NCBI GenBank assembly: GCA_945898275.1
Contig: CAMDHZ010000008.1
Span: 67,542 to 131,541 of the forward strand
Reading direction: 5' to 3'
Length of the DNA: 64,000 bases
From: Chitinophaga pinensis
GTDB lineage: Bacteria; Bacteroidota; Bacteroidia; UKL13-3
Shown here: positions 1 to 64,000 of the stretch, in pieces
Layout: each line of letters starts with the position of its first letter
Numbering within the stretch: the first letter of the stretch is position 1
Made by a program: the position numbers and the translations under genes
Notes under the pieces: model-generated
Told to the model about the DNA's origin: nothing
The model's input: the letters and a program-made list of their open reading frames with translations, nothing else
Database searches by the model: none

Positions 1-641
1 CCTTATTTGCAGACAGACAAACAGACCGTATGTTAATGGGTTGGGAAATGCCTGCATCGTATTTCCAATCTATCAATCCTTTGGCTGTTATTATTTTAGC
101 ACCAGTGCTTACGATAGTTTGGGGATTTTTATATAGCAGAAAATTAGAACCATCTTCTCCAAAGAAAATGGCGCTTGGACTTTTATTAGTTGCCTTAGGA
201 TACGTAGTTATTGCAATTGCTGTTAAAGGATTAGGCCTTGGCGATAAAGTGAGCATGATGTGGTTAATTTCTTTATATGTAATTCACTCTATTGGAGAGT
301 TATGTTTGTCGCCAATTGGTTTATCCATGGTTTCCAAATTAGCGCCTCTAAGATTATCATCGCTTATGATGGGAACTTGGTTTTTAGCCAATGCTGCTGC
401 CAATAAATTTGCTGGAACATTGAGTGCTTTAATTCCACCTTCTGGAGATATCGACCCAAGTGTTCCTGTTAAGTACCCTAGCATCATTGGTTTTGAAATT
501 ACCAATTTATATGAATTCTTTATGGTGTTTATTGTAATGACCGGAATTTCTGCTGGCATTTTGTTTATCCTAAGTTCTTGGTTGCAAAAAATGATGAACG
601 AAAACCATAACGAATTTAAACCCGATATGGATGCACATTAA
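1..641 (+). CDS. POT/PTR2-family proton-dependent oligopeptide transporter, C-terminal part (5' end lies upstream of the window)
   Basis: The reading frame is open from nt 3 with no start context. The product is multi-TM and hydrophobic. Its C-terminal half resembles DtpT-like transporters and it is followed by a full-length POT paralogue. Confidence 0.65.
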   Translation, partial: LFADRQTDRMLMGWEMPASYFQSINPLAVIILAPVLTIVWGFLYSRKLEPSSPKKMALGLLLVALGYVVIAIAVKGLGLGDKVSMMWLISLYVIHSIGELCLSPIGLSMVSKLAPLRLSSLMMGTWFLANAAANKFAGTLSALIPPSGDIDPSVPVKYPSIIGFEITNLYEFFMVFIVMTGISAGILFILSSWLQKMMNENHNEFKPDMDAH

Positions 642-647
642 TTTGTC

Positions 648-2156
648 ATGAGCCAATTAACTTTATCAGAAATACAAAATTTTAAAGGCAAGTACCCCAA
701 GCAATTGTGGTACTTGTTTTTTAGTGAAATGTGGGAGCGATTCAGCTTCTATGGCATGCGCGGTATGCTTATCATTTTTATGGTGAGCAAACTTAACATG
801 AACTCAGAGGTGGCAAATCTGCAATATGGCGCAACCCAAGCTTTTGTCTATGCATTCACTTTTGTGGGTGGCATGTTTGCTGATAAGATTTTAGGGTATA
901 GAAAATCCCTATTTTGGGGCGGTATTTTAATGATTATTGGAAGTATTATTTTGGCGGTTGACCCAACACGGTTTTTCTTTACCGGAATTGGTTTTACAAT
1001 TATTGGCACTGGCTTTTTTAAACCCAATATTTCTACTATCGTTGGTAAACTATATGCCGAAGGAGATTCAAGAACCGATGCAGGTTTTTCTCTTTTCTAT
1101 GCTGGAGTTAACCTTGGTGCGCTCATTGGCGGTTATTTATGTATAGCTGTAGCCAATGGTAACCTGTTAGAAAATATTGTTCCGATTGCCTTGCGGTGGA
1201 ATGTAGCCTTTGGTTTTGCCTCTGTAGTAATGGTAATTAGCTTACTCACCTTTGTAAATACCCAAAAAAGTTTAGGAGAAATAGGGGAGTCGCCTTTGCA
1301 AGACTTACCCAAAAATAAAAAGAACCTGTATGAGTGGTTAACCTTTGCAGGCTCGATTGCATTTATTCCAGTAGTGATATTAATGGTTTCTAATGCTGAA
1401 TATACTGATTTATTCATGAAAATTATTGGCCCGTTTTCTTTGTTGTATTTGTTTTATGAAATGAAAAATTTCAATGCCAAAGAAAATAAAAAGCTTTTGG
1501 CTGCCTTGGTATTTATCTTATTCTCTATTTTGTTTTGGGCCTTTTTTGAACAAAGCGGAGGCTCATTAAGCTTGTTTGCTGCCAATAATTTAAACAATGA
1601 ATTGTTAGGCGTTAAGCTTGACCCAAATGGCATTAACAATTCCGCCAACTCGTTTTTTGTGATTGCCTTTGCTGCCTTAGTTGGTATCCTTTGGATATGG
1701 ATGGCAAAACGCAAAATAGAACCTAATACTGTTGTTAAATTTGGACTTGGTTTTCTTTTCTTGGCAGGTGGTTTTTATGTGTTTTATCAAACCCAATTCT
1801 TTGCCAATGAAAATGGTATTACCTCTTTAAATCTATTTGCTTTTGGTTGGTTTATCATCACATTTGGAGAGCTTTGTTTATCTCCAATTGGTATGTCTAT
1901 TATGACAAAATTGTCTCCTCAAAAGTTACAAGCAGTAATGATGGGAATGTGGTTTTTGGCTAGCGCTTATGGACAATATTTAGCCGGAATCTTAGGAGCA
2001 AATATTGCAAGTGCCTCAGAAAATTCTAATAACCTCGATAAACTTATCATTTATACAAATGGCTACAAGCAATTGGCCTTATATGCCTTAATAGCAGGGG
2101 TGGTGCTTATAATCATTTCTCCTTTGGTGAAAAAGTTAATGCAAGAAGTAAAATAG
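648..2156 (+). CDS. POT/PTR2-family di-/tripeptide:proton symporter
   Basis: 502 aa with about 12 TM segments. It carries the PTR2 signature region FSEMWERFSFYGMRGMLIIFM (ExxERFxYYG-type motif). Confidence 0.85.
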   Translation: MSQLTLSEIQNFKGKYPKQLWYLFFSEMWERFSFYGMRGMLIIFMVSKLNMNSEVANLQYGATQAFVYAFTFVGGMFADKILGYRKSLFWGGILMIIGSIILAVDPTRFFFTGIGFTIIGTGFFKPNISTIVGKLYAEGDSRTDAGFSLFYAGVNLGALIGGYLCIAVANGNLLENIVPIALRWNVAFGFASVVMVISLLTFVNTQKSLGEIGESPLQDLPKNKKNLYEWLTFAGSIAFIPVVILMVSNAEYTDLFMKIIGPFSLLYLFYEMKNFNAKENKKLLAALVFILFSILFWAFFEQSGGSLSLFAANNLNNELLGVKLDPNGINNSANSFFVIAFAALVGILWIWMAKRKIEPNTVVKFGLGFLFLAGGFYVFYQTQFFANENGITSLNLFAFGWFIITFGELCLSPIGMSIMTKLSPQKLQAVMMGMWFLASAYGQYLAGILGANIASASENSNNLDKLIIYTNGYKQLALYALIAGVVLIIISPLVKKLMQEVK

Positions 2157-2182
2157 TTTCCTATAAACCTTATTTTTATAAA

Positions 2183-2215
2183 AGGGACTTGGTTCAAACC
2201 GAGCCCCTTTTTTTT
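2183..2215 (+). terminator. Rho-independent terminator after the POT operon
   Basis: A GC-rich hairpin GGGACTTGG...CCGAGCCCC is followed by a T8 run. The loop holds a copy of the iterated GGTTCAAACC motif. Confidence 0.5.
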
Positions 2216-2219
2216 ATAT

Positions 2220-2945
2220 TTGACCATGCTGCAAAATGTAGATTTAACCAAAATATTGGTGTTAGACATCGAAACGGTGCCACAGTATTCTTCCTACGAA
2301 AAAATGCCAGAAACATGGCAATACCTTTGGAAGAAAAAGGCTGCCTCTCTTAAAAAAGAAGAAGACCAAACGGAAATAGATATCTATCCACGTGCGGGTA
2401 TTTATGCCGAGTTTGGTAAAATAGTCTGCATTTCTTGTGGGTTTTTTAGTAAAAATGGAAGCGAATATTTGTTTAGGGTAAAGTCGTTTTATGGGGAAGA
2501 AGAGAAACAGTTGTTGTATGAGTTTTCGGCCATGCTCAATACCCATTTCAATAAACCCGATCATTCTTTGTGTGCCCACAATGGTAAAGAATTCGATTAT
2601 CCATTTATTGCCAGGAGATGTTTGCTGAATGGATTGGAAATTCCCGCGATTTTAGATATAGCAGGTAAAAAACCATGGGAAATAAGCCTATTAGACACCA
2701 TGGAATTATGGAAGTTTGGCGATTATAAAAGTTATACTTCTTTGGAATTATTGGCCGCTTCTTTTAATATTCCTACACCTAAAGATGATATTGATGGGAG
2801 CATGGTTTGGAAGGTGTATTGGGAAGAAAACAACTTAGAACGCATTAATACGTATTGCCAAAAAGATGTGGTAACCACAGCTCAATTGTTGTTGCGGTTT
2901 AAAAATGAAAAGCTCCTGCAAGAATCGCAAGTGCAATTGCTTTGA
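2220..2945 (+). CDS. Predicted 3'-5' exonuclease, RNase H-like fold (related to the PolB exonuclease domain, COG3298-like)
   Basis: The product has the motifs ILVLDIETVP (Exo I DxE) and CAHNGKEFDYPF (Exo II-like). A TAnnTTTG-like element TATATTTG at 2212..2219 lies immediately upstream. Confidence 0.5.
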   Translation: MTMLQNVDLTKILVLDIETVPQYSSYEKMPETWQYLWKKKAASLKKEEDQTEIDIYPRAGIYAEFGKIVCISCGFFSKNGSEYLFRVKSFYGEEEKQLLYEFSAMLNTHFNKPDHSLCAHNGKEFDYPFIARRCLLNGLEIPAILDIAGKKPWEISLLDTMELWKFGDYKSYTSLELLAASFNIPTPKDDIDGSMVWKVYWEENNLERINTYCQKDVVTTAQLLLRFKNEKLLQESQVQLL

Positions 2946-2996
2946 GAATTAATAGTACATTCTTTGCTAGAAAAACTATGAATTTTCTGAATTAGA

Positions 2997-3389
2997 TTAT
3001 TTTTCCCAAGGGTTGATTAATTTTAAACCAATAATGGCGTTAAAGTCAGTAATATTTCGACTAAGTAAAGTAAGCCCATAAACGGAAGCTGTTGCAGCTA
3101 TAATTGCATCAGGTAATTTAATTTTGTGAATTCTTCGAATTTCTGCTGTTTTAGTTTTTATCTCTTTTTCTAACTCTATTACTAATGAATCATTTATAAA
3201 ATTTCTCAAAATTTCAAGGTCATAAGGTGTAGCTGTTTTCCAACAAAGCAATTCAATTTCTGTAATAGCCGAAATAACTGGTCGTTCGCTTATTAAAAGT
3301 TCATCTATAAAGATTTCAGCATTGGCTGGGAATTGCTGTTGCAAATAATAAATCACTGTATTTGTATCCCATAAATAATTTACTCCCAT
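2997..3389 (-). CDS. vapC: PIN-domain ribonuclease toxin, VapC-like
   Basis: 130 aa. The PIN acidic residues are in place (LWDTNTVI, ITEIELL, DAIIAATA, NITDF). It overlaps the upstream small ORF by 10 nt. Confidence 0.75.
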   Translation of the reverse strand: MGVNYLWDTNTVIYYLQQQFPANAEIFIDELLISERPVISAITEIELLCWKTATPYDLEILRNFINDSLVIELEKEIKTKTAEIRRIHKIKLPDAIIAATASVYGLTLLSRNITDFNAIIGLKLINPWEK

Positions 3390-3595
3390 TCTTCACGAAG
3401 TTCATTTAGCTGATTATCAATTTCGGACAAAGATTGCTTGGACATTGCTCCTTTATATTTATACTCCCAATTAGTTAAATTTTCAGCATGTTGACTTACT
3501 TTTCTCAGTCGAATAAGTTGTAGCTGCTCTAAATCCTGAAGAAGCTTAATAGCCTTATCGTTTATGATATCAATTGTAATCGTTTGCATAAACAA
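3380..3595 (-). CDS. Putative antitoxin partner of VapC (DUF2281-like)
   Basis: 71-aa ORF immediately upstream of the PIN gene and overlapping it, which is the usual type II TA arrangement. Confidence 0.5.
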   Translation of the reverse strand: MFMQTITIDIINDKAIKLLQDLEQLQLIRLRKVSQHAENLTNWEYKYKGAMSKQSLSEIDNQLNELREEWE

Positions 3596-3693
3596 ATTTA
3601 TTTAAAATATTTTAACTGTTCTAAAATATTTTGATTACAAATTAAATGCGCTAGAATTGTTTTCGTCTTTGCCCTTAAGTAACTAAATTTCAC

Positions 3694-4812
3694 CTAAGTC
3701 CCTAATTTCTGCATCAAGTTTTGAATAATCCCGCTCCAGCTATAGGTTTCAAAAAATTGTTTGGGTAATGTGTTTCGGTTTGAACCAAAATGCGTTTGAA
3801 TCAGTTGAATAAATGCATCCCAATCGTTGTCTTTGGCAATTTTGAGATGATCGCCACAAACCTTTGGGTCAATTCCTTCTGCACCTGTAACAGTTGAAAT
3901 TACCGTTTGGCCTCTTCCCAAAGTATCAATGGCCTTGGTTTTAACGCCACCTCCGCTTAGAATGGGATTAATCATAACATCGACACCATCAATATAAGTT
4001 TCGATGTCTTCTACAAAGCCTAGGTAATGGCAATTTTTTAGAACAGAAATGCCTTGAACCAATTCTGCTGGTAAGTTCTTGCCACAAATAAGGATGCTAA
4101 ACGTTTCTCCAATTTGTTGTTGTAGGCGAGGATAGATTTCATCCTTAATAAAAGCCACTGCATCGTAATTAGGTTTATAGCTTAGCGTTGCAAAAAACAA
4201 CAATAACTTATGTGTTGATGGAAGCTGGTGCCTCTCAAGCAATATCTGGCGCGCATTTTCAGTCTTGGTTGGCAATTCACTTTGTGGAATACCATATGGG
4301 GTGAGTAAGGTTTGGTTCAAACCTAAACCAAATTGCTGGATTGCTTTTTGTTGGTCTATGTCACTCACAAAAATCACCAAATTACTTTGCCTATAAACAA
4401 ATCTTTCATACACGTAAAGCAGGCGCCACCAAGGTTTCCCCATGCTTTTAAAGCGCAGGTATTCTATGTTATTGCTTCTTAAGAAAACTTTTTTGCCCGT
4501 AAGCCATTTGATAAAAGGAATCATCCAACCCATCCAAGGTTGGTCAAAGAAAATGGCATCTGCTTCAAAAGCGTTTATTTTTTTCAGCAGCTTAGGAAGT
4601 AAAAATACATTGGCATACCTAGAAGCTTTAAAGCGCATTCCAAATTCTAATTGAAAGCTAAATGCTTTGGGATTTATGGGTTGATAAGGGTCAACCGTAA
4701 ACACCATCACCTCATTTACCCTTGCCATGTACTCCAAAATGTTTTGGGTAGAAATTTCTCCACCGGTGGTGGCTGGCAAAAAGGGATAAGAGATGATGGC
4801 GTAGATTTTCAA
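3694..4812 (-). CDS. Glycosyltransferase family 4 (GT-B, group 1)
   Basis: 372 aa. The C-terminal GT1 motif reads GGGVKTKAIDTLGRGQTVISTVTGAEGI and includes the E-x7-E region. Confidence 0.8.
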   Translation of the reverse strand: MKIYAIISYPFLPATTGGEISTQNILEYMARVNEVMVFTVDPYQPINPKAFSFQLEFGMRFKASRYANVFLLPKLLKKINAFEADAIFFDQPWMGWMIPFIKWLTGKKVFLRSNNIEYLRFKSMGKPWWRLLYVYERFVYRQSNLVIFVSDIDQQKAIQQFGLGLNQTLLTPYGIPQSELPTKTENARQILLERHQLPSTHKLLLFFATLSYKPNYDAVAFIKDEIYPRLQQQIGETFSILICGKNLPAELVQGISVLKNCHYLGFVEDIETYIDGVDVMINPILSGGGVKTKAIDTLGRGQTVISTVTGAEGIDPKVCGDHLKIAKDNDWDAFIQLIQTHFGSNRNTLPKQFFETYSWSGIIQNLMQKLGT

Positions 4813-4862
4813 GAGTTAAATAAATTATTTTTCTATTTCTTTGCATTATATAATTTTAAAGT

Positions 4863-6333
4863 CATGAAAACAAAACTTCCCCTTTTGCTTCTTTTAAACT
4901 GTATCTTTTTCACTTCCTTTTCTCAAATTACTGTAAACCTTAGGCCAAATGTAAACCAAGGTAAAGATGCCTTAATTAACAGTCAAACCCCTACAACAAA
5001 TGAAGGGAATTCTCAAGACTTCGCTTGTTGGACTTGGACCAGCAATGGTCCTACAATTGCTAGGTCGTTAATGCAGTTCGACTTAACGGCTATTCCAGCA
5101 AATGCAATTATTCAGTCGGCCACATTAAACTTATATTGTAATACTACCTCGGCAATTACTCAACTTCATTATGGTTCAAATAATTCATTTTTAAAAAGAA
5201 TAACTAATTCTTGGCAAGAAAGCACAGTTACTTGGATTACCCAACCTTCTACCACTTCAATTGATCAAGTCACCCTGAGTGAAAGTGTTTCAAGCAACCA
5301 AAATTATCTCAACATTGATTTAAAAAACATGGTAAGTACTTGGGTTGCTGATTCAAATGAAAATTTTGGATTAATGCTACAATTACAAACTGAATCAATT
5401 TATAGAAGTTTAATTCTTGCTTCAAGTGACCACGGGGATTCTACCAAACGTCCATTACTAACAGTAACATACACTATGCCTACCACAGGACCAAGTGATT
5501 GTATCACCATCGTGCCAAATGCTGCTACTGGAAAGGATGCAATGATTGAATTAAGAAATTCTACTGTAAACTCAAATTTTGGCAATAATGTTGATTTTGC
5601 AACTTGGAGTTGGACATTGACGGGAGAACCTACTATTACTAGAAGTTTGATTGAGTTTCAATTACCGACCTTGCCACAAGGGGCCACCATGACAAGTGCA
5701 AAGTTGAGTTTAAAATGTAACACTACATCTTCAATTCCTCAATTACATAGTGGGGCGAATTCATCTATTCTTAAGAGGATTACAGGAACATGGAATGAAT
5801 CAACAGTTACTTGGAATAATCAACCTAGTGCTACAAACAACAATCAAGTATTTTTGAATGCATCAACAAGCAATAATCAAGATTATAATGATATTGAAAT
5901 TATTGGTTTGGTAAATGATGCTAAAGCAGCAAATCAAACTGCGATAGGATTAAGCTTAAGTTTGGTTGATGAGAATGATTATCGAAGCTTAATTTTCGCT
6001 TCAAGTGATCACGTTGATGCTGCCAAAAGACCAAGTTTGAAAATTTGTTTTACGTTGCCAAATAACCATAGCGAACAAGCCTTTTCAAGAAACATTAGTG
6101 TTTTTCCAAATCCCGTTTTTGATGGGAAGTTAAACGTTAAGATGGAAAATGCTCAAGGAAACACAATGGAATATTTTCTTTATTCAATCGCTGGAAACAA
6201 ATGCAAGGAAGGTAGTTTAGAAAATTCAAATAGCATATTAGTTGGTGATTTATCCAATGGTGTTTATCAATTGGTGGTGATCAATTCAAGTGGGTCAAGA
6301 ACTGTTTTACCAATTGTAATCTCTAACCAATAG
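4863..6333 (+). CDS. Secreted T9SS cargo protein with two tandem ~190-aa internal repeats (DNRLRE-like, WxESTVTWxxQPS-containing domains)
   Basis: I took the start at the signal peptide MKTKLPLLLLLNCIFFTSFSQ (4863) rather than the listed 4651, which would overlap the convergent GT gene. The two repeat units are near-identical (…CWTWTSNGPTIARSL…NSWQESTVTWITQPS vs …ATWSWTLTGEPTITRSL…GTWNESTVTWNNQPS). The C-terminal sorting domain reads VFPNPVFDG…. Confidence 0.6.
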
Positions 6334-6339
6334 TTAACC

Positions 6340-6879
6340 TTGGCTGAACAAAATGTTGTATTGAATAACCTTACTTTTGAATTACACATTCAGAACTCAG
6401 AAATTGAATTAAGAATAACGCAACTAGCAAAATTATTGGCAAAAGGGCATTCAAACGCCAATCCACTCTTCATATCAGTACTCAATGGTTCCTTTATTTT
6501 TGCTGCAGATTTGCTTAGGCAACTCGATTTTGCCTGCGAAATAGAGTTTGTAAAAGTGAGTAGTTATGCAGGAACCCAAAGCACTAGAGAGGTTAAACAA
6601 GTGTTGGGATTAAGTAAATCTATAGAAAATAGGACAGTAATTATCCTCGAAGATATTATCGATTCTGGTTTAACCATGGATTTTTTACTCTGCGACTTGG
6701 CTCGGTTCAAACCGAAACAAATAGAAATTTGTACTTTATTATTGAAACCGGAAGCTTTAAAAGTAAAACTTCCGGTTAATTATATTGGTTTTGAAGTAGC
6801 CAATGATTTTTTAGTAGGATATGGCCTAGATTATGATGGCCATGGCAGAAATTTGCCACATATTTATAAAGCGGTTTGA
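6340..6879 (+). CDS. hpt: Hypoxanthine phosphoribosyltransferase
   Basis: 179 aa with the PRPP-binding motif VIILEDIIDSGLT. The stop codon TGA lies inside a copy of the GGTTTGAACC motif. Confidence 0.85.
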   Translation: MAEQNVVLNNLTFELHIQNSEIELRITQLAKLLAKGHSNANPLFISVLNGSFIFAADLLRQLDFACEIEFVKVSSYAGTQSTREVKQVLGLSKSIENRTVIILEDIIDSGLTMDFLLCDLARFKPKQIEICTLLLKPEALKVKLPVNYIGFEVANDFLVGYGLDYDGHGRNLPHIYKAV

Positions 6880-6891
6880 ACCCAGCTTTAA

Positions 6892-7353
6892 TTAAGCCAT
6901 TTTTACATTTACAGCCTGCGGGCCTTTATGGTTAGTTTCTATTTCGAAACTCACTTTGTTGCCTTCTTTGATATTTACAGTTAAACCAGATGAATGCACA
7001 AATACGCCTTCCTTAGTTTTGTCGTCTTTGATAAACCCATAACCTTTACTTTCATTAAAAAAGGTTACTATACCTGTGCGATGTGGGTCATATATCTCTG
7101 CCACTTGCTTGGCAACACCTATTTCGATATCTTCTAATTTAAATTCTTTTTTCCTGCTAGGATCTGGTGGAACCGAAGTTAAGTTTCCATTTTCATCAAC
7201 ATAAGCCATCATGTGCTCCATGCCCATACCTTTTGAAGAACTAGATTTTCTTTGCTCTTTCTTTTCTTCTTTTTCTTTACGCTTGCGTACTTTTTGTTTT
7301 TCTTTTTCCTTCTTGCTGAAGGTTTCTTGTGATTTTGCCATATAAGTTAACAA
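6892..7353 (-). CDS. Cold-shock-domain protein with a K/E-rich N-terminal extension
   Basis: The C-terminal CSD has RNP-like motifs GIVTFFNESKGYGFI and VFVHSS. The N-terminal part is lysine/glutamate-rich low complexity. Confidence 0.75.
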   Translation of the reverse strand: MLTYMAKSQETFSKKEKEKQKVRKRKEKEEKKEQRKSSSSKGMGMEHMMAYVDENGNLTSVPPDPSRKKEFKLEDIEIGVAKQVAEIYDPHRTGIVTFFNESKGYGFIKDDKTKEGVFVHSSGLTVNIKEGNKVSFEIETNHKGPQAVNVKMA

Positions 7354-7500
7354 AGATAATTGTTTATCTAACAGATTTTGAATTATTTTTCAACTTATTT
7401 TGGTTTGTTTTTCACAAAAAGACTGTTCAACTTTTATTTTTTTATAAAAATCATTTGACTAACCCAAATTATACTTTTTATTCGCATCAAAATTAATTCT

Positions 7501-8073
7501 ATGCTCAACCTTGTATTATTTGGACCTCCTGGCGCAGGCAAAGGCACTCAATCAGCCAAACTTATTGATAAATACCATTTGGTACATCTTTCGACAGGCG
7601 ATATTTTTAGAGCCAATATCAAAGGTGGGACTGAATTAGGCGTGCTTGCAAAAAGTTATATCGACAAGGGTCAGCTTGTTCCAGATGAAGTTACTATTGG
7701 TATGCTTGCCGATGAAGTAAATAAATCAGCAGATGCAAAAGGATTTATCTTTGATGGCTTCCCAAGAACTTCTGCTCAAGCCCAAGCCTTGGATAACCTT
7801 TTATCTGAAAAAGGTACCGCAATTTCTATGATGTTGGCTTTGGAAGTTGAGGAGGAAGAACTCAAGAAGCGTTTGCTTATTAGAGGCAAAGACAGTGGCC
7901 GACCAGATGACCAAGACCCAACGATTATTCAAAATAGAATCAATGTTTACAATGCCGAAACAATGCCTGTAAAGACTTTTTATGAAGGTCAGGGAAAGTA
8001 CCACGGTATCAATGGAATTGGTGAAATTGAAGATATTTTCAATTCACTTTGCGAACATATTGACAGGCCATAA
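7501..8073 (+). CDS. adk: Adenylate kinase
   Basis: It has the P-loop LVLFGPPGAGKGTQS and an ADK LID/NMP-binding layout. Confidence 0.9.
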   Translation: MLNLVLFGPPGAGKGTQSAKLIDKYHLVHLSTGDIFRANIKGGTELGVLAKSYIDKGQLVPDEVTIGMLADEVNKSADAKGFIFDGFPRTSAQAQALDNLLSEKGTAISMMLALEVEEEELKKRLLIRGKDSGRPDDQDPTIIQNRINVYNAETMPVKTFYEGQGKYHGINGIGEIEDIFNSLCEHIDRP

Positions 8074-8093
8074 TATTTGGTCCTTTGTGTTGA

Positions 8094-8130
8094 AGCCTGC
8101 AAAAGCTATCTTTGCAGGCATTTTTAATTT
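8094..8130 (+). terminator. Rho-independent terminator after adk
   Basis: A 9-bp stem GCCTGCAAA/TTTGCAGGC with a 7-nt loop is followed by ATTTTTAATTT. Confidence 0.45.
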
Positions 8131-8137
8131 ATAGCAC

Positions 8138-9139
8138 ATGGCCGAGTCTAATTTTGTTGATTACGTAAAAATCTGTTGCCGCAGTGGAAAAGGCGGAGCA
8201 GGTGCCATGCATTTTCACCGCGACAAGCATACTACCAAGGGCGGCCCTGATGGCGGAGATGGCGGCCGAGGTGGTAATATCCTACTGAAAGGAAGCGCAA
8301 ATGTTTGGACGCTTTTACATTTAAAATTCAGAAAACATGTTATTGCAGAACCTGGCAATAACGGAGAATCTGCCCTTAGAAGCGGTAAGGATGGCAAAGA
8401 TGAAATCATTGAAGTACCCTTAGGAACAGTTGCTAAAGATGCCGATACTGGTGAAGTTCTCTTTGAGATTACCAATGTAGGAGAAACTCATGTGCTTTTA
8501 GCAGGAGGTAGAGGTGGGCAGGGAAACCACCATTTTAAATCTTCTACCAACCAAACCCCACGACATTCGCAACCAGGAGAAGAAGGTAAGGAAGAGTGGA
8601 AAGTTCTTGAGTTGAAAATATTAGCAGATGTTGGTTTGGTAGGATTTCCAAATGCTGGGAAGTCAACCTTGTTATCAGTTGTAACTGCTGCAAAACCTGC
8701 TATTGCAGATTATCCTTTTACTACCTTGGTGCCAAATTTAGGAATTGTAAAATATAGAGAATACCAGTCTTTTGTTATGGCAGATATTCCAGGAATCATT
8801 GAAGGCGCCCACGAAGGAAAAGGTTTAGGTACTCGTTTTTTAAGGCACATTGAAAGAAATGCAACTTTGTTGTTTATGATTCCAGCCACCTCAGCAAACA
8901 TCAAAGACGATTTTGCAGTTTTAAAAAGGGAACTCAAACTTTACAATAAAGAATTGCTTAATAAATCTCGTTTGTTGGCAATTACCCAATGTGATTTGGT
9001 AAGTAAAGAAGAAATAAAAGCCATTAAAAAGCTGTTGCCTCGCGTGCCACATGTTTTTATTAGCTCAGCTACTGGAATGGGAATTGATGAATTAAAAGAT
9101 AAACTTTACGACTTAATTCATAATTCAACCGACCTTTAA
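8138..9139 (+). CDS. obg: GTPase Obg/CgtA
   Basis: The N-terminal Obg fold is glycine-rich ([10 protein letters not shown]). G1 [10 protein letters not shown]3 DIPG and G4 TQCD motifs are present. Confidence 0.9.
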
Positions 9140-9627
9140 ACCTTAGTTTCTTCAAAAGAGCCAGTTTGTTTGTTTTTGCGGCAATTGTCCCAAGTAAAAC
9201 ATTTTCCATTCATGGCAATATACACACCATGAGGCAAGGTTTGAGCAAAAGCTAGTGCGCTTCCAAGGTTAAATAAACCGTCGCTAGAGCCAAATTTATA
9301 GGGAATCATTGCGCCAGTTATAACGATAGTTTTGTTTTTTACGGTTTGAGCCAAAAAAGCGCCAGTGTCAGTCATTGTATCAGTGCCATGCGTGATGACA
9401 ATGCGTTCTTCTTCACAATTTTCGCAATTTTCTGCAATTAATTTGCGATCACTATCTGTCATGTCTAAGCTATCAATAAGCATTAACGTGCGAATGGAGA
9501 GGTCTAATTTACTGCGACCAAGTTTTAAAATTTCATGAATGTGACTGTCTTGAAAAAAAAGCTTTCCAGTTAATTCATTGTATTCTTTATCAAAAGTGCC
9601 ACCTGTTACAAATAATCTGATTGCCAT
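9136..9627 (-). CDS. Asparaginase N-terminal-domain protein (short, 163 aa)
   Basis: It carries VTGGTFD and [11 protein letters not shown], both L-asparaginase family signatures. Only the N-terminal domain is present. It is convergent with obg and overlaps it by 4 nt. Confidence 0.55.
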
Positions 9628-9829
9628 AATGCAAAGAAAAGAATTTATTGGATATGTTTTCCGTATTCATCTGATTCGCAAATTTGACAATCATATTCAA
9701 ACATATTTAAACGCTAATTGTCATAATTTTCTACAACATTTATAGATTAAGCCATTACGCCACAATTCTTGTATTTTAAAGTGAATTGCATAGTTTCGTA
9801 GCTTCATTTATAATTTATCATCTAAATTA

Positions 9830-11680
9830 ATGACTGCACATATAGATAAAGAAGTTGAATCTGTAGTAATTCGCTTTGCCGGTGACTCTGGCGATGGGAT
9901 GCAACTTACAGGTACTCAATTTACTAATTCAACCGCCCTTTTCGGGAATGACCTAGCTACTTTCCCAGATTTTCCTGCTGAAATACGCGCCCCATTGGGC
10001 ACGCTGGCTGGCGTTTCGGGCTTTCAAATTCATTTTGGTTCAACCCGAGTTTATACCCCTGGCGACCAATGCGATGTATTGGTGGTTATGAACGTTGCGG
10101 CTTTGAAAGTTAACTTAAACGGCCTCAAAAAGGGGGGAGTTATCATTGTTAATACAGATGGATTTGATGCCAAAAACCTTCGTTTAGCGAATGTGCCCGA
10201 AGCAGATAATCCACTGAAAAATGATTCTTTGAGCGAGTATGATGTTAAAACCATCGATGTTACCAAAATTACAAGGACTGCCTTAGCAGATAGCGGATTA
10301 GGAACCAAGGAAATAGACCGTTGCAAAAACATGTTTGTTTTGGGTTTAATTTATTGGATGTACCACCGCGAAATGGACAATACCATAGATTTTATCAAGG
10401 CTAAATTCAAAAAGAATGAAGCAGTGATGAATGCCAATATCAAGACACTGACGGCTGGTTGGAATTACGGTGAAACCACAGAAATGTTTGCCAATAGGTT
10501 CAATGTAGCCAAAGCAAAAATGGACCCAGGTGTTTATCGAGGTATCATGGGAAATCAAGCAGCTACCTATGGCTTAATCGCCGCAGCAGTGAAATCTGGT
10601 TTGCCGTTGTTTTATGGTACCTATCCAATTACTCCCGCATCTGATATCCTGCATGAACTAAGCAAGTATAAGAACTTCGACATCAAAACCTTCCAAGCAG
10701 AAGATGAAATTGCAGGAATTTGTGCTGCTATTGGTGCATCTTTTGGCGGAAGTCTTGCAGTTACTGGTTCATCTGGCCCTGGTATTGCGCTTAAAACCGA
10801 AGCCATTGGCCTGGCAACCATGCTTGAACTGCCGCTTGTGGTGGTAAATGTTCAACGTGCTGGCCCAAGCACAGGTTTACCAACTAAAACCGAACAAGCA
10901 GATTTGTTACAATCCTTCTATGGAAGAAATGGCGAATGCCCAGTAGTTATTTTAGCTGCGCAATCGCCTGCAGATTGTTTTATCATGGCTTATGAGGCTT
11001 GCCGCATAGCCCTTGAACATATGATTCCTGTTTTCTTCCTTTCTGATGGATATATTGCAAATGGTGCAGAACCATGGAAATTCCCAACTGCTGCAGAATT
11101 ACCTGCAATTACAGTTGCTTTTGCAGAGGCTCGAAACAAAGGAGATGAACCTTTTATGCCTTACCTGCGTGATGAAAAACTAGGCAGACCATGGGCAGTT
11201 CCAGGAACAAAAGGCTTAGAGCATAGAATTGGTGGATTAGAAAAACAAAACATTACAGGTAATATCAGTTATGATGCAATGAACCATGAAAATATGGTGA
11301 AATTGCGTCAAGAAAAAGTGGATAGAGTTGCAAATTATATTCCAGCACAAGCTATAGACAATGGTCCGGAAGAAGGTGATTTGTTGATTTTAGGTTGGGG
11401 TGGAACTTACGGAGCACTTAAAACTGCAACCTTGCAACTTAGAGGAATGGGGTACAATGTTTCACATGCCCATTTGCGTTACCTTAATCCTTTTCCTTCT
11501 AACTTGGCAGAATTGTTAGGTAAGTTTAAAAAGGTGGTGATTCCAGAACTCAACAATGGACAATTGGTTAAAATTATCCGTGACAAATATTTTATAGACG
11601 CTATTCCATATAACAAAATCCAAGGTCAGCCCTTTATGGCCGCAGAAGTTGTTGCTAAAATTAAAGAAATACTCGACTGA
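9830..11680 (+). CDS. korA: 2-oxoglutarate/2-oxoacid:ferredoxin oxidoreductase subunit alpha
   Basis: 616 aa with fused alpha/gamma-type domains. The stop abuts the beta-subunit start. Confidence 0.8.
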
Positions 11681-11682
11681 TT

Positions 11683-12708
11683 ATGACAGATCTAGCAGAA
11701 AAATTAACAGCTAAAGATTTTTCTTCAGACCAAGAGGTGCGCTGGTGCCCAGGTTGTGGAGATTATTCTATATTAAAGCAAGTTCAAACTGTTTTACCAG
11801 AATTGAACCGACCAAGAGAAGAGTTTGTTTTCATATCAGGGATAGGTTGCTCTTCGCGCTTTCCTTATTACATGGATACTTTTGGTATGCATTCTATTCA
11901 TGGTCGTGCAACAGCCGTGGCTACGGGCTTAAAATCAACCCGCCCAGAGCTTTCAGTATGGATTATCACTGGCGATGGAGATGCCTTATCTATTGGTGGA
12001 AACCACTTCATTCATTTGCTACGCCGCAATCCGGATGTGAATGTATTGTTGTTTAACAACCAAATTTATGGGTTAACAAAAGGACAATATTCTCCAACAT
12101 CTGAGCAAGGTAAGGTAACCAAATCAACGCCAATGGGAAGTTTGGATTATCCTTTTAATCCTATTGCTTTGAGTCTTGGTGCAGATGCAACTTTTGTGGC
12201 ACGCAGCATGGATAGAGACCCGAAGCATTTGCAAATGGTAATCAAAAGAGGCTATGAGCATGCAGGTACTTCCTTGGTGGAAATATACCAAAATTGCAAT
12301 GTATTCAATGATGGCGCATTCGAAATATTTACCGAAAAAGGTTCTAAGAAATTAGAAACCATTATGCTCGAAAATGGCAAGCCACTTGTGTTTGGTGAAA
12401 ACAATGATAAGGGTATAAAACTCGATGGGTTCAAACCGATAATTGTTGATTTGAACGATGCTTCAGTAAACGACCTTTGGATACATGATGAAGAAGACTT
12501 GGTTAAAGCCACTATACTCTCTAGGTTTTATGATGATCCAAGTATTGAAGGTCATTTCCCAAGACCGTTTGGCATTTTCTATGTTAACAACAAGAAAGAA
12601 ACCTTCGATAATTTGTTCAATGCGCAAATCGCATATGCCAAAGAAACTTTTGGCAAAGGAGATTTAGACAAATTGATTGCAGGTAAAGAAACTTGGGTTG
12701 TTAATTAA
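11683..12708 (+). CDS. korB: 2-oxoglutarate/2-oxoacid:ferredoxin oxidoreductase subunit beta (TPP-binding)
   Basis: It has the [10 protein letters not shown] cysteine motif and the TPP-binding GDGD…NN region. It starts 3 nt after korA. Confidence 0.8.
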
Positions 12709-12828
12709 TTTTTTGGTTTCGGTTTGAACCGATGATAAAAACATAAATGTTGTTTTTGTTTGGATTTTTAATTTGTAAATTATTAAGAAATGTAATTCTT
12801 AATTTTGAACTAATTAAACAACATAACC

Positions 12829-15411
12829 ATGAAACAATCTTTACCAAAGCAACTTGCTAGGGTATTCTTTTTACTAGCCTTAATCATCATATCAGTTTCC
12901 AGCTATACAAATAGCAGTGGACCGTCAACTGGCAATACTGGTGCCCCTTCAGAATCCGCCTGTGGTGGCTGCCATGGCGTAGCCACAATTACCGGTACCA
13001 ATTATAACGCTATAACCCTAACAGGTATCGCAGGTAATAGTTATGTTGCGGGTCAAACTTATACTGTAACTATCAGCGGCAATGCAGCGGCTACTTCACG
13101 CAATGGTTTCCAAATTACTGCGCTTAATTCATCAAATGCTGCTGCTGGTACATTTACAGCTGGAACTGGAAACACAGCAAGCAGCGCTGGAGGTAGAAAT
13201 TACGTTACTCATAATTCAACTGGTAATACGCAAACTTCATGGAGCTTTCAATGGACAGCACCAAATCCTTCCGTTGGCAATATTACATTTTACCTGGCTT
13301 TCAACGCCACCAATGCCAACTCGGCGACTAGCGGCGATATAGTTTATGCGAAAACATTTACCATCACAAGTGCCGTAGCTGCGCCAGTAGCAACCATCAC
13401 TTCACCAGCCAATGCTGCTGTATTCTGCGTAGGTGATACTGTTCAATTTACTGGAACTGCTACCAATAGCCCTACTAGTTTTGCATGGGATTTCTTAGGT
13501 AATACACCTGCCTCATCCGCACAACAAAATCCAAGAATAGTATTAGGGCCAAATGCAGGTTCTAGAACCATTAGGTTTAGAGCAACCAACGCAGGTGGAA
13601 CTTCACCCAATGCACAAATTGTAATAAATGTTGTGGCTAAGCCAACAGCAACTATTTCAAGTTCAAATACTATAATTTGTGGAACCGACTCAGTTACCTT
13701 AACAGCTAATTCTGGTAACGGACTTAGCTATTTATGGAGCCCAGGAGGGCAAATAACTCAAACTATCAAAACAGCAACACCTGGAAATTATACGGTTCGT
13801 GTAACAAATACGGGCAATTGTTCAATAACGAGCGCAGTAACTACGCTCACAGCTGGAGTTAAGCCTAGTTTAACCGCCACACTTTCTAGCAATAATCTTT
13901 GTATTGGTGATAGCTTAGAAATTACTGCCACACCAGGATTACAAAACTATAAGTACTTTTTTGGTTCAACCCTAATGGATTCAAGTGCCAACAATAAGAA
14001 AAAGTTCTTGATTAACACAGGCTTCTCCACAGTATTTGTTACAGGTTCAAATGGGGTTTGTACGAGTGATCCAGATATAAAATCTGTTAGTATTTCAACC
14101 AAACCTTCTGCTCCAAGTATATCTTGTGGTCCGGTAAATTCTAACTTTGTTTCCTTTACAATTACAGGGAACAATCCACAAATTAGTTTGGATAGTGGTA
14201 AAACATATATTACTCCAAATCAAGGAAACACACATTTAATAACTGGTTTAAGTCCTAATACACAGATTTTAGCATTTGCTAGAACAAGTACATCGGCTCC
14301 TTGTTTATTTTCATTGGCAAGCGGTAAAAGTTGTGCAAGTGCAAACTGTACTCCATTAACCTTGCAAATAAAAGCTCCACGCTACATCTGCGCTAACAAT
14401 CCTACAAGTGATAAAATGATTAAAGTGGTTTCTACAAACGCAACAAACCCATATTATAAGTTTGATTACCCTCAGCCTTTTATTGGCAGCGGTTGGACAA
14501 AATCAGATTCTTTTCCTGCTCAAACTTCACCTTCTGGTGATAGAATTCATAAGGTTACGGTTATTGATTCTGCAAATGCATTTTGCCCAACAAAGGATAC
14601 TAGTTTTACTATTACAGTGGTAAATATTCAGGCGCTGAGCCTCCAATTGAATTTAGATAAAGTTAAGTATTGTTCAGGAGAGTCAATAACTTTTGACATT
14701 TCAAATCCTATTCCAACAAATATCAATAAAATGATTTACTATACAGTTGTTGGTTCAAACCGAACAGAATTTGGCGCTAAAGCTAAACCTAATTATAAGT
14801 TTGGCCCCGTTTCGCTTATTCCAAATTTCCCCAACGGAACAATTGTAACTGCGCAAGCTTTAGATTCTGCTTCTGGTTGTGGCATTTTTTCAAATAATGC
14901 AACCATTAATGTGGATCCTTTGCCAAATGTAGGGTTTACCATTTCTAAAGCTAATTTAGAAGTGGAGCTAACAGATACGAGCAGCAATACTGTAAGAAGA
15001 AATTGGATCATAAATGGTGATACTTTCCCAACAACCAATAAAGTTTACCGCCATGTTTTTGGCACTGCGGGTTCAAAAGTAATTTTAATGGACGCCTTCA
15101 CTGCAAATGACTGTAAAGGTAGCTTAAGCTTACCTGTAAATGTTGTTGCTACAGGTTTATTGGATGCAGCAAATGCTCTAGGAATGCAGTTATATCCAAA
15201 TCCTGCGAATGATAAAGTTACCATTAACTGGGGAGAAAGTGTTGGCCAATTGCAAATGAAAATTTATGATCAATTAGGAAAATTACTTTTAACCAAAGAA
15301 GTTGTAAAAGGGGAGCAATTAGACCTTAAAACTTTTGCTGCTGGGGTTTACACTGTTCAATTAAGTTCAGACGACAAACAAAGTCAGATAAGACTAGTCA
15401 TAGGAAATTAG
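12829..15411 (+). CDS. Large secreted T9SS cargo protein with Ig/PKD-like repeats; the N-terminal domain contains a CxxCH motif
   Basis: 860 aa with a signal peptide. The sequence ACGGCHG is encoded at 12961..12978. The rest is T/S/N-rich beta-repeat regions. The C-terminal T9SS sorting domain reads LYPNPANDKVTINW… A TAATTTTG element lies at 12800..12807. Confidence 0.6.
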   Translation: MKQSLPKQLARVFFLLALIIISVSSYTNSSGPSTGNTGAPSESACGGCHGVATITGTNYNAITLTGIAGNSYVAGQTYTVTISGNAAATSRNGFQITALNSSNAAAGTFTAGTGNTASSAGGRNYVTHNSTGNTQTSWSFQWTAPNPSVGNITFYLAFNATNANSATSGDIVYAKTFTITSAVAAPVATITSPANAAVFCVGDTVQFTGTATNSPTSFAWDFLGNTPASSAQQNPRIVLGPNAGSRTIRFRATNAGGTSPNAQIVINVVAKPTATISSSNTIICGTDSVTLTANSGNGLSYLWSPGGQITQTIKTATPGNYTVRVTNTGNCSITSAVTTLTAGVKPSLTATLSSNNLCIGDSLEITATPGLQNYKYFFGSTLMDSSANNKKKFLINTGFSTVFVTGSNGVCTSDPDIKSVSISTKPSAPSISCGPVNSNFVSFTITGNNPQISLDSGKTYITPNQGNTHLITGLSPNTQILAFARTSTSAPCLFSLASGKSCASANCTPLTLQIKAPRYICANNPTSDKMIKVVSTNATNPYYKFDYPQPFIGSGWTKSDSFPAQTSPSGDRIHKVTVIDSANAFCPTKDTSFTITVVNIQALSLQLNLDKVKYCSGESITFDISNPIPTNINKMIYYTVVGSNRTEFGAKAKPNYKFGPVSLIPNFPNGTIVTAQALDSASGCGIFSNNATINVDPLPNVGFTISKANLEVELTDTSSNTVRRNWIINGDTFPTTNKVYRHVFGTAGSKVILMDAFTANDCKGSLSLPVNVVATGLLDAANALGMQLYPNPANDKVTINWGESVGQLQMKIYDQLGKLLLTKEVVKGEQLDLKTFAAGVYTVQLSSDDKQSQIRLVIGN

Positions 15412-15443
15412 TTTCAGTTAGAGATTGGGTTCAAACCTAACCT

Positions 15444-15497
15444 TAAAAAAAAAGCCACCTGCGAAGATTTCATTTTCGTAGGTGGCTTTTTTTTTGA
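15444..15497. terminator. Bidirectional rho-independent terminator between convergent genes
   Basis: The stem AGCCACCTGCGAA/TTCGTAGGTGGCT has an A9 run on one side and a T10 run on the other. Confidence 0.7.
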
Positions 15498-15507
15498 GAA
15501 AATAAAT

Positions 15508-16677
15508 TTAAACTTCTTCTTCAGTCGCTAATTTTCTTTTATCCCTTGTGCCTTTATAAATTTCAAACTTATGGTAGCGGCATTCTAGGGCGCCATTAAA
15601 TAAGGGAATTCTTTTAGATGGGGCTAATCCTACTTTTTTAAGGGCAGGAATGTTTGAGGAGATAACCCACACATCATAACCATTAAATTCCTTTTTCATG
15701 ATGTCTCCCATTAACTTATAAAATGCACCGATTTCTTCAATAGGCAATCTTTCTCCATAAGGTGGATTAATAATCATAAGGCCGCCTCCTTCGGGGCCTT
15801 TTGCCTCTTCAAACCTTTTGTTGCTTACCGTTATGTCTTCTGCAACATGTGCCCTTTCTGCATTTTCCCTAGTAATTTCAATGGCTTTAAAGGTTTTGTC
15901 GCTACCAGCAATACTGGCTTTTGAGGGGCGCATGTTTTTAATGGCTGTAGCTTTCACACTTTCAAAAATGCCTTTGTCAAAGTTTTTCCAGCTTTCAAAA
16001 CCAAAGCGTTCTCTGTATAAATTTGGAGGCATGTTTTTGGCAATCATTGCTGCTTCAATTAATAAAGTGCCACTTCCGCACATGGGATCATAATAATTGC
16101 CTTCGCCATTCCAGCCTGTAAGCATTATCATACCTGCAGCCAAAACTTCATTGATAGGGGCCAAAGTACTATCTGTGCGGTATCCTCTTCTGTGCAAGCT
16201 TGCGCCAGAACTATTAAGAGCCACGCTTACTTCATCATCATGTATGTGAATGTCTATGCTCAGGTCGGGTTGATCCAAATCTACACTTGGTCGAACACCA
16301 TATTTGTCTCTGAATTGGTCGACAATAGCGTCTTTACATTTAAGAGAAACATAATGGGAGTGAGAGAAAAAGTCACTTCTTAGACTTGTATTAATTGCCA
16401 AAGTTCCATCTTTATCAAGGTATTTGTCCCATTCAATTTCTTGAATCCCTTTATAAAGTTTGTCTTCGTTAATAGCATAAAACTTATGAATTGGAACCAA
16501 TACTTTTAGCGCCGTTCTAAGGCTTAAGTTAGCATGATACATAATGCTTAAATCGCCACTAAAACTTACGGCGCGGTTGTGGGCTTGTACCTCTGTTGCC
16601 CCTAAATTTTGCAACTCTTCTTCCAATAACTCTTCTAAGCCAAATTGTGTTTTGGCAACCATTTTTATCATTTCCAT
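15508..16677 (-). CDS. THUMP-domain class I SAM-dependent RNA methyltransferase (RlmL/COG0116-like)
   Basis: 389 aa with an N-terminal THUMP-like region. The catalytic motif IINPPYGERL (NPPY) and a SAM-binding DPMCGSGT-like region are present. Confidence 0.75.
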   Translation of the reverse strand: MEMIKMVAKTQFGLEELLEEELQNLGATEVQAHNRAVSFSGDLSIMYHANLSLRTALKVLVPIHKFYAINEDKLYKGIQEIEWDKYLDKDGTLAINTSLRSDFFSHSHYVSLKCKDAIVDQFRDKYGVRPSVDLDQPDLSIDIHIHDDEVSVALNSSGASLHRRGYRTDSTLAPINEVLAAGMIMLTGWNGEGNYYDPMCGSGTLLIEAAMIAKNMPPNLYRERFGFESWKNFDKGIFESVKATAIKNMRPSKASIAGSDKTFKAIEITRENAERAHVAEDITVSNKRFEEAKGPEGGGLMIINPPYGERLPIEEIGAFYKLMGDIMKKEFNGYDVWVISSNIPALKKVGLAPSKRIPLFNGALECRYHKFEIYKGTRDKRKLATEEEV

Positions 16678-16857
16678 ACCCTTTAGGATTGTGGGCGAAG
16701 GTAAGGGATAAATTTTATTCCAATAACATGGTAAGCTTTATACCTTATAAAACCGCAACTTGAGAATGACTAGGTTTGATCTAAAAAACTATAAATTTTC
16801 AAATTCAATTGATTTAAGAAGCCAATTATTTAGAAATGATATTGAATAGTAATATCG

Positions 16858-17205
16858 TTAGGTCTTAATTTTTTCAATGTCTTGTATATCTTTTAACAGG
16901 TCATTAAGTTCCTTTTCAGATAAATTTTCTTTTTCTGATTTATCGTAAATTGATAATATATAAACAATGTTTTGATCAATAATTATGTTTGTTATTACCC
17001 TTCCTCCACCAGATTTACCTTTTCCCTTAGATGCAATAGCAATGCGGATTTTGAAGCAATTATTCCCTAAGTTTGTTCCCTGTTGAGGAAATTCCTGTAA
17101 ACTTTCTATTAAAGTTAAAAACTCATTTTTAAGCGATGGGTATTTTTTTGCCAAACGTTTAATTTGCTTCTTAAAAGTTGGAATGGCAATAATACTATAA
17201 CTCAT
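16858..17205 (-). CDS. RelE/ParE-superfamily toxin (HigB-like, KSGGGRVI motif)
   Basis: 115 aa. The motifs FKIRIAIASKGKGKSGGGRVITNII and IVYILSIYDKSEKENL are typical of RelE/ParE-fold toxins. It overlaps the upstream small ORF by 11 nt. Confidence 0.6.
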   Translation of the reverse strand: MSYSIIAIPTFKKQIKRLAKKYPSLKNEFLTLIESLQEFPQQGTNLGNNCFKIRIAIASKGKGKSGGGRVITNIIIDQNIVYILSIYDKSEKENLSEKELNDLLKDIQDIEKIKT

Positions 17206-17401
17206 TCAATAAGTCTTTTGCAGGTATTCCTTTTAGCTTACCTTGTTTAATTAAAGATAATTCATTTACCGCATCCTTAATTTCCTCAAGAAGTAAAGCC
17301 TTTTCATTTGTTAATAATTTTGTTTTAACATAGGATAAACCTTTTAGCACTTCTAATAAGTGCGAAGCTTTATTGTCCTTAATATCTAAAAGTACTTTCA
17401 T
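17195..17401 (-). CDS. Putative antitoxin of the RelE-like toxin
   Basis: 68-aa ORF upstream of the toxin gene and overlapping it. I did not recognise its fold. Confidence 0.4.
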   Translation of the reverse strand: MKVLLDIKDNKASHLLEVLKGLSYVKTKLLTNEKALLLEEIKDAVNELSLIKQGKLKGIPAKDLLNEL

Positions 17402-17561
17402 AACTTATTAATTCTTAGATTTATACTATTCTTTTAGTAAAATTGTTCTATAAAGAAATTGCTGCTACAAATTTATTTAAAAACAACCACTATCAAGAAT
17501 TAATTTAAGAGGTTAAACAATCAACTTAATTTAGAAATAAAATTCAAGTTAAATATTTCAA

Positions 17562-18704
17562 CTACACTTTTTGAAATCCAATAGGTCTGCCTTTTTTAGC
17601 TTCTTGAAAATCTTTTTCCTCTTGGTTGTAAATTGCAGTTAAACTCATGGGTTCTTTTAATTGCGTTTTAAATCCTAATTTATTGGAGAGTTTTTGGGCT
17701 TTCTCAATTTCTAGTTCTTTAAATTCATATTTTGCAATAAGTCTTCCTTTTCTCATTAAAGCACCATCTATTTTAGAAATATCTGTATTAAAAGAGCAGA
17801 TAATCTGAACGTTTAATGAATCAGCCAAAAGTCCATCCGAAATATTTAACAACGCAGAAACAGGTGAATTGCCATCTTTTTCTCTGTCTACAACTATGTT
17901 TTCTGCGTCTTCAATAACCAAAATAGAATTGGGATGGTCTACCAAAATAGAAATCAATTCGGGATTAGTAATGGCAGAAGCCATGTTCGGAGGCAAGAAG
18001 ATTACATTCTTTTTTAAGGAAGCAATAAGGTAACGAATATAGGAGGTTTTACCAGTTCCTGGTTTGCCATGTAACACTACCAAACCCTTGTCATTCTTGC
18101 GAGAAAGTCGTTTGATAATGGTATTGTGAATTTCTTGAAAATCATCATTGTAATTGTCTATGATGTTTAGTTTGGGTTTTTTGATTGGGCAATGAACGGT
18201 CTCAATTCCAGTCATGCCACTGTAAAGCAACAAAATCTCTGGCTTCCCTTTTACAATGCGTTTCTTAAATTTATGGATGCCTTTTACCACTTCTTCTACT
18301 TTGGGTAAGTCTGTTTTGCGGAATAAAAAGCGCACCATGGATTGGTTTGTGTCAAAATCAACTAACAAATCTTCAAATAGAAAGTAAAAGATATCATCTA
18401 ATTCTGCTTTGTTTTGCTTTTTAATGTATTGCCTGCTAAAGTAAAAGTCGTTAATCTCAGGCTCATAATTTTTTACAAACCAATTATTTGCCTTTTGGCA
18501 GTCAATGTCTATTTCACTGATGAAATTTGGAATACAATTAAAATGCGCTGCAAAAAGCGTCATTTCATTAATATAAATATCCCTTCTTCCATTAAATACG
18601 TTTGAAAGATCCATTTTTGCTATAGTTTCGGACAAGCTAATTGGGTTTTTCGAGGCAATTGGATTTGGGTGGTTTTGTGTTTTTTCCATTTGTTCAGGTT
18701 TCAT
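17562..18704 (-). CDS. Stand-alone classical-clade AAA ATPase with an uncharacterised ~190-aa N-terminal domain
   Basis: It has Walker A GKPGTGKT, Walker B VLVIEDAE and a second region of homology/arginine finger LMRKGRL. I found no partner gene. Confidence 0.7.
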   Translation of the reverse strand: MKPEQMEKTQNHPNPIASKNPISLSETIAKMDLSNVFNGRRDIYINEMTLFAAHFNCIPNFISEIDIDCQKANNWFVKNYEPEINDFYFSRQYIKKQNKAELDDIFYFLFEDLLVDFDTNQSMVRFLFRKTDLPKVEEVVKGIHKFKKRIVKGKPEILLLYSGMTGIETVHCPIKKPKLNIIDNYNDDFQEIHNTIIKRLSRKNDKGLVVLHGKPGTGKTSYIRYLIASLKKNVIFLPPNMASAITNPELISILVDHPNSILVIEDAENIVVDREKDGNSPVSALLNISDGLLADSLNVQIICSFNTDISKIDGALMRKGRLIAKYEFKELEIEKAQKLSNKLGFKTQLKEPMSLTAIYNQEEKDFQEAKKGRPIGFQKV

Positions 18705-18833
18705 AAAGCTGTAAAAAATATCAAGAGAGCTAAGGTAAAAACTAAATAAAAATAGTAAGTCACAAATTATCCATAGTGCATAGTTTACGAGTGACTGAGG
18801 AAAAAAGTATCATTTTATCCCTACTTTCGAGGC

Positions 18834-19520
18834 ATGAATTTTAGACTAATAATCCTTTTCTTTTTTGTGCTCGGTTTGAACCTAAAGCCAGTTCAGGCTT
18901 GCAAGTGTTCCCTTATTTCCATTGAAGATAATTACAAACGTGCCGGATTAATTTTTTATGGTAAACATTTAGGTTCTTTTACCTCAAAAGAAGTTTTTGA
19001 TGCAAATGGTAAACCCCTAAAAGTTGAGAATTTTCAAGTCATTCGCTTTTATAAGGGTGCTGATGATGCTGTTTTAAAACAAGACAGCGCCTTTAAAATT
19101 TCTTTGCAATCTACTTGCAACGAAACTTCTTGTGGCTTTTGTTTTAATGCTGGCAAAAACTATTTGGTTTACGCCTCCATGCACGAGGGCGTATTGGGTG
19201 TTGAAACCGATTTGTGCTCACGTAGTAAAGAGATTATGCAAAACAACTTTATTATATCTGGAGGGGTAGACCCAGATGCTGGAAAAGACGAAACCAAAGA
19301 ATTGATGCGTCTTGCAGCCAATGATACCATTCCTAATAACTTAGTTGCTCAAGGCTTGAAATGGCATGAAAATAAGCTAGCAGATGAAGAAATAAAAAAG
19401 CGTTTACAAAAGGAATTAAGAAAGAAAAATAGTATGAGTCTAACCTTAGCTACCACCACCTTAATCTTATTTTTTTATGTAATTTTGGGTTGGTTCAAAC
19501 CGAATAGAAAAAAGGTTTAA
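18834..19520 (+). CDS. Membrane-anchored secreted protein with a possible NTR/TIMP-like N-terminal domain
   Basis: After the signal peptide the mature N-terminus is CKCS…, which is CxC-like as in TIMP/NTR modules. The segment …VIRFYKGA resembles a TIMP OB-fold strand. A C-terminal TM helix is present. Confidence 0.35.
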   Translation: MNFRLIILFFFVLGLNLKPVQACKCSLISIEDNYKRAGLIFYGKHLGSFTSKEVFDANGKPLKVENFQVIRFYKGADDAVLKQDSAFKISLQSTCNETSCGFCFNAGKNYLVYASMHEGVLGVETDLCSRSKEIMQNNFIISGGVDPDAGKDETKELMRLAANDTIPNNLVAQGLKWHENKLADEEIKKRLQKELRKKNSMSLTLATTTLILFFYVILGWFKPNRKKV

Positions 19521-21979
19521 CCTGGGTCAACGTCTGCAAAGGCAATTAGTCCACGCAGCGATTTGTCTTCATAAAGTTGTTTCAATGCGCTTTTTATCAA
19601 GGTTTTACTTTGCAACAAACTGTTGGATTGCCGATTAATTTTAATGAGAATTTCTTTGATATAATAGTTTCTAATTTTGCTCACATATGGGCTGGCTGGG
19701 CCCATCATTATTGCTTGTAAATTGGGTTCAAGCAAGTTTCTTAGTTTAGTTCCCGCATATTCAGCCATATTATAATCTCGGTGCTTTACCACAAGTTTTA
19801 TCAGTCTAAAAAATGGGGGGTAAGCAAACTTTTCTCTGTCTTCCAATTCTTTTTCTAACAATGGCAAATATTGATGTTGCTTCAACAGTTGCAAAACATA
19901 ATGGTTAGGCAAGGTGGTTTGAACAATTACTTTCCCTTGTTTATGCTTTCTTCCGGCTCTTCCACTTACCTGCATGAGCAATTGCATGGCACGTTCATGC
20001 GCTCTAAAATCTGGAAATTGCAGCAAAGCATCCGCATTGATAATTCCTACTAAATTTACATGCTCAAAATCAAGCCCCTTGCTCAACATTTGAGTGCCAA
20101 CAAGAATGTCAAATTGCCTGTTTTCAAAACTTTTGATAATTTCTTCATGCCCATGTTTGGTTTTGGCCGCATCTAAATCTAACCGCGCCACACGTGTTTT
20201 GGGATAAAGTTCTCCTAATTCATCTTCCACTTTTTCGGTGCCAGTTCCTTTTAAACTCATGTGGGGAGAGCCACAGGTATGGCAGCTTTTCGGAATAGCA
20301 GCTGTATATCCGCAGTAGTGGCACTTTAGAGAGTCAATGTATTTATGGTAGGTTAAGCTGATATCACAGTTTTTACATTTGGGCACCCATTCACATTTAT
20401 TACAGCTTAGGAAGGGGGCATAGCCGCGTCTGTTTTGGAAAAGAATGATTTGCTCATTGTTTTGCAAAGTTTCTTCAATGGCTTGGTGTAAAGCAAAACC
20501 AATGTCCTCCTTCATCATTTTCTTGGTTCTTCTTTCTTCGCCAAGGTCGGAAGTTTCAATTTTTGGAAGTGCTACATCATGGTAACGTTTATCCATTATT
20601 ACCCAGCCATATTTGCCTGTTTTGGCCATGAAATAGACTTCCATTGAAGGGGTGGCTGAACCTAATAGTGTTTTGCAAGCATGTATTTTTGCCAACATCA
20701 TAGCTGCATCGCGCGCATGGTAGCGGGGTGCAGGCTCTTGTTGTTTGTAGGAGCTCTCATGTTCTTCGTCTACAATTACCAAACCTAACTCCTGAAACGG
20801 CAAGAAAATAGAACTGCGAGCACCAATAACAACGCGGTATTGACCGTCATTTACCTTATTCCAAATTTCTACCCGCTCTTGGTCGTTAAACTTACTGTGA
20901 TAAGCTATACAATGTTCACCGAAATACTTATTGATGCGTTTGATGATTTGAGAGGTAAGGGCAATTTCTGGCAAGAGGTATAAAACTTGTTTGCCATTGG
21001 CAAGTGCTTCTTCAATGAGTTTAACATACACGTGTGTTTTGCCGCTTCCCGTAACACCTTGCAACAAGGCCACTTCTTTTTCTTCAAATGATTGCTTTAA
21101 GGCCAAGTATGCTTCTTCTTGGTTTGGGTTCAAACTAAAACTTTCTTTTGCCAAAAGTTCCATTTGCAAGCGGTCTATGTTTACTTCGTATGGTGTAAGA
21201 ACTTCGTTTTTAATTAAAGTTTGTAAGGAAGAAGCTGCATTTCCTCCAAATTTTAAAATACTACTTCTGTCTGTTACTTCATTCTGTTGCTTTAAGTGCA
21301 AAAACGACATCAATATTTGCAGTTGTTTTGGCTTTTTTTCAAGCGAATCAAAAAGTGCTGCAAGGGCCTTTTCTCCTTCATAAATTGGGTTCAAAGCAAA
21401 ACAAGTAAGGGTTTTAGGTTTGTATTTGCCTTGTAATTCTTCCCTTATTCTAATCATGCCTTTGCTCACCATACTTTTGATGAGCGGAAATACATTTTTG
21501 AGACGCACAATTTCAGAAACATCTGCCAAGGTTAACTCTGCTTGCACTTCCAAGGCTTCCCAAATTAGAAATTCTTTTTGATCGAGTTCAACGGCATTCG
21601 GGTTAAATTCTTCATTGGCCTCAATGCGGGTAGCCGATTCTAGTTTTAGTCCAGCTGGCAAAGCCGCTTGCATAACATCCCCAAGGCTGCATAAATAATA
21701 TTGGCTCATCCATTCCCAAAACTGAAAATGAATGGGATGCAATAAGGGTTTATCATCTAAAACACTATAGATATATTTTGCTTCATAGCCTTTGGGAGGT
21801 GAGTGGTGTATTTTGGCAATTAAGGCAGAATATATTTTGCGTGCACCAAATTGAATTGCCACTCTTTTGCCAATGGCAATTTCAGATTCCCACTCTCGAG
21901 GCACTCTATAAGTAAAGAGTGCATCGAGGTGCAAAGGAAGCATTACATCAATAAAAACAGCAAAATTTTCTTCCGACAC
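19517..21979 (-). CDS. priA: Primosomal protein N' (replication restart helicase PriA)
   Basis: 820 aa. The motifs present are Walker A LQGVTGSGKTHVY, DEAH-like VIVDEEHE and a Cys-rich zinc-binding insertion (CxxC ×4). Confidence 0.9.
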   Translation of the reverse strand: MSEENFAVFIDVMLPLHLDALFTYRVPREWESEIAIGKRVAIQFGARKIYSALIAKIHHSPPKGYEAKYIYSVLDDKPLLHPIHFQFWEWMSQYYLCSLGDVMQAALPAGLKLESATRIEANEEFNPNAVELDQKEFLIWEALEVQAELTLADVSEIVRLKNVFPLIKSMVSKGMIRIREELQGKYKPKTLTCFALNPIYEGEKALAALFDSLEKKPKQLQILMSFLHLKQQNEVTDRSSILKFGGNAASSLQTLIKNEVLTPYEVNIDRLQMELLAKESFSLNPNQEEAYLALKQSFEEKEVALLQGVTGSGKTHVYVKLIEEALANGKQVLYLLPEIALTSQIIKRINKYFGEHCIAYHSKFNDQERVEIWNKVNDGQYRVVIGARSSIFLPFQELGLVIVDEEHESSYKQQEPAPRYHARDAAMMLAKIHACKTLLGSATPSMEVYFMAKTGKYGWVIMDKRYHDVALPKIETSDLGEERRTKKMMKEDIGFALHQAIEETLQNNEQIILFQNRRGYAPFLSCNKCEWVPKCKNCDISLTYHKYIDSLKCHYCGYTAAIPKSCHTCGSPHMSLKGTGTEKVEDELGELYPKTRVARLDLDAAKTKHGHEEIIKSFENRQFDILVGTQMLSKGLDFEHVNLVGIINADALLQFPDFRAHERAMQLLMQVSGRAGRKHKQGKVIVQTTLPNHYVLQLLKQHQYLPLLEKELEDREKFAYPPFFRLIKLVVKHRDYNMAEYAGTKLRNLLEPNLQAIMMGPASPYVSKIRNYYIKEILIKINRQSNSLLQSKTLIKSALKQLYEDKSLRGLIAFADVDPG

Positions 21980-21984
21980 TTAGG

Positions 21985-23436
21985 TTAAGCCTCTTTAATA
22001 TTTGCAATTACTTCAAGGAAGTACTTCCAGAATTTTTGAACCGAGCTAATCTGCACACATTCGTCTGGAGAGTGCGCACCTCTAATGTTTGGTCCAAATG
22101 ATATCATTTGCATTTGAGGATAGTTAATGCCTAAAATGCCACATTCTAAACCTGCATGTACGGCATTTACATGGGGTTTTTCGTTGAACATTTCTTCATA
22201 TTGATGTTGCATCATTTTCACAATAGCCGAATTGGGTAGGGGAGCCCAACCTGGATATTCCCCTTTGGTTTGGGTTTCGCCATTTAAAAATTCTAATGCA
22301 CTTACAATCATTTCGGCCAAGTCAAGTTTTTCAGAATCTACAGAGCTTCTGCAAAGGCAGTGTATTTCGTAGGTTTCGTTTTGAACCAACACCCTAGCTA
22401 AGTTATTTGAGGATTGAACCAATCCATCTATACCAGGTGTCATGCGGTATATGCCGTTTGGTATAGTATATAAAGCCCCAATGAGATTTTTAGTAAAAGC
22501 AGCTGGCAAACAATGGCTGGTTTCTTCAGCTTCTTTCAGGCTAAGTAACAGTTGTGGGTCGGTTAAAAGATTTTCAATTTTAAAAATACCCGCCAAACGA
22601 TTTATGATATTTGCTAAAATATTAGACTCACTAGCAGGAATGGCAATCACAGCAACTGCCTCTCTTGGAATGGCATTGCGCAAACTACCTCCATCAAATT
22701 TAACCAATCTAAAGGCAATGGTTTTCTGAATTTCTTTTAAGGTGCGTGTCATTAATTTATTGGCATTGGCTCTACCCAAATGAATGTCCATACCAGAATG
22801 TCCGCCAGTTAATCCATTTACTGTTAAAGTATAGGTTTTCCAGTTGCCTGGAACAGCTTCTGCAGTATATTTTCCAACGCCAGAAACGTCTATGCCACCT
22901 GCACATCCAATGCAAAGCTCTCGATCGTCTTCTGTGTCTAGGTTTAGTAAAATATTTCCATTTAAAACACCCGCTTCAAGTCCCATAGCACCTGTCATGC
23001 CCGTTTCTTCATCTATTGTAAAGAGGGCTTCTATGGCAGGATGTTGAATCTCAGTTGAACTTAACAGCGCCATGATGGTTGCCACCCCAATTCCATTATC
23101 GGCTCCTAAAGTGGTGCCACGCGCACGCACCCAATCTCCATCTATAAACATGTCTATGCCTTGAGTTGCAAAATCAAATTGGGTATCTGCATTTTTTTGG
23201 TGCACCATGTCTAAGTGGCTTTGCAAAACAAGGGTTGGTCTAGCCTCCATACCAATTGTTGCAGGCTTTTTAATGATAACATTTCCTACGGCATCCTTGG
23301 TAGTTTGAAGTTGCAATGAAGCACCAAAATCCAACATAAACTGAATGATTTGCGCTTCTTTTTTAGAAGCTCTTGGTATGGCATTCAGGGCCGAGAAATG
23401 GTCCCATAAAGCTTTTGGTTCAATATTGTTTAACAT
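21985..23436 (-). CDS. pepD: Aminoacyl-histidine dipeptidase (Xaa-His dipeptidase), M20 family
   Basis: 483 aa with M20 metal-binding motifs (HLDMV, DNGIGVA, ETGMTGA). Confidence 0.8.
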   Translation of the reverse strand: MLNNIEPKALWDHFSALNAIPRASKKEAQIIQFMLDFGASLQLQTTKDAVGNVIIKKPATIGMEARPTLVLQSHLDMVHQKNADTQFDFATQGIDMFIDGDWVRARGTTLGADNGIGVATIMALLSSTEIQHPAIEALFTIDEETGMTGAMGLEAGVLNGNILLNLDTEDDRELCIGCAGGIDVSGVGKYTAEAVPGNWKTYTLTVNGLTGGHSGMDIHLGRANANKLMTRTLKEIQKTIAFRLVKFDGGSLRNAIPREAVAVIAIPASESNILANIINRLAGIFKIENLLTDPQLLLSLKEAEETSHCLPAAFTKNLIGALYTIPNGIYRMTPGIDGLVQSSNNLARVLVQNETYEIHCLCRSSVDSEKLDLAEMIVSALEFLNGETQTKGEYPGWAPLPNSAIVKMMQHQYEEMFNEKPHVNAVHAGLECGILGINYPQMQMISFGPNIRGAHSPDECVQISSVQKFWKYFLEVIANIKEA

Positions 23437-23581
23437 GATGTTTGAATATAGTGCACTAAAATAGGGTAAAACTTGGAATTGGCCATCTGCTTTTAAAAAA
23501 CTCCTCCTAATCCCAATTGTCTATTTTAAGAAGATGTTTTGGTTTCGTCTTGGCATTAGTTTTTTAACATAAAATTAGGAC

Positions 23582-23700
23582 GTTTACTAATTTTAGTACA
23601 TTAATGTTTACTAATTTTAGTACATTTGTGTTTGCTAAGATTAATACATGTATGTTTGCTAAGATTTGTGCATGTATGTTTACTAAAATTAGTACATAAA
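23582..23700. repeat. Five tandem 24-bp iteron-like repeats (consensus GTTTACTAATTTTAGTACATnnnn), each with the internal inverted repeat TACTAA-N4-TTAGTA
   Basis: The units start at 23582, 23606, 23630, 23654 and 23678. Units 1, 2 and 5 are near-identical. Units 3 and 4 are a diverged subtype (GTTTGCTAAGATT..). The array ends 10 bp before the Fic start codon. Confidence 0.75.
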
Positions 23701-23710
23701 AACTAAGATA

Positions 23711-25270
23711 ATGGCAACTCCGCAGGAGAAATTTGTTGAGGCGCTACGCCTTTTAAAAGAACTACAAGACAGGGGAGTAGTGGGCATACATATTTCTAGC
23801 CTTCCCAACATAAAGCACAGGCAATTGCTTATCAAGCATGGCTTTATTCGAGAGGTAAGCAAAGGGTGGTACATTGCTACTGATCCTGCTGAAATAAATG
23901 GAGAAACAACCGCATGGTTTAGTTCCTATTGGGAGTTTATTGCACAATATCTCGAGCATAAATACAATGAAAATTGGTGTTTGTCTGCCGATCAATCTTT
24001 GGCCATACATGCAGGTAATTGGACAATTCCAGAACAATTGATAGTAAGGTCATCGAAAGGAAATAACAAGCCGACACCTCTACCATATTCAACCTCTTTT
24101 TTTAATTTAAAAACTGATATACCCGCAAAGGGGCATTTAGTTGTTTACAAAGGCATTAGATTATACAGTTTACAAGCGGCCCTTGTTTATTGCACGGCAG
24201 CGTCATTTTCTTATCGCCCCATTGATGCCCGCACCGCGCTTTCTCTCATCAGAGATGCTTCAGAGGTATTACCAATTCTTTTAGAAAACGGACATACAAA
24301 ATATGCGGGTCGCTTGGCAGGTGCTTTTCGAAATAATACCCAAGAAAAAATTGCAGTTCAAATCATCGAGACCTTTAAGCAAGCGGATTATGAAATTAGG
24401 GTAGAAGATCCCTTCAACCAGAAACTTACCATACAGCTTTCAAATCGCACAAGTTCTCCTTATGTAAACCGTATTCGCCTCATGTGGCAGCAAATGAGAG
24501 AAGTTGTTTTAGCACATTTGCCGCCTTCAGTGATATTACCTAATGAGCAACAAAAATTGTTTAAAGTTATTGATGATATTTATCTTACAGATGCTTACCA
24601 TTCATTATCTATAGAGCGATATAAAGTAACACCAGCTTTGATAGAGAAAGTTAGTTCTGGCAAATGGAATTTAAAGGATAATATGGAGGATAGGAAACAA
24701 AGAGATGCCATGGCAGCTAGAGGTTATTATCAATCATTCTTAGCAGTTAAAGAATCCATTAAATCAATACTTGATGGCGGCAATCCAGGTGTTGTTGCAA
24801 ACAACCAACATTCAAAGTGGTATCGAGAATTGTTTGATCCAAGTGTAGCAGCAGGAATTTTGCGCCCATCCGATTTGGCCGGATACCGCAGTCATCAAGT
24901 GTATATTGGCAATTCTAAACATGTGCCTTTAAGTGTTGACGCTATGCGCGATGCCATGCCCGTTTTGTTTGAATTGTTGGAAGAAGAAAAAGAAGCTGCA
25001 GTAAGGGCAGTTTTAGGTCATTTTATATTTGTTTTTATTCATCCGTATATGGATGGAAATGGAAGAATTGGTCGCTTTTTAATGAATGTTATGCTAGTCA
25101 CCGGTGGCTATCCATGGATTGTGATTCCCTTTGAAAATAGAGATGAATACATGAAGGCGCTAGAAAGTGCCAGTGTTGCCATGGATATTGAACCTTTTGC
25201 TAAATTTATCAGCCTTTTGCTCAAAGAAAGCCTTTCTGGAAAAAGTCGTGCGGTTTTACCCAAGCAATAA
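23711..25270 (+). CDS. Fic/Doc-family protein (AMPylase-type)
   Basis: It has the canonical Fic motif HPYMDGNGRIGRFLMN (HxFx[DE]GNGRxxR). Confidence 0.85.
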   Translation: MATPQEKFVEALRLLKELQDRGVVGIHISSLPNIKHRQLLIKHGFIREVSKGWYIATDPAEINGETTAWFSSYWEFIAQYLEHKYNENWCLSADQSLAIHAGNWTIPEQLIVRSSKGNNKPTPLPYSTSFFNLKTDIPAKGHLVVYKGIRLYSLQAALVYCTAASFSYRPIDARTALSLIRDASEVLPILLENGHTKYAGRLAGAFRNNTQEKIAVQIIETFKQADYEIRVEDPFNQKLTIQLSNRTSSPYVNRIRLMWQQMREVVLAHLPPSVILPNEQQKLFKVIDDIYLTDAYHSLSIERYKVTPALIEKVSSGKWNLKDNMEDRKQRDAMAARGYYQSFLAVKESIKSILDGGNPGVVANNQHSKWYRELFDPSVAAGILRPSDLAGYRSHQVYIGNSKHVPLSVDAMRDAMPVLFELLEEEKEAAVRAVLGHFIFVFIHPYMDGNGRIGRFLMNVMLVTGGYPWIVIPFENRDEYMKALESASVAMDIEPFAKFISLLLKESLSGKSRAVLPKQ

Positions 25271-25296
25271 TCTTCCAAACCGCCATTTATCTCCCT

Positions 25297-28200
25297 CTAA
25301 AAACTCCTCCCCATCCCAACTACCCATCTAAAGGCAGTGTTTTGGGTTTCGCCTGATAAAGGTTGGCTGAGATAAAAAGGCATATCAAAGCGAAGGGTCA
25401 AAGGTTTTGGATCATCCAAGATTCCCCATTTTTTGATGGTTAATGCAATTCCAGCACCTGCATCAGCTAAAACACTTGTTTCGAGTTTTAGGTTGCCAAA
25501 TTGTTTACCTAAAAATCCTACATCTGCAAACAAGTAACTATCAAAGTGTACATATTTATTTAGTCCCTTAGGATTGATAAAGGATAGATAATTGTCAAAA
25601 TCAACTTCTACATTTATAGAGCTGCCATATTTGCCACTAATTGCTTCGAACTTTGTATTGTCAAAGGTGATAAAATTAACATACCCTGCATAACCTCTTA
25701 GGTTCAAACCTCCCCCTACCTGAAAATGATTCCCTTCAGTTGTATAATTCATCCATTGCTCAGGCACAATGCCTGAAGCACGGGTAAATTTATTTTCTAA
25801 CATTTCCTCAGTATTTGCGCCAGCAAGGTTTATTAAAAATTCTCCAGGCACGCTGCTGCCATCAATATACGCGGCATACAACCTGCTGCGTAATTCAAAC
25901 TTATGCAATTTGTTGGTTTGAACCAATTGCCCATCTATTCCTGCAAAATTGTAATTTGAAAATGGCGCCATTCCTTTCACGTTTAGGGTAATCTTTCCCA
26001 GACCATTAAGCAGTTGGTAGTTTCTTTCATAGGTAAGGTTAAGGGAGTTTACCCAGTTATTAAAACTTGAAACATTGGGCATACCTGGGAACAAAATTTC
26101 AGGAGCAGAATTAACTGGATTAAATGTATAAGATTGGCTATGCCCCAAGTAATAAATTTGGTGGCGTTTCATGGCTTTAATTGAAGCACTAAATTTATTT
26201 TTGCCTATTGTATTTTCCCAGCCAGCTTTGTAAAGGGTTAAACCATCCAAAAATCTGCTTTGAACAAATACTTCTTGAAACTTTTTAAGACGATGACTAT
26301 AGCTGAATTGGTAATGGAATAAATTAATTTCTGGACCTCTTCTGTATTGTTCTGCTAAACGATTGGTGGCTATGCCTGAATTATGCCAAATGCTTAAACT
26401 AAATTTGTGTTTTAGATTAAGATAATTACCATTTAAATGCAGGCCCACTTTAACGCCATCATAATTGTTGTACCAAACATCTGGTCGCCATTTTAGCGAA
26501 TAATTATGCCTATTTGGAGGCGACGAGATTTGATGATCAAAACTAAATAGCACAGGTAACTTTTTGGAGTTATCTAGCAGGTTAACATCTGCCAATCGCT
26601 TACTTGGGTCAATTATTACATCCTTTACTTTTCCAGTAACAGGCACCAAAACTGTGTGGGTAGGATTTAACAATCCCCAACCAGTCCATTTAGGTAAAAC
26701 GGAAGCAGCAGTTTGTTTGTTGAACCAAGTATTTGGGATATAGAAATTTTGTGAAGTATTGTTTTTATATAGAATGCTAAAATCAAGGGGCATTTGCATT
26801 TCGCCCTTTCTTTTAAAGGTAATGGCTACTGTATCTTTATTTATTTGCTTCACGCGAGGTACACCGTAGTCAATGGTTTTGGTGGTTTCCATCCACTGGT
26901 CAAAAAACCAATTTAAATCTACATGGGTGTATTGAATAATGCTATTTCTAAAATCTTCAAAATAGGGATGAGCCATTTTCCATTGGTTAAAATAATGTTG
27001 CATGGCTGCTAAGAAAAGCGAATCGCCCAACACATATTGCAAGTTATACAACATGGTAGCTGTTTTGTAATATACATTGCTGTAACCCCCACCGTGGTGC
27101 AGTGCGCCGTTAAAGTCATCGCTGTGGGTATTAAGTGGCATGTCTAAGTTTAAGATAGCATCTCTAAGGTAACCATACATTACGGTTTGATCCAAACTAG
27201 ACATGGGGATATAGTTTTTTCCTATATATGAATTCCTGTTTACTTTGGTTTCGCCGCGCAAACGACTCATGCTCCAATGGGTTAAAAATTGTGTGAAGCC
27301 TTCATCCAAGCTTGCTCTATAGGTTTCGTTATTGCCCACCATGCCAAAGAACCAGTTGTGGCCAATTTCGTGGGCAAATAAACCGTAATAGCCGGGCGAG
27401 CGACCATTATCAAGCGTTAGCATTGGGTATTCCATACCGTCACGCGCATCGGCCACAATCATTTTTGGGTAGGCATAGGTTCCAAAATCTTTGCTATAAG
27501 TTTGAATGATGAGGGCGTTAAACTTTGCGGCATCTTGCCAACCAGCAGCATGTGGTTCTTGTACTAGCGAGATACAACGAACTTTTCCGCGAGGATTGCC
27601 AAGCATTGGCAATACGTATTCCCCAAGGCGGTAAGTTGGATCGGCAGTCCACGCAAAGTCGTGCGTGTTTACTGCTTTAAATCGCCAAGTTTTTGTTTTG
27701 CCATCTATTGGAATAATCACAGAGGCTGCTTCGCCATAAGGTTTATCTTTAAAATTGCTAATTTCTAACTTGGCTCGAAGTTCCTCGGGGAGTACTTCTG
27801 ATTCATTTTGCAACTCACCTGTGGCATCTAAAATATAATGAGAAGGAAGGGTGAGGTTAATGTCGAATTGGCCGAAATCTCCATAAAATTCTTTGCCAAG
27901 GTGTTGAGCTGTTTCCCAACCAAATTTTCTGTCATATACGCATATACGCGGATACCAATGCACACCATCGTATTGTTTGTTGCCTTGAGGGTCTTTAAAT
28001 GTTTTCATACGTCGACGTTGGTTGCCGCCATCGTCAAAATAAGTTTCGAAATTAATTTGAAAAGTGGCCTTTGCATTAGGCAAAATCGGATTTTTGAGTT
28101 TGATTTTCATGATAGAAAAATCAATGATGGGAGTAGCTAATTCGCCATTAACAAGCACCCTTTGTATAGTTGTGCCTTTGCCATCCAATTCATATTTTCC

Positions 28201-28527
28201 AAATTTCTGTTTGAACCCATTGGCCAAGTTTAATTGCTCGAGGTAGCCTCCTTTTAAAAAGGCATTTTGGTATAAATGGAAATACACTTCATATAAAGTA
28301 TCGGGGGAATTATTGGTATAAATAAGTAGTTCTTCCGCACTTATTACATCAGTTTGGTCGTTTACCTCAGCATTAATTTTATAATGTACATCTTGCTGCC
28401 AGTAAGCATTGTGGGGTTTTCTATTTTTCCAATAATAGGGATTTTCTGCAGAAGCAAAATCAAAATCTTGGGCAAAACCTGAGGTAATAAGAAGTCCAAA
28501 AAATATAGAAAATACGGTTTTCTTCAT
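25297..28527 (-). CDS. Secreted M1-family zinc metallopeptidase with a long beta-rich C-terminal extension
   Basis: 1076 aa with a signal peptide. The HExxH+E region reads FAHEIGHNWFFGMVGNNETYRASLDEGFTQF and the GAMEN-like motif reads GMEY. Confidence 0.7.
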   Translation of the reverse strand: MKKTVFSIFFGLLITSGFAQDFDFASAENPYYWKNRKPHNAYWQQDVHYKINAEVNDQTDVISAEELLIYTNNSPDTLYEVYFHLYQNAFLKGGYLEQLNLANGFKQKFGKYELDGKGTTIQRVLVNGELATPIIDFSIMKIKLKNPILPNAKATFQINFETYFDDGGNQRRRMKTFKDPQGNKQYDGVHWYPRICVYDRKFGWETAQHLGKEFYGDFGQFDINLTLPSHYILDATGELQNESEVLPEELRAKLEISNFKDKPYGEAASVIIPIDGKTKTWRFKAVNTHDFAWTADPTYRLGEYVLPMLGNPRGKVRCISLVQEPHAAGWQDAAKFNALIIQTYSKDFGTYAYPKMIVADARDGMEYPMLTLDNGRSPGYYGLFAHEIGHNWFFGMVGNNETYRASLDEGFTQFLTHWSMSRLRGETKVNRNSYIGKNYIPMSSLDQTVMYGYLRDAILNLDMPLNTHSDDFNGALHHGGGYSNVYYKTATMLYNLQYVLGDSLFLAAMQHYFNQWKMAHPYFEDFRNSIIQYTHVDLNWFFDQWMETTKTIDYGVPRVKQINKDTVAITFKRKGEMQMPLDFSILYKNNTSQNFYIPNTWFNKQTAASVLPKWTGWGLLNPTHTVLVPVTGKVKDVIIDPSKRLADVNLLDNSKKLPVLFSFDHQISSPPNRHNYSLKWRPDVWYNNYDGVKVGLHLNGNYLNLKHKFSLSIWHNSGIATNRLAEQYRRGPEINLFHYQFSYSHRLKKFQEVFVQSRFLDGLTLYKAGWENTIGKNKFSASIKAMKRHQIYYLGHSQSYTFNPVNSAPEILFPGMPNVSSFNNWVNSLNLTYERNYQLLNGLGKITLNVKGMAPFSNYNFAGIDGQLVQTNKLHKFELRSRLYAAYIDGSSVPGEFLINLAGANTEEMLENKFTRASGIVPEQWMNYTTEGNHFQVGGGLNLRGYAGYVNFITFDNTKFEAISGKYGSSINVEVDFDNYLSFINPKGLNKYVHFDSYLFADVGFLGKQFGNLKLETSVLADAGAGIALTIKKWGILDDPKPLTLRFDMPFYLSQPLSGETQNTAFRWVVGMGRSF

Positions 28528-28586
28528 AGGTGCAAAATAATATTTTTACAACAAACCATCGCTGCATTCATTAGCTTTGCCTTAAT

Positions 28587-29540
28587 ATGAATCAATTAAA
28601 ATTAGGTGACAAAGTTCGTTTTGTAAATGAGTCGATGGAAGGAATTGTTACTTCATTGAAAGATAAAAACTTAGTTGGTGTTACAGTAGAAGACGACTTT
28701 GAAATTCCTGTAATGGCGAGTGAGTTAGTAAAAATTAAATTTGAAGAAAAGGCAGGTAATAATCAACCAGAGCTACCAGCAGCAAAGGCTTTCAAAGGAA
28801 ATTCAATTCATCCTTTAGGAGTTTTCTTTGCCTTTGATAGGGTTGGAGAAGACGGTATTGAATTATTTGTTCACAATAATTTAGCCGAGTGGGTTATCCT
28901 AAATGTGTTTCAAAAAGAAGATGGTGTTTACCATTTGTGGCAACAATTGAAATTAGAAAGAGAAGAAACTTTACTGTTAGGGAAATATAAATTTTCTGCC
29001 ATACAAGATTGGAAAACCTTATTGGTTCAAATGCTGCCTGTTGAGTCGCATACCTTGAAACCAGGGAGTTTGGTTCAAACCGAATTAAACTTTGGCGTTA
29101 AAAAATTCCATCAATGGTTAAAACATTGTTTCTTTTTGAACCGACAAGCTTATATGCTAAGGTTAGATGAAGTTTTAGAACCCTTGAATTTAAAGGCATT
29201 AACACAAAGAGATTTTGCTGAGGCACCTGTTTCAAATATTAAAAATTTAAAGGATAAACCTTCAAGCATCATCGACTTACACTATGAGGCTTTGCAACGC
29301 AATGGATACGGAAGTGCAACAGATATTACAGCTTTTCAAATGGATGTCTTTACGCAAACTTTGGAGGCGGCCTTTGTACATCAAATGAAAGAAATAGTCT
29401 ATATCCACGGAGTTGGCAACGCCTATTTGAAAAATAAAATTCGTACTTGGTTAAGTAAGCATCCCGAAATGGTAAGCGAGTTTGAAGAAGCCGATTTATT
29501 ACAATTTGGCAATGGCGCCACCTTGGTTAAATTAAAATAA
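28587..29540 (+). CDS. Smr-domain protein (DUF2027 N-terminal + C-terminal Smr)
   Basis: The C-terminal region is Smr-like: IIDLHYEAL…VYIHGVGNAYLKNKIRTWL (LDLHG…IHGKG-type). Confidence 0.5.
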   Translation: MNQLKLGDKVRFVNESMEGIVTSLKDKNLVGVTVEDDFEIPVMASELVKIKFEEKAGNNQPELPAAKAFKGNSIHPLGVFFAFDRVGEDGIELFVHNNLAEWVILNVFQKEDGVYHLWQQLKLEREETLLLGKYKFSAIQDWKTLLVQMLPVESHTLKPGSLVQTELNFGVKKFHQWLKHCFFLNRQAYMLRLDEVLEPLNLKALTQRDFAEAPVSNIKNLKDKPSSIIDLHYEALQRNGYGSATDITAFQMDVFTQTLEAAFVHQMKEIVYIHGVGNAYLKNKIRTWLSKHPEMVSEFEEADLLQFGNGATLVKLK

Positions 29541-30014
29541 TTACGACAACAACTCTTGTCTAAGGATAAACTCCATTTGATCAGCACTGCGCTCTGCCGC
29601 ATCTGTGCGCTTGGCTTTTGTTCTAATTTCCTCTTCTTCTGCAAACTTAGCGATTGCCTTTTGTATGGTTTCATCCAATAAAGGCTCTTCCCAAGGTTTG
29701 TTTAAGTAAGCGAAAATCTTCCCTAAATTTACAGCATCAACGGTGTCTTCAAAATTGGCAAAACCTGTAAGCATAATTCTGATTGGAAAAGGATGCAGGT
29801 CAACTAGTTTTTTTAAAAATTCTACTCCAGTAATTTCTGGCATGCGTTGGTCGGTTATGACAACTTGAATATCAGGATTTTTCTCTAAAACAACCAAAGC
29901 ATCTAAAGCACTAATTGCAATAAATACATGATATTTTATTCTAAAACATGCCTTAAAAGACATGAGGTTATTTTCTTCATCATCTACATACAATACCTTA
30001 ATCTTTGTACTCAT
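29541..30014 (-). CDS. Stand-alone response-regulator receiver (REC) protein
   Basis: 157 aa with the REC acidic pocket (VLYVDDEENN…DQRMPE). It is paralogous to the REC of the hybrid kinase at 35183 and divergent from the ThiF-nitroreductase operon. Confidence 0.75.
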   Translation of the reverse strand: MSTKIKVLYVDDEENNLMSFKACFRIKYHVFIAISALDALVVLEKNPDIQVVITDQRMPEITGVEFLKKLVDLHPFPIRIMLTGFANFEDTVDAVNLGKIFAYLNKPWEEPLLDETIQKAIAKFAEEEEIRTKAKRTDAAERSADQMEFILRQELLS

Positions 30015-30100
30015 AATGTTTACCTAAACTTAAAATCAAATATAAAAGTAATTATTTATTTTGCTATTATTGTTATTCTAACAGCAATTATAATATTTTA

Positions 30101-32359
30101 ATGGAGTATACGACTTTGCAAATTACGCCTGAAATTTTAAAATTTACCCAAGCTGTTGAACTTGAGGAATGTATTTCAAGTCTTAAAGAAATCAGTCCTT
30201 TAAAGGTATTTGATAGTATTCAATTACAACTTAAAGACCTTTATAAATGTTTACATCCTCAATTGCCCTTTGCAGCCGCTGCATTTGAAATTTGGCTTAA
30301 AGATAGATTGGCAGATAAGCCATTGAGTTGTTATGGTAATTGGATTTGGTACCCTAGAGAGCGGGACCTAGTTCATCTGTTGCCAGAAGAAGAATTTATT
30401 TTGGTTCGAACCAACCGAAATAAATATAAAATAACCCAACAAGAGCAGGATATTTTGAGTGAAAAAGTTGTTGGGATAATTGGCCTTAGTGTTGGTCAAA
30501 CGGTTGCCATTGCCATTGCCATGGAACGTGGTGCTGGAGAAATAAGATTGGCAGATTTTGATACTATTGACCTAAGTAATCTCAATCGATTACGTTGCTC
30601 AATTACTGATATCGATTTAAACAAAGCAGAGATTTGTGCTAGAGAAATATGGAGAATTGACCCCTATCTTAAGGTTCGAATTTTTAAAGAGGGTCTTCAT
30701 GCCGGAAATATTGACGCATTTTTTACAGAAGGAGCTAAGCTCAATTTATTGATTGAAGAATGCGATGCCTTGGACATTAAAGTTTTGGCTAGACACAAGG
30801 CAAAAGAGCTAGGAATTCCAGTTTTAATGGAAACCAATGACCGCTGTTTAATTGACATTGAACGCTTTGATTTGGAACCAGAAAGGCCTTTGCTTCACGG
30901 CTTAATGGGAGACCTAGACCCTGAGAAACTGAAAGGATTAAGTCAGGAAGAAAAAATAACTTATTTGATGCCAATGGTGGGCTTGCAAGCTTTATCCGAG
31001 CGCATGAAAGCCTCAATGATTGAAGTGCAAAGTTCTATAAGCAGTTGGCCGCAATTGGCTTCTGCCGTGACTATGGGAGCTGGAGTGGCAGCAGATTTAA
31101 GTAGAAAGATTCTATTAAATGAGTCCACCGTTTCAGGCAGATTTTATGTTGATTTAGACGAGTTAATTCCACAACCTATTCAACTAAAAACAGCAATTGA
31201 ATTGGAAATCAGACCGGCTTTGTTGCAAGAACAAGAGTTAAAAACATATATTAACAAGGCTCGGTTTGAACCTAGACCAGATTTGTTAGATGAAATAGAG
31301 AAGCAAAATTTATTGAAAGCATGTATACATGCGCCGTCAGGAGGGAATTGCCAGCCATGGAAATTCTATTTTCACCAAGGAAATTTGTATATTTTTCATG
31401 AGCTGCACCATTCTGTTTCTATGTTAGATTTTGGACATTTTGGTACCTATCTATCCATTGGAGCGGTTGTTGAAAATGCTAGAATTTATGCAAATTCACT
31501 GGGTTTGCTTTTGAATTGTAGTTATTTTCCAGATGCAAGTAATACAATGCTTGTGGCGGCATTGAACTTTGAAAAGTCTTTTGGTCAAGTTGGTCATGTT
31601 TTAACTGTGCAACAACTCTTTGAGCGCCATACAAATCGGTTATTTACAATAAGAAAGGAATTAGATGTTGAACATGAAAAAGCCTTGCTCGACTTGATTG
31701 GTTCAAACCGAATTGGCAACCTGACCTTGATTAAAGATGCAGCTGAAATGAAGGAAGTTGCTGAAATATTAACTGAAGCAGAAAAGTTGTTGTTATTGAA
31801 TCCCCGCGGCCATCAAGATATATTTGAAAGAGAAATTCGTTGGACGAAGGAGGAAGCTGAGGCAAAAAGGGATGGAATTGATTTAGCCACATTAAACATG
31901 AGCAAGGCAGAGGTAATTGCCTTAAAAGTAGCTGGCAGCAGAAAAGTAATGGAGTGGGTGAGTAAATTTGATGGGGGCGAGGCATTTAAGAAAAACACTA
32001 AAAAAGTCATTGCTGCCTCTTCTGCAATAGGAATATTAAGTATGCCATTTCAAAATGTTGAGGCATATTTGCATGGGGGAGAATTAATGGAGCGCATCTG
32101 GATAAAATCCAATGCAATGGGATTAGCTTTTCAACCTGTAACGCAGTTCAGCTATTTATTAGCAAGAGCTGTAAACAATGGAAATGGATTGAATAGGGTC
32201 GAATATGAAAAATTGATTGAGTTAAAAAATCAATTAATTTTAAGGTTTCCAAATCTAAATCAAAGGGAGATTGTATTTATTTTTAGAATTGGTTACACCG
32301 AAAAAACACCAGTCATGGCTATGAGAAGGGAGATTGAAACAATGGTAATTAAAGACTAA
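30101..32359 (+). CDS. Rv1355c-like multidomain protein: ThiF/MoeB (E1-like) domain fused to two nitroreductase-family domains
   Basis: The ThiF nucleotide-binding region reads VVGIIGLSVGQTVAIAIAMERGAGEIRLADFDTIDLSNLNRL. The nitroreductase signature is CIHAPSGGNCQPWKFYF (APSxxNxQPW). The size, 752 aa, fits one E1 plus two NR domains. Confidence 0.65.
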   Translation: MEYTTLQITPEILKFTQAVELEECISSLKEISPLKVFDSIQLQLKDLYKCLHPQLPFAAAAFEIWLKDRLADKPLSCYGNWIWYPRERDLVHLLPEEEFILVRTNRNKYKITQQEQDILSEKVVGIIGLSVGQTVAIAIAMERGAGEIRLADFDTIDLSNLNRLRCSITDIDLNKAEICAREIWRIDPYLKVRIFKEGLHAGNIDAFFTEGAKLNLLIEECDALDIKVLARHKAKELGIPVLMETNDRCLIDIERFDLEPERPLLHGLMGDLDPEKLKGLSQEEKITYLMPMVGLQALSERMKASMIEVQSSISSWPQLASAVTMGAGVAADLSRKILLNESTVSGRFYVDLDELIPQPIQLKTAIELEIRPALLQEQELKTYINKARFEPRPDLLDEIEKQNLLKACIHAPSGGNCQPWKFYFHQGNLYIFHELHHSVSMLDFGHFGTYLSIGAVVENARIYANSLGLLLNCSYFPDASNTMLVAALNFEKSFGQVGHVLTVQQLFERHTNRLFTIRKELDVEHEKALLDLIGSNRIGNLTLIKDAAEMKEVAEILTEAEKLLLLNPRGHQDIFEREIRWTKEEAEAKRDGIDLATLNMSKAEVIALKVAGSRKVMEWVSKFDGGEAFKKNTKKVIAASSAIGILSMPFQNVEAYLHGGELMERIWIKSNAMGLAFQPVTQFSYLLARAVNNGNGLNRVEYEKLIELKNQLILRFPNLNQREIVFIFRIGYTEKTPVMAMRREIETMVIKD

Positions 32360-33046
32360 ATGATTAGAATTCGTGCATTTAAGGTGACGGATGACCACTC
32401 CGCCTGCTTGAGGTACATCAAGGGGCACCATTTGGTATTAGAGTCTTATGGCGTTACTAAGGTTACATCTTTAAATGCAGATTGGATAGATGACCCCAAT
32501 ACTTATGCGATTATAGTTGAATCAGAAGACAGCAAAAAGGTTTATGGTGGAGGCAGGGTTCAGATTAAAAGTGATACCTTAAAAATGCCTATGGAAGATG
32601 CAATAGCCATTTTGGATGATAGAATTTATGACTATACTGAAAAAATTGGGAAGTATCAGGTTGCAGAGTTTTGTGGGCTTTGGAATTCTAAAGAAATAGC
32701 TGGATATGGAATAGGTAGCATTTATATGGGCAGAGTGGGCGTTGCAGTAGCCTCCCAGCTTGGTGTGCAATTAATGGCCTTATGTTCACCAGGAACCTTA
32801 CGCAATTGCTTAAAAGTAGGATTTGATATCATAAGAGAGTTAGGGAACAACGGAACTTTTTATTATCCTAAGGAAGATTTAACGGCAACTGCACTTATAA
32901 TTAATGATTTAGTTAATTTACCTTTTGCCAATCCAGATGAAAAATTGGCAATTGAAAAAATAAAATCTAACTTGAGCGGCGGAGCTACAGAAAAAGGGCC
33001 AAAAGGCGTAATGGATTTTATATATGATTTGCAAATAAACCGATGA
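32360..33046 (+). CDS. Hypothetical protein (228 aa), co-operonic with the ThiF-nitroreductase protein
   Basis: It starts on the nucleotide after the upstream stop and overlaps the downstream kinase by 4 nt. I recognised no motif. A GNAT-like fold is possible but unproven. Confidence 0.4.
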   Translation: MIRIRAFKVTDDHSACLRYIKGHHLVLESYGVTKVTSLNADWIDDPNTYAIIVESEDSKKVYGGGRVQIKSDTLKMPMEDAIAILDDRIYDYTEKIGKYQVAEFCGLWNSKEIAGYGIGSIYMGRVGVAVASQLGVQLMALCSPGTLRNCLKVGFDIIRELGNNGTFYYPKEDLTATALIINDLVNLPFANPDEKLAIEKIKSNLSGGATEKGPKGVMDFIYDLQINR

Positions 33047-35190
33047 AGAAAATTATACTTTTTTTAAGTTTCTTGCTTACTTCAATGCTTTCATTTGGGC
33101 AGAAGCCTATTCTATTTGAAGGGACCAAGCAACTTGTCTTTCAACAAAGTATTTATTTTATTGATTCATCAAAAGTTGCTGGTCCAAATGAAGTAAATCA
33201 AGCTATACATGAAGGAAAGGGTTTTGCAGGGGTATTAGATTTAGACTATACAAAGTATCCTGTTTGGGTATATTTAAAAGTTTTGAATAAATCAAAAAGT
33301 AACCGGTTAACCATAACCATAGAAAATCCATTAATAGATTCAGCCGCCTTATTTTTGATTAATGATTCGCCACTTCCTTATCAACAAAATTATCTAGGTG
33401 AGGGGTATAAAAATCGTGCCTTAGCTGGAACTTATATAAGATTTAATTTACCTTCTGAAATAGGGGATACTAGTACATTTTTGTTAAAAGTATCAGGTAC
33501 AGAACAAATGCTTTTGCCTTTTTCAATTCAAACCGAAAAGGAAAGTCTTTCTAGTTCCATGGAACGAAATTTAATTTACGGTATTTTTATTGGTGTAGTG
33601 CTTGTAATGTTCTTTTATAACCTCTTTGTGTTTTTCTCCACAAGAGACCAAAATTACTTTTATTACATTCTTTATATACTTTTTATAGGTTTGGGTCAAG
33701 CCACCTTGAGTGGACATATTTACGCTTTATTGTTGGGTGATTATGCCGTTTTACATAAACTTTCTATCGTTGTTTTGCCAGCAATGTCGGGTGTTACTGC
33801 GATTTTATTTATTCAACATTTTTTGCAAGTAGAAAAGTTTGAACCTAAATTAAATAAGGCGCTTTGGGTGGTTTTAGTTTCTTATGGATTGGCTGCTTTT
33901 GTGAGAATAATTGGCTATCATCAAATTAGTGCAAGAATGATGGATAGCATTGGATTACCTGGTGCAGCTTTGGTTTACATAATTGCCATAAGAATTTATA
34001 AAAAGGGAGTTAAATCGGCCATTTATTTTATCATTGCTTGGACTGTCTTCATTATTGGGGTTGCCCTTTTTGTGTTGCGGAATTTTGGTTTGGTTCCTTT
34101 AACACCTATTACAACCTATACCTTACCATTTGGAGCGGCAATAGAAGTTGCTCTGTTATCTTTTGCCCTAGCCAACAAGATAAACACGCTTCAATCCGAA
34201 AAAAGTGAAAAGGAAAAGGAAGTAATGATAGCCATGTTAGAGAATGAGCGACTAGTGCGAGAACAAAATGAGATTTTGGAGCATAAAGTTAAGGAAAGAA
34301 CTACCGAATTGTATCAATCAAACAACCAATTATCTGAAGCAATTACCAATTTAAGAAACACCCAAACCCAACTAATTGAACAAGAGAAAATGGCGTCTTT
34401 GGGTCAGCTTACTGCTGGAATAGCGCATGAAATAAACAATCCAATAAACTTTGTAACTTCGAATATTAGTCCTTTGAAAAGGGATATTAAAATGCTAACT
34501 GATTTAATACATGCCCTCGAGGAACAAGTTGGTTTAGAAGGCAGCATTGAAGAGAAGAAAGCTAAAATAGAAAGTTTAAAGGAGGAAATTGACTATGAAT
34601 ATTTGCAAGAAGAACTTGGCTTTTTGCTAAAAGGAATTGATGATGGAGCCCACAGAACTTCTGAAATAGTAAAAGGTTTAAGGATATTTGCAAGGCAAGA
34701 TGAAGACGCACTGCTCGAAGCTGATTTAATAGAAGGGATTAACTCAACGCTTGTCATTTTGAACAATCAATTAGCTGGAATTAAGATTGAAAAGGATATG
34801 CCAACGCATCTTCCTATTCAATGTTATCCAGGAAAACTCAATCAGGTTTTTCTTAACTTGCTAAGTAATGCAATTTATGCTATTCATGAAAGACATAAAG
34901 ATTCTGAAAATGGATTGATTATTATAAAGGTTGAACAACAGGAAGATGATGTTTTTATTAAACTTGAGGATAATGGAACTGGCATGTCTGAAGAGGTGAA
35001 GAATAAAGTGTTTGAACCCTTTTTTACTACCAAACCTGTTGGAGACGGAACAGGATTAGGTATGTCAATAGTTTTTAAAACCATAGAAATGCATCATGGG
35101 AAAATTAAGGTAGAATCCCAATTAGGAAAGGGAACTTCCTTTGAAATAATTTTGAAAAAATCTATAAACCAAACTTCTAAAAATGTCTGA
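33043..35190 (+). CDS. 7TMR-DISM sensor histidine kinase
   Basis: It has a signal peptide and an extracytoplasmic 7TMR-DISM-type domain, then 7 TM helices and a coiled coil. The HisKA H-box is LTAGIAHEINNPINFV. The HATPase_c motifs are DNGTGM and GTGLGMSI. Confidence 0.8.
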   Translation: MKKIILFLSFLLTSMLSFGQKPILFEGTKQLVFQQSIYFIDSSKVAGPNEVNQAIHEGKGFAGVLDLDYTKYPVWVYLKVLNKSKSNRLTITIENPLIDSAALFLINDSPLPYQQNYLGEGYKNRALAGTYIRFNLPSEIGDTSTFLLKVSGTEQMLLPFSIQTEKESLSSSMERNLIYGIFIGVVLVMFFYNLFVFFSTRDQNYFYYILYILFIGLGQATLSGHIYALLLGDYAVLHKLSIVVLPAMSGVTAILFIQHFLQVEKFEPKLNKALWVVLVSYGLAAFVRIIGYHQISARMMDSIGLPGAALVYIIAIRIYKKGVKSAIYFIIAWTVFIIGVALFVLRNFGLVPLTPITTYTLPFGAAIEVALLSFALANKINTLQSEKSEKEKEVMIAMLENERLVREQNEILEHKVKERTTELYQSNNQLSEAITNLRNTQTQLIEQEKMASLGQLTAGIAHEINNPINFVTSNISPLKRDIKMLTDLIHALEEQVGLEGSIEEKKAKIESLKEEIDYEYLQEELGFLLKGIDDGAHRTSEIVKGLRIFARQDEDALLEADLIEGINSTLVILNNQLAGIKIEKDMPTHLPIQCYPGKLNQVFLNLLSNAIYAIHERHKDSENGLIIIKVEQQEDDVFIKLEDNGTGMSEEVKNKVFEPFFTTKPVGDGTGLGMSIVFKTIEMHHGKIKVESQLGKGTSFEIILKKSINQTSKNV

Positions 35191-36277
35191 ATTAAAATTA
35201 GCCAAACCAGTTGTTCTTTATGTAGATGATGAACGCAATAATTTGATGTCATTTAAGGCTTCTTTCCGTTTGGATTTTGAAGTATTATTAGCAAATTCAC
35301 CAGATGAAGCTTTTGATTTACTGAAGAAGCATAAACCGCAAGTAATCATTTCGGATTATAGAATGCCTTTCATGACTGGCGTAGAGATGTTTGAGAAAAT
35401 TCGCTTAATCCATCCAGAACCTTTTCGCGTTTTGCTAACTGCGTACGGAGATGTTGAAGCTTTAACTGATGCAATTAATAAAGGTCAAATATTTCGATAC
35501 ATAAAAAAGCCTTGGATAGAAGATGAAATAAGAAACGTAGTAAAAGATGCCACCGAGTATTACCATACCAAATGGTTGCTAGAAGAAAAAAATAGAGAAT
35601 TGGCTGAAGCATACAAAGAATTGGATAGATTTGTTTACTCTGTTTCCCATGATTTACGTTCACCACTTATGGGTATTTTAGCCATTGCAGGTTTCCTTCA
35701 AAAAACTCAGAAAATGGATGAGGTGCATGAGTTTGGAGACATGATTACCAGTAATGTTACTAGATTAGATGAATTTATCTCTAACCTATTGGAGTACTAT
35801 AAAGTTAAACGCGGGGAACTTACCATTTCCAGTGTAAAATTTGATAAATTATTGGATGAAATCAAGGGTATTTATGCCATCGAGATGATGGAAAAGAAAA
35901 TCAATTGTGAAATTTTTGTTACCCAAAATGAAGAATTTAGAAGCGATAAACTTGTTTTGTTAATTGTGATTCAAAATTTAATATCCAATTCTATCAAATA
36001 TCAAAAACTCGATAATCCTGATAAACAAATATTAATGTCTGCAACAGTGAACAGGGGAGAAGTTACTATTATTGTAAAAGACAATGGAATTGGCATTGGC
36101 AAAGAATTCCAACCTAGGGTATTTGAAATGTTTTTTAGGGCATCCTCTCAAGCTATGGGCTCTGGAATTGGCCTTTATAACGCTAATATGGCACTTAATA
36201 AACTAGGCGGAGAAATAGCCATTGAGTCTGATACAGGACAAGGAACAGCCTTCATTCTTAAAATTCCGAGCAAATAG
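35183..36277 (+). CDS. Hybrid response regulator-histidine kinase (REC + HisKA + HATPase_c)
   Basis: The N-terminal REC reads VVLYVDDERNNLMSFK…DYRMPFMTG. The H-box reads SVSHDLRSPLMGI. The HATPase motifs are DNGIGIG and GSGIGL. It overlaps the upstream kinase by 8 nt. Confidence 0.8.
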   Translation: MSELKLAKPVVLYVDDERNNLMSFKASFRLDFEVLLANSPDEAFDLLKKHKPQVIISDYRMPFMTGVEMFEKIRLIHPEPFRVLLTAYGDVEALTDAINKGQIFRYIKKPWIEDEIRNVVKDATEYYHTKWLLEEKNRELAEAYKELDRFVYSVSHDLRSPLMGILAIAGFLQKTQKMDEVHEFGDMITSNVTRLDEFISNLLEYYKVKRGELTISSVKFDKLLDEIKGIYAIEMMEKKINCEIFVTQNEEFRSDKLVLLIVIQNLISNSIKYQKLDNPDKQILMSATVNRGEVTIIVKDNGIGIGKEFQPRVFEMFFRASSQAMGSGIGLYNANMALNKLGGEIAIESDTGQGTAFILKIPSK

Positions 36278-36318
36278 AAATTCTTGCGCAAACAGCTCTT
36301 CTTGCTTAACTTGCGTGA

Positions 36319-39033
36319 ATGAAATTTTTAAAAATTTTTGGAATTAGCTTAGTTGTTTTATTCCTACTCTTATTAATCGCTCCTTTTCTTTTTAAAGGTA
36401 AAATTGTAGCTGCTGTAAAAAGTGCAACAAACGAGCAACTCAATGCCACGCTTTCTTTTAATGAAGACATTGGCTTGAGCTTAATCAGTAGTTTCCCTAA
36501 TCTATCTTTAACCATTAAAGATATTACGCTAATTAACAAAGCGCCATTTCTTGGAGATACGCTTTTTGCAACCAAAGAATTTAACGCTGTTTTAGATATT
36601 ATGAGCGTTATTAATGGGGAGCAAATCAATATTCGAAAAGTATTCTTGGATCAACCCAAAATTTATGCAGCAATTCTCCCTGATGGTTCTGCCAATTGGG
36701 ATATTACCTTAGTAGATTCAACTGCGTCACAAACGCCAGAGGATACTGCTAGTTCAGCCTTTTCTCTCAAATTAAGAAGCCTTGAAATCAAAGAAGGGCA
36801 TCTAATTTATGACGACAAACAAGGCAATATGAAAGCCGCTCTTCATAACCTTAATTATAAACTTTCTGGAGATTTTTCAGAAACACTTATGACAATGTTA
36901 AGCAATCTTTCTATTGAAGCGCTAACCTATGAAATGGATGGGATAACTTATTTAAACAAAGTTAAGGCTGCAATGGACGGAACTATTGAGGCAAATCTCA
37001 ACCAAATGCAGTTTGCCTTTAAAGAGAATACTTTTAAGCTTAATGCCCTAGAAATGGGTCTTGATGGTAACTTGGCCATGCCAGGTGATGACATGATTAT
37101 GGACCTCAAATGGGGGGTTAAACAAAATGATATTGCACAATTCTTATCCTTAATTCCTGCAGTTTACGCCAGCGATATGAAAGACCTTCAATCAAAAGGT
37201 AAGCTTACTTTAAACGGTTTTATCAAAGGAACTTATAATGAAACCTTAATGCCAGGTTTCGGTTTGAACCTAAGCATTGAAGAGGGTTGGTTTAAATACA
37301 CCGCTTTGCCCTATCCTTTAGAAGCATTGAATGTGAAGTTATCAGTTAATAATCCTGATGGAGTGCCAGACCATACCGAGATCAACCTTGAGAAATTACA
37401 TTGGTTATTACAAGGTGATGCTTTTGACGCCAAACTAATTGCAAAAACACCAGAAAGTGATCCTTATGTTGACGCTGTTTTTGCAGGGAAAATTAACCTA
37501 GGAAACCTAGGCAATTTAGTTCCGCTGCCAACAGGCACACAATTGCAAGGCGTTTTAACATCAGACCTTGCCGCAAAAGGAAATATGAGCACCTTAGATA
37601 AAGGCAATTATGAAGCCTTCGAAGCCAAAGGAAGCTTGCAAATTTCTAAATTGCTATATGCTTCATCTGATTTGCCGAAGCCTTTCAAGATTAATGAAGC
37701 AAGCATGAATTTTACGCCAAAGCAAGTGCTGCTTAATAATTTCGACGCTTCCATTGGCAATAGCGATTTTAAACTAAATGGTGCTTTAGAGAATTTTTAT
37801 GGATACTACTTAGGCAATGCAGTGCTCAAAGGGAACTTAAACCTTAACAGCCAATTGCTGGATGCTAACGAATGGTTAAGTGAAGACCCAGAGGCTGCCA
37901 CAGAGGATACAGCTGCAATGAGCATTGTACTTTTGCCAGAAAATATAGATTTTCAATTTAATAGCAATATTCAGAAATTACTATACACCAACATGGAAAT
38001 TACCAACTTCAAGGGAGGTGTTCATTTGGCAAATAAGCAATTAGATTTACAAAAAATTGCATTGGACTTATTAGGTTCAAACATGAAGTTGGATGGCTTT
38101 TATGAAACTAAAAATCCAATGGTGCCAACAACCAAAATTGACTTTAGCATCCAGAATTTAGATGTTCAGGCTGCTTATAAAACCTTCAATACTGTTAAGA
38201 AATTGGCGCCAGCAGCAGAAAACATCAGTGGAAAAATTAGTACAGTATTTACTATGAATACAGCTTTAACTTCCACCATGCAACCTGATTTAAATACCTT
38301 GATAGCTGAAGGATATTTGAGTATTCCACAGGCATCAATTGGAAACATTAATGCCCTTAACAAGGTTGCCGAGGTCTTAGCAAAACCAGAGTACAAACAA
38401 GTTTCAGTTACAAATGCAAAAATAAACTGGAAGGTATTAAATGGTAGAGTTTATACTGAACCTTTTAATGTGAAAATGGGTACACAAAACATTGAGTTAA
38501 GTGGTTCAACTGGTTTGGATCAAACCATTGCCTATAATGGATTAATAAATATTCCACGTAAAGATCTTGGTGCAGCCGATGCCGCAATCAATTCGGCCAT
38601 TAAACAGTTTAACTCAGCATTAGGTTCAGACCTTAAACTAAATGAAACATTACCATTGGTGTTAAACATTGGAGGCACTTTTACCAAGCCAGAAGTTAAA
38701 ACTAACCTAAAAGATTTGTTAAGTAATCAAGCGGGTTCTGTTAAAGATAAAGCCTTAGAGGAGGCAAAAAAGAAAGCCAAAGAGCTAGAAGCAAAAGCAC
38801 GTGAAGATGCTGCAAAACTGCGCAAAGAGGCTGAGGATAAAGCAAAGGCTGAGTCCCAAAAATTGAAATCAGAAGCAGAGGCTAAGGTAAATGCCGAGAA
38901 AGAAAAATTGAAGAAAGAAGCTGAGGCTAAAAAGAAAGAAGCAGAGGCCAAGGCCAAAGCAGAAGCCGACAAAGCTAAGAAGCAAGCTGAAGAAGAGGCT
39001 AAAAAGAAGTTAAAGGGACTTCTAAAACCATAA
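36319..39033 (+). CDS. AsmA-family protein with a K/E/A-rich low-complexity C-terminal tail
   Basis: 904 aa with an N-terminal TM anchor and a long beta-rich AsmA-like body. The last ~95 aa are coiled-coil-like (KKAKELEAKAREDAAKLRKEAEDKAKAE…). Confidence 0.6.
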   Translation: MKFLKIFGISLVVLFLLLLIAPFLFKGKIVAAVKSATNEQLNATLSFNEDIGLSLISSFPNLSLTIKDITLINKAPFLGDTLFATKEFNAVLDIMSVINGEQINIRKVFLDQPKIYAAILPDGSANWDITLVDSTASQTPEDTASSAFSLKLRSLEIKEGHLIYDDKQGNMKAALHNLNYKLSGDFSETLMTMLSNLSIEALTYEMDGITYLNKVKAAMDGTIEANLNQMQFAFKENTFKLNALEMGLDGNLAMPGDDMIMDLKWGVKQNDIAQFLSLIPAVYASDMKDLQSKGKLTLNGFIKGTYNETLMPGFGLNLSIEEGWFKYTALPYPLEALNVKLSVNNPDGVPDHTEINLEKLHWLLQGDAFDAKLIAKTPESDPYVDAVFAGKINLGNLGNLVPLPTGTQLQGVLTSDLAAKGNMSTLDKGNYEAFEAKGSLQISKLLYASSDLPKPFKINEASMNFTPKQVLLNNFDASIGNSDFKLNGALENFYGYYLGNAVLKGNLNLNSQLLDANEWLSEDPEAATEDTAAMSIVLLPENIDFQFNSNIQKLLYTNMEITNFKGGVHLANKQLDLQKIALDLLGSNMKLDGFYETKNPMVPTTKIDFSIQNLDVQAAYKTFNTVKKLAPAAENISGKISTVFTMNTALTSTMQPDLNTLIAEGYLSIPQASIGNINALNKVAEVLAKPEYKQVSVTNAKINWKVLNGRVYTEPFNVKMGTQNIELSGSTGLDQTIAYNGLINIPRKDLGAADAAINSAIKQFNSALGSDLKLNETLPLVLNIGGTFTKPEVKTNLKDLLSNQAGSVKDKALEEAKKKAKELEAKAREDAAKLRKEAEDKAKAESQKLKSEAEAKVNAEKEKLKKEAEAKKKEAEAKAKAEADKAKKQAEEEAKKKLKGLLKP

Positions 39034-39037
39034 CAGC

Positions 39038-40267
39038 ATGCGTAAATTACTGCTTTTACTTTTAGTATTATTTCTTCGGTTTGAACCTAGCTTTGCACAG
39101 GTGTATGGTTGCACAGATCCCTTAGCAACTAATTATAATAATGCAGCTACTAGAAATAATGGCTCTTGCGTTTATGCTAATACGAGTATTGCTCCTGTTA
39201 AGTCTACCTTAATTTCTGACACACTGAATGAAAGTTCTGGCTTAATTATTTATGGAAACCGACTTTTCACGCACAATGACAATACCAATTTAAACTTATA
39301 TGCCTTGGATTCAATTACGGGCAAAATTGTTAATACTTATGAGGTAAAAGGTGCTAGCAATATCGATTGGGAAGACCTTACACAAGATGCAGAATTTTTT
39401 TACATCGGAGATTTTGGAAACAATAGCAGCGGCAATAGAAAGGATTTAAAAATTTATAAGATTAGCAAAGTGTCATTGCTTTCTCGCAATCCTTTGGTTC
39501 AAACCATAACATTTTCTTATGAACCCCAAACCGATTTTAGCCCGCAAGCCGCTAATCAAACCAACTTCGATTGCGAGGCAATGGCAGCTGGCAAAGATTC
39601 CTTGTTTTTATTTTCTAAAGAATGGAGCAGCAATATAACGAGAGTATATTCGGTGCCAAAAGTTCCTGGAAATTATAAACTCAGGCCCTCATCTTCTTAT
39701 GATGTTAAAGGTTTAATTACTGGCGCATCCTTGCTAGAGGATAAGAGAGTTTTATTGCTTTGTGGTTACTCCACTTTGCTTCAACCATTTTTATATTTGA
39801 TGTATGATTATGAACCAGGTAATTTCTTTAGTGGCAACAAGAGAAAAGTACAATTGGATTTAGGTTTTCACCAAGTTGAAGGAATTGCTTCATTAAATGG
39901 GAAACAGGCATTTATTAGTAATGAGCATTTTATTAAACAACCATTAGCAAATAATCCTCAAAAAATTCATGTGCTAAATTTATCTAGTTTATTGGCAAAT
40001 TACTTGGATAATCCACCAACCTCATTGTCTAAAATTACATCTAGAAATGAAGATATTACTGTTTTTCCAGTGCCTAGCGATGGCGTTTTTAACCTAAAAG
40101 GCTTTTATGGTACTTTGGAGTTGTTTAATACTGCTGGAGAATTGTTAAAGCGATTTGAACCAAGTGAAGGTTTGCGAAAAATTGATTGTTCTGACTTGCC
40201 ATCTGGAATTTACTTTCTAAGAGGAAATGAAATAGAAACTATTAAACTTAGTGTTGAAAAACCTTAA
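39038..40267 (+). CDS. Secreted T9SS cargo protein, function unknown
   Basis: It has a signal peptide, an N-terminal Cys-containing motif CTDPLATNYNNAATRNNGSC, and the C-terminal sorting domain ITVFPVPSDGVFNLKG…. Confidence 0.5.
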   Translation: MRKLLLLLLVLFLRFEPSFAQVYGCTDPLATNYNNAATRNNGSCVYANTSIAPVKSTLISDTLNESSGLIIYGNRLFTHNDNTNLNLYALDSITGKIVNTYEVKGASNIDWEDLTQDAEFFYIGDFGNNSSGNRKDLKIYKISKVSLLSRNPLVQTITFSYEPQTDFSPQAANQTNFDCEAMAAGKDSLFLFSKEWSSNITRVYSVPKVPGNYKLRPSSSYDVKGLITGASLLEDKRVLLLCGYSTLLQPFLYLMYDYEPGNFFSGNKRKVQLDLGFHQVEGIASLNGKQAFISNEHFIKQPLANNPQKIHVLNLSSLLANYLDNPPTSLSKITSRNEDITVFPVPSDGVFNLKGFYGTLELFNTAGELLKRFEPSEGLRKIDCSDLPSGIYFLRGNEIETIKLSVEKP

Positions 40268-40340
40268 GAAATTTTTGTTAATTAATTTCTTGCAGAGTAT
40301 TTTTAATATTGATATAATTGAAGACATTTTATTTATTTAT

Positions 40341-41132
40341 ATGAAAAAAAATATACTTTCATTTTTATTTTTACTATTTATTAGTTCTAAAGGTTTTTCT
40401 GCTTTGATGGTAGAAAATTTAAACATAACTGTTAATGCTGCTAATCCAACTGCAAACATTACACCTTCATTTGTACAGTCACCTTTATTTTCTGTTAACT
40501 ATTTTGCAGCTCCAGGTTCAATATCTATTATTGGAAAAAATGTTGCTCAATTTAAAAGTAAACTAGTTGCTGACCTTATTATTCAAAACAACTACCATCC
40601 AACTAGACTTTATAATAACAGCAATGCGAGTGGCTATAGAAATTATTATACCTCACCTATATTTTTTTCGAATAATTCTTTAGGCTTTGTAAATAGATTT
40701 TCTGGTTTAGGTAATCAATATATTGCTGGTCAGGCTATTTTTACCGAAGGAGATACCATAAATTTTTGGATATTGGTTAACTTAAGTGAAGACGCTTCAG
40801 AGTTGAAAATTGTTAAAATAGGATATGACGACGAATCTGGAAAATTTCCTCAAACAGGTACAGAAGGAATGAATATTCCAATGGGAGTTAACGAGAATTT
40901 AGCTTCTAAATTAAATATTTATCCGCAACCAGCCCACGATGCCATAAATATTGAAATGCTAGGTAAGCAAATTGTTTCTAGTAACATATTTAACCTTAAT
41001 GGCGATTTAGTTGCTCAATACGGTTTAAATAGCAATAAAATTGAAGTAGCAAATTTGCCTAGAGGAGTTTATATATTACAAGTAAAATGTAGTGAAGGTA
41101 TTGTTACCAAGAAGGTGATAATTGGCGAATAA
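40341..41132 (+). CDS. Secreted T9SS cargo protein, function unknown
   Basis: I took the start at the signal peptide MKKNILSFLFLLFISSKGFSA (40341) rather than 40251. The C-terminal sorting domain reads LNIYPQPAHDAINIEM…. Confidence 0.5.
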   Translation: MKKNILSFLFLLFISSKGFSALMVENLNITVNAANPTANITPSFVQSPLFSVNYFAAPGSISIIGKNVAQFKSKLVADLIIQNNYHPTRLYNNSNASGYRNYYTSPIFFSNNSLGFVNRFSGLGNQYIAGQAIFTEGDTINFWILVNLSEDASELKIVKIGYDDESGKFPQTGTEGMNIPMGVNENLASKLNIYPQPAHDAINIEMLGKQIVSSNIFNLNGDLVAQYGLNSNKIEVANLPRGVYILQVKCSEGIVTKKVIIGE

Positions 41133-41152
41133 CTCAATAATTAATAATTAAA

Positions 41153-41193
41153 AAAAGGGACAAGTCTAACTAATAGATTTGTCCCTTTTTTTA
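41153..41193. terminator. Bidirectional rho-independent terminator
   Basis: The stem GGGACAAGTCT/AGATTTGTCCC is flanked by A7 and T7 runs, between convergent genes. Confidence 0.6.
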
Positions 41194-42375
41194 TGCTTTT
41201 AATTCTTCTAAGGCAAGCCAAGACATTAGTCCGGCGCCAATTGCCAAAGCATCTTCGTCAATATCAAAGGTAGGTGTATGTACGCCAGAAATAATCCCTT
41301 TAGACTCATTTCGAGTTCCTAACCTATAAAAACATGAAGGCGCTGTTTGAGAGAAATAGGCAAAGTCTTCAGCAGCCATCCAAATGTCTAAGTCTAGCAC
41401 ATTCTCTTTACCTAAATAGGCTTCTGCTGCTTGCTTAGCTCTTTTCGTGAGCGCTGGGTCATTCATAAGAAAGGGATAGCCTTTTCTAATATCAAAATGA
41501 ATGCTAGCATTGTTTGCCTTAGCAATTCCTTCTGCAATTTCTAGCATTCTTTCATGTGCCTCAGCTCTCCATTTTTCATCAAGGGTTCTAAATGTTCCTT
41601 CTAGGTATACTTCATTCGGAATGACATTGGTAGCACCATTGGCTATTACTTTTCCAAAACTTAATACACTTGGCACAATAGGATTGGCGCTTCTGCTAAC
41701 CACTGTTTGAAGTGCATTGATTAATTGTGCCATAACTACAACTGGATCTACCCCAAGATGTGGCATGGCTCCATGGCCTCCTTTGCCTTTAATGGTAACG
41801 TAAATTTCATCGGTGCTTGCCATATACAAGCCACTTCTAAAGCCAACTTTTCCAACCGGAATTAAAGGCATTACGTGTTGACCCAAGACATTATTAACAG
41901 ATGGATTTTGAAGCACACCTTCTTTTATCATCAATGAAGCACCACCCGGCAGTTTTTCTTCCCCAGGTTGAAATATCAACTTTATGGTTCCTTCAAATTC
42001 ATTTTTAAGTTGGTTCAAAACGCTTGCCACACCTAACAAACAAGTGGTATGTACATCATGACCGCAAGCATGCATTACGCCAACATTTACAGATTTGTAT
42101 GGAACATCATTTGCTTCTGTTATTGGCAATGCGTCCATATCTGCGCGCAAAGCAATTATTTTTTTACTGGGATTTTTACCTTCTATTATAACTACTAAAC
42201 CTGTAGTAGCCATTTCTTTTATATCTGTAATTCTTAATGCTAATAATTGAGCTTTAACATAGCTCATTGTTTGGTGCTCTTGAAAAGATAATTCTGGATG
42301 AGCATGCAGATGTCTTCTTATTTTACTTAGTTCTTCGGCATTTTGCCCAACCAATGACTTTATTTTATCAATCAT
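41191..42375 (-). CDS. M20-family amidohydrolase (N-acyl-L-amino acid amidohydrolase / hippurate hydrolase-like)
   Basis: 394 aa with the metal-binding motifs MHACGHDVHTT and GEEKLPGGA. Confidence 0.8.
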   Translation of the reverse strand: MIDKIKSLVGQNAEELSKIRRHLHAHPELSFQEHQTMSYVKAQLLALRITDIKEMATTGLVVIIEGKNPSKKIIALRADMDALPITEANDVPYKSVNVGVMHACGHDVHTTCLLGVASVLNQLKNEFEGTIKLIFQPGEEKLPGGASLMIKEGVLQNPSVNNVLGQHVMPLIPVGKVGFRSGLYMASTDEIYVTIKGKGGHGAMPHLGVDPVVVMAQLINALQTVVSRSANPIVPSVLSFGKVIANGATNVIPNEVYLEGTFRTLDEKWRAEAHERMLEIAEGIAKANNASIHFDIRKGYPFLMNDPALTKRAKQAAEAYLGKENVLDLDIWMAAEDFAYFSQTAPSCFYRLGTRNESKGIISGVHTPTFDIDEDALAIGAGLMSWLALEELKA

Positions 42376-42411
42376 AACTCAAAGTTAATATTTAGTATTT
42401 ATTCACCAAGC

Positions 42412-45213
42412 TTAGGCCTGGTTTGAACCCACAAAATACATGTCTATTTCTCCCTTGCCTTTTGCAGAAACCTTACCTCTATGGATGCACATAAATTTAT
42501 CTTTTATCAATTCATAGGTACTTTGGCTTATGTTTACCTTGCCTACTTCTCCTGAAGATTCCATGCGTGAAGCGGTATTTACAGTGTCTCCCCAAATATC
42601 ATAGGCAAACTTTTTTATACCCACAATTCCTGCCACCACTGGGCCTGTATGTACACCTATCCTAATTTCGAAATAAGGCAATTGTTCTGCAATTTTTTTT
42701 GCCTTACCCTCTTGCATGAATTGACAAATTTCAAGAGCTGCTTTTACCACGTCTTCTGCATGTGTTTGGTTTGGCATAGGCAAACCACCTGCTGCCATAT
42801 ATGCATCTCCAATGGTTTTAATTTTTTCAATACCATGTTTATGCATAATATGGTCAAATGCAGAGAAACACTCGTTTAAATCACGTACCAATTCTTTCGG
42901 ACTGAGTGTTTCTGACAAGGCTGTAAATCCTTTAAAATCTGTAAACAAAACGGTAACTTCCTCAATTAATTTGGCTTCTGCAGCCCCTGTCGATTTTAAT
43001 TCTTCCGCAACTTCAGCTGGTAAAATATTGAGTAATAACTCGTCACTGCGTTTCTTTTCTTTTGCAGTTCTTCTCAATCCCATAAAAATAGAACTTGCTA
43101 GTAAAAGCATTAAAATAGTACCACCAATAAATAAATTTCTTTGCGCATTTTTAGTTTCTATTTCTTGTTTTTGTGTTTCAACTAAGGCTTGTTGTAATTC
43201 CTTTTCTTGACCCAATACTGTCAATTGGGTAGCTTGCAGTTGCTTTTCCTTTTCAGATATTGTTAGTTGTTTTTCTTTATTTTGCTTTTCAGCTTTTTCT
43301 TTTAAATAGGCAAGATGCTGTAAATCCTTTTCTTTATGGCTGAGTTCTAAATCCATTTGTTTTAGGCCAAGTTCTTGTTGGCTTCTGGCGAACATTTCTT
43401 CACTTAGTTGCTTTTCAAATTTCAATTTAGTTTCATTTTTGTCAAAAGCATACAACATTTCTTTGCGTTCATTCTTACCCTTGATTGCATCTTTTTCAAT
43501 GCTATCTCTTAGCATAATATAATTCTTATATGCTTCATAGGCTTTTGGAAAGTCTCCTTGCTTTTGATAAATCTCACTTAGGCTAGCATAGTTTTCTTTT
43601 TGACCCAATAACCTCCCAATTTCCTTGTTGATTGAAAGAGCTCTGCTTGAGTATTCTATGGCTTTTGTATAACGTTCAATAGGAACAATTCCCATAGCAG
43701 TTAGACCTGCCTCCGAGGCATTATAATACACCTTTCCAATATTACCAAGGTTAATGGCCATATTGGCTTTGTTTCCAAGTTGCTCAAAAATGCTTAGGGC
43801 TTTTTGATTATAGTCTAAAAATTTGGGATAATCAGAAAGTGCTTGATAAACATCCCCAATATTTCCAAGCGTTTCGGCAAAAGCATTTTTATCGCCAATT
43901 TGCTCATTGATGCTTTGTGCTTTTTGATAATAATCTAGCGCTTTGGAATAATTTGCCAAGTAATAATATTCAAGACCTATGTTGTGCAAAAAATTTGATA
44001 TGCTTGTTTTATTCCCTATTTGCTCATTTATGCTAAGTGCCCTTTGATAGTTTTCAATTGCTTTTTCATGTTCAAAAAGATTAGAATTAACCAATCCTAT
44101 TCCGCCATAAGCAAACGCCATTCCTACCTTATTTCCAATCTGTTCATGTATATTTAGTGCTTTTTGGAAGTTTTCAAATGCTTTGGGATAATCAGAATAA
44201 CTCAAATATATATTACCCAAGTTCCCATGAATAGTGGCAGTAGTTCCTTTATTTTCTAATTGTTCATGAATTAATAAGGCTTTTTGAAAATTCACTAATG
44301 CATTTGGGTAGTCCAAATTATTGTAAGAAATCATAGCTATGTTTACCAATAAATTTGCAGCCTTACTTTTATTGCCTATCTGTTCATAAATACTCAAGGC
44401 TCCTAAGTACTTTTCCTGTGCTTTGGCATAATCTGAAAGCGCAGCATGAACCGACCCAATACTGTTTAGATTTGAAGCCATTCCTATTTTATAGCCTAAA
44501 CTTTCATTTATTTTCAAAGCATTTTGTAGGTTTTCAAATGATTTAGGAAATTCGGAAAGGCATTTATAAGCTTGCCCTATACCTGATAGATTATTTGCTA
44601 TGTTGCTTTGATTCCCTATTTGCTCTTGTGTGCGTAGTGCTTTTTGATAATATTCTAAAGCTTTTAAACAATTAGAATTTTTGAGGTGGTAACTTCCAAT
44701 ACTTTCATTTGAAAGGGAAATACCCATTCGATTGTTTAATGCCTCAAATTGATGTAAAGCATTTTCAAAAAGATCCAGGCTCTTTTTTCCTGCTCCTTCT
44801 CGTAAATAAATATATCCAATATTTAAATTGTTTATTGCTGCTCCAAATTTATTTTTCTGTTTTTGATTAATGACAAGTGCTTTATTAAAACAATCCAATC
44901 CAAGAGAATATTCATTCTTAGCTGTATGATTTAATCCTTTGTTGTGGTATGCCTCTGCCAATAAAATTGGATTGTTGAGGTTTTGTGCCAAGCTAATGGC
45001 CAATGTGCTGCTTTCAATACCTTTGTTGGGGTTTATTTTAGCATAGCAAAAAGCTAGTGCATTAAGTGTTTTTAACTTTGAACCATCTTGTTTCGTTTGG
45101 CGCTCGCTGACTTTTATTAAACTATCAAGTGATAATTCTTTAAGGTTTGTTTGCGCCGTTATGGTTCCAGTAAGAAGAAATAAACTACTTAAATACAAAA
45201 AGAATTGTTTCAT
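42412..45213 (-). CDS. Receptor-type class III adenylate/guanylate cyclase with an extracytoplasmic TPR array
   Basis: It has a signal peptide, about 14 TPR-like repeats, one TM helix (LFIGGTILMLLLASSIFMGL) and a coiled coil. The C-terminal CHD cyclase domain reads VTVLFTDFKGFT…IKTIGDAYMAAGG…GDTVNTASRMES. Confidence 0.8.
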   Translation of the reverse strand: MKQFFLYLSSLFLLTGTITAQTNLKELSLDSLIKVSERQTKQDGSKLKTLNALAFCYAKINPNKGIESSTLAISLAQNLNNPILLAEAYHNKGLNHTAKNEYSLGLDCFNKALVINQKQKNKFGAAINNLNIGYIYLREGAGKKSLDLFENALHQFEALNNRMGISLSNESIGSYHLKNSNCLKALEYYQKALRTQEQIGNQSNIANNLSGIGQAYKCLSEFPKSFENLQNALKINESLGYKIGMASNLNSIGSVHAALSDYAKAQEKYLGALSIYEQIGNKSKAANLLVNIAMISYNNLDYPNALVNFQKALLIHEQLENKGTTATIHGNLGNIYLSYSDYPKAFENFQKALNIHEQIGNKVGMAFAYGGIGLVNSNLFEHEKAIENYQRALSINEQIGNKTSISNFLHNIGLEYYYLANYSKALDYYQKAQSINEQIGDKNAFAETLGNIGDVYQALSDYPKFLDYNQKALSIFEQLGNKANMAINLGNIGKVYYNASEAGLTAMGIVPIERYTKAIEYSSRALSINKEIGRLLGQKENYASLSEIYQKQGDFPKAYEAYKNYIMLRDSIEKDAIKGKNERKEMLYAFDKNETKLKFEKQLSEEMFARSQQELGLKQMDLELSHKEKDLQHLAYLKEKAEKQNKEKQLTISEKEKQLQATQLTVLGQEKELQQALVETQKQEIETKNAQRNLFIGGTILMLLLASSIFMGLRRTAKEKKRSDELLLNILPAEVAEELKSTGAAEAKLIEEVTVLFTDFKGFTALSETLSPKELVRDLNECFSAFDHIMHKHGIEKIKTIGDAYMAAGGLPMPNQTHAEDVVKAALEICQFMQEGKAKKIAEQLPYFEIRIGVHTGPVVAGIVGIKKFAYDIWGDTVNTASRMESSGEVGKVNISQSTYELIKDKFMCIHRGKVSAKGKGEIDMYFVGSNQA

Positions 45214-45338
45214 AAAATTGCTAACTATTGGTTTTCAACCTATACAATTAAAGTGAATAAATTAAACTTTTCTGTTTTTTTTTTATCAAACCGAAGGAAA
45301 ACATTTCTTTTGACGTCTAATGCAATAAATTTACTTCC

Positions 45339-45587
45339 ATGAAACTGAATAAAAATATCGCTGTAAGTGATAATGGGTTTATATTTAACCCACTAAGTGG
45401 TGATTCTTTTAGCACCAATCCTATTGGACAAGAAGTTATTCGTTTGATGAAGGAACAAAAAACAAAAGAGGAAATCGTTAAAACATTGGCTCAAAAATAC
45501 AACTCTGAAGAGGCTAATATTGAAAAGGATTTGGTTGATTTTTTTCAAATGCTATTGTCTTATCAATTGATTTCTGAGCATGAGTAA
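45339..45587 (+). CDS. PqqD-like small protein (putative peptide/substrate-binding RRE-type chaperone)
   Basis: Its 82-aa size and sequence pattern (…NPIGQEVIRLMKEQKTKEEIVKTLAQKYN…EKDLVDFFQMLLSYQLI) match the PqqD family. The stop overlaps the ATP-grasp start by 8 nt. Confidence 0.5.
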   Translation: MKLNKNIAVSDNGFIFNPLSGDSFSTNPIGQEVIRLMKEQKTKEEIVKTLAQKYNSEEANIEKDLVDFFQMLLSYQLISEHE

Positions 45588-46629
45588 AAGGAAGATTACC
45601 GTTGCAGTTTCTGGCCTAAACAATATTGATAGTCCAGGTCCAGGAATTCCTGTTATAAGAGGACTTAAAGAAAGCTCCAAATTTGAAGTTAGAATAATTG
45701 GTTTGTCCTATGAGAATCTTGAGCCAGGCCTTTACTTGCATGATTTGGTTGATAAGTCTTATTCCATTCCCTTGCCATCCTCAGGTATGGATAGTTTGTT
45801 ACAAAGACTTGCCTATATCAATAGCATTGAAAATTTAGATGTTATCATCCCAAATTTTGATGCAGAATTGCACAGTTTTATAAAATTAGGTCCGATTTTA
45901 AAACGAGATTATGGTATCTCAAGTTTTATGCCCGATTTGGAAACCTTCGAGAGCCGCCATAAATCAGTATTGTTCGAGTTTGGCGAAAAAAACGAAGTGA
46001 AAGTCCCTAAAAGCAAAATGATTTTCAGTCCGAATGAAATTTTAGCCGTAGGAAATAGCTTTGGTTTTCCGTTAGTTGTTAAAGGAAAATACTACGATGC
46101 CAGCATTGCAGCAACACCTGAACAAGCCATTAATTATTTTCATAAGATTTCTGCCAAATGGGGTTTACCTATTATTCTTCAAGAATTTGTAAGTGGTAAT
46201 GAAGTAAATGTTACAGCAATAGGGGATGGAAATGGGAACTGCATTGGCGCAGTTCCAATGCGAAAACTTTACATTACAGATAAAGGCAAAGCTTGGGCTG
46301 GTATTTCTTTATTAGATGATGAATTAATTGAAATCACCAATAGGGTAATAGGAAATTCTAAGTGGCGTGGTGGTTGCGAACTAGAATTTATCAAAACCAA
46401 CTCAGGCGACTATTATTTATTAGAAATGAATCCTCGCTTTCCTGCTTGGGTTTACTTAGCTGTTGGATGTGGTCAAAATCACCCAGAGGCATTGGTAGCA
46501 ATGGCTTTAGGGGAAGAAGTAAAGCCTTTTGAATCTTATCAGAATGGAAAATTGTTTGTGCGCTATAGCTTCGACCAAATAGTCGATTTAGCAGAATTTG
46601 AAAAAATATCAACTTTAGGAGAATTATAA
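45580..46629 (+). CDS. ATP-grasp-family ligase
   Basis: 349 aa with ATP-grasp motifs: FPLVVKGKYYDAS, ILQEFVSGNEVNVTAIGDG and the catalytic LLEMNPRF. Confidence 0.75.
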   Translation: MSKRKITVAVSGLNNIDSPGPGIPVIRGLKESSKFEVRIIGLSYENLEPGLYLHDLVDKSYSIPLPSSGMDSLLQRLAYINSIENLDVIIPNFDAELHSFIKLGPILKRDYGISSFMPDLETFESRHKSVLFEFGEKNEVKVPKSKMIFSPNEILAVGNSFGFPLVVKGKYYDASIAATPEQAINYFHKISAKWGLPIILQEFVSGNEVNVTAIGDGNGNCIGAVPMRKLYITDKGKAWAGISLLDDELIEITNRVIGNSKWRGGCELEFIKTNSGDYYLLEMNPRFPAWVYLAVGCGQNHPEALVAMALGEEVKPFESYQNGKLFVRYSFDQIVDLAEFEKISTLGEL

Positions 46630-46630
46630 A

Positions 46631-47989
46631 ATGACCAAGTTAACATACGAAAGACCTGTCATTCAGAAATTGAATACCGGCACAATGAATAAGTTTGGTT
46701 CAAGAACCGAATACACACCTGTAACTCATATTGAAGGAGTTTCTGTAAAGTCTTTAATGGCCGACTATGGTTCTCCTTTGTTTGTCATTAGCGAGCCTCA
46801 GATCAGAAGAAATTACCAAAGTGCGGTAAGGGCTTTCAAAACGCGCTACCCAAAAGTTCAATTTGCATGGAGTTATAAAACCAATTATCTCAATGCAGTT
46901 TGTAACGTATTTCATCAAGAAGGTGCTTGGGCAGAAGTTGTTTCTATTTTTGAATACCAAAAGGCAATTAAAAATGGGGTACCTGGGAATAAAATCATTT
47001 TCAATGGTCCTGATAAATCTTCTGATGATTTAAGAACTGCAATCAACAATCATTCTTTAATTCATATCGACCATTTTGATGAATTATACATGTTGATAGA
47101 AATTGCTCAAGAATTAAAAACAAAAGCTACCATTGCCATTAGGGTAAACATGGATACTGGCATTTATCCAATTTGGGATAGGTTTGGTTTTAATTATGAA
47201 AATGGACAAGCCTGGAATGCCATTAATAAAATCATGAGCGCCCCAGAGTTAGAACTCCATGGATTGCATTGTCATATTGGAACTTTTATGTTAAGTGCAG
47301 GTGCATATGCCACTGCTGCTTGGAAACTTTGTGATTTGGCTTGGAATGTGAAACTCAAATGGAATCACATGATTCAGTACTTAGATTTGGGTGGTGGCTT
47401 TGCCTCAGCTAATACACTGAAAGGAAGTTACCTTCAAGGCTCAGATATTATCCCAAGTACAGAAGATTATGCAGATGCAATCGCAACAACCATTCTTAAC
47501 TTTGGGTTCAAACCAGATGAATTGCCAATGTTGTTTTTAGAAACTGGACGATCGCTCATTGACGATGCTGGTTACTTATTAGGGTCTGTGCTCGCAACTA
47601 AGCGACTTAGCGATGGAAGAAGAGCCACCATCATGGATTTTGGTGTTAATTTGTTATTTACAGCCTTCTGGTATAACCATAAAATATCACCAGCCCAAGA
47701 GTTTTCTCATCACACAGAAGATATGGTGTTATATGGTCCATTATGCATGAACATCGATTGTATTAGAGAAAGCATCAATTTACCATTATTGTCAAAAGGA
47801 GATCAAGTGGTGGTGCATAGGGTAGGAGCTTATAATATGACCCAATGGATGCAGTTTATCCAAATGAGACCAAATGTTGTTATGGTTGATGCTAAGCAAA
47901 AAGTACATTTGATTAGAACCAAAGAATCTATTGATACTATGTTGAGATATGAGCTTGTTCCAGAACATTTAGAGCAGTTTAAATTGTAA
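46631..47989 (+). CDS. PLP-dependent decarboxylase, fold type III (Orn/DAP/Arg decarboxylase family 2, LysA-like)
   Basis: It has the PLP-lysine motif FAWSYKTNYLNAV, glycine-rich YLDLGGGF, the EPGR-like motif FLETGRSLI and the C-terminal YGPLCMNIDCI. It starts 1 nt after the ATP-grasp stop. Confidence 0.8.
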   Translation: MTKLTYERPVIQKLNTGTMNKFGSRTEYTPVTHIEGVSVKSLMADYGSPLFVISEPQIRRNYQSAVRAFKTRYPKVQFAWSYKTNYLNAVCNVFHQEGAWAEVVSIFEYQKAIKNGVPGNKIIFNGPDKSSDDLRTAINNHSLIHIDHFDELYMLIEIAQELKTKATIAIRVNMDTGIYPIWDRFGFNYENGQAWNAINKIMSAPELELHGLHCHIGTFMLSAGAYATAAWKLCDLAWNVKLKWNHMIQYLDLGGGFASANTLKGSYLQGSDIIPSTEDYADAIATTILNFGFKPDELPMLFLETGRSLIDDAGYLLGSVLATKRLSDGRRATIMDFGVNLLFTAFWYNHKISPAQEFSHHTEDMVLYGPLCMNIDCIRESINLPLLSKGDQVVVHRVGAYNMTQWMQFIQMRPNVVMVDAKQKVHLIRTKESIDTMLRYELVPEHLEQFKL

Positions 47990-47992
47990 AAT

Positions 47993-50131
47993 TTGAAGAT
48001 TCCCCAACGTTTTAGTTTCTGGATAAATAGTGTATTGAATAGCTATGCACAAGTGTTTTTTAGCCTTAATAAAGTTTTGGCCATAACCTTGTTTGCAGTA
48101 ACCTTTATTAATCCAAGTGTTGGTGTATTCGGATTGCTAAGTGTCTTGGGCAGCAATGTGATGGCCTATGTTTTAGGCTTTGATAAAAAGCAAGTTGAAA
48201 AAGGGATTTATGGTTTTAATGCCTTGTTACTTGGCTTGGCATTGGGTTATTTATATGCCTTTTCACTTGCCTTTCTTTTATTATTCATCATTTCCATTTT
48301 TGCCGTTTTTTTTATCACAGCAGCTTTACAGGCCTCCATGGGTAAAATAAATTTACCATTTTTAAGCCTGCCATTTTTGTTTTGCTATTGGATGATTGCA
48401 TTGGCTTCTCCTCAATTAAGTGCCTTAAGTTTTAAGACTATACAAACTTTGCAAGTTGAATTTAGTTACTTTGAATTTCCAGCTTTTTGGAAAGTGTTTT
48501 TTAATACGCTATCTGCTACCTTTTTCAATAAATCTGTTTGGGGTGGTTTATTAATTGCAATTGCGTTGTTTCTTTCCTCGAGAATTGCATTTAGCTTAGC
48601 CTTATTAGCCTACCTTTCTGCTTATGGTGCTTATCAAGTTTTTGGCGTGGATGTAGCAGCATTAACAGATAACTTGGTTGGTTCAAACTTTATCTTTTTT
48701 GGAATTGCAATTGGCTGCTTTTACCTTATTCCAAATGTGTATTCTTATTTAACAGTGATTGTTTTTACACCAATTTTAATGCTGTTATTGGTCGGTTTGA
48801 ACCAAGCGTTTGCGGTGTTTCATTTAAATGGGTTTACCCTCGCTTTTACTTTGTTAACCATGTTGGTATTGTATGCCTTACACCACAGGTGGATTCCTCG
48901 CTTTTTATACTTGGTGCAAATCCAGTATTATTCTGCAGAAACTACAATTTATAAATATCTAAGCGCAGTAAAAAGGTTAAAATATGCGCAACACAATCAA
49001 TTTGCACTTCCCTTTTTTGGAAGCTGGAAGGTAAGTCAAGGGTATGATGGAAAATTAACTCACTTGGGCGAATGGAGTAATGCCTTAGATTTTGTAATTA
49101 GCGATGAGCAAAACAAAACGTATCAGCTAAGTGGATTAAAAATGAGTGATTATTATTGCTACAATAAACCTGTTTTAGCTCCTGCTGATGGGCTCGTGAT
49201 TCAGATTGTTAATCACATAGACGATAATGAAGTTGGTGAGGTGGATACCAAACAAAATTGGGGAAATACCATTATTCTTAAACATGCCGAAGGTTTGTTT
49301 TCTCAAATAAGTCATCTGAAGAAAGATTCTTTTAAAGTTAATGAAGGCGCATGGGTGAGCAAAGGAACTGTTATAGCAAGTTGTGGAGCAAGTGGAAGGT
49401 CTCCAGAGCCACATATTCATTTTCAAATTCAACAATCTCCTTTGATTGGTTCAAAAACTTTGATTTACCCAATTGCTTATTATATGAGTCAAGATGTTTC
49501 TGGATTGCAGTTAAATTATTTTGAGATACCAAAAGAAGATGCGCTCATTTTTAATGTAGAAACCCAAACTTCTTTAAAGCAAGCTTTCGATTGGCAACCT
49601 GGCAAAAAATTAGTTTGGTTCAACCAAAAACATCCTTCTAAATTAACCAGTTTTGAAGTGTTTACAGACGCCTATAATAGAACTTATATTTTTTGCGCTT
49701 CAACAGGTTCTTACGCCTATTTCATTAATGATGGCTCTCGCTTTTACTTTACAGATTTTGAAGGGGATAAGAAGGGTTTTCTTTTTCAATTGTATCTATC
49801 TTGTTTTTCTGTTTTATTAGCGCATTATCCCTCGCTCAAAATGAAAGATAACATCCCACAAATACATTTTCAAGTGCCAATATTGCATTGGATTCAAGAT
49901 GTAATTGCGCCATTTTATGTGTTTAACAAAGTTGTTTTCGAAGGTGAAAGTAGTTTAACTAATAGTTCTGCAATGCAGTCTAATTATTTGCTTTCAAGTG
50001 AAATTGTAACGCGTTTTATGGGGTTAAAAGTAGCAGCTCAAAGTTACAAAGTTGCTATTGGAAAGAAGGGCTTAGAAAAAATAGAATTTCAACAAAATGG
50101 TGTTAATGAAGAGTGGCTATGCATAAACTAA
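47993..50131 (+). CDS. Fusion protein: N-terminal urea-transporter (UT)-like polytopic membrane domain + C-terminal M23/LytM metallopeptidase domain
   Basis: The N-terminal ~330 aa have about 10 TM segments and a UT-like signature (…NSYAQVFF…GIYGFNALLLGLALGY). The C-terminal M23 motifs are HAEGLFSQISHL and GASGRSPEPHIHFQIQ (HxxxD/HxH). Confidence 0.6.
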   Translation: MKIPQRFSFWINSVLNSYAQVFFSLNKVLAITLFAVTFINPSVGVFGLLSVLGSNVMAYVLGFDKKQVEKGIYGFNALLLGLALGYLYAFSLAFLLLFIISIFAVFFITAALQASMGKINLPFLSLPFLFCYWMIALASPQLSALSFKTIQTLQVEFSYFEFPAFWKVFFNTLSATFFNKSVWGGLLIAIALFLSSRIAFSLALLAYLSAYGAYQVFGVDVAALTDNLVGSNFIFFGIAIGCFYLIPNVYSYLTVIVFTPILMLLLVGLNQAFAVFHLNGFTLAFTLLTMLVLYALHHRWIPRFLYLVQIQYYSAETTIYKYLSAVKRLKYAQHNQFALPFFGSWKVSQGYDGKLTHLGEWSNALDFVISDEQNKTYQLSGLKMSDYYCYNKPVLAPADGLVIQIVNHIDDNEVGEVDTKQNWGNTIILKHAEGLFSQISHLKKDSFKVNEGAWVSKGTVIASCGASGRSPEPHIHFQIQQSPLIGSKTLIYPIAYYMSQDVSGLQLNYFEIPKEDALIFNVETQTSLKQAFDWQPGKKLVWFNQKHPSKLTSFEVFTDAYNRTYIFCASTGSYAYFINDGSRFYFTDFEGDKKGFLFQLYLSCFSVLLAHYPSLKMKDNIPQIHFQVPILHWIQDVIAPFYVFNKVVFEGESSLTNSSAMQSNYLLSSEIVTRFMGLKVAAQSYKVAIGKKGLEKIEFQQNGVNEEWLCIN

Positions 50132-51432
50132 TAATAGGTTTTTTATTGTTATTTTCTTTCGTTTCAAATGCTCAAACGCCTGCTGAAACTTATATTGATA
50201 GTCTTAGTTATGCCTTTTTTAATCAGTATGACTATTCAGAATTAAAACAACTCGGCAAAGAAAGTTTAAAGCAAGGAATAGATTTCTTTTACCTCAGAAC
50301 GCGATTGGGAATTGTTGCTTTTAGAGAGGCAAATTATGAAGCAGCTTGGCATCATTTTGAAAAAGCAGAAAAAATGCAATCTGGCGATAATGTGGTTTTA
50401 GAATATCTCTATTGGAGTTACGTATATACAGGACAAAATGATAAGGCAAATGCCTTGTATGAAAAATATCAAAGTTTGGTTCAAAGCATTCTCCCTGGAA
50501 TAGCCAATAAACAACAAAGCGAAATTGAAATAGGCACACTGCAAACCCAAAACCAAAAGAATTACTTTGATCAGGTGTTAAGAAAAACGGGTGATGCCTA
50601 TGCTGGTGGGAGTTTCTTTTCTTCCATGCATTACTTAAGGTTGTATCATGAACAAAGATTTAAACATAATTGGAGAATCTTTGCTGGTGCTGGAATGTAT
50701 CAGGTGCAAAGTTTTTCAAATGTTTGGACCGAAAACCAATTTCCACCACCCGATAGCTTTTCCTTAAGCCAAAGCGATCCAAATGTTCAGCTTAATTTTG
50801 GTTTATCAAAGTTGTTTTCAAAGGGCATTCGTGCATCTTTTTCTGCAAGTTATTATCATGAAAGATTTACCTCAAATGGTCAGAATACTCAACAGAGTTT
50901 GCTATCTAATAATTATTATGGTGTTGCTGCGGCTATAAGTAAGCGATTTAAATCGTTTGAGCCTGTTGTATTAGTTTCAGTTTTTGATGTTGACGCTGCC
51001 GATAGAATTCAAGTTGAGGCTGGAATTACTTTATTCCCATTTAAAAAGAATAACTTCTTTTCTTTTTCTTCAATTGGTTATGCAAATAATCAGTTTACAC
51101 AAACAAGTGGTTTGATAGCTTTACAGAAATTGGGTTATCATTTTAACAAAAGCACCATGGTTCAAACTTCTTTTTTATATGGTGAGCTAGATAACTATAT
51201 GGGAAATCTAGGATTTGTTACCCTCAATACTTTCGATCCAGTTGATTGGATTGGTTCGGTTCAAGCCGAATTTAAAAAAGGTAAATTAACTTGGTTACCA
51301 GGGTATCAATTGCAATCAAGAAGTAGTTTTTATTCACAATCTCAATCTCTAAACAATATTGAAGATTATAGCAATACAGAATATTCTTATTTTAGTCACT
51401 TAATTTATTTAACCTTAAGATATACACCTTAA
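50113..51432 (+). CDS. Hypothetical secreted protein, possible outer-membrane beta-barrel
   Basis: It has a signal peptide (LLLFSFVSNAQ). The N-terminal part is TPR-like and helical. The C-terminal part has an alternating beta-strand pattern. It overlaps the upstream gene. Confidence 0.4.
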   Translation: MAMHKLIIGFLLLFSFVSNAQTPAETYIDSLSYAFFNQYDYSELKQLGKESLKQGIDFFYLRTRLGIVAFREANYEAAWHHFEKAEKMQSGDNVVLEYLYWSYVYTGQNDKANALYEKYQSLVQSILPGIANKQQSEIEIGTLQTQNQKNYFDQVLRKTGDAYAGGSFFSSMHYLRLYHEQRFKHNWRIFAGAGMYQVQSFSNVWTENQFPPPDSFSLSQSDPNVQLNFGLSKLFSKGIRASFSASYYHERFTSNGQNTQQSLLSNNYYGVAAAISKRFKSFEPVVLVSVFDVDAADRIQVEAGITLFPFKKNNFFSFSSIGYANNQFTQTSGLIALQKLGYHFNKSTMVQTSFLYGELDNYMGNLGFVTLNTFDPVDWIGSVQAEFKKGKLTWLPGYQLQSRSSFYSQSQSLNNIEDYSNTEYSYFSHLIYLTLRYTP

Positions 51433-51434
51433 TT

Positions 51435-52040
51435 ATGAACAAGCTAATACTCTCTGTTTTCATGTTAATCTCCGGATTTTCAGCCCTAGCTCAAGAAAAT
51501 TTAAAGATTGCTTTTCAAAAAAGTTATGAGCAAGAAAAGGCTAAGCAATACAAAGAAGCTTTGCAAACCATCATGGCTTTTAATGACCCAAGTGTTTATG
51601 AAACTCAATTAAGGTTGGGCTGGTTAAATTATTTAGCTGGCAATTTTGCTAAGTCAGCAGAGCATTATCAAAAGGCTGGAGACTTAGTTCCTACTGCTAT
51701 AGAGCCACTTTGGGGCATTATTTATCCTTTGAGTGCTTTAGAAAAATGGACCAACGTAGAAAATGTATACAAAGAAATATTAAGGCGTGACCCAAAGAAT
51801 ACCAAAGCAAATTATTACATGGGATTAATTTATTATAATAGGAAAGATTATACCAATGCTAAAAAGTTTTTAATGGAGGTATATCAACTTTATCCTTTCG
51901 ATTTAGATGCTTGTTTGCTTTTGGGCTGGACGCATTATTTCTTGGGCAATAAAGTGGAGGCCAAAAAGATGTTTAACAAGGTTTTACTGCAACAATCAAC
52001 CAATGCTTCGGCCAAAGAAGGCTTAGGTTTGTGTGGTTAA
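51435..52040 (+). CDS. Secreted TPR-repeat protein
   Basis: 201 aa with a signal peptide and 3-4 TPR-like repeats. It starts 2 nt after the upstream stop. Confidence 0.5.
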   Translation: MNKLILSVFMLISGFSALAQENLKIAFQKSYEQEKAKQYKEALQTIMAFNDPSVYETQLRLGWLNYLAGNFAKSAEHYQKAGDLVPTAIEPLWGIIYPLSALEKWTNVENVYKEILRRDPKNTKANYYMGLIYYNRKDYTNAKKFLMEVYQLYPFDLDACLLLGWTHYFLGNKVEAKKMFNKVLLQQSTNASAKEGLGLCG

Positions 52041-52046
52041 ACCCGA

Positions 52047-52463
52047 ATGATTACATTTGGAAAAATTATTCCATTGAAAGACTTTAAGAAATACTATATC
52101 ATTACAGCCACGCCAGAGGAGGTTTATTTGGCTTTAACCACCGAAATTACCATTCAATTATGGACCAGTGATTTTGCGCATTTTGTTGCAGAGCCGGGTA
52201 CTGAATTTTCTATGTGGGATGGTAGTATTATTGGAAAAAATTTAGTACTTGAACCGAGTAAAAAAATTGAGCAACAATGGTATTTTGGAGAAGAAGAAAC
52301 AGATACGCCAAGTATTGTTACCATCAAATTACATGAACACAAGCAGGGAACCTCGATGGAAGTAAGGCAAAGTAATATTCCTGATGAAGCTTATGATGAT
52401 ATTACTGAAGGCTGGGACAACTCTTATGCAGGCGCATTGCAAGAGTTTTATGAGGAAGATTAA
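52047..52463 (+). CDS. SRPBCC-superfamily protein (AHSA1/Aha1-like)
   Basis: 138 aa. Its size and residue pattern fit the Aha1/BPI-like START/Bet v1 fold. It is the last gene of the operon. Confidence 0.45.
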   Translation: MITFGKIIPLKDFKKYYIITATPEEVYLALTTEITIQLWTSDFAHFVAEPGTEFSMWDGSIIGKNLVLEPSKKIEQQWYFGEEETDTPSIVTIKLHEHKQGTSMEVRQSNIPDEAYDDITEGWDNSYAGALQEFYEED

Positions 52464-52497
52464 TTAAATCTGTTTGATCTAAGTTTAATAGTTTAGA

Positions 52498-53268
52498 TTA
52501 TTTATGTCTGAACCAACAATCCTTTCGCTCATTTTCATACATTTTAAAAATAGTGTTAACGGGTGTGCCGTGTATTAATTGGCTGTTAAATTGAGTTCTT
52601 GCTAGGTAATTAAAGGCTCCCATGTCGCCCGTATATTCGCTTTGATTGTCTAGGTTGTATTTTAAATGGATGTCACAGAGTTTTTGAATTAGTTCTTTCA
52701 TCACAGTAATGTTTCCTCCAATGATGCCGCAATTTAGGAGGAAATCATTTGCATGCTGCTCCTCGAAATCAACATAATCCTTAATTTTACTGCGCAAGTG
52801 GGTTGAATGTGCATGCATCCATTCGTTGTTAAGGATGATTGGCTCATCTCCGCAGAAGATAGCTTGAGGATTTTCCAAAAATAGTTGCTCCTTAAAAGGG
52901 TTTTTAACCACAACTACATCCGCGATATCGGTTACAAAAATACTTTCTAATTTATGAAAGTGTTTTTCAATAAAATCTCTATAAACAAAATAACGATAGG
53001 TATTTGTGTTGAACTGAGGGTTAAAATCTACTTTAACAAATTTGATGTATTCAGTTTCAAATTGCTTGCAGGTTTCGTTGGAAAATTTGTTGTGAAAAAT
53101 AACCCCATGAAGTTTTAAGGCTGAGATAGATTCTGCCCATTCTCGCACCAATTCATAATAGTCATCTGGTAAAGTAGTTTTTCTATTGACATCATATATA
53201 CCAGAAAAAAGACAAGCCAAGATTAGGTTTTTGGAAGTTGGAATGTAATTCCGAATTTCATCTGCCAT
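52498..53268 (-). CDS. Hypothetical protein (256 aa), co-transcribed with a GT2 glycosyltransferase
   Basis: Its start overlaps the stop of the upstream GT2 gene. I recognised no motif. Confidence 0.4.
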   Translation of the reverse strand: MADEIRNYIPTSKNLILACLFSGIYDVNRKTTLPDDYYELVREWAESISALKLHGVIFHNKFSNETCKQFETEYIKFVKVDFNPQFNTNTYRYFVYRDFIEKHFHKLESIFVTDIADVVVVKNPFKEQLFLENPQAIFCGDEPIILNNEWMHAHSTHLRSKIKDYVDFEEQHANDFLLNCGIIGGNITVMKELIQKLCDIHLKYNLDNQSEYTGDMGAFNYLARTQFNSQLIHGTPVNTIFKMYENERKDCWFRHK

Positions 53269-53921
53269 TAAACTTGTGGAATTAGATTTTGCTTTTTAAG
53301 AGATGAACAAATGCTATTGGGAACATTTCTATAATAAACATAAGTTCTTAGGTTAGCTTTTTTTACCCTAAATTGTTTTTTGGCTCGAGCAAAAAATTCT
53401 GCATCTGCTGCAAAACTGTCCCTAAAAAATAGAGTTGTAAATACTTCTCTTCTCCCAAATAAGGTGGCAAATAAGGTACATTCATCTACATGTATTAAGC
53501 GAGTTATGTCATTTTTATCCGGAACATAATAGTCTTCCAAACTATCCACAACTGTTTCTGTAGAAGAAGAAATTAAATCTACATAATCCATTTCTTGCAG
53601 GCAGGCGCTTAAGTGATGCGGTTTATAGGCATCATCGCTGTCAATGATGGTAATAAATTCTCCCACACTCTTAACTATCCCGCGATTGATAGACTGTGAT
53701 TGACCGCAGTTGCTATGTCTCATGTAAATGATTTTATCTTCATTTAATTCAACATATTTTGCAATTTTACGGCTGCAACTCAACTCACTGCCATCGTCAA
53801 TAATAATAAATTCAAAATCTTGCAAATCTTGGTTCAAAACCGAATCTATAGCCCTCTTTACCAATGCGAAATCAGTATTGTAAACAGCCATTAAAACAGA
53901 TACTTTTACTTGATTTGACAT
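53268..53921 (-). CDS. Glycosyltransferase family 2
   Basis: The N-terminal GT-A motifs are VSVLMAVYNTD and FIIIDDGSEL (DxD). Confidence 0.8.
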   Translation of the reverse strand: MSNQVKVSVLMAVYNTDFALVKRAIDSVLNQDLQDFEFIIIDDGSELSCSRKIAKYVELNEDKIIYMRHSNCGQSQSINRGIVKSVGEFITIIDSDDAYKPHHLSACLQEMDYVDLISSSTETVVDSLEDYYVPDKNDITRLIHVDECTLFATLFGRREVFTTLFFRDSFAADAEFFARAKKQFRVKKANLRTYVYYRNVPNSICSSLKKQNLIPQV

Positions 53922-54093
53922 TATTTTTCTTAAATAAGAAGTTACGAATGTAATTGCCGTATCTTAAGAATAGGTTAAGTTAAATTTAATATTACAAACT
54001 ACCTTACCTTATAAAAGTATTTTTGGATTACTTTTTCAAAATGAAAATTTTTAAGTCAAATGGTTTTTCTTTGAGTTAACAAAACCAAAAATC

Positions 54094-55467
54094 ATGAAAC
54101 GAAAAATTTACTTTTTAGCTTTATTTTTCTTAAGTTATAGCGCTGCTATTGCACAAATTTCGCCAGATTTAACGGGTAGACTGCAAAACACACTTGATAG
54201 TATTTGCACAAAATACAAGGTTAAAGGTGCTTCTGCTGCTTTGCTTTTGCCTAATGTTGGCACATGGACAGGCACCTTTGGAATCTCTAAACCAGGTGTA
54301 CCCATATCTCCACAAATGGCCTTAGGAATGGGTAGCAATACCAAAACCTATATTGCAGCTCTCCTGCTAAAATTACAAGAAAAAGGTTTGTTAGATTTAG
54401 ATGATTCTATTGGTAAATGGATTCAAGGTTACCCAAACATCAATACCAGCGCTAGCATTAGGCAATGCCTAAATCACACCTCTGGTAATAAAGAATATTT
54501 GAACGCTAGTTTTAACGATAGCCTTCTTTTAAATCCACCTAAAATCTGGACCATGGAAGAAGTATTAAGTACTGTTGGTGCGCCCAACTTTGCACCTGGA
54601 GCTTCTTGGGGCTATTCAAATACCAATTTTATAGTAGCTGGAATCATTATTGAAAAGGTGGCTAAAATGTCTTTTGCCAATGCAATGAGTGTTTATGTTC
54701 TTGAACCTAATAATTGGAATAGTACTTTCTTTTTTGGCGAACCAAATCCGGCACCTATTCCTAGTCAGTGGACCATGAACCTTACAGGAACCAGCTTGGT
54801 TGAAATGAATACTTATCCAATAAATATTATCAATCAATTGTTTAGTGCTGCGGGCCCCGCAGGGGCCATGATGGTAACAGCAGAGGAGAATGTTCAATTC
54901 TGGTACAAACTTATCAAAGGTGATTTATTATCTAAAGCATCGCTTCAAGAAATGACCAGCACCGTTAGGCTAAATAATTCTGTGTCTTATGGCCTTGGAA
55001 TTTTTAGGTATAACAGAGAAATAAATAACCGCACTATATACTGTCATGGCGGAACTTTTATTGGCTTCATCAACGAGAATGCAGTTGACACACTTTCGGG
55101 CGTTACCATTTCTGTATTAACCAATCAAGATAGTTTAGATAACGATTTTCTGTTATCTGTAGTTATTCCAGCCTTGCACAAACATGTGCTTAATGCGCCG
55201 CCAACTGGCATAGATGACTTTAACAACAATGCCTCATTTAAACTTTTTCCAAATCCTGCCAATGATTTTGTGAATATCGATTATCCTTTGGCTAATGCAA
55301 ATGATGTTTGCCAAATCATTGATATCAATGGGAGAATTGTGAAGCAACAGTTCTTGGTTCAAACCAAGCTAAACCTTACCGACTTAAACAATGGCGTTTA
55401 TTTCTTGCAAATTTTTAAGCACAATGGCAATGCTGTTTTAACGCAAAAACTTGTTGTAGCACACTAA
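54094..55467 (+). CDS. Class C beta-lactamase-related serine hydrolase with a T9SS C-terminal sorting domain
   Basis: It has a signal peptide and the SxxK active-site motif GSNTKT. The C-terminal sorting domain reads FKLFPNPANDFVNIDY…. Confidence 0.7.
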   Translation: MKRKIYFLALFFLSYSAAIAQISPDLTGRLQNTLDSICTKYKVKGASAALLLPNVGTWTGTFGISKPGVPISPQMALGMGSNTKTYIAALLLKLQEKGLLDLDDSIGKWIQGYPNINTSASIRQCLNHTSGNKEYLNASFNDSLLLNPPKIWTMEEVLSTVGAPNFAPGASWGYSNTNFIVAGIIIEKVAKMSFANAMSVYVLEPNNWNSTFFFGEPNPAPIPSQWTMNLTGTSLVEMNTYPINIINQLFSAAGPAGAMMVTAEENVQFWYKLIKGDLLSKASLQEMTSTVRLNNSVSYGLGIFRYNREINNRTIYCHGGTFIGFINENAVDTLSGVTISVLTNQDSLDNDFLLSVVIPALHKHVLNAPPTGIDDFNNNASFKLFPNPANDFVNIDYPLANANDVCQIIDINGRIVKQQFLVQTKLNLTDLNNGVYFLQIFKHNGNAVLTQKLVVAH

Positions 55468-55513
55468 AAACTATTTTTTAAATAAGTTTCGGTTTGAACC
55501 AAACACCGATAAT

Positions 55514-55553
55514 AAAAATGCCGACTCAAAATTATGAGTCGGCATTTTTTATT
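55514..55553. terminator. Bidirectional rho-independent terminator
   Basis: The stem GCCGACTC/GAGTCGGC has an 8-nt loop, an A-run upstream and a T6 run downstream, between convergent genes. Confidence 0.7.
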
Positions 55554-56148
55554 TAAAATTTACTTTTAAGCCTATAGCGCGGTTTTCTATGCCAGGGCTG
55601 TAAACTAAATAAAGTGTTTTTCCTTTCAATTCTTTTAAATCAATGTTGCTTTTTCCAGGTTCAAAAATACTGCTAACACTTCTTAAGCCTATCCAATTAT
55701 CCTTTGTGGTTCCCCAAACTTGATCAAATCGAATAAATTCCTCATCCTCAGAAAACGCATATAGGCAGTGGTAACCGTCAGAAGCATTGTTTACAACACT
55801 TAAATCATGGTCTTGGTTCTTACTGTTTTCGGCAAAGGTTTGTGGTGGCGTAAATACATCAATTTTCTCTAATTGATTGAGGTTGGCATAATGATAGGCC
55901 ATCGAATCATAACTGCAATTTAGAAACACACAATCTGTATTTTGGGTAGAAAAGTATAATCTAAAAGAGTCTGTGCTTAAAACAATTTCTTTAGTTTTAT
56001 CTGTTATCACCAAGCTGTCTTTTCCTTGCACAATGCTAAGAGTGGTTTTAGGAAGAGTATCATTTGAATTGATCCAATTCCCCATTAACTTTTGGTTCAA
56101 ACCAAATGAAAACAGAAGGACAATAATAATTATGTGTTTAAATTTCAT
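55549..56148 (-). CDS. Hypothetical secreted protein
   Basis: 199 aa with a signal peptide. I saw no recognisable motif. Confidence 0.45.
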   Translation of the reverse strand: MKFKHIIIIVLLFSFGLNQKLMGNWINSNDTLPKTTLSIVQGKDSLVITDKTKEIVLSTDSFRLYFSTQNTDCVFLNCSYDSMAYHYANLNQLEKIDVFTPPQTFAENSKNQDHDLSVVNNASDGYHCLYAFSEDEEFIRFDQVWGTTKDNWIGLRSVSSIFEPGKSNIDLKELKGKTLYLVYSPGIENRAIGLKVNFK

Positions 56149-56201
56149 AATTGTTTTTTTATTTCATTTTATGATTAAACAATTAATGCAAAAAAATGGC
56201 A

Positions 56202-56234
56202 AAAAAAAAGACCCAAAATATTTTGGGTCTTTTG
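56202..56234 (-). terminator. Rho-independent terminator downstream of tRNA-Val
   Basis: On the minus strand the hairpin GACCCAAAATATTTTGGGTC is followed by a T9 run. Confidence 0.5.
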
Positions 56235-56309
56235 TGGAGGCTATAGGATTCGAACCTATGACCCTCTGCTTGTAAGGCAGATGCTCTAAACCAACTGAGC
56301 TAAGCCTCC
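56235..56309 (-). tRNA. tRNA-Val (anticodon TAC)
   Basis: I folded the cloverleaf by hand. The acceptor stem is GGAGGCT/AGCCTCC and the anticodon stem is TCTGC/GCAGA. The anticodon loop is CTTACAA, the T-arm is ATAGGTTCGAATCCTAT, and the discriminator is A. No CCA is encoded. Confidence 0.9.
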
Positions 56310-56428
56310 TATTGTATTCCCGAAAGGGGAGTGCAAAGATAATTTTGAAGTGGATATTTGCAAGCCTTTTCTTAAAAATGTTTAGTTAAACAGGATTATA
56401 ATTATTCTATTTATTCAAAATCAAGCGC

Positions 56429-56725
56429 TTAATTTTCTTTTTTGATACTAATATATTGCTTTAGGTTTTTAACATAAGCTTCAAATGCAGCAATTCCATC
56501 TTTGCTGATTTTACAAGTAGTTAGAGGGAAATTGTCTTTAAATGATTTCTCAATTTCAATATAACCTGCCTCTTTTAGCTTTTGCAATTGAACACTTAAG
56601 TTTCCTGCAGTTGCTCCAGTTTTCTCTTTTAAAAATGTAAAGTCGGCTTCTTTTACCGAAATCAAAAGTGATATGACGGCCAACCTAAGTTGAGAATGAA
56701 GTATCGGGTCAAGCTCCTTAAACAT
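56429..56725 (-). CDS. Small winged-helix transcriptional regulator
   Basis: 98 aa with an HTH-like segment LRLAVISLL…GNLSVQLQKLKEAGYIE. It overlaps the upstream membrane-protein gene, forming a 2-gene unit. Confidence 0.5.
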   Translation of the reverse strand: MFKELDPILHSQLRLAVISLLISVKEADFTFLKEKTGATAGNLSVQLQKLKEAGYIEIEKSFKDNFPLTTCKISKDGIAAFEAYVKNLKQYISIKKEN

Positions 56726-57290
56726 TCTTTTTAAATAACATATTTAGTAAATGTTCTGGAACTACAAATCCAGCCAAAACGCCAGCAGCTAACAATAACA
56801 ATTGATGTTGATAAGGCATAAAAAAAGCTATTGCACCCAATGCCCAAACAGCTAAAGCCCCATATTGTAAGGGCTTAAACCTGAGAATACCGCCTGATAC
56901 AAACAATGCAAAAGCATAAACTACCATCAGAGTTGGAAAGAATGAACGCCAGTTGTTTTGTGTCATTGGCATGATAAAACAAACAATAAATAAACTGATG
57001 GTAAAGGCAATCATTAAATGTCTGAACATTTCGTCAATGTAGGTTATGGTTGTTTGTTTTTTCTTGTCTTTAATACCTTTAATAATACTCACCAATCCTC
57101 CAAAAGGCATTGCAATAGCCCATACTAAGGCATGTTTCGGGTGATTCATCATCAGCATTATATAATCTGTTATGGCAGATAAAAATACTAAATAACCCCA
57201 AAACATATAGTAAAAACCATTGTCTTTGATTTCTCTTTTTGCACTTAGAATCATGTTTTCTATAAGTGCCAAGGCTTGATTTGTTTCCAT
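56718..57290 (-). CDS. Hypothetical integral membrane protein (4-5 TM)
   Basis: 190 aa and hydrophobic. It is co-transcribed with the wHTH regulator. Confidence 0.45.
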   Translation of the reverse strand: METNQALALIENMILSAKREIKDNGFYYMFWGYLVFLSAITDYIMLMMNHPKHALVWAIAMPFGGLVSIIKGIKDKKKQTTITYIDEMFRHLMIAFTISLFIVCFIMPMTQNNWRSFFPTLMVVYAFALFVSGGILRFKPLQYGALAVWALGAIAFFMPYQHQLLLLAAGVLAGFVVPEHLLNMLFKKNV

Positions 57291-57295
57291 TTTGT

Positions 57296-58195
57296 TTATT
57301 TATTTATTACAATACGATGAAAGCTACAGCTTTGTTTGCTGCTCAATTTTAAGATATAATTACCTGACGCTAGTTGGTTCAAACCGTAAACCTTTGACGC
57401 AACAGTTACGCCTTCCTTTACCAAGTTTCCTGTTAATTCATAAATAGTAAAATTAGCCTCTTCAATTAATCCATTAATATGTAAAGTTTCTATGCAAGGA
57501 TTTGGAAACAAGGTCAATTGACTTTGTGAATGTTCGCGTACCGAATTTGAATAGGTTAATTTTAAATCATCTAGCATAAGTAAACTTCCTGCAATTGGAC
57601 TAAATCCATCTCTGCTTGAGCTTGCAATAAATGACATGGAGTCTGGTGTAAGATCTGAAACATACACAAAAGGTACATTTGCCTCTGTATAACTAGATAC
57701 AATTGAATCCATTTCAAAATTTGCAAAGCCAATTGTATCACGGTTGCCATCAACCCATTTAGTTAAAAGCATGAAAACAATATTTGCATCTTTTGGTTCA
57801 GGAAATGCCTGATACCAAAATAGAATAGAATTTGGCCTACCATTAAAAGCAACTCTGTTTTTTTCTATGTCTGGTAAACCGTTTATACCTATAATATTTT
57901 GAGCAGTTAATAGGCCAGGTATGCTAGTTGTCGGTCCTAACATCGATTCTAGCATTACAGCCTTACTGCCAACTTTTGCATTGCTTGTTTCAAAAGTGGA
58001 TTCTTCAAATCCAAAGGCTTTCAGCAGGTTTAAGGTATACCAGCCTTGTGGGTCTTGATAGTTGGTGCCATTAAAGGTTTTGGTTTCCCAATTTTCAAAT
58101 CCAAAATTTGGCAACTGCGCCTGCCCAATACTTTTATTGGTTAACAGCACTCCTAATAGCAAAAATACTAAAGTGTAAAAATTATTTGTTTTCAT
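57296..58195 (-). CDS. Secreted T9SS cargo protein, function unknown
   Basis: It has a signal peptide and the C-terminal sorting domain LTLFPNPCIETLHINGL…. Confidence 0.5.
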   Translation of the reverse strand: MKTNNFYTLVFLLLGVLLTNKSIGQAQLPNFGFENWETKTFNGTNYQDPQGWYTLNLLKAFGFEESTFETSNAKVGSKAVMLESMLGPTTSIPGLLTAQNIIGINGLPDIEKNRVAFNGRPNSILFWYQAFPEPKDANIVFMLLTKWVDGNRDTIGFANFEMDSIVSSYTEANVPFVYVSDLTPDSMSFIASSSRDGFSPIAGSLLMLDDLKLTYSNSVREHSQSQLTLFPNPCIETLHINGLIEEANFTIYELTGNLVKEGVTVASKVYGLNQLASGNYILKLSSKQSCSFHRIVINK

Positions 58196-58371
58196 ATGTT
58201 TTAATATTGTGATACAAACATATAGAGTAGTTTATAATATAAACTAGTTTTAAATTTTAGTACTATTCAAAAAATTGATTTACAATGTTTTAAAATTTTA
58301 CTTCAGCGCTGGTATGACTATTTTCTTATGCCTTTTAAAAGTTTTCCGCCTTTATTTGTGTATTAGTTAGG

Positions 58372-60906
58372 TTGAATTTTCGTTGGATAGAAATACCTTG
58401 CATCCATCATATGAATAAGTATTTCAAATATTTTTTAATTTCGCTATTAAGCATCTTGGGATTAATAGGATTAACCTTTGTACTTATCTATCAAAACATT
58501 GAGACCTTACAAAAATATGCATTAGACGAATTAAACAAGAACCTAAAAGCTCCCCTCACCACAAAAGAAATTTCAGTTTCTATTTTCACTACTTTTCCTA
58601 TGGTGAGCCTAGAATTTAAAGAGGTAAATATAGCTGATCCATTAAGGAAAAACATCAGTTTGATTGAGGCGCAAAGACTTTATCTTGGTTTTAATATTGT
58701 TGATGTTATTAATAAAAAATATAAAGTTCAACTTATTGAAATTGACAGCGGCAGCATAAATATGTACGTTAACAAAAAGGGTCGCAAAAATTTTGATATT
58801 CTTAAATCGCAACCAGAATCTAAAGAAAAATTAAACACTTCCGATGCATTTTCCTTTCAGTTAAATAAGGTTGGTTTGAACCGAATCAGAATCAATTATG
58901 AAGACAAATCTGCCTTAACACATCTAGACGTTTTTGCCAAAGAAGCTGAAATACACGGACAGTTTACTGAGAAAGAATTTGAAATGGAAGTCAAACTTAG
59001 TGGCCTTTGTCATCAAATGAAATTTGGAACTTTAGCTCTTTTTAAGCAAAAAACATTAAACCTTAACCTAGCATTTCAAGTTGATAATACAACCAATAAT
59101 TATCTTATCAAAAAAGGAGAATTTGCCATAAATACGCTTTTTTTACACCTTACGGGCGATTTGAGGTTTGAACCCAAAAAAGCAAATTATAACCTTGCAT
59201 TTTCAACCGAAAAAATAACCATTCAAGACCTTATTTCCATCATGCCGTTTGAAATGCCAAGTCATATTAAAACCTACGCTTCTCAAGGTAAAGTGTACTT
59301 TAAAGGTAAATATGCTGGCACACAATCCAATCTTGCAAGTCCACAATTATTAGTCGATTTTGGAATTGAAGAGGGGCAATTAATTGAGCCTGAAACCGGT
59401 ATTAAAATTGAAAATATTAATTTAAATGGGAGTTACAAAGGCAATAACGATTTATCAAGATCAACACTTACTATCCCTTCTTTAAATGCTAAATTTTCAG
59501 GCTCGCAAATAAGAGGAAATTTGCAATTAACAAATTTGCTCAATCCGTCTTTATTTGCAGAATTAAACGGCAATGCCGACCTAAAAGCGCTTAATAGTTT
59601 TTTAAAGCTAGAAGACGTAAAGTCAATCAATGGAAACCTAGAATTTTCTCTAACTGTAAAAGGATCTCAAAAGGATAGTGCTTGGATTTGGGATTCGAAT
59701 TTTTCTCAAGGGATATTTAAAATGGAAATTCCTGAGCTTACCCTTACCTATATTAATAAGCCTTTTAATAAGGTTCAATTAGTTGCAGGACTTAGCGGTA
59801 GTAATTTATCAATAGACAAACTAACTTTTCAAATTGGCGAAAGCGATTTTGATTTAAATGGGAAGTTTCCAAGTTTCTTGTCTGCTTTTGGCAAACAAAA
59901 AGAGGTATTTCAAGGTAATCTCAATCTCAAATGCAATCTTCTTAACTCAAATGATTTGCTGATTTATAATGCAAGTGATCCTAAAGAGAATGATGATGCT
60001 TCCTTCCAATATAAAATTGGATTAAACCTTATAGCCAATAAATTTGTATATAGTAATTTCATCGCTGCCAACCTTAGTTGTAAAACTATTCTTGTTCCCA
60101 ATAAAACAGAAATTCCATATTTTAGCTTGCAAACTTGCTCAGGAAGCTTTGCTGGAGAAGCCTCTTGGCAAATGGTTCCAGAGGGCTACGTTCTCAAAGC
60201 CAATCACCAAGCAACGCATATAGATTTAACTCAATTACTAGCGTCCTTTAATGATTTTGGTCAAACCGAAATTACCTCAAAACACTTAAAAGGCTTGCTT
60301 TCGGCTCAAACCGATATGATTATTTACTTCGACCCCGAAATGAAAGTATTAAATAAAAAGTTATTGTTGGTTTCAACCCTCAATATGAAACAAGGGGAAT
60401 TAATTGACTATAAACCGCTTTTAGGTTTGTCTAGATTTGCTGATGTTTCAGAACTTAAACACCTTAAGTTCTCCGAATTGAATAATACTTTAACAATTAA
60501 AAATAATATCATTAGTATTCCAGAAATGGACATTAAAACCAATGCCATTAATTTAGGTCTTAGCGGTAAACATGGCTTTGACAATGAAGTAAATTACAAG
60601 GTCAAATTGGCTTTATCGCAGTTGCTAAACAAAAAACGAAAAATTCAACCTAACGAATTTGGGGAGGAAGATCCCGTTTCAAAAAACTGGATTATCTATG
60701 TTAGCATTGAAGGCTCATTAAACAACCTTAGATATTCTTTCGACAAAAATGGATCGACCGTTCAGTTAAAAGAAGAAGTAAAAAAAGAAAAAGAAAACAT
60801 CAAAGAAATTCTAAAACAAGAATTTCAAATTAAGAAAGATACCAGTCTTAAAAAAGTTGAAACCAATAATAATAACCCTGATGAACTTGAATTTGAAGAA
60901 GAGTAA
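58372..60906 (+). CDS. Large membrane-anchored AsmA-like protein with a charged C-terminal tail
   Basis: It has an N-terminal TM helix and a long beta-rich body. The C-terminal segment is K/E-rich and ends EEE. The true start may be the internal Met at 58414. Confidence 0.5.
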   Translation: MNFRWIEIPCIHHMNKYFKYFLISLLSILGLIGLTFVLIYQNIETLQKYALDELNKNLKAPLTTKEISVSIFTTFPMVSLEFKEVNIADPLRKNISLIEAQRLYLGFNIVDVINKKYKVQLIEIDSGSINMYVNKKGRKNFDILKSQPESKEKLNTSDAFSFQLNKVGLNRIRINYEDKSALTHLDVFAKEAEIHGQFTEKEFEMEVKLSGLCHQMKFGTLALFKQKTLNLNLAFQVDNTTNNYLIKKGEFAINTLFLHLTGDLRFEPKKANYNLAFSTEKITIQDLISIMPFEMPSHIKTYASQGKVYFKGKYAGTQSNLASPQLLVDFGIEEGQLIEPETGIKIENINLNGSYKGNNDLSRSTLTIPSLNAKFSGSQIRGNLQLTNLLNPSLFAELNGNADLKALNSFLKLEDVKSINGNLEFSLTVKGSQKDSAWIWDSNFSQGIFKMEIPELTLTYINKPFNKVQLVAGLSGSNLSIDKLTFQIGESDFDLNGKFPSFLSAFGKQKEVFQGNLNLKCNLLNSNDLLIYNASDPKENDDASFQYKIGLNLIANKFVYSNFIAANLSCKTILVPNKTEIPYFSLQTCSGSFAGEASWQMVPEGYVLKANHQATHIDLTQLLASFNDFGQTEITSKHLKGLLSAQTDMIIYFDPEMKVLNKKLLLVSTLNMKQGELIDYKPLLGLSRFADVSELKHLKFSELNNTLTIKNNIISIPEMDIKTNAINLGLSGKHGFDNEVNYKVKLALSQLLNKKRKIQPNEFGEEDPVSKNWIIYVSIEGSLNNLRYSFDKNGSTVQLKEEVKKEKENIKEILKQEFQIKKDTSLKKVETNNNNPDELEFEEE

Positions 60907-60925
60907 ATTACTCTTAATGGCATTA

Positions 60926-61660
60926 TTTGCCCTAGTATGTATTAAAAATTCGAATGCCCAATCTAAATCCAAATTTGGTTTTGTAGGGTCGGTCAATATT
61001 GGTTATGGGTCTGCTTTTATTTCTGATGAAAAATACCAACAATTCATGGATACCATGCAATCCAAAACCAATAGTGTTTTAACCAAATCTGTAAATGGAT
61101 GGTTCATGTATAGTTTCAGTAAGAAAGTAGACTTGCTTTTTGGAATTGGCTACCAAGAAGCTGCTTTTGGTAGAAGACAAAGTAATTTAAACTTTAAAAA
61201 TTACACCTATCCTGGTATCGGAATTGGTAAAATAGAAGACCTCTCTAATCTTGAAAGGGGAATACAATATACCTATCGTTTTAGCTATTTAAATTTACCT
61301 TTTCAAATGATGTTAAATACTGGACGATCAAGCGATTATAAATGGACATTTAGCTTTGTACCTGGTGCCGCCCTAAATATTCTAATGAACCATAAAATGA
61401 TAGCTAATTTAGATGATGGATTTACCATTGACCTAAAAGATAAATTTACTTTAGACTCAACTGGATTCAAAGCAAGACCAATTGCTATCAATTTTAGCGC
61501 TGGATTTAGGTTCCAAAAAAAGGATGAAGATGGGAAGTCTTATTTTTTACAGCCCATGGCAATGGTATATCCGCTTTCTGTAACAAGTGCAGATTTAAAA
61601 GCTGTGCCTTGGTCTATTTCTCTGCAATTTGGTGCAATATTTTCTGCCTCTAATAAGTAA
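60926..61660 (+). CDS. Putative outer-membrane beta-barrel protein
   Basis: I took the start at MALFALVCIKNSNAQ (60926). The earlier ATG at 60857 overlaps the upstream gene. The product has an alternating amphipathic beta pattern. Confidence 0.45.
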   Translation, partial: FALVCIKNSNAQSKSKFGFVGSVNIGYGSAFISDEKYQQFMDTMQSKTNSVLTKSVNGWFMYSFSKKVDLLFGIGYQEAAFGRRQSNLNFKNYTYPGIGIGKIEDLSNLERGIQYTYRFSYLNLPFQMMLNTGRSSDYKWTFSFVPGAALNILMNHKMIANLDDGFTIDLKDKFTLDSTGFKARPIAINFSAGFRFQKKDEDGKSYFLQPMAMVYPLSVTSADLKAVPWSISLQFGAIFSASNK

Positions 61661-62115
61661 TGGAAATTAATAGATTTACCATTCGGGTTTATGGTTTATT
61701 ATTTAATGAACATAAACAAGTTTTATTGGTGCACGAGAAAATGCCACATTTACATTTTACCAAGTTCCCAGGAGGTGGGTTAGAATTTGGTGAAGGCACT
61801 CGAGACTGTCTGGTTAGAGAATTTATGGAAGAATCGGGTTTAGAAATTAGAGTAAAAGATCATATTTATACGACAGATTTCTTTCAACCTAGCGCATTTA
61901 GAAAAGGCGACCAGCTTATGGCAATTTACTACCAAGTTGAACTTTCCCATCCTGCACAAACTGTTTCGCTTGAAGAAATTACCTTAACCATTGGCGATAA
62001 AAATGAAACCTTAAGGTTTTTTTGGAAAAATTTAGATGAACTAGACCCAGAAAAAGATTTAAGCTTCCCAATTGATAGAATTGTGGCACGAAAATTTCTC
62101 TCAGAAAAGTTATAA
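61660..62115 (+). CDS. NUDIX hydrolase
   Basis: The Nudix box reads GGGLEFGEGTRDCLVREFMEESGL (Gx5Ex7REUxEExGU). Confidence 0.8.
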   Translation: MEINRFTIRVYGLLFNEHKQVLLVHEKMPHLHFTKFPGGGLEFGEGTRDCLVREFMEESGLEIRVKDHIYTTDFFQPSAFRKGDQLMAIYYQVELSHPAQTVSLEEITLTIGDKNETLRFFWKNLDELDPEKDLSFPIDRIVARKFLSEKL

Positions 62116-62124
62116 TTATTCAAC

Positions 62125-62679
62125 ATGAAACATCTTAAAATATACTTTCCCTTATCTTTATTATTAATCCTAATTGCTTGTGGCTCATCTAAAAATGGTC
62201 TGAACCAAGTGAAGATACCTTTTAAAGGCAATGCCTATGAATCTAATCGCAGGTTTTTTAGAAGTGTTGCCAGTGGCGAAAGTATTAACTTAGAAACTGC
62301 GCGCAGTAAAGCCTTACTTATCGCAAACCAACGCATCGCATCCTCGGTTCAAACCGAAATAAAAAATGTAACCGAAAACTACTTAAATGAAAGAAAAGAT
62401 GGTAACCAACTTGGTGATTATGGCGAACGATTTCAACAACTTACCCGAGAAGTGATGAGCACAAGCATCAATGGAATGCGAACTTTTGATGAAAAAGTTT
62501 TTATGAAAACTGATAAATCCTACCAAGTTTGGGTAGCAGTAGAGGCTAGAAAAAAAGATATTTACAAGAGAATGAAGCAAACTGCAAAAGAGAGAAGTAC
62601 CTTAAGCGAAAAAGAGAAAATTGCCATTGCAGAAATGATAGATAAAGCCATTGAAGATACTGGTGATTTAGATAACTAA
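62125..62679 (+). CDS. Lipoprotein, function unknown
   Basis: It has a lipobox LLILIACGSS. The mature part is charged and helical. Confidence 0.5.
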   Translation: MKHLKIYFPLSLLLILIACGSSKNGLNQVKIPFKGNAYESNRRFFRSVASGESINLETARSKALLIANQRIASSVQTEIKNVTENYLNERKDGNQLGDYGERFQQLTREVMSTSINGMRTFDEKVFMKTDKSYQVWVAVEARKKDIYKRMKQTAKERSTLSEKEKIAIAEMIDKAIEDTGDLDN

Positions 62680-62736
62680 ATACTTTTTTTGTATCCATAA
62701 TTTCTTTCTGTTATATTTACCATATTATCGTAAGAC

Positions 62737-64000
62737 ATGACCGAATTAATTAGCGAAGAAGATTTTGCAAAAGCCCTAAAACTTGAAAAAGTAAAGTTGA
62801 ATCTTTTGGCGCCCGCCTTGATGCGACTGCTTAAATTAGACGAGGTTAACGAAATATATTCACAAACCAGCAAATTAGAAGGAGCTGATTTTGCAGAGAA
62901 AATGCTAGAAAGAATGGGGGTTGAATATGAAATCAGTGATGCCGATTTGGCGAATATCCCCAAAACAGAACCCTTTATTTTAATTGCAAATCACCCTTAC
63001 GGTGGCGTAGATGGAATGATTCTAATGGCTATTTTAGCCAAACATCGTCCTGATATAAAATTTCTTGCTAATTTTTTATTGAACCAAATTGAACCACTCA
63101 AAAACTGGATTATTCCAGTAAACCCTTTTGAAGATGTTGGGGACAAGGCTATGAACATTAAGGGTGTAAAAGAGATTTTAAACCACCTTAAAACCAGTCC
63201 AATTGCCCTTTTTCCAGCAGGTGAAGTGAGTGCTTTAAAACTGAATAACTTCAAAATTTCAGACAAAAAATGGGAACCTTCGGTTGGAAAAATTATTTCT
63301 AAAGCTGGCCTAAAAGTTATTCCTGTTTATTTTTCAGGCCATAATAGTTTAGCATTTAACCTGCTAGGCTTAGTTCATCCAGGTTTAAGGACAATAAAGC
63401 TTCCTTCTGAAATGTTTAACAAGTCAAAAAATAAAGTTAAACTAAGAATCGGAAAGCCAATTCCTTTCAAAGAACTTGCAGATTTGGATCAACCCAAACT
63501 GTTAGACTTTCTAAGAGCCAAAACCTATGCACTTGGCGCAACTGAAGAACAAAATACTAAATTTAAGTTAAATCTAAAGAAACTTGCTAGACCACATAAA
63601 ATAGTAAATGCTGTCCCAAGTCACTTGCTAGAAAAGGAAATTGAAAGCATCTCAAGTGAGTGTAAACTTTTTAACTATGACAATTTCGAAGTTTACATTT
63701 CCGATTATGATAAAATCCCTTTCATCATTCATGAAATTGGAAGATTAAGAGAAATCACCTTTCGAGAAGTTGGAGAAGGCACCAACCGCAGCATTGATTT
63801 AGACGACTTTGACAAGCATTACAAACATTTATTTGTTTGGGACAAAGAAGCTAAAACAATTGCTGGTTCATACAGAATAGGGGAGGGAGATGTGCTTTTT
63901 AGAAAGTTTGGTATTCAAGGATTTTACTTGAACCAACTTTTTAGAATGAGCAAAGAAATGTATCCAATGGTTTACCAATCTATTGAATTAGGACGCTCAT
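62737..64000 (+). CDS. OlsF-like bifunctional acyltransferase (N-terminal PlsC-type lysophospholipid O-acyltransferase + C-terminal GNAT-like N-acyltransferase), 3' end beyond the window
   Basis: This ORF is not in the supplied track because it has no stop within the window. I translated it by hand from ATG 62737 (MTELISEEDF…) and found it open through 64000. The PlsC HX4D motif reads IANHPYGGVDG. This architecture matches the ornithine/amino-acid lipid synthase OlsF described in Flavobacterium and Serratia. Confidence 0.6.
   Translation, partial: MTELISEEDFAKALKLEKVKLNLLAPALMRLLKLDEVNEIYSQTSKLEGADFAEKMLERMGVEYEISDADLANIPKTEPFILIANHPYGGVDGMILMAILAKHRPDIKFLANFLLNQIEPLKNWIIPVNPFEDVGDKAMNIKGVKEILNHLKTSPIALFPAGEVSALKLNNFKISDKKWEPSVGKIISKAGLKVIPVYFSGHNSLAFNLLGLVHPGLRTIKLPSEMFNKSKNKVKLRIGKPIPFKELADLDQPKLLDFLRAKTYALGATEEQNTKFKLNLKKLARPHKIVNAVPSHLLEKEIESISSECKLFNYDNFEVYISDYDKIPFIIHEIGRLREITFREVGEGTNRSIDLDDFDKHYKHLFVWDKEAKTIAGSYRIGEGDVLFRKFGIQGFYLNQLFRMSKEMYPMVYQSIELGRS

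What the first reader, a model, noticed from the sequence alone, without database searches (positions are those of the whole stretch)
45339..52463. Seven-gene operon with overlapping or near-abutting starts: PqqD-like small protein, ATP-grasp ligase, fold-III PLP decarboxylase, UT-like/M23 membrane fusion, outer-membrane candidate, TPR protein, SRPBCC protein
The genes are tightly packed on one strand. Gene 1 overlaps gene 2 by 8 nt. Genes 2 and 3 are 1 nt apart and genes 3 and 4 are 3 nt apart. Gene 4 overlaps gene 5. Genes 5 and 6 are 2 nt apart and genes 6 and 7 are 6 nt apart. The cluster is bracketed by convergent or divergent unrelated genes.

An ATP-grasp ligase next to an Orn/DAP-type decarboxylase recalls carrier-protein-dependent amino-acid tailoring. 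One example is butirosin BtrJ/BtrK acting on ACP-bound gamma-glutamyl intermediates. Another is the LysX/LysW amino-group carrier systems. Here the small partner is instead a PqqD-like protein, which is normally a peptide-binding RiPP recognition element. This suggests a ligate-then-decarboxylate modification of a peptide or carrier-bound substrate.

The downstream genes encode a polytopic channel-like domain fused to an M23 peptidase, a putative outer-membrane barrel, a periplasmic TPR protein and an SRPBCC small-molecule-binding protein. They look like an export, processing or binding module. I saw no ORF of 60 aa or more encoding an obvious precursor peptide. The 125-bp leader at 45214..45338 has only trivial ORFs. 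The combination as a whole is not one I recognise as a described pathway.
Basis: partly seen in the sequence, partly recalled or inferred. Interest (0 to 1): 0.75.

Follow-up and report, generated by a model that had tools for sequence, protein, structure and literature searches.

The report
PqqD, ATP-grasp, decarboxylase and channel-peptidase operon
This is a real, tightly packed operon found in thousands of Bacteroidota and in other phyla, whose enzymes probably join an amino acid to a partner, remove its carboxyl group and release the product at a urea-channel-like membrane protein; no paper found describes it, and its "missing" peptide substrate may be the decarboxylase's own tail.

Summary
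Seven + strand genes lie at 45339-52463 with the stated overlaps and gaps, and every domain call was confirmed.

Six genes form a unit kept in the same order in nearly every related locus: PqqD, ATP-grasp, fold-III decarboxylase, UT::M23, a TPR plus 14-strand outer-membrane barrel, and a periplasmic TPR protein. The SRPBCC gene is confined to this lineage.

The first four genes recur in Magnetococcales and in GC-rich lineages. Natural fusions (PqqD::ATP-grasp, ATP-grasp::decarboxylase) tie them together. In some lineages the domain on the UT channel is SIR2 or SIR2+GNAT instead of M23, so that end is cytoplasmic.

The decarboxylase is closest to FigC (N-citrylornithine decarboxylase), not LysA. 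The ATP-grasp is not RimK or LysX.

No precursor ORF is conserved in about 90 loci. However, the decarboxylase has a family-specific N-terminal tail with the canonical RRE-binding motif YxxPxI in 75 of 76 orthologues, and PqqD keeps the Asn/Asp/Phe residues that bind that motif.

Best reading: an RRE-guided ligate-then-decarboxylate pathway whose product is cut loose by a channel-tethered hydrolase. The chemistry and the direction of transport are unknown. I found no published description.

The parts
45214..45338 (+). 125-nt leader and promoter region upstream of the operon
   Evidence: It holds only trivial, non-conserved ORFs. There is no Rfam match. The sigma-70 scan is uninformative for Bacteroidota.
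45339..45587 (+). g1: stand-alone PqqD-family RiPP recognition element (RRE), 82 aa
   Evidence: Pfam PF05402, E 5.8e-13, 49 bits against a cut-off of 23. It falls below the cut-off of every NCBIfam PqqD subfamily. Asn27, Asp64 and Phe68 are 97%, 94% and 89% conserved over 63 orthologues, including four distant lineages. Their spacing matches the YxxP-binding N33/D70/F74 of LppB (PMC13381572). It occurs fused to the ATP-grasp in P0322.
45580..46629 (+). g2: ATP-grasp amide ligase, 349 aa
   Evidence: Pfam ATPgrasp_Ter and CPSase_L_D2. The best solved structure is 2pn1, E 2e-8. It is not LysX, RimK or Ddl. ATP/Mg residues K168, E282, N284 and R286 are conserved over 48 distant homologues. It is 72-90% identical among the best 120 database relatives. 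Tandem-duplicated and fused forms exist.
46631..47989 (+). g3: fold-III (alanine-racemase-fold) PLP decarboxylase of the FigC-like type, 452 aa
   Evidence: Pfam PF02784 plus PF00278. The best solved structure is 7kh2, N-citrylornithine decarboxylase, E 9e-61. LysA scores 6e-45 and BtrK 1e-23. It is below the FslC and lysA cut-offs. Its motif GPLCMNID resembles FigC GPSCMQHD, not LysA G.LCESSD.
46631..46717 (+). N-terminal extension of g3 (residues 1-29) carrying Y6-E-R-P-V-I11 (nt 46646-46663) and N20-K-F-G23
   Evidence: No solved decarboxylase and no family model aligns before about residue 30. [Y/W/F]xxPx[LVIFAM] sits at the same place in 75 of 76 orthologues, including L010, L012 and L097, and lies internally in the ATP-grasp::decarboxylase fusion. 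Conservation: Y6 95%, P9 98%, I11 92%, G17 95%, K21 97%, G23 95%. The tail is as conserved as the catalytic body, 0.73 against 0.74.
47993..48892 (+). g4 domain 1: urea-transporter-fold membrane channel (about residues 1-300)
49010..49462 (+). g4 domain 2: M23 metallopeptidase, predicted cytoplasmic and catalytically intact
49463..50131 (+). g4 domain 3: conserved C-terminal beta-rich domain (about residues 491-712), fold not identified
50119..51432 (+). g5: outer-membrane protein with signal peptide, about 100-aa TPR-like helical domain and 14-strand beta-barrel
51435..52040 (+). g6: periplasmic TPR protein with signal peptide, 201 aa
   Evidence: Pfam TPR_2 and other TPR families. It is syntenic in 33 of 37 loci with room for it. 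Secreted TPR proteins also accompany the core in L011, L012 and L097.
52047..52463 (+). g7: AHSA1/SRPBCC protein; a lineage-specific passenger, not core
   Evidence: Pfam PF08327, E 3e-17. It is present only in the window, L001, L002 and L004, and in 0 of 80 metagenome loci.

Best explanation
The operon encodes a conserved, undescribed ligate-then-decarboxylate system guided by an RRE and ending at a channel-tethered hydrolase.

Shown:
- Six genes form one evolutionary unit.
- PqqD, the ATP-grasp and the decarboxylase are physically linked in some lineages by gene fusion.
- The decarboxylase is of the FigC type, which acts on amino acids whose side chain is already amide-linked to something larger.
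- The fourth protein is a true urea-transporter fold carrying an intact M23 peptidase on its C-terminal end.
- The fifth is a TPR plus 14-strand outer-membrane barrel, and the sixth is a secreted TPR protein.

Inferred:
1. PqqD docks on the decarboxylase's own N-terminal tail (YERPVI, the canonical RRE recognition motif). This brings the ATP-grasp, the tail and the decarboxylase together.
2. The ATP-grasp makes an amide bond through the side chain of an amino acid. The acceptor is either the tail itself (Lys21 of the conserved NKFG is the best candidate) or a small partner. The alpha-amino acid end stays free.
3. The PLP enzyme removes the alpha-carboxylate, leaving an amine-terminated amide.
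4. The cytoplasmic M23 domain (SIR2 in other lineages, an N-epsilon-acyl-lysine deacylase) hydrolyses that amide at the mouth of the UT-like pore.
5. The small polar product crosses the inner membrane. In Bacteroidota it is then handed via the TPR proteins to the 14-strand barrel.

The identity of the amino acid, the product and the direction of transport are unknown.
For: Unit and synteny:
- Same gene order with different flanks in Bacteroidota loci and in L097.
- tblastn over 80 metagenome loci. Presence where the contig leaves room: g1 75/80, g3 64/66, g4 48/55, g6 33/37.
- Core of four genes in a Magnetococcales MAG. A homologue exists in Riflebacteria.

Fusions:
- PqqD::ATP-grasp (P0322) and ATP-grasp::decarboxylase (P0284).

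Decarboxylase type:
- 7kh2 FigC, E 9e-61, with the CM motif.
- FigC and SbnH act on N-citryl-diamino acids made by an amide ligase (PMC7857480).

UT fold and active M23:
-.

Hydrolase swap:
- UT::SIR2 in L011 and UT::SIR2::GNAT in L012, with intact sirtuin motifs.

Outer-membrane barrel with TPR:
-.

No cis precursor:
-.

Tail motif:
- 75 of 76 orthologues, and internal in the fusion.
- As conserved as the enzyme core.
- Absent from solved homologues and family models.

RRE competence:
- N27, D64 and F68 are conserved with the same 37-residue N-to-D spacing as LppB N33/D70.
- [Y/W]xxPx[L/V/I/F/A] is the motif bound by discrete RREs (PMC13381572; PMC13622209).
Against: - No binding, modification or product has been observed. 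Steps 1 to 5 are all inference.
- The tail could be conserved for a structural reason unrelated to PqqD, such as dimer contacts.
- Lys21 is Arg in the L013 fusion lineage, and the L011 motif is shifted (YEPMRL).
- A UT pore is narrow, and the second-half signature is degenerate, so conduction is unproven.
- One locus (L008) has UT::M23, TPR and barrel without the three enzymes nearby. L045/L046 have the enzymes without UT::M23. The two halves can therefore separate.
- A paralogous PqqD-like plus ATP-grasp pair exists without a decarboxylase (L015).
- A trans-encoded peptide cannot be excluded from 64 kb of sequence.
Confidence: 0.35

Rival explanations
1. It is a conventional RiPP or scaffold-peptide pathway. 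A short precursor peptide encoded elsewhere in the genome is bound by PqqD, extended or side-chain-ligated by the ATP-grasp, and decarboxylated. The product is cut off by M23 and exported. The decarboxylase tail is unrelated to this.
For: The RRE is intact. RRE plus ATP-grasp acting on a 21-22-residue scaffold peptide has a precedent that ORF finders missed at first (PMC13622209). The high conservation of the enzymes would fit a conserved peptide.
Against: No conserved small ORF was found in about 90 loci, and none with a YxxP motif at a fixed place. RiPP precursors are normally adjacent to their RRE. The only conserved YxxPxI in the cluster is on the decarboxylase.
Confidence: 0.2
2. It is a small-molecule pathway with no peptide or protein carrier. 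The ATP-grasp joins two metabolites, for example a carboxylic acid and the side-chain amine of Orn, Lys or Dap, as NIS synthetases do. The FigC-like enzyme decarboxylates the conjugate to an N-acyl-diamine. The UT-like channel moves it. PqqD is only an accessory or stabilising subunit, and M23, SIR2 and GNAT trim or cap the product.
For: The closest characterised decarboxylases (FigC, SbnH) work on free small conjugates. The very high conservation of the ATP-grasp and the decarboxylase suggests universal metabolites. A GNAT in the L012 fusion could N-acetylate a free amine. UT pores suit small amides.
Against: It does not explain why an RRE with intact peptide-binding residues is invariably present and sometimes fused to the ligase. 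It does not explain why the decarboxylase keeps a leader-like tail. M23 and SIR2 normally act on peptide- or protein-linked amides.
Confidence: 0.25
3. It is a conflict or defence-type system. A sensor and biosynthetic module is coupled to swappable effector domains (M23, SIR2, GNAT) on a membrane anchor.
For: Domain swapping at one position (M23 <-> SIR2 <-> SIR2+GNAT) and associated TPR proteins resemble effector shuffling in defence islands.
Against: No PADLOC model matches, apart from one marginal hit of the PqqD protein to PbeC (E 0.001). The cluster is conserved in the same order, with 57-90% identical enzymes, across Bacteroidota orders rather than patchily. The SIR2 keeps the deacylase-type NAD motif, catalytic His and Cys4 zinc module. 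Flanking genes are housekeeping or regulatory, not defence islands.
Confidence: 0.05
4. It is a primary-metabolism or cell-wall reading: LysA plus a LysX/RimK-like ligase for lysine or polyamine supply, a genuine urea transporter, and a periplasmic M23 peptidoglycan hydrolase, co-located by chance or for envelope remodelling.
For: Database names say 'diaminopimelate decarboxylase', 'carbamoyl-phosphate synthase large subunit' and 'urea transporter/MepM'. M23 enzymes usually cut peptidoglycan. A PBP1 gene lies near the L008 copy.
Against: All curated equivalog cut-offs are missed. The LysA CES motif is absent. Strict synteny and gene fusions rule out chance. The M23 position is cytoplasmic by the SIR2/GNAT argument, so peptidoglycan is out of reach.
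Confidence: 0.05

Closest known systems
FigA/FigC (FslA/FslC) rhizoferrin and SbnH staphyloferrin steps: amide ligase followed by a fold-III decarboxylase
   Same: The nearest solved relative of g3 is FigC (E 9e-61). Both share the CM motif and an enlarged-substrate logic: an amino acid is first amide-linked through its side chain and then loses its alpha-carboxylate.
   Different: The ligase here is an ATP-grasp, not an NIS synthetase. There are no siderophore transport or receptor genes. An RRE is obligatory. g3 is below the FslC cut-off, 237 against 500 bits, and has an extra leader-like tail.
Butirosin BtrI/BtrJ/BtrK (ACP, ATP-grasp, fold-III decarboxylase)
   Same: An ATP-grasp tethers an amino acid (Glu) to a carrier, and a fold-III PLP enzyme decarboxylates it while it is tethered. 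BtrK is a detectable homologue, E 1e-23.
   Different: There is no acyl carrier protein or phosphopantetheine chemistry. The candidate carrier would be a peptide tail presented by a PqqD RRE. Release would be by M23 or SIR2, not by an acyltransferase.
LysW/LysX amino-group carrier protein systems
   Same: The concept is an ATP-grasp attaching an amino acid to a small protein tail, so that later enzymes work on the tethered substrate.
   Different: The LysX model scores 13 bits against a cut-off of 276. PqqD has no conserved C-terminal Glu and no LysW zinc ribbon. The pathway is not lysine or arginine biosynthesis.
Discrete RREs of lasso-peptide (B1), LPP (LppB) and fosfazinomycin (FzmT/FzmZ) pathways
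   Same: g1 is a stand-alone PqqD-fold RRE with the Asn/Asp/Phe triad that binds [Y/W]xxPx[L/V/I/F/A]. The same motif is present in the cluster.
   Different: The motif sits on the N-terminus of a 452-aa enzyme, not on a short precursor. There is no lasso cyclase, kinase or asparagine-synthetase-like partner.
Peptidase-containing ABC transporters (PCATs), in which a cytoplasmic peptidase domain is fused to the exporter
   Same: An amide-cleaving domain is tethered on the cytoplasmic side of the membrane conduit. This suggests release coupled to export.
   Different: The conduit is a urea-transporter-fold channel, which is passive and narrow, not an ABC pump. The peptidase is M23 (or SIR2), not C39. 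This is an analogy only and was not tested.
Bacterial and mammalian urea channels (dvUT, UT-B)
   Different: It is fused to about 410 residues of M23 plus a beta domain. It is below the yut equivalog cut-off. The second-half pore motifs have diverged. No gene in the fetched neighbourhoods matched a urease or urea-catabolism Pfam family.

Membership tests
RRE-dependent RiPP pathway | PqqD-fold RiPP recognition element | tested here: met
   PF05402, 49 bits against a cut-off of 23. N27, D64 and F68 are conserved.
RRE-dependent RiPP pathway | Genetically encoded short precursor peptide in or next to the cluster | tested here: not met
   No conserved ORF of 10-99 aa was found outside the large genes in about 90 loci, and none with YxxP at a fixed place. 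A trans-encoded peptide is not excluded.
RRE-dependent RiPP pathway | Leader motif recognised by the RRE | tested here: inconclusive
   A canonical YxxPxI is present, but on the decarboxylase N-terminus. Binding was not tested.
Diaminopimelate decarboxylase LysA (TIGR01048) | Score above the curated equivalog cut-off, and the CES motif that binds the distal DAP centre | tested here: not met
   222.6 bits against 297.9. The motif is CMN, not CES. The role of the CES motif is from my own knowledge of LysA structures.
N-citrylornithine decarboxylase FslC/FigC (NF041039) | Score above the cut-off, and a partner NIS synthetase | tested here: not met
   236.6 bits against 500. None of the listed neighbouring genes is an NIS (IucA/IucC-type) synthetase. 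It is the closest solved relative but not an equivalog.
LysX / RimK ATP-grasp ligases | Score above the family cut-off | tested here: not met
   LysX_arch 13.2 bits against 275.6. rimK_fam 12.7 against 143.4.
Butirosin-type carrier tailoring (BtrI/J/K) | Acyl carrier protein with a phosphopantetheine site | tested here: not met
   No PP-binding domain is found in any cluster protein.
Urea transporter (PF03253 / TIGR03441) | UT fold | tested here: met
Urea transporter (PF03253 / TIGR03441) | Equivalog-level similarity, and urea conduction | tested here: not met
   96 bits against 274.6. Conduction cannot be tested with these tools.
M23 metallopeptidase | H-x(n)-D, catalytic His and HxH zinc and catalytic residues | tested here: met
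   H357, D366, H441, H474 and H476 are invariant.
M23 peptidoglycan hydrolase | Extracytoplasmic location with access to murein | tested here: not met
   The domain follows the last UT helix with no further membrane helix. NAD- and acetyl-CoA-dependent domains occupy the same position in homologues. This is an inference, not an experiment.
Synthase-dependent exopolysaccharide export (PgaA / BcsC / PelB) | TPR domain fused to a 16-18-strand outer-membrane porin, with a glycosyltransferase synthase | tested here: not met
Known anti-phage defence systems (PADLOC) | Match to a defence-system model | tested here: not met
   No significant hit. The only match is a marginal one, E 0.001, of PqqD to PbeC.

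The most novel reading that the evidence does not exclude
The decarboxylase carries its own leader and carrier arm. PqqD binds the YERPVI motif of the enzyme's N-terminal tail. The ATP-grasp then attaches an amino acid by an isopeptide bond to the conserved Lys21 about ten residues downstream. The tethered amino acid swings into the PLP site and is decarboxylated. A cytoplasmic M23 isopeptidase (or, in other phyla, a sirtuin N-epsilon-acyl-lysine deacylase) fused to a urea-transporter-fold pore cleaves it off and feeds the product straight into the channel. This would be a self-contained 'enzyme-borne scaffold' pathway with release-coupled export through a UT fold. Neither has been described.
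Probability: 0.2. Interest if true: 0.9.

Novelty: new variant of a known kind. Interest (0 to 1): 0.78.

Why it matters
The cluster is very common: more than 2,600 protein clusters of the UT::M23 fusion alone. It spans several phyla and is annotated misleadingly as 'urea transporter', 'diaminopimelate decarboxylase' and 'carbamoyl-phosphate synthase'.

If the model holds, it would add three things:
- an RRE whose 'leader' is part of an enzyme rather than a precursor peptide, which would change how precursor-less RRE clusters are mined;
- a use of the urea-transporter fold as the exit, or entry, of a biosynthetic pathway, gated by a tethered peptidase or sirtuin;
- an unknown amine-bearing metabolite or modification made by many environmental Bacteroidota, often next to LytS/LytTR or other sensor genes.

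Each point can be tested directly with a few recombinant proteins.

Tried and rejected
- LysW-style carrier on the PqqD C-terminus. Rejected: the C-terminus is not conserved (SEHE / NDHE / DDDKA).
- Cis-encoded precursor. Three different small-ORF screens were run: blastp clustering of 12-99-aa ORFs over 7 and then about 90 loci, 5-mer sharing in the 350 nt upstream of PqqD, and a direct [YW]xxPx[LVIFAM] ORF scan. They found only PqqD itself, frame shadows of the large genes, and tails of upstream regulator genes.
- RNA element in the leader. No Rfam hit.
- Sigma-70 promoter and terminator scan. Uninformative.
- Defence system. PADLOC negative.
- SRPBCC, the TPR-adenylate cyclase and the M20 peptidase as parts of the system. 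Rejected as lineage-specific neighbours.
- Identity of the g4 C-terminal domain. No convincing structural match was found in the two PDB fold searches. The afdb50 library was unavailable.
- Nine literature searches on combinations of PqqD, ATP-grasp, decarboxylase, urea transporter, M23 and Sir2 found no description of the cluster. Iyer et al. 2009 on amidoligases could not be read.

Full report
OBSERVATION

These are an 8-nt overlap, 1- and 3-nt gaps, an overlap of genes 4 and 5, and then 2- and 6-nt gaps. The neighbours lie on the opposite strand, divergent upstream (42412-45213) and convergent downstream (52498-53268).

There is one correction. A database protein 100% identical to gene 5 is 437 aa, so its start is probably ATG 50119 rather than GTG 50113. 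GC content is about 0.35 throughout, with no compositional break.

WHAT THE PROTEINS ARE

Pfam and NCBIfam gave the following.
- g1 is a PqqD-family RRE, 49 bits against a cut-off of 23. It is below the cut-off of every named PqqD subfamily.
- g2 is an ATP-grasp. Its nearest matches are 'ATPgrasp_Ter' and the PRK12767 'CPSase-like' models, all below cut-off. LysX and RimK score only 13 bits.
- g3 is a fold-III PLP decarboxylase.
- g4 has a urea-transporter domain (E 7e-47) followed by an M23 peptidase and about 220 unassigned residues.
- g5 has no Pfam family.
- g6 is a TPR protein.
- g7 is AHSA1/SRPBCC.

The flanks are a TPR plus class III nucleotide cyclase, an M20 peptidase, a GT2 glycosyltransferase and T9SS cargo proteins.

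IS IT A UNIT?

Yes. The UT::M23 fusion has more than 2,600 full-length relatives, and the ATP-grasp more than 6,500.

Loci from 'Bacteroidetes bacterium B1', Fluviicola, a Flavobacteriia MAG and others keep PqqD > ATP-grasp > decarboxylase > UT::M23 > barrel > TPR with quite different flanks.

A scan of metagenome contigs returned 80 loci with ATP-grasp identity of 57-82%. A tblastn table shows the same order wherever the contig is long enough. Counts where the contig leaves room were: PqqD 75/80, decarboxylase 64/66, UT::M23 48/55 and TPR 33/37. Five of the seven g4 misses are distant variants or paralogues. The other two (L045/L046) are one sequence type in which unrelated genes follow the decarboxylase.

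Conservation is graded:
- ATP-grasp 57-82%
- decarboxylase 60-75%
- PqqD 37-60%
- UT::M23 34-49%
- TPR 35-48%
- barrel 20-38%

The SRPBCC gene is absent from all 80 loci and occurs only in the window's close relatives. The TPR-cyclase occurs only in the window and in its 97% relative. So the conserved unit has six genes, not seven.

BEYOND BACTEROIDOTA

A search of 1.8 billion representative proteins with the ATP-grasp found 216 representatives at E < 1e-30. They include about 710-aa tandem forms and fused forms. Their contexts are informative.
- A Magnetococcales MAG has PqqD, ATP-grasp, decarboxylase and UT::M23, with no barrel or TPR.
- A GC-rich contig (L097) has all six genes.
- A Riflebacteria protein belongs to the family.
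- A soil contig (L011) has a secreted TPR protein, PqqD, a tandem ATP-grasp, the decarboxylase and UT::SIR2.
- L012 has a TPR protein, a PqqD::ATP-grasp fusion, a second degenerate ATP-grasp, the decarboxylase and UT::SIR2::GNAT.
- L013 has PqqD and an ATP-grasp::decarboxylase fusion.

These natural fusions link PqqD to the ligase and the ligase to the decarboxylase. The domain on the channel can be exchanged among amide-cleaving or amine-modifying enzymes.

Sensor genes are frequent neighbours. A LytS-type kinase plus LytTR regulator lies next to the cluster in L006, L007, L009 and about ten of the metagenome loci. Other kinases or an MCP occur in L010, L011 and L013.

THE DECARBOXYLASE

Its best solved relative is FigC, the N-citrylornithine decarboxylase (7kh2, E 9e-61). 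That is ahead of LysA (6e-45) and BtrK (1e-23).

It misses both the FslC and the lysA curated cut-offs. The active-site loop reads GPLCMNID, like FigC's GPSCMQHD and unlike LysA's G.LCESSD.

The FigC paper describes this branch as decarboxylases with an enlarged pocket. They act on diamino acids already amide-linked to citrate by a ligase, and they are not polyamine enzymes (PMC7857480).

THE CHANNEL-PEPTIDASE

The M23 zinc and catalytic residues (H357, D366, H441, H474, H476) are invariant, including in the Magnetococcales protein.

There is no membrane helix after the UT domain. In L011 and L012 the same position holds sirtuins with intact GAGxS, catalytic His and Cys4 motifs, plus a GNAT in L012. 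Those enzymes need NAD and acetyl-CoA, so I infer that the M23 domain faces the cytoplasm. That is unusual for this family and rules out peptidoglycan as its substrate.

The first UT half keeps the signature motifs, while the second has diverged. The C-terminal beta domain is conserved, but I could not identify it.

THE ENVELOPE PART

g6 and the TPR proteins of L011 and L012 have signal peptides. A small-molecule route across the envelope fits better than polymer export. The direction of transport is not known.

WHERE IS THE PEPTIDE?

Three screens found no conserved short ORF in or around the cluster. The PqqD C-terminus is not conserved, which argues against a LysW-like carrier.

While listing protein termini, I noticed that the decarboxylase starts with a conserved extension: M-x-K-L-x-Y-E-R-P-x-I-x-K-L-N-x-G-x-x-N-K-F-G.
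- No solved homologue and no family model aligns before about residue 30.
- Residues 6-11 fit [Y/W]xxPx[L/V/I/F/A].
- The motif is at the same place in 75 of 76 orthologues. It is present in the Magnetococcales, L012 and L097 versions, and it lies internally in the ATP-grasp::decarboxylase fusion (…AYVRPSI…).
- The tail is as conserved as the catalytic body, 0.73 against 0.74 mean top-residue frequency. Y6 is 95% conserved, P9 98% and K21 97%.

This motif is the one that discrete PqqD-type RREs bind in lasso, LPP and fosfazinomycin leaders (PMC13381572; PMC13622209). In LppB, the leader Tyr and Pro are held by N33, D70 and F74. g1 has N27, D64 and F68 with the same 37-residue N-to-D spacing, 89-97% conserved and aligned in four distant lineages.

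I therefore propose that PqqD binds the decarboxylase's own tail. This is inference.

MECHANISM

Shown: the unit, the fusions, the FigC-type enzyme, the UT fold, an intact M23 domain, and the outer-membrane barrel.

Inferred, in order of decreasing confidence:
(a) The ATP-grasp forms an amide through an amino-acid side chain, and the PLP enzyme then removes the alpha-carboxylate.
(b) The M23 domain, or SIR2 elsewhere, cleaves an amide in the cytoplasm at the channel.
(c) PqqD docks on the tail.
(d) The tail, perhaps through Lys21, is the carrier of the tethered amino acid.
(e) The product leaves through the UT pore and the barrel.

SIR2 enzymes are N-epsilon-acyl-lysine deacylases, which fits (d). 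However, Lys21 is Arg in L013 and the L011 motif is shifted.

RIVALS

- A trans-encoded scaffold peptide (0.2).
- A purely small-molecule N-acyl-diamine pathway with PqqD as an accessory (0.25).
- A defence or conflict system (0.05; PADLOC negative).
- Primary metabolism or cell wall (0.05).

COMPARISON AND NOVELTY

The logic resembles FigA/FigC, SbnH and BtrI/J/K. The recognition element resembles lasso B1 proteins. The tethered hydrolase recalls PCAT exporters.

No family membership test is met beyond the fold and domain level (see the membership table). Nine full-text searches found no description of this cluster. The library lacks many subscription papers, and the Iyer et al. 2009 amidoligase survey could not be read, so prior mention cannot be excluded.

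I rate it a new variant of a known kind (carrier- or RRE-guided ligate-then-decarboxylate). There is roughly a 0.2 chance that it is something categorically new: an enzyme-borne leader and carrier arm with release-coupled passage through a UT-fold channel.

Noticed in passing
window 42412-45213 (- strand): A 933-aa protein with a signal or anchor sequence, long TPR arrays, a coiled coil, a membrane helix and a class III adenylate/guanylate cyclase domain sits between an M20 peptidase gene and the operon. It is present only in the window and its 97% relative L001. In L002 and L004 the M20 gene abuts the operon directly, so this is a recent insertion.
   Followed up: partly
L012 7233-9344; L011 11544-13217: Urea-transporter-fold proteins fused to an intact sirtuin (L011), or to a sirtuin plus a GNAT acetyltransferase (L012). 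They take the place of UT::M23 in otherwise equivalent clusters. I found no description of such fusions.
   Followed up: partly
L008 9001-13214: UT::M23, TPR and barrel genes occur here (TPR before barrel) without PqqD, ATP-grasp or decarboxylase within 9 kb. A 920-aa fold-I Orn/Lys/Arg decarboxylase (OKR_DC_1) lies 1.4 kb upstream on the other strand, and a class A PBP lies downstream.
   Followed up: no
L013 10670-12583: In the lineage with the ATP-grasp::decarboxylase fusion, the next gene encodes a 637-aa protein with no UT domain and only faint Guanylate_cyc/DUF5939 hits. A PAS hybrid histidine kinase follows. This may replace the channel protein.
   Followed up: no
L015 7747-9047; L096 9001-10056: Paralogous ATP-grasp genes (47-49% identical) occur in Bacteroidota without a decarboxylase or UT::M23. 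One has a PqqD-like partner in which the Asn equivalent to N27 is Tyr. The other has no PqqD.
   Followed up: no
L045 / L046 after the decarboxylase (L046 4800-9128): The cluster stops after the decarboxylase. Unrelated small genes follow, and there is no UT::M23 within 4 kb.
   Followed up: partly
window 39038-41132 and 54094-55467: Three genes encode proteins with T9SS C-terminal sorting domains (Por_Secre_tail). One is a beta-lactamase-fold protein. This confirms a Bacteroidota host with type IX secretion.
   Followed up: no
window 46595-46626 (C-terminus of g2): The ATP-grasp ends in a strongly conserved ...F-E-K-I-S-T-L-G-E-L-COOH in almost all Bacteroidota orthologues. Its function is unknown.
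   Followed up: no
window 52498-53268 (- strand): A 256-aa protein with no Pfam match overlaps the start of a GT2 glycosyltransferase gene (53268-53921). The pair is also present in L001, but it is not associated with the operon elsewhere.
   Followed up: no
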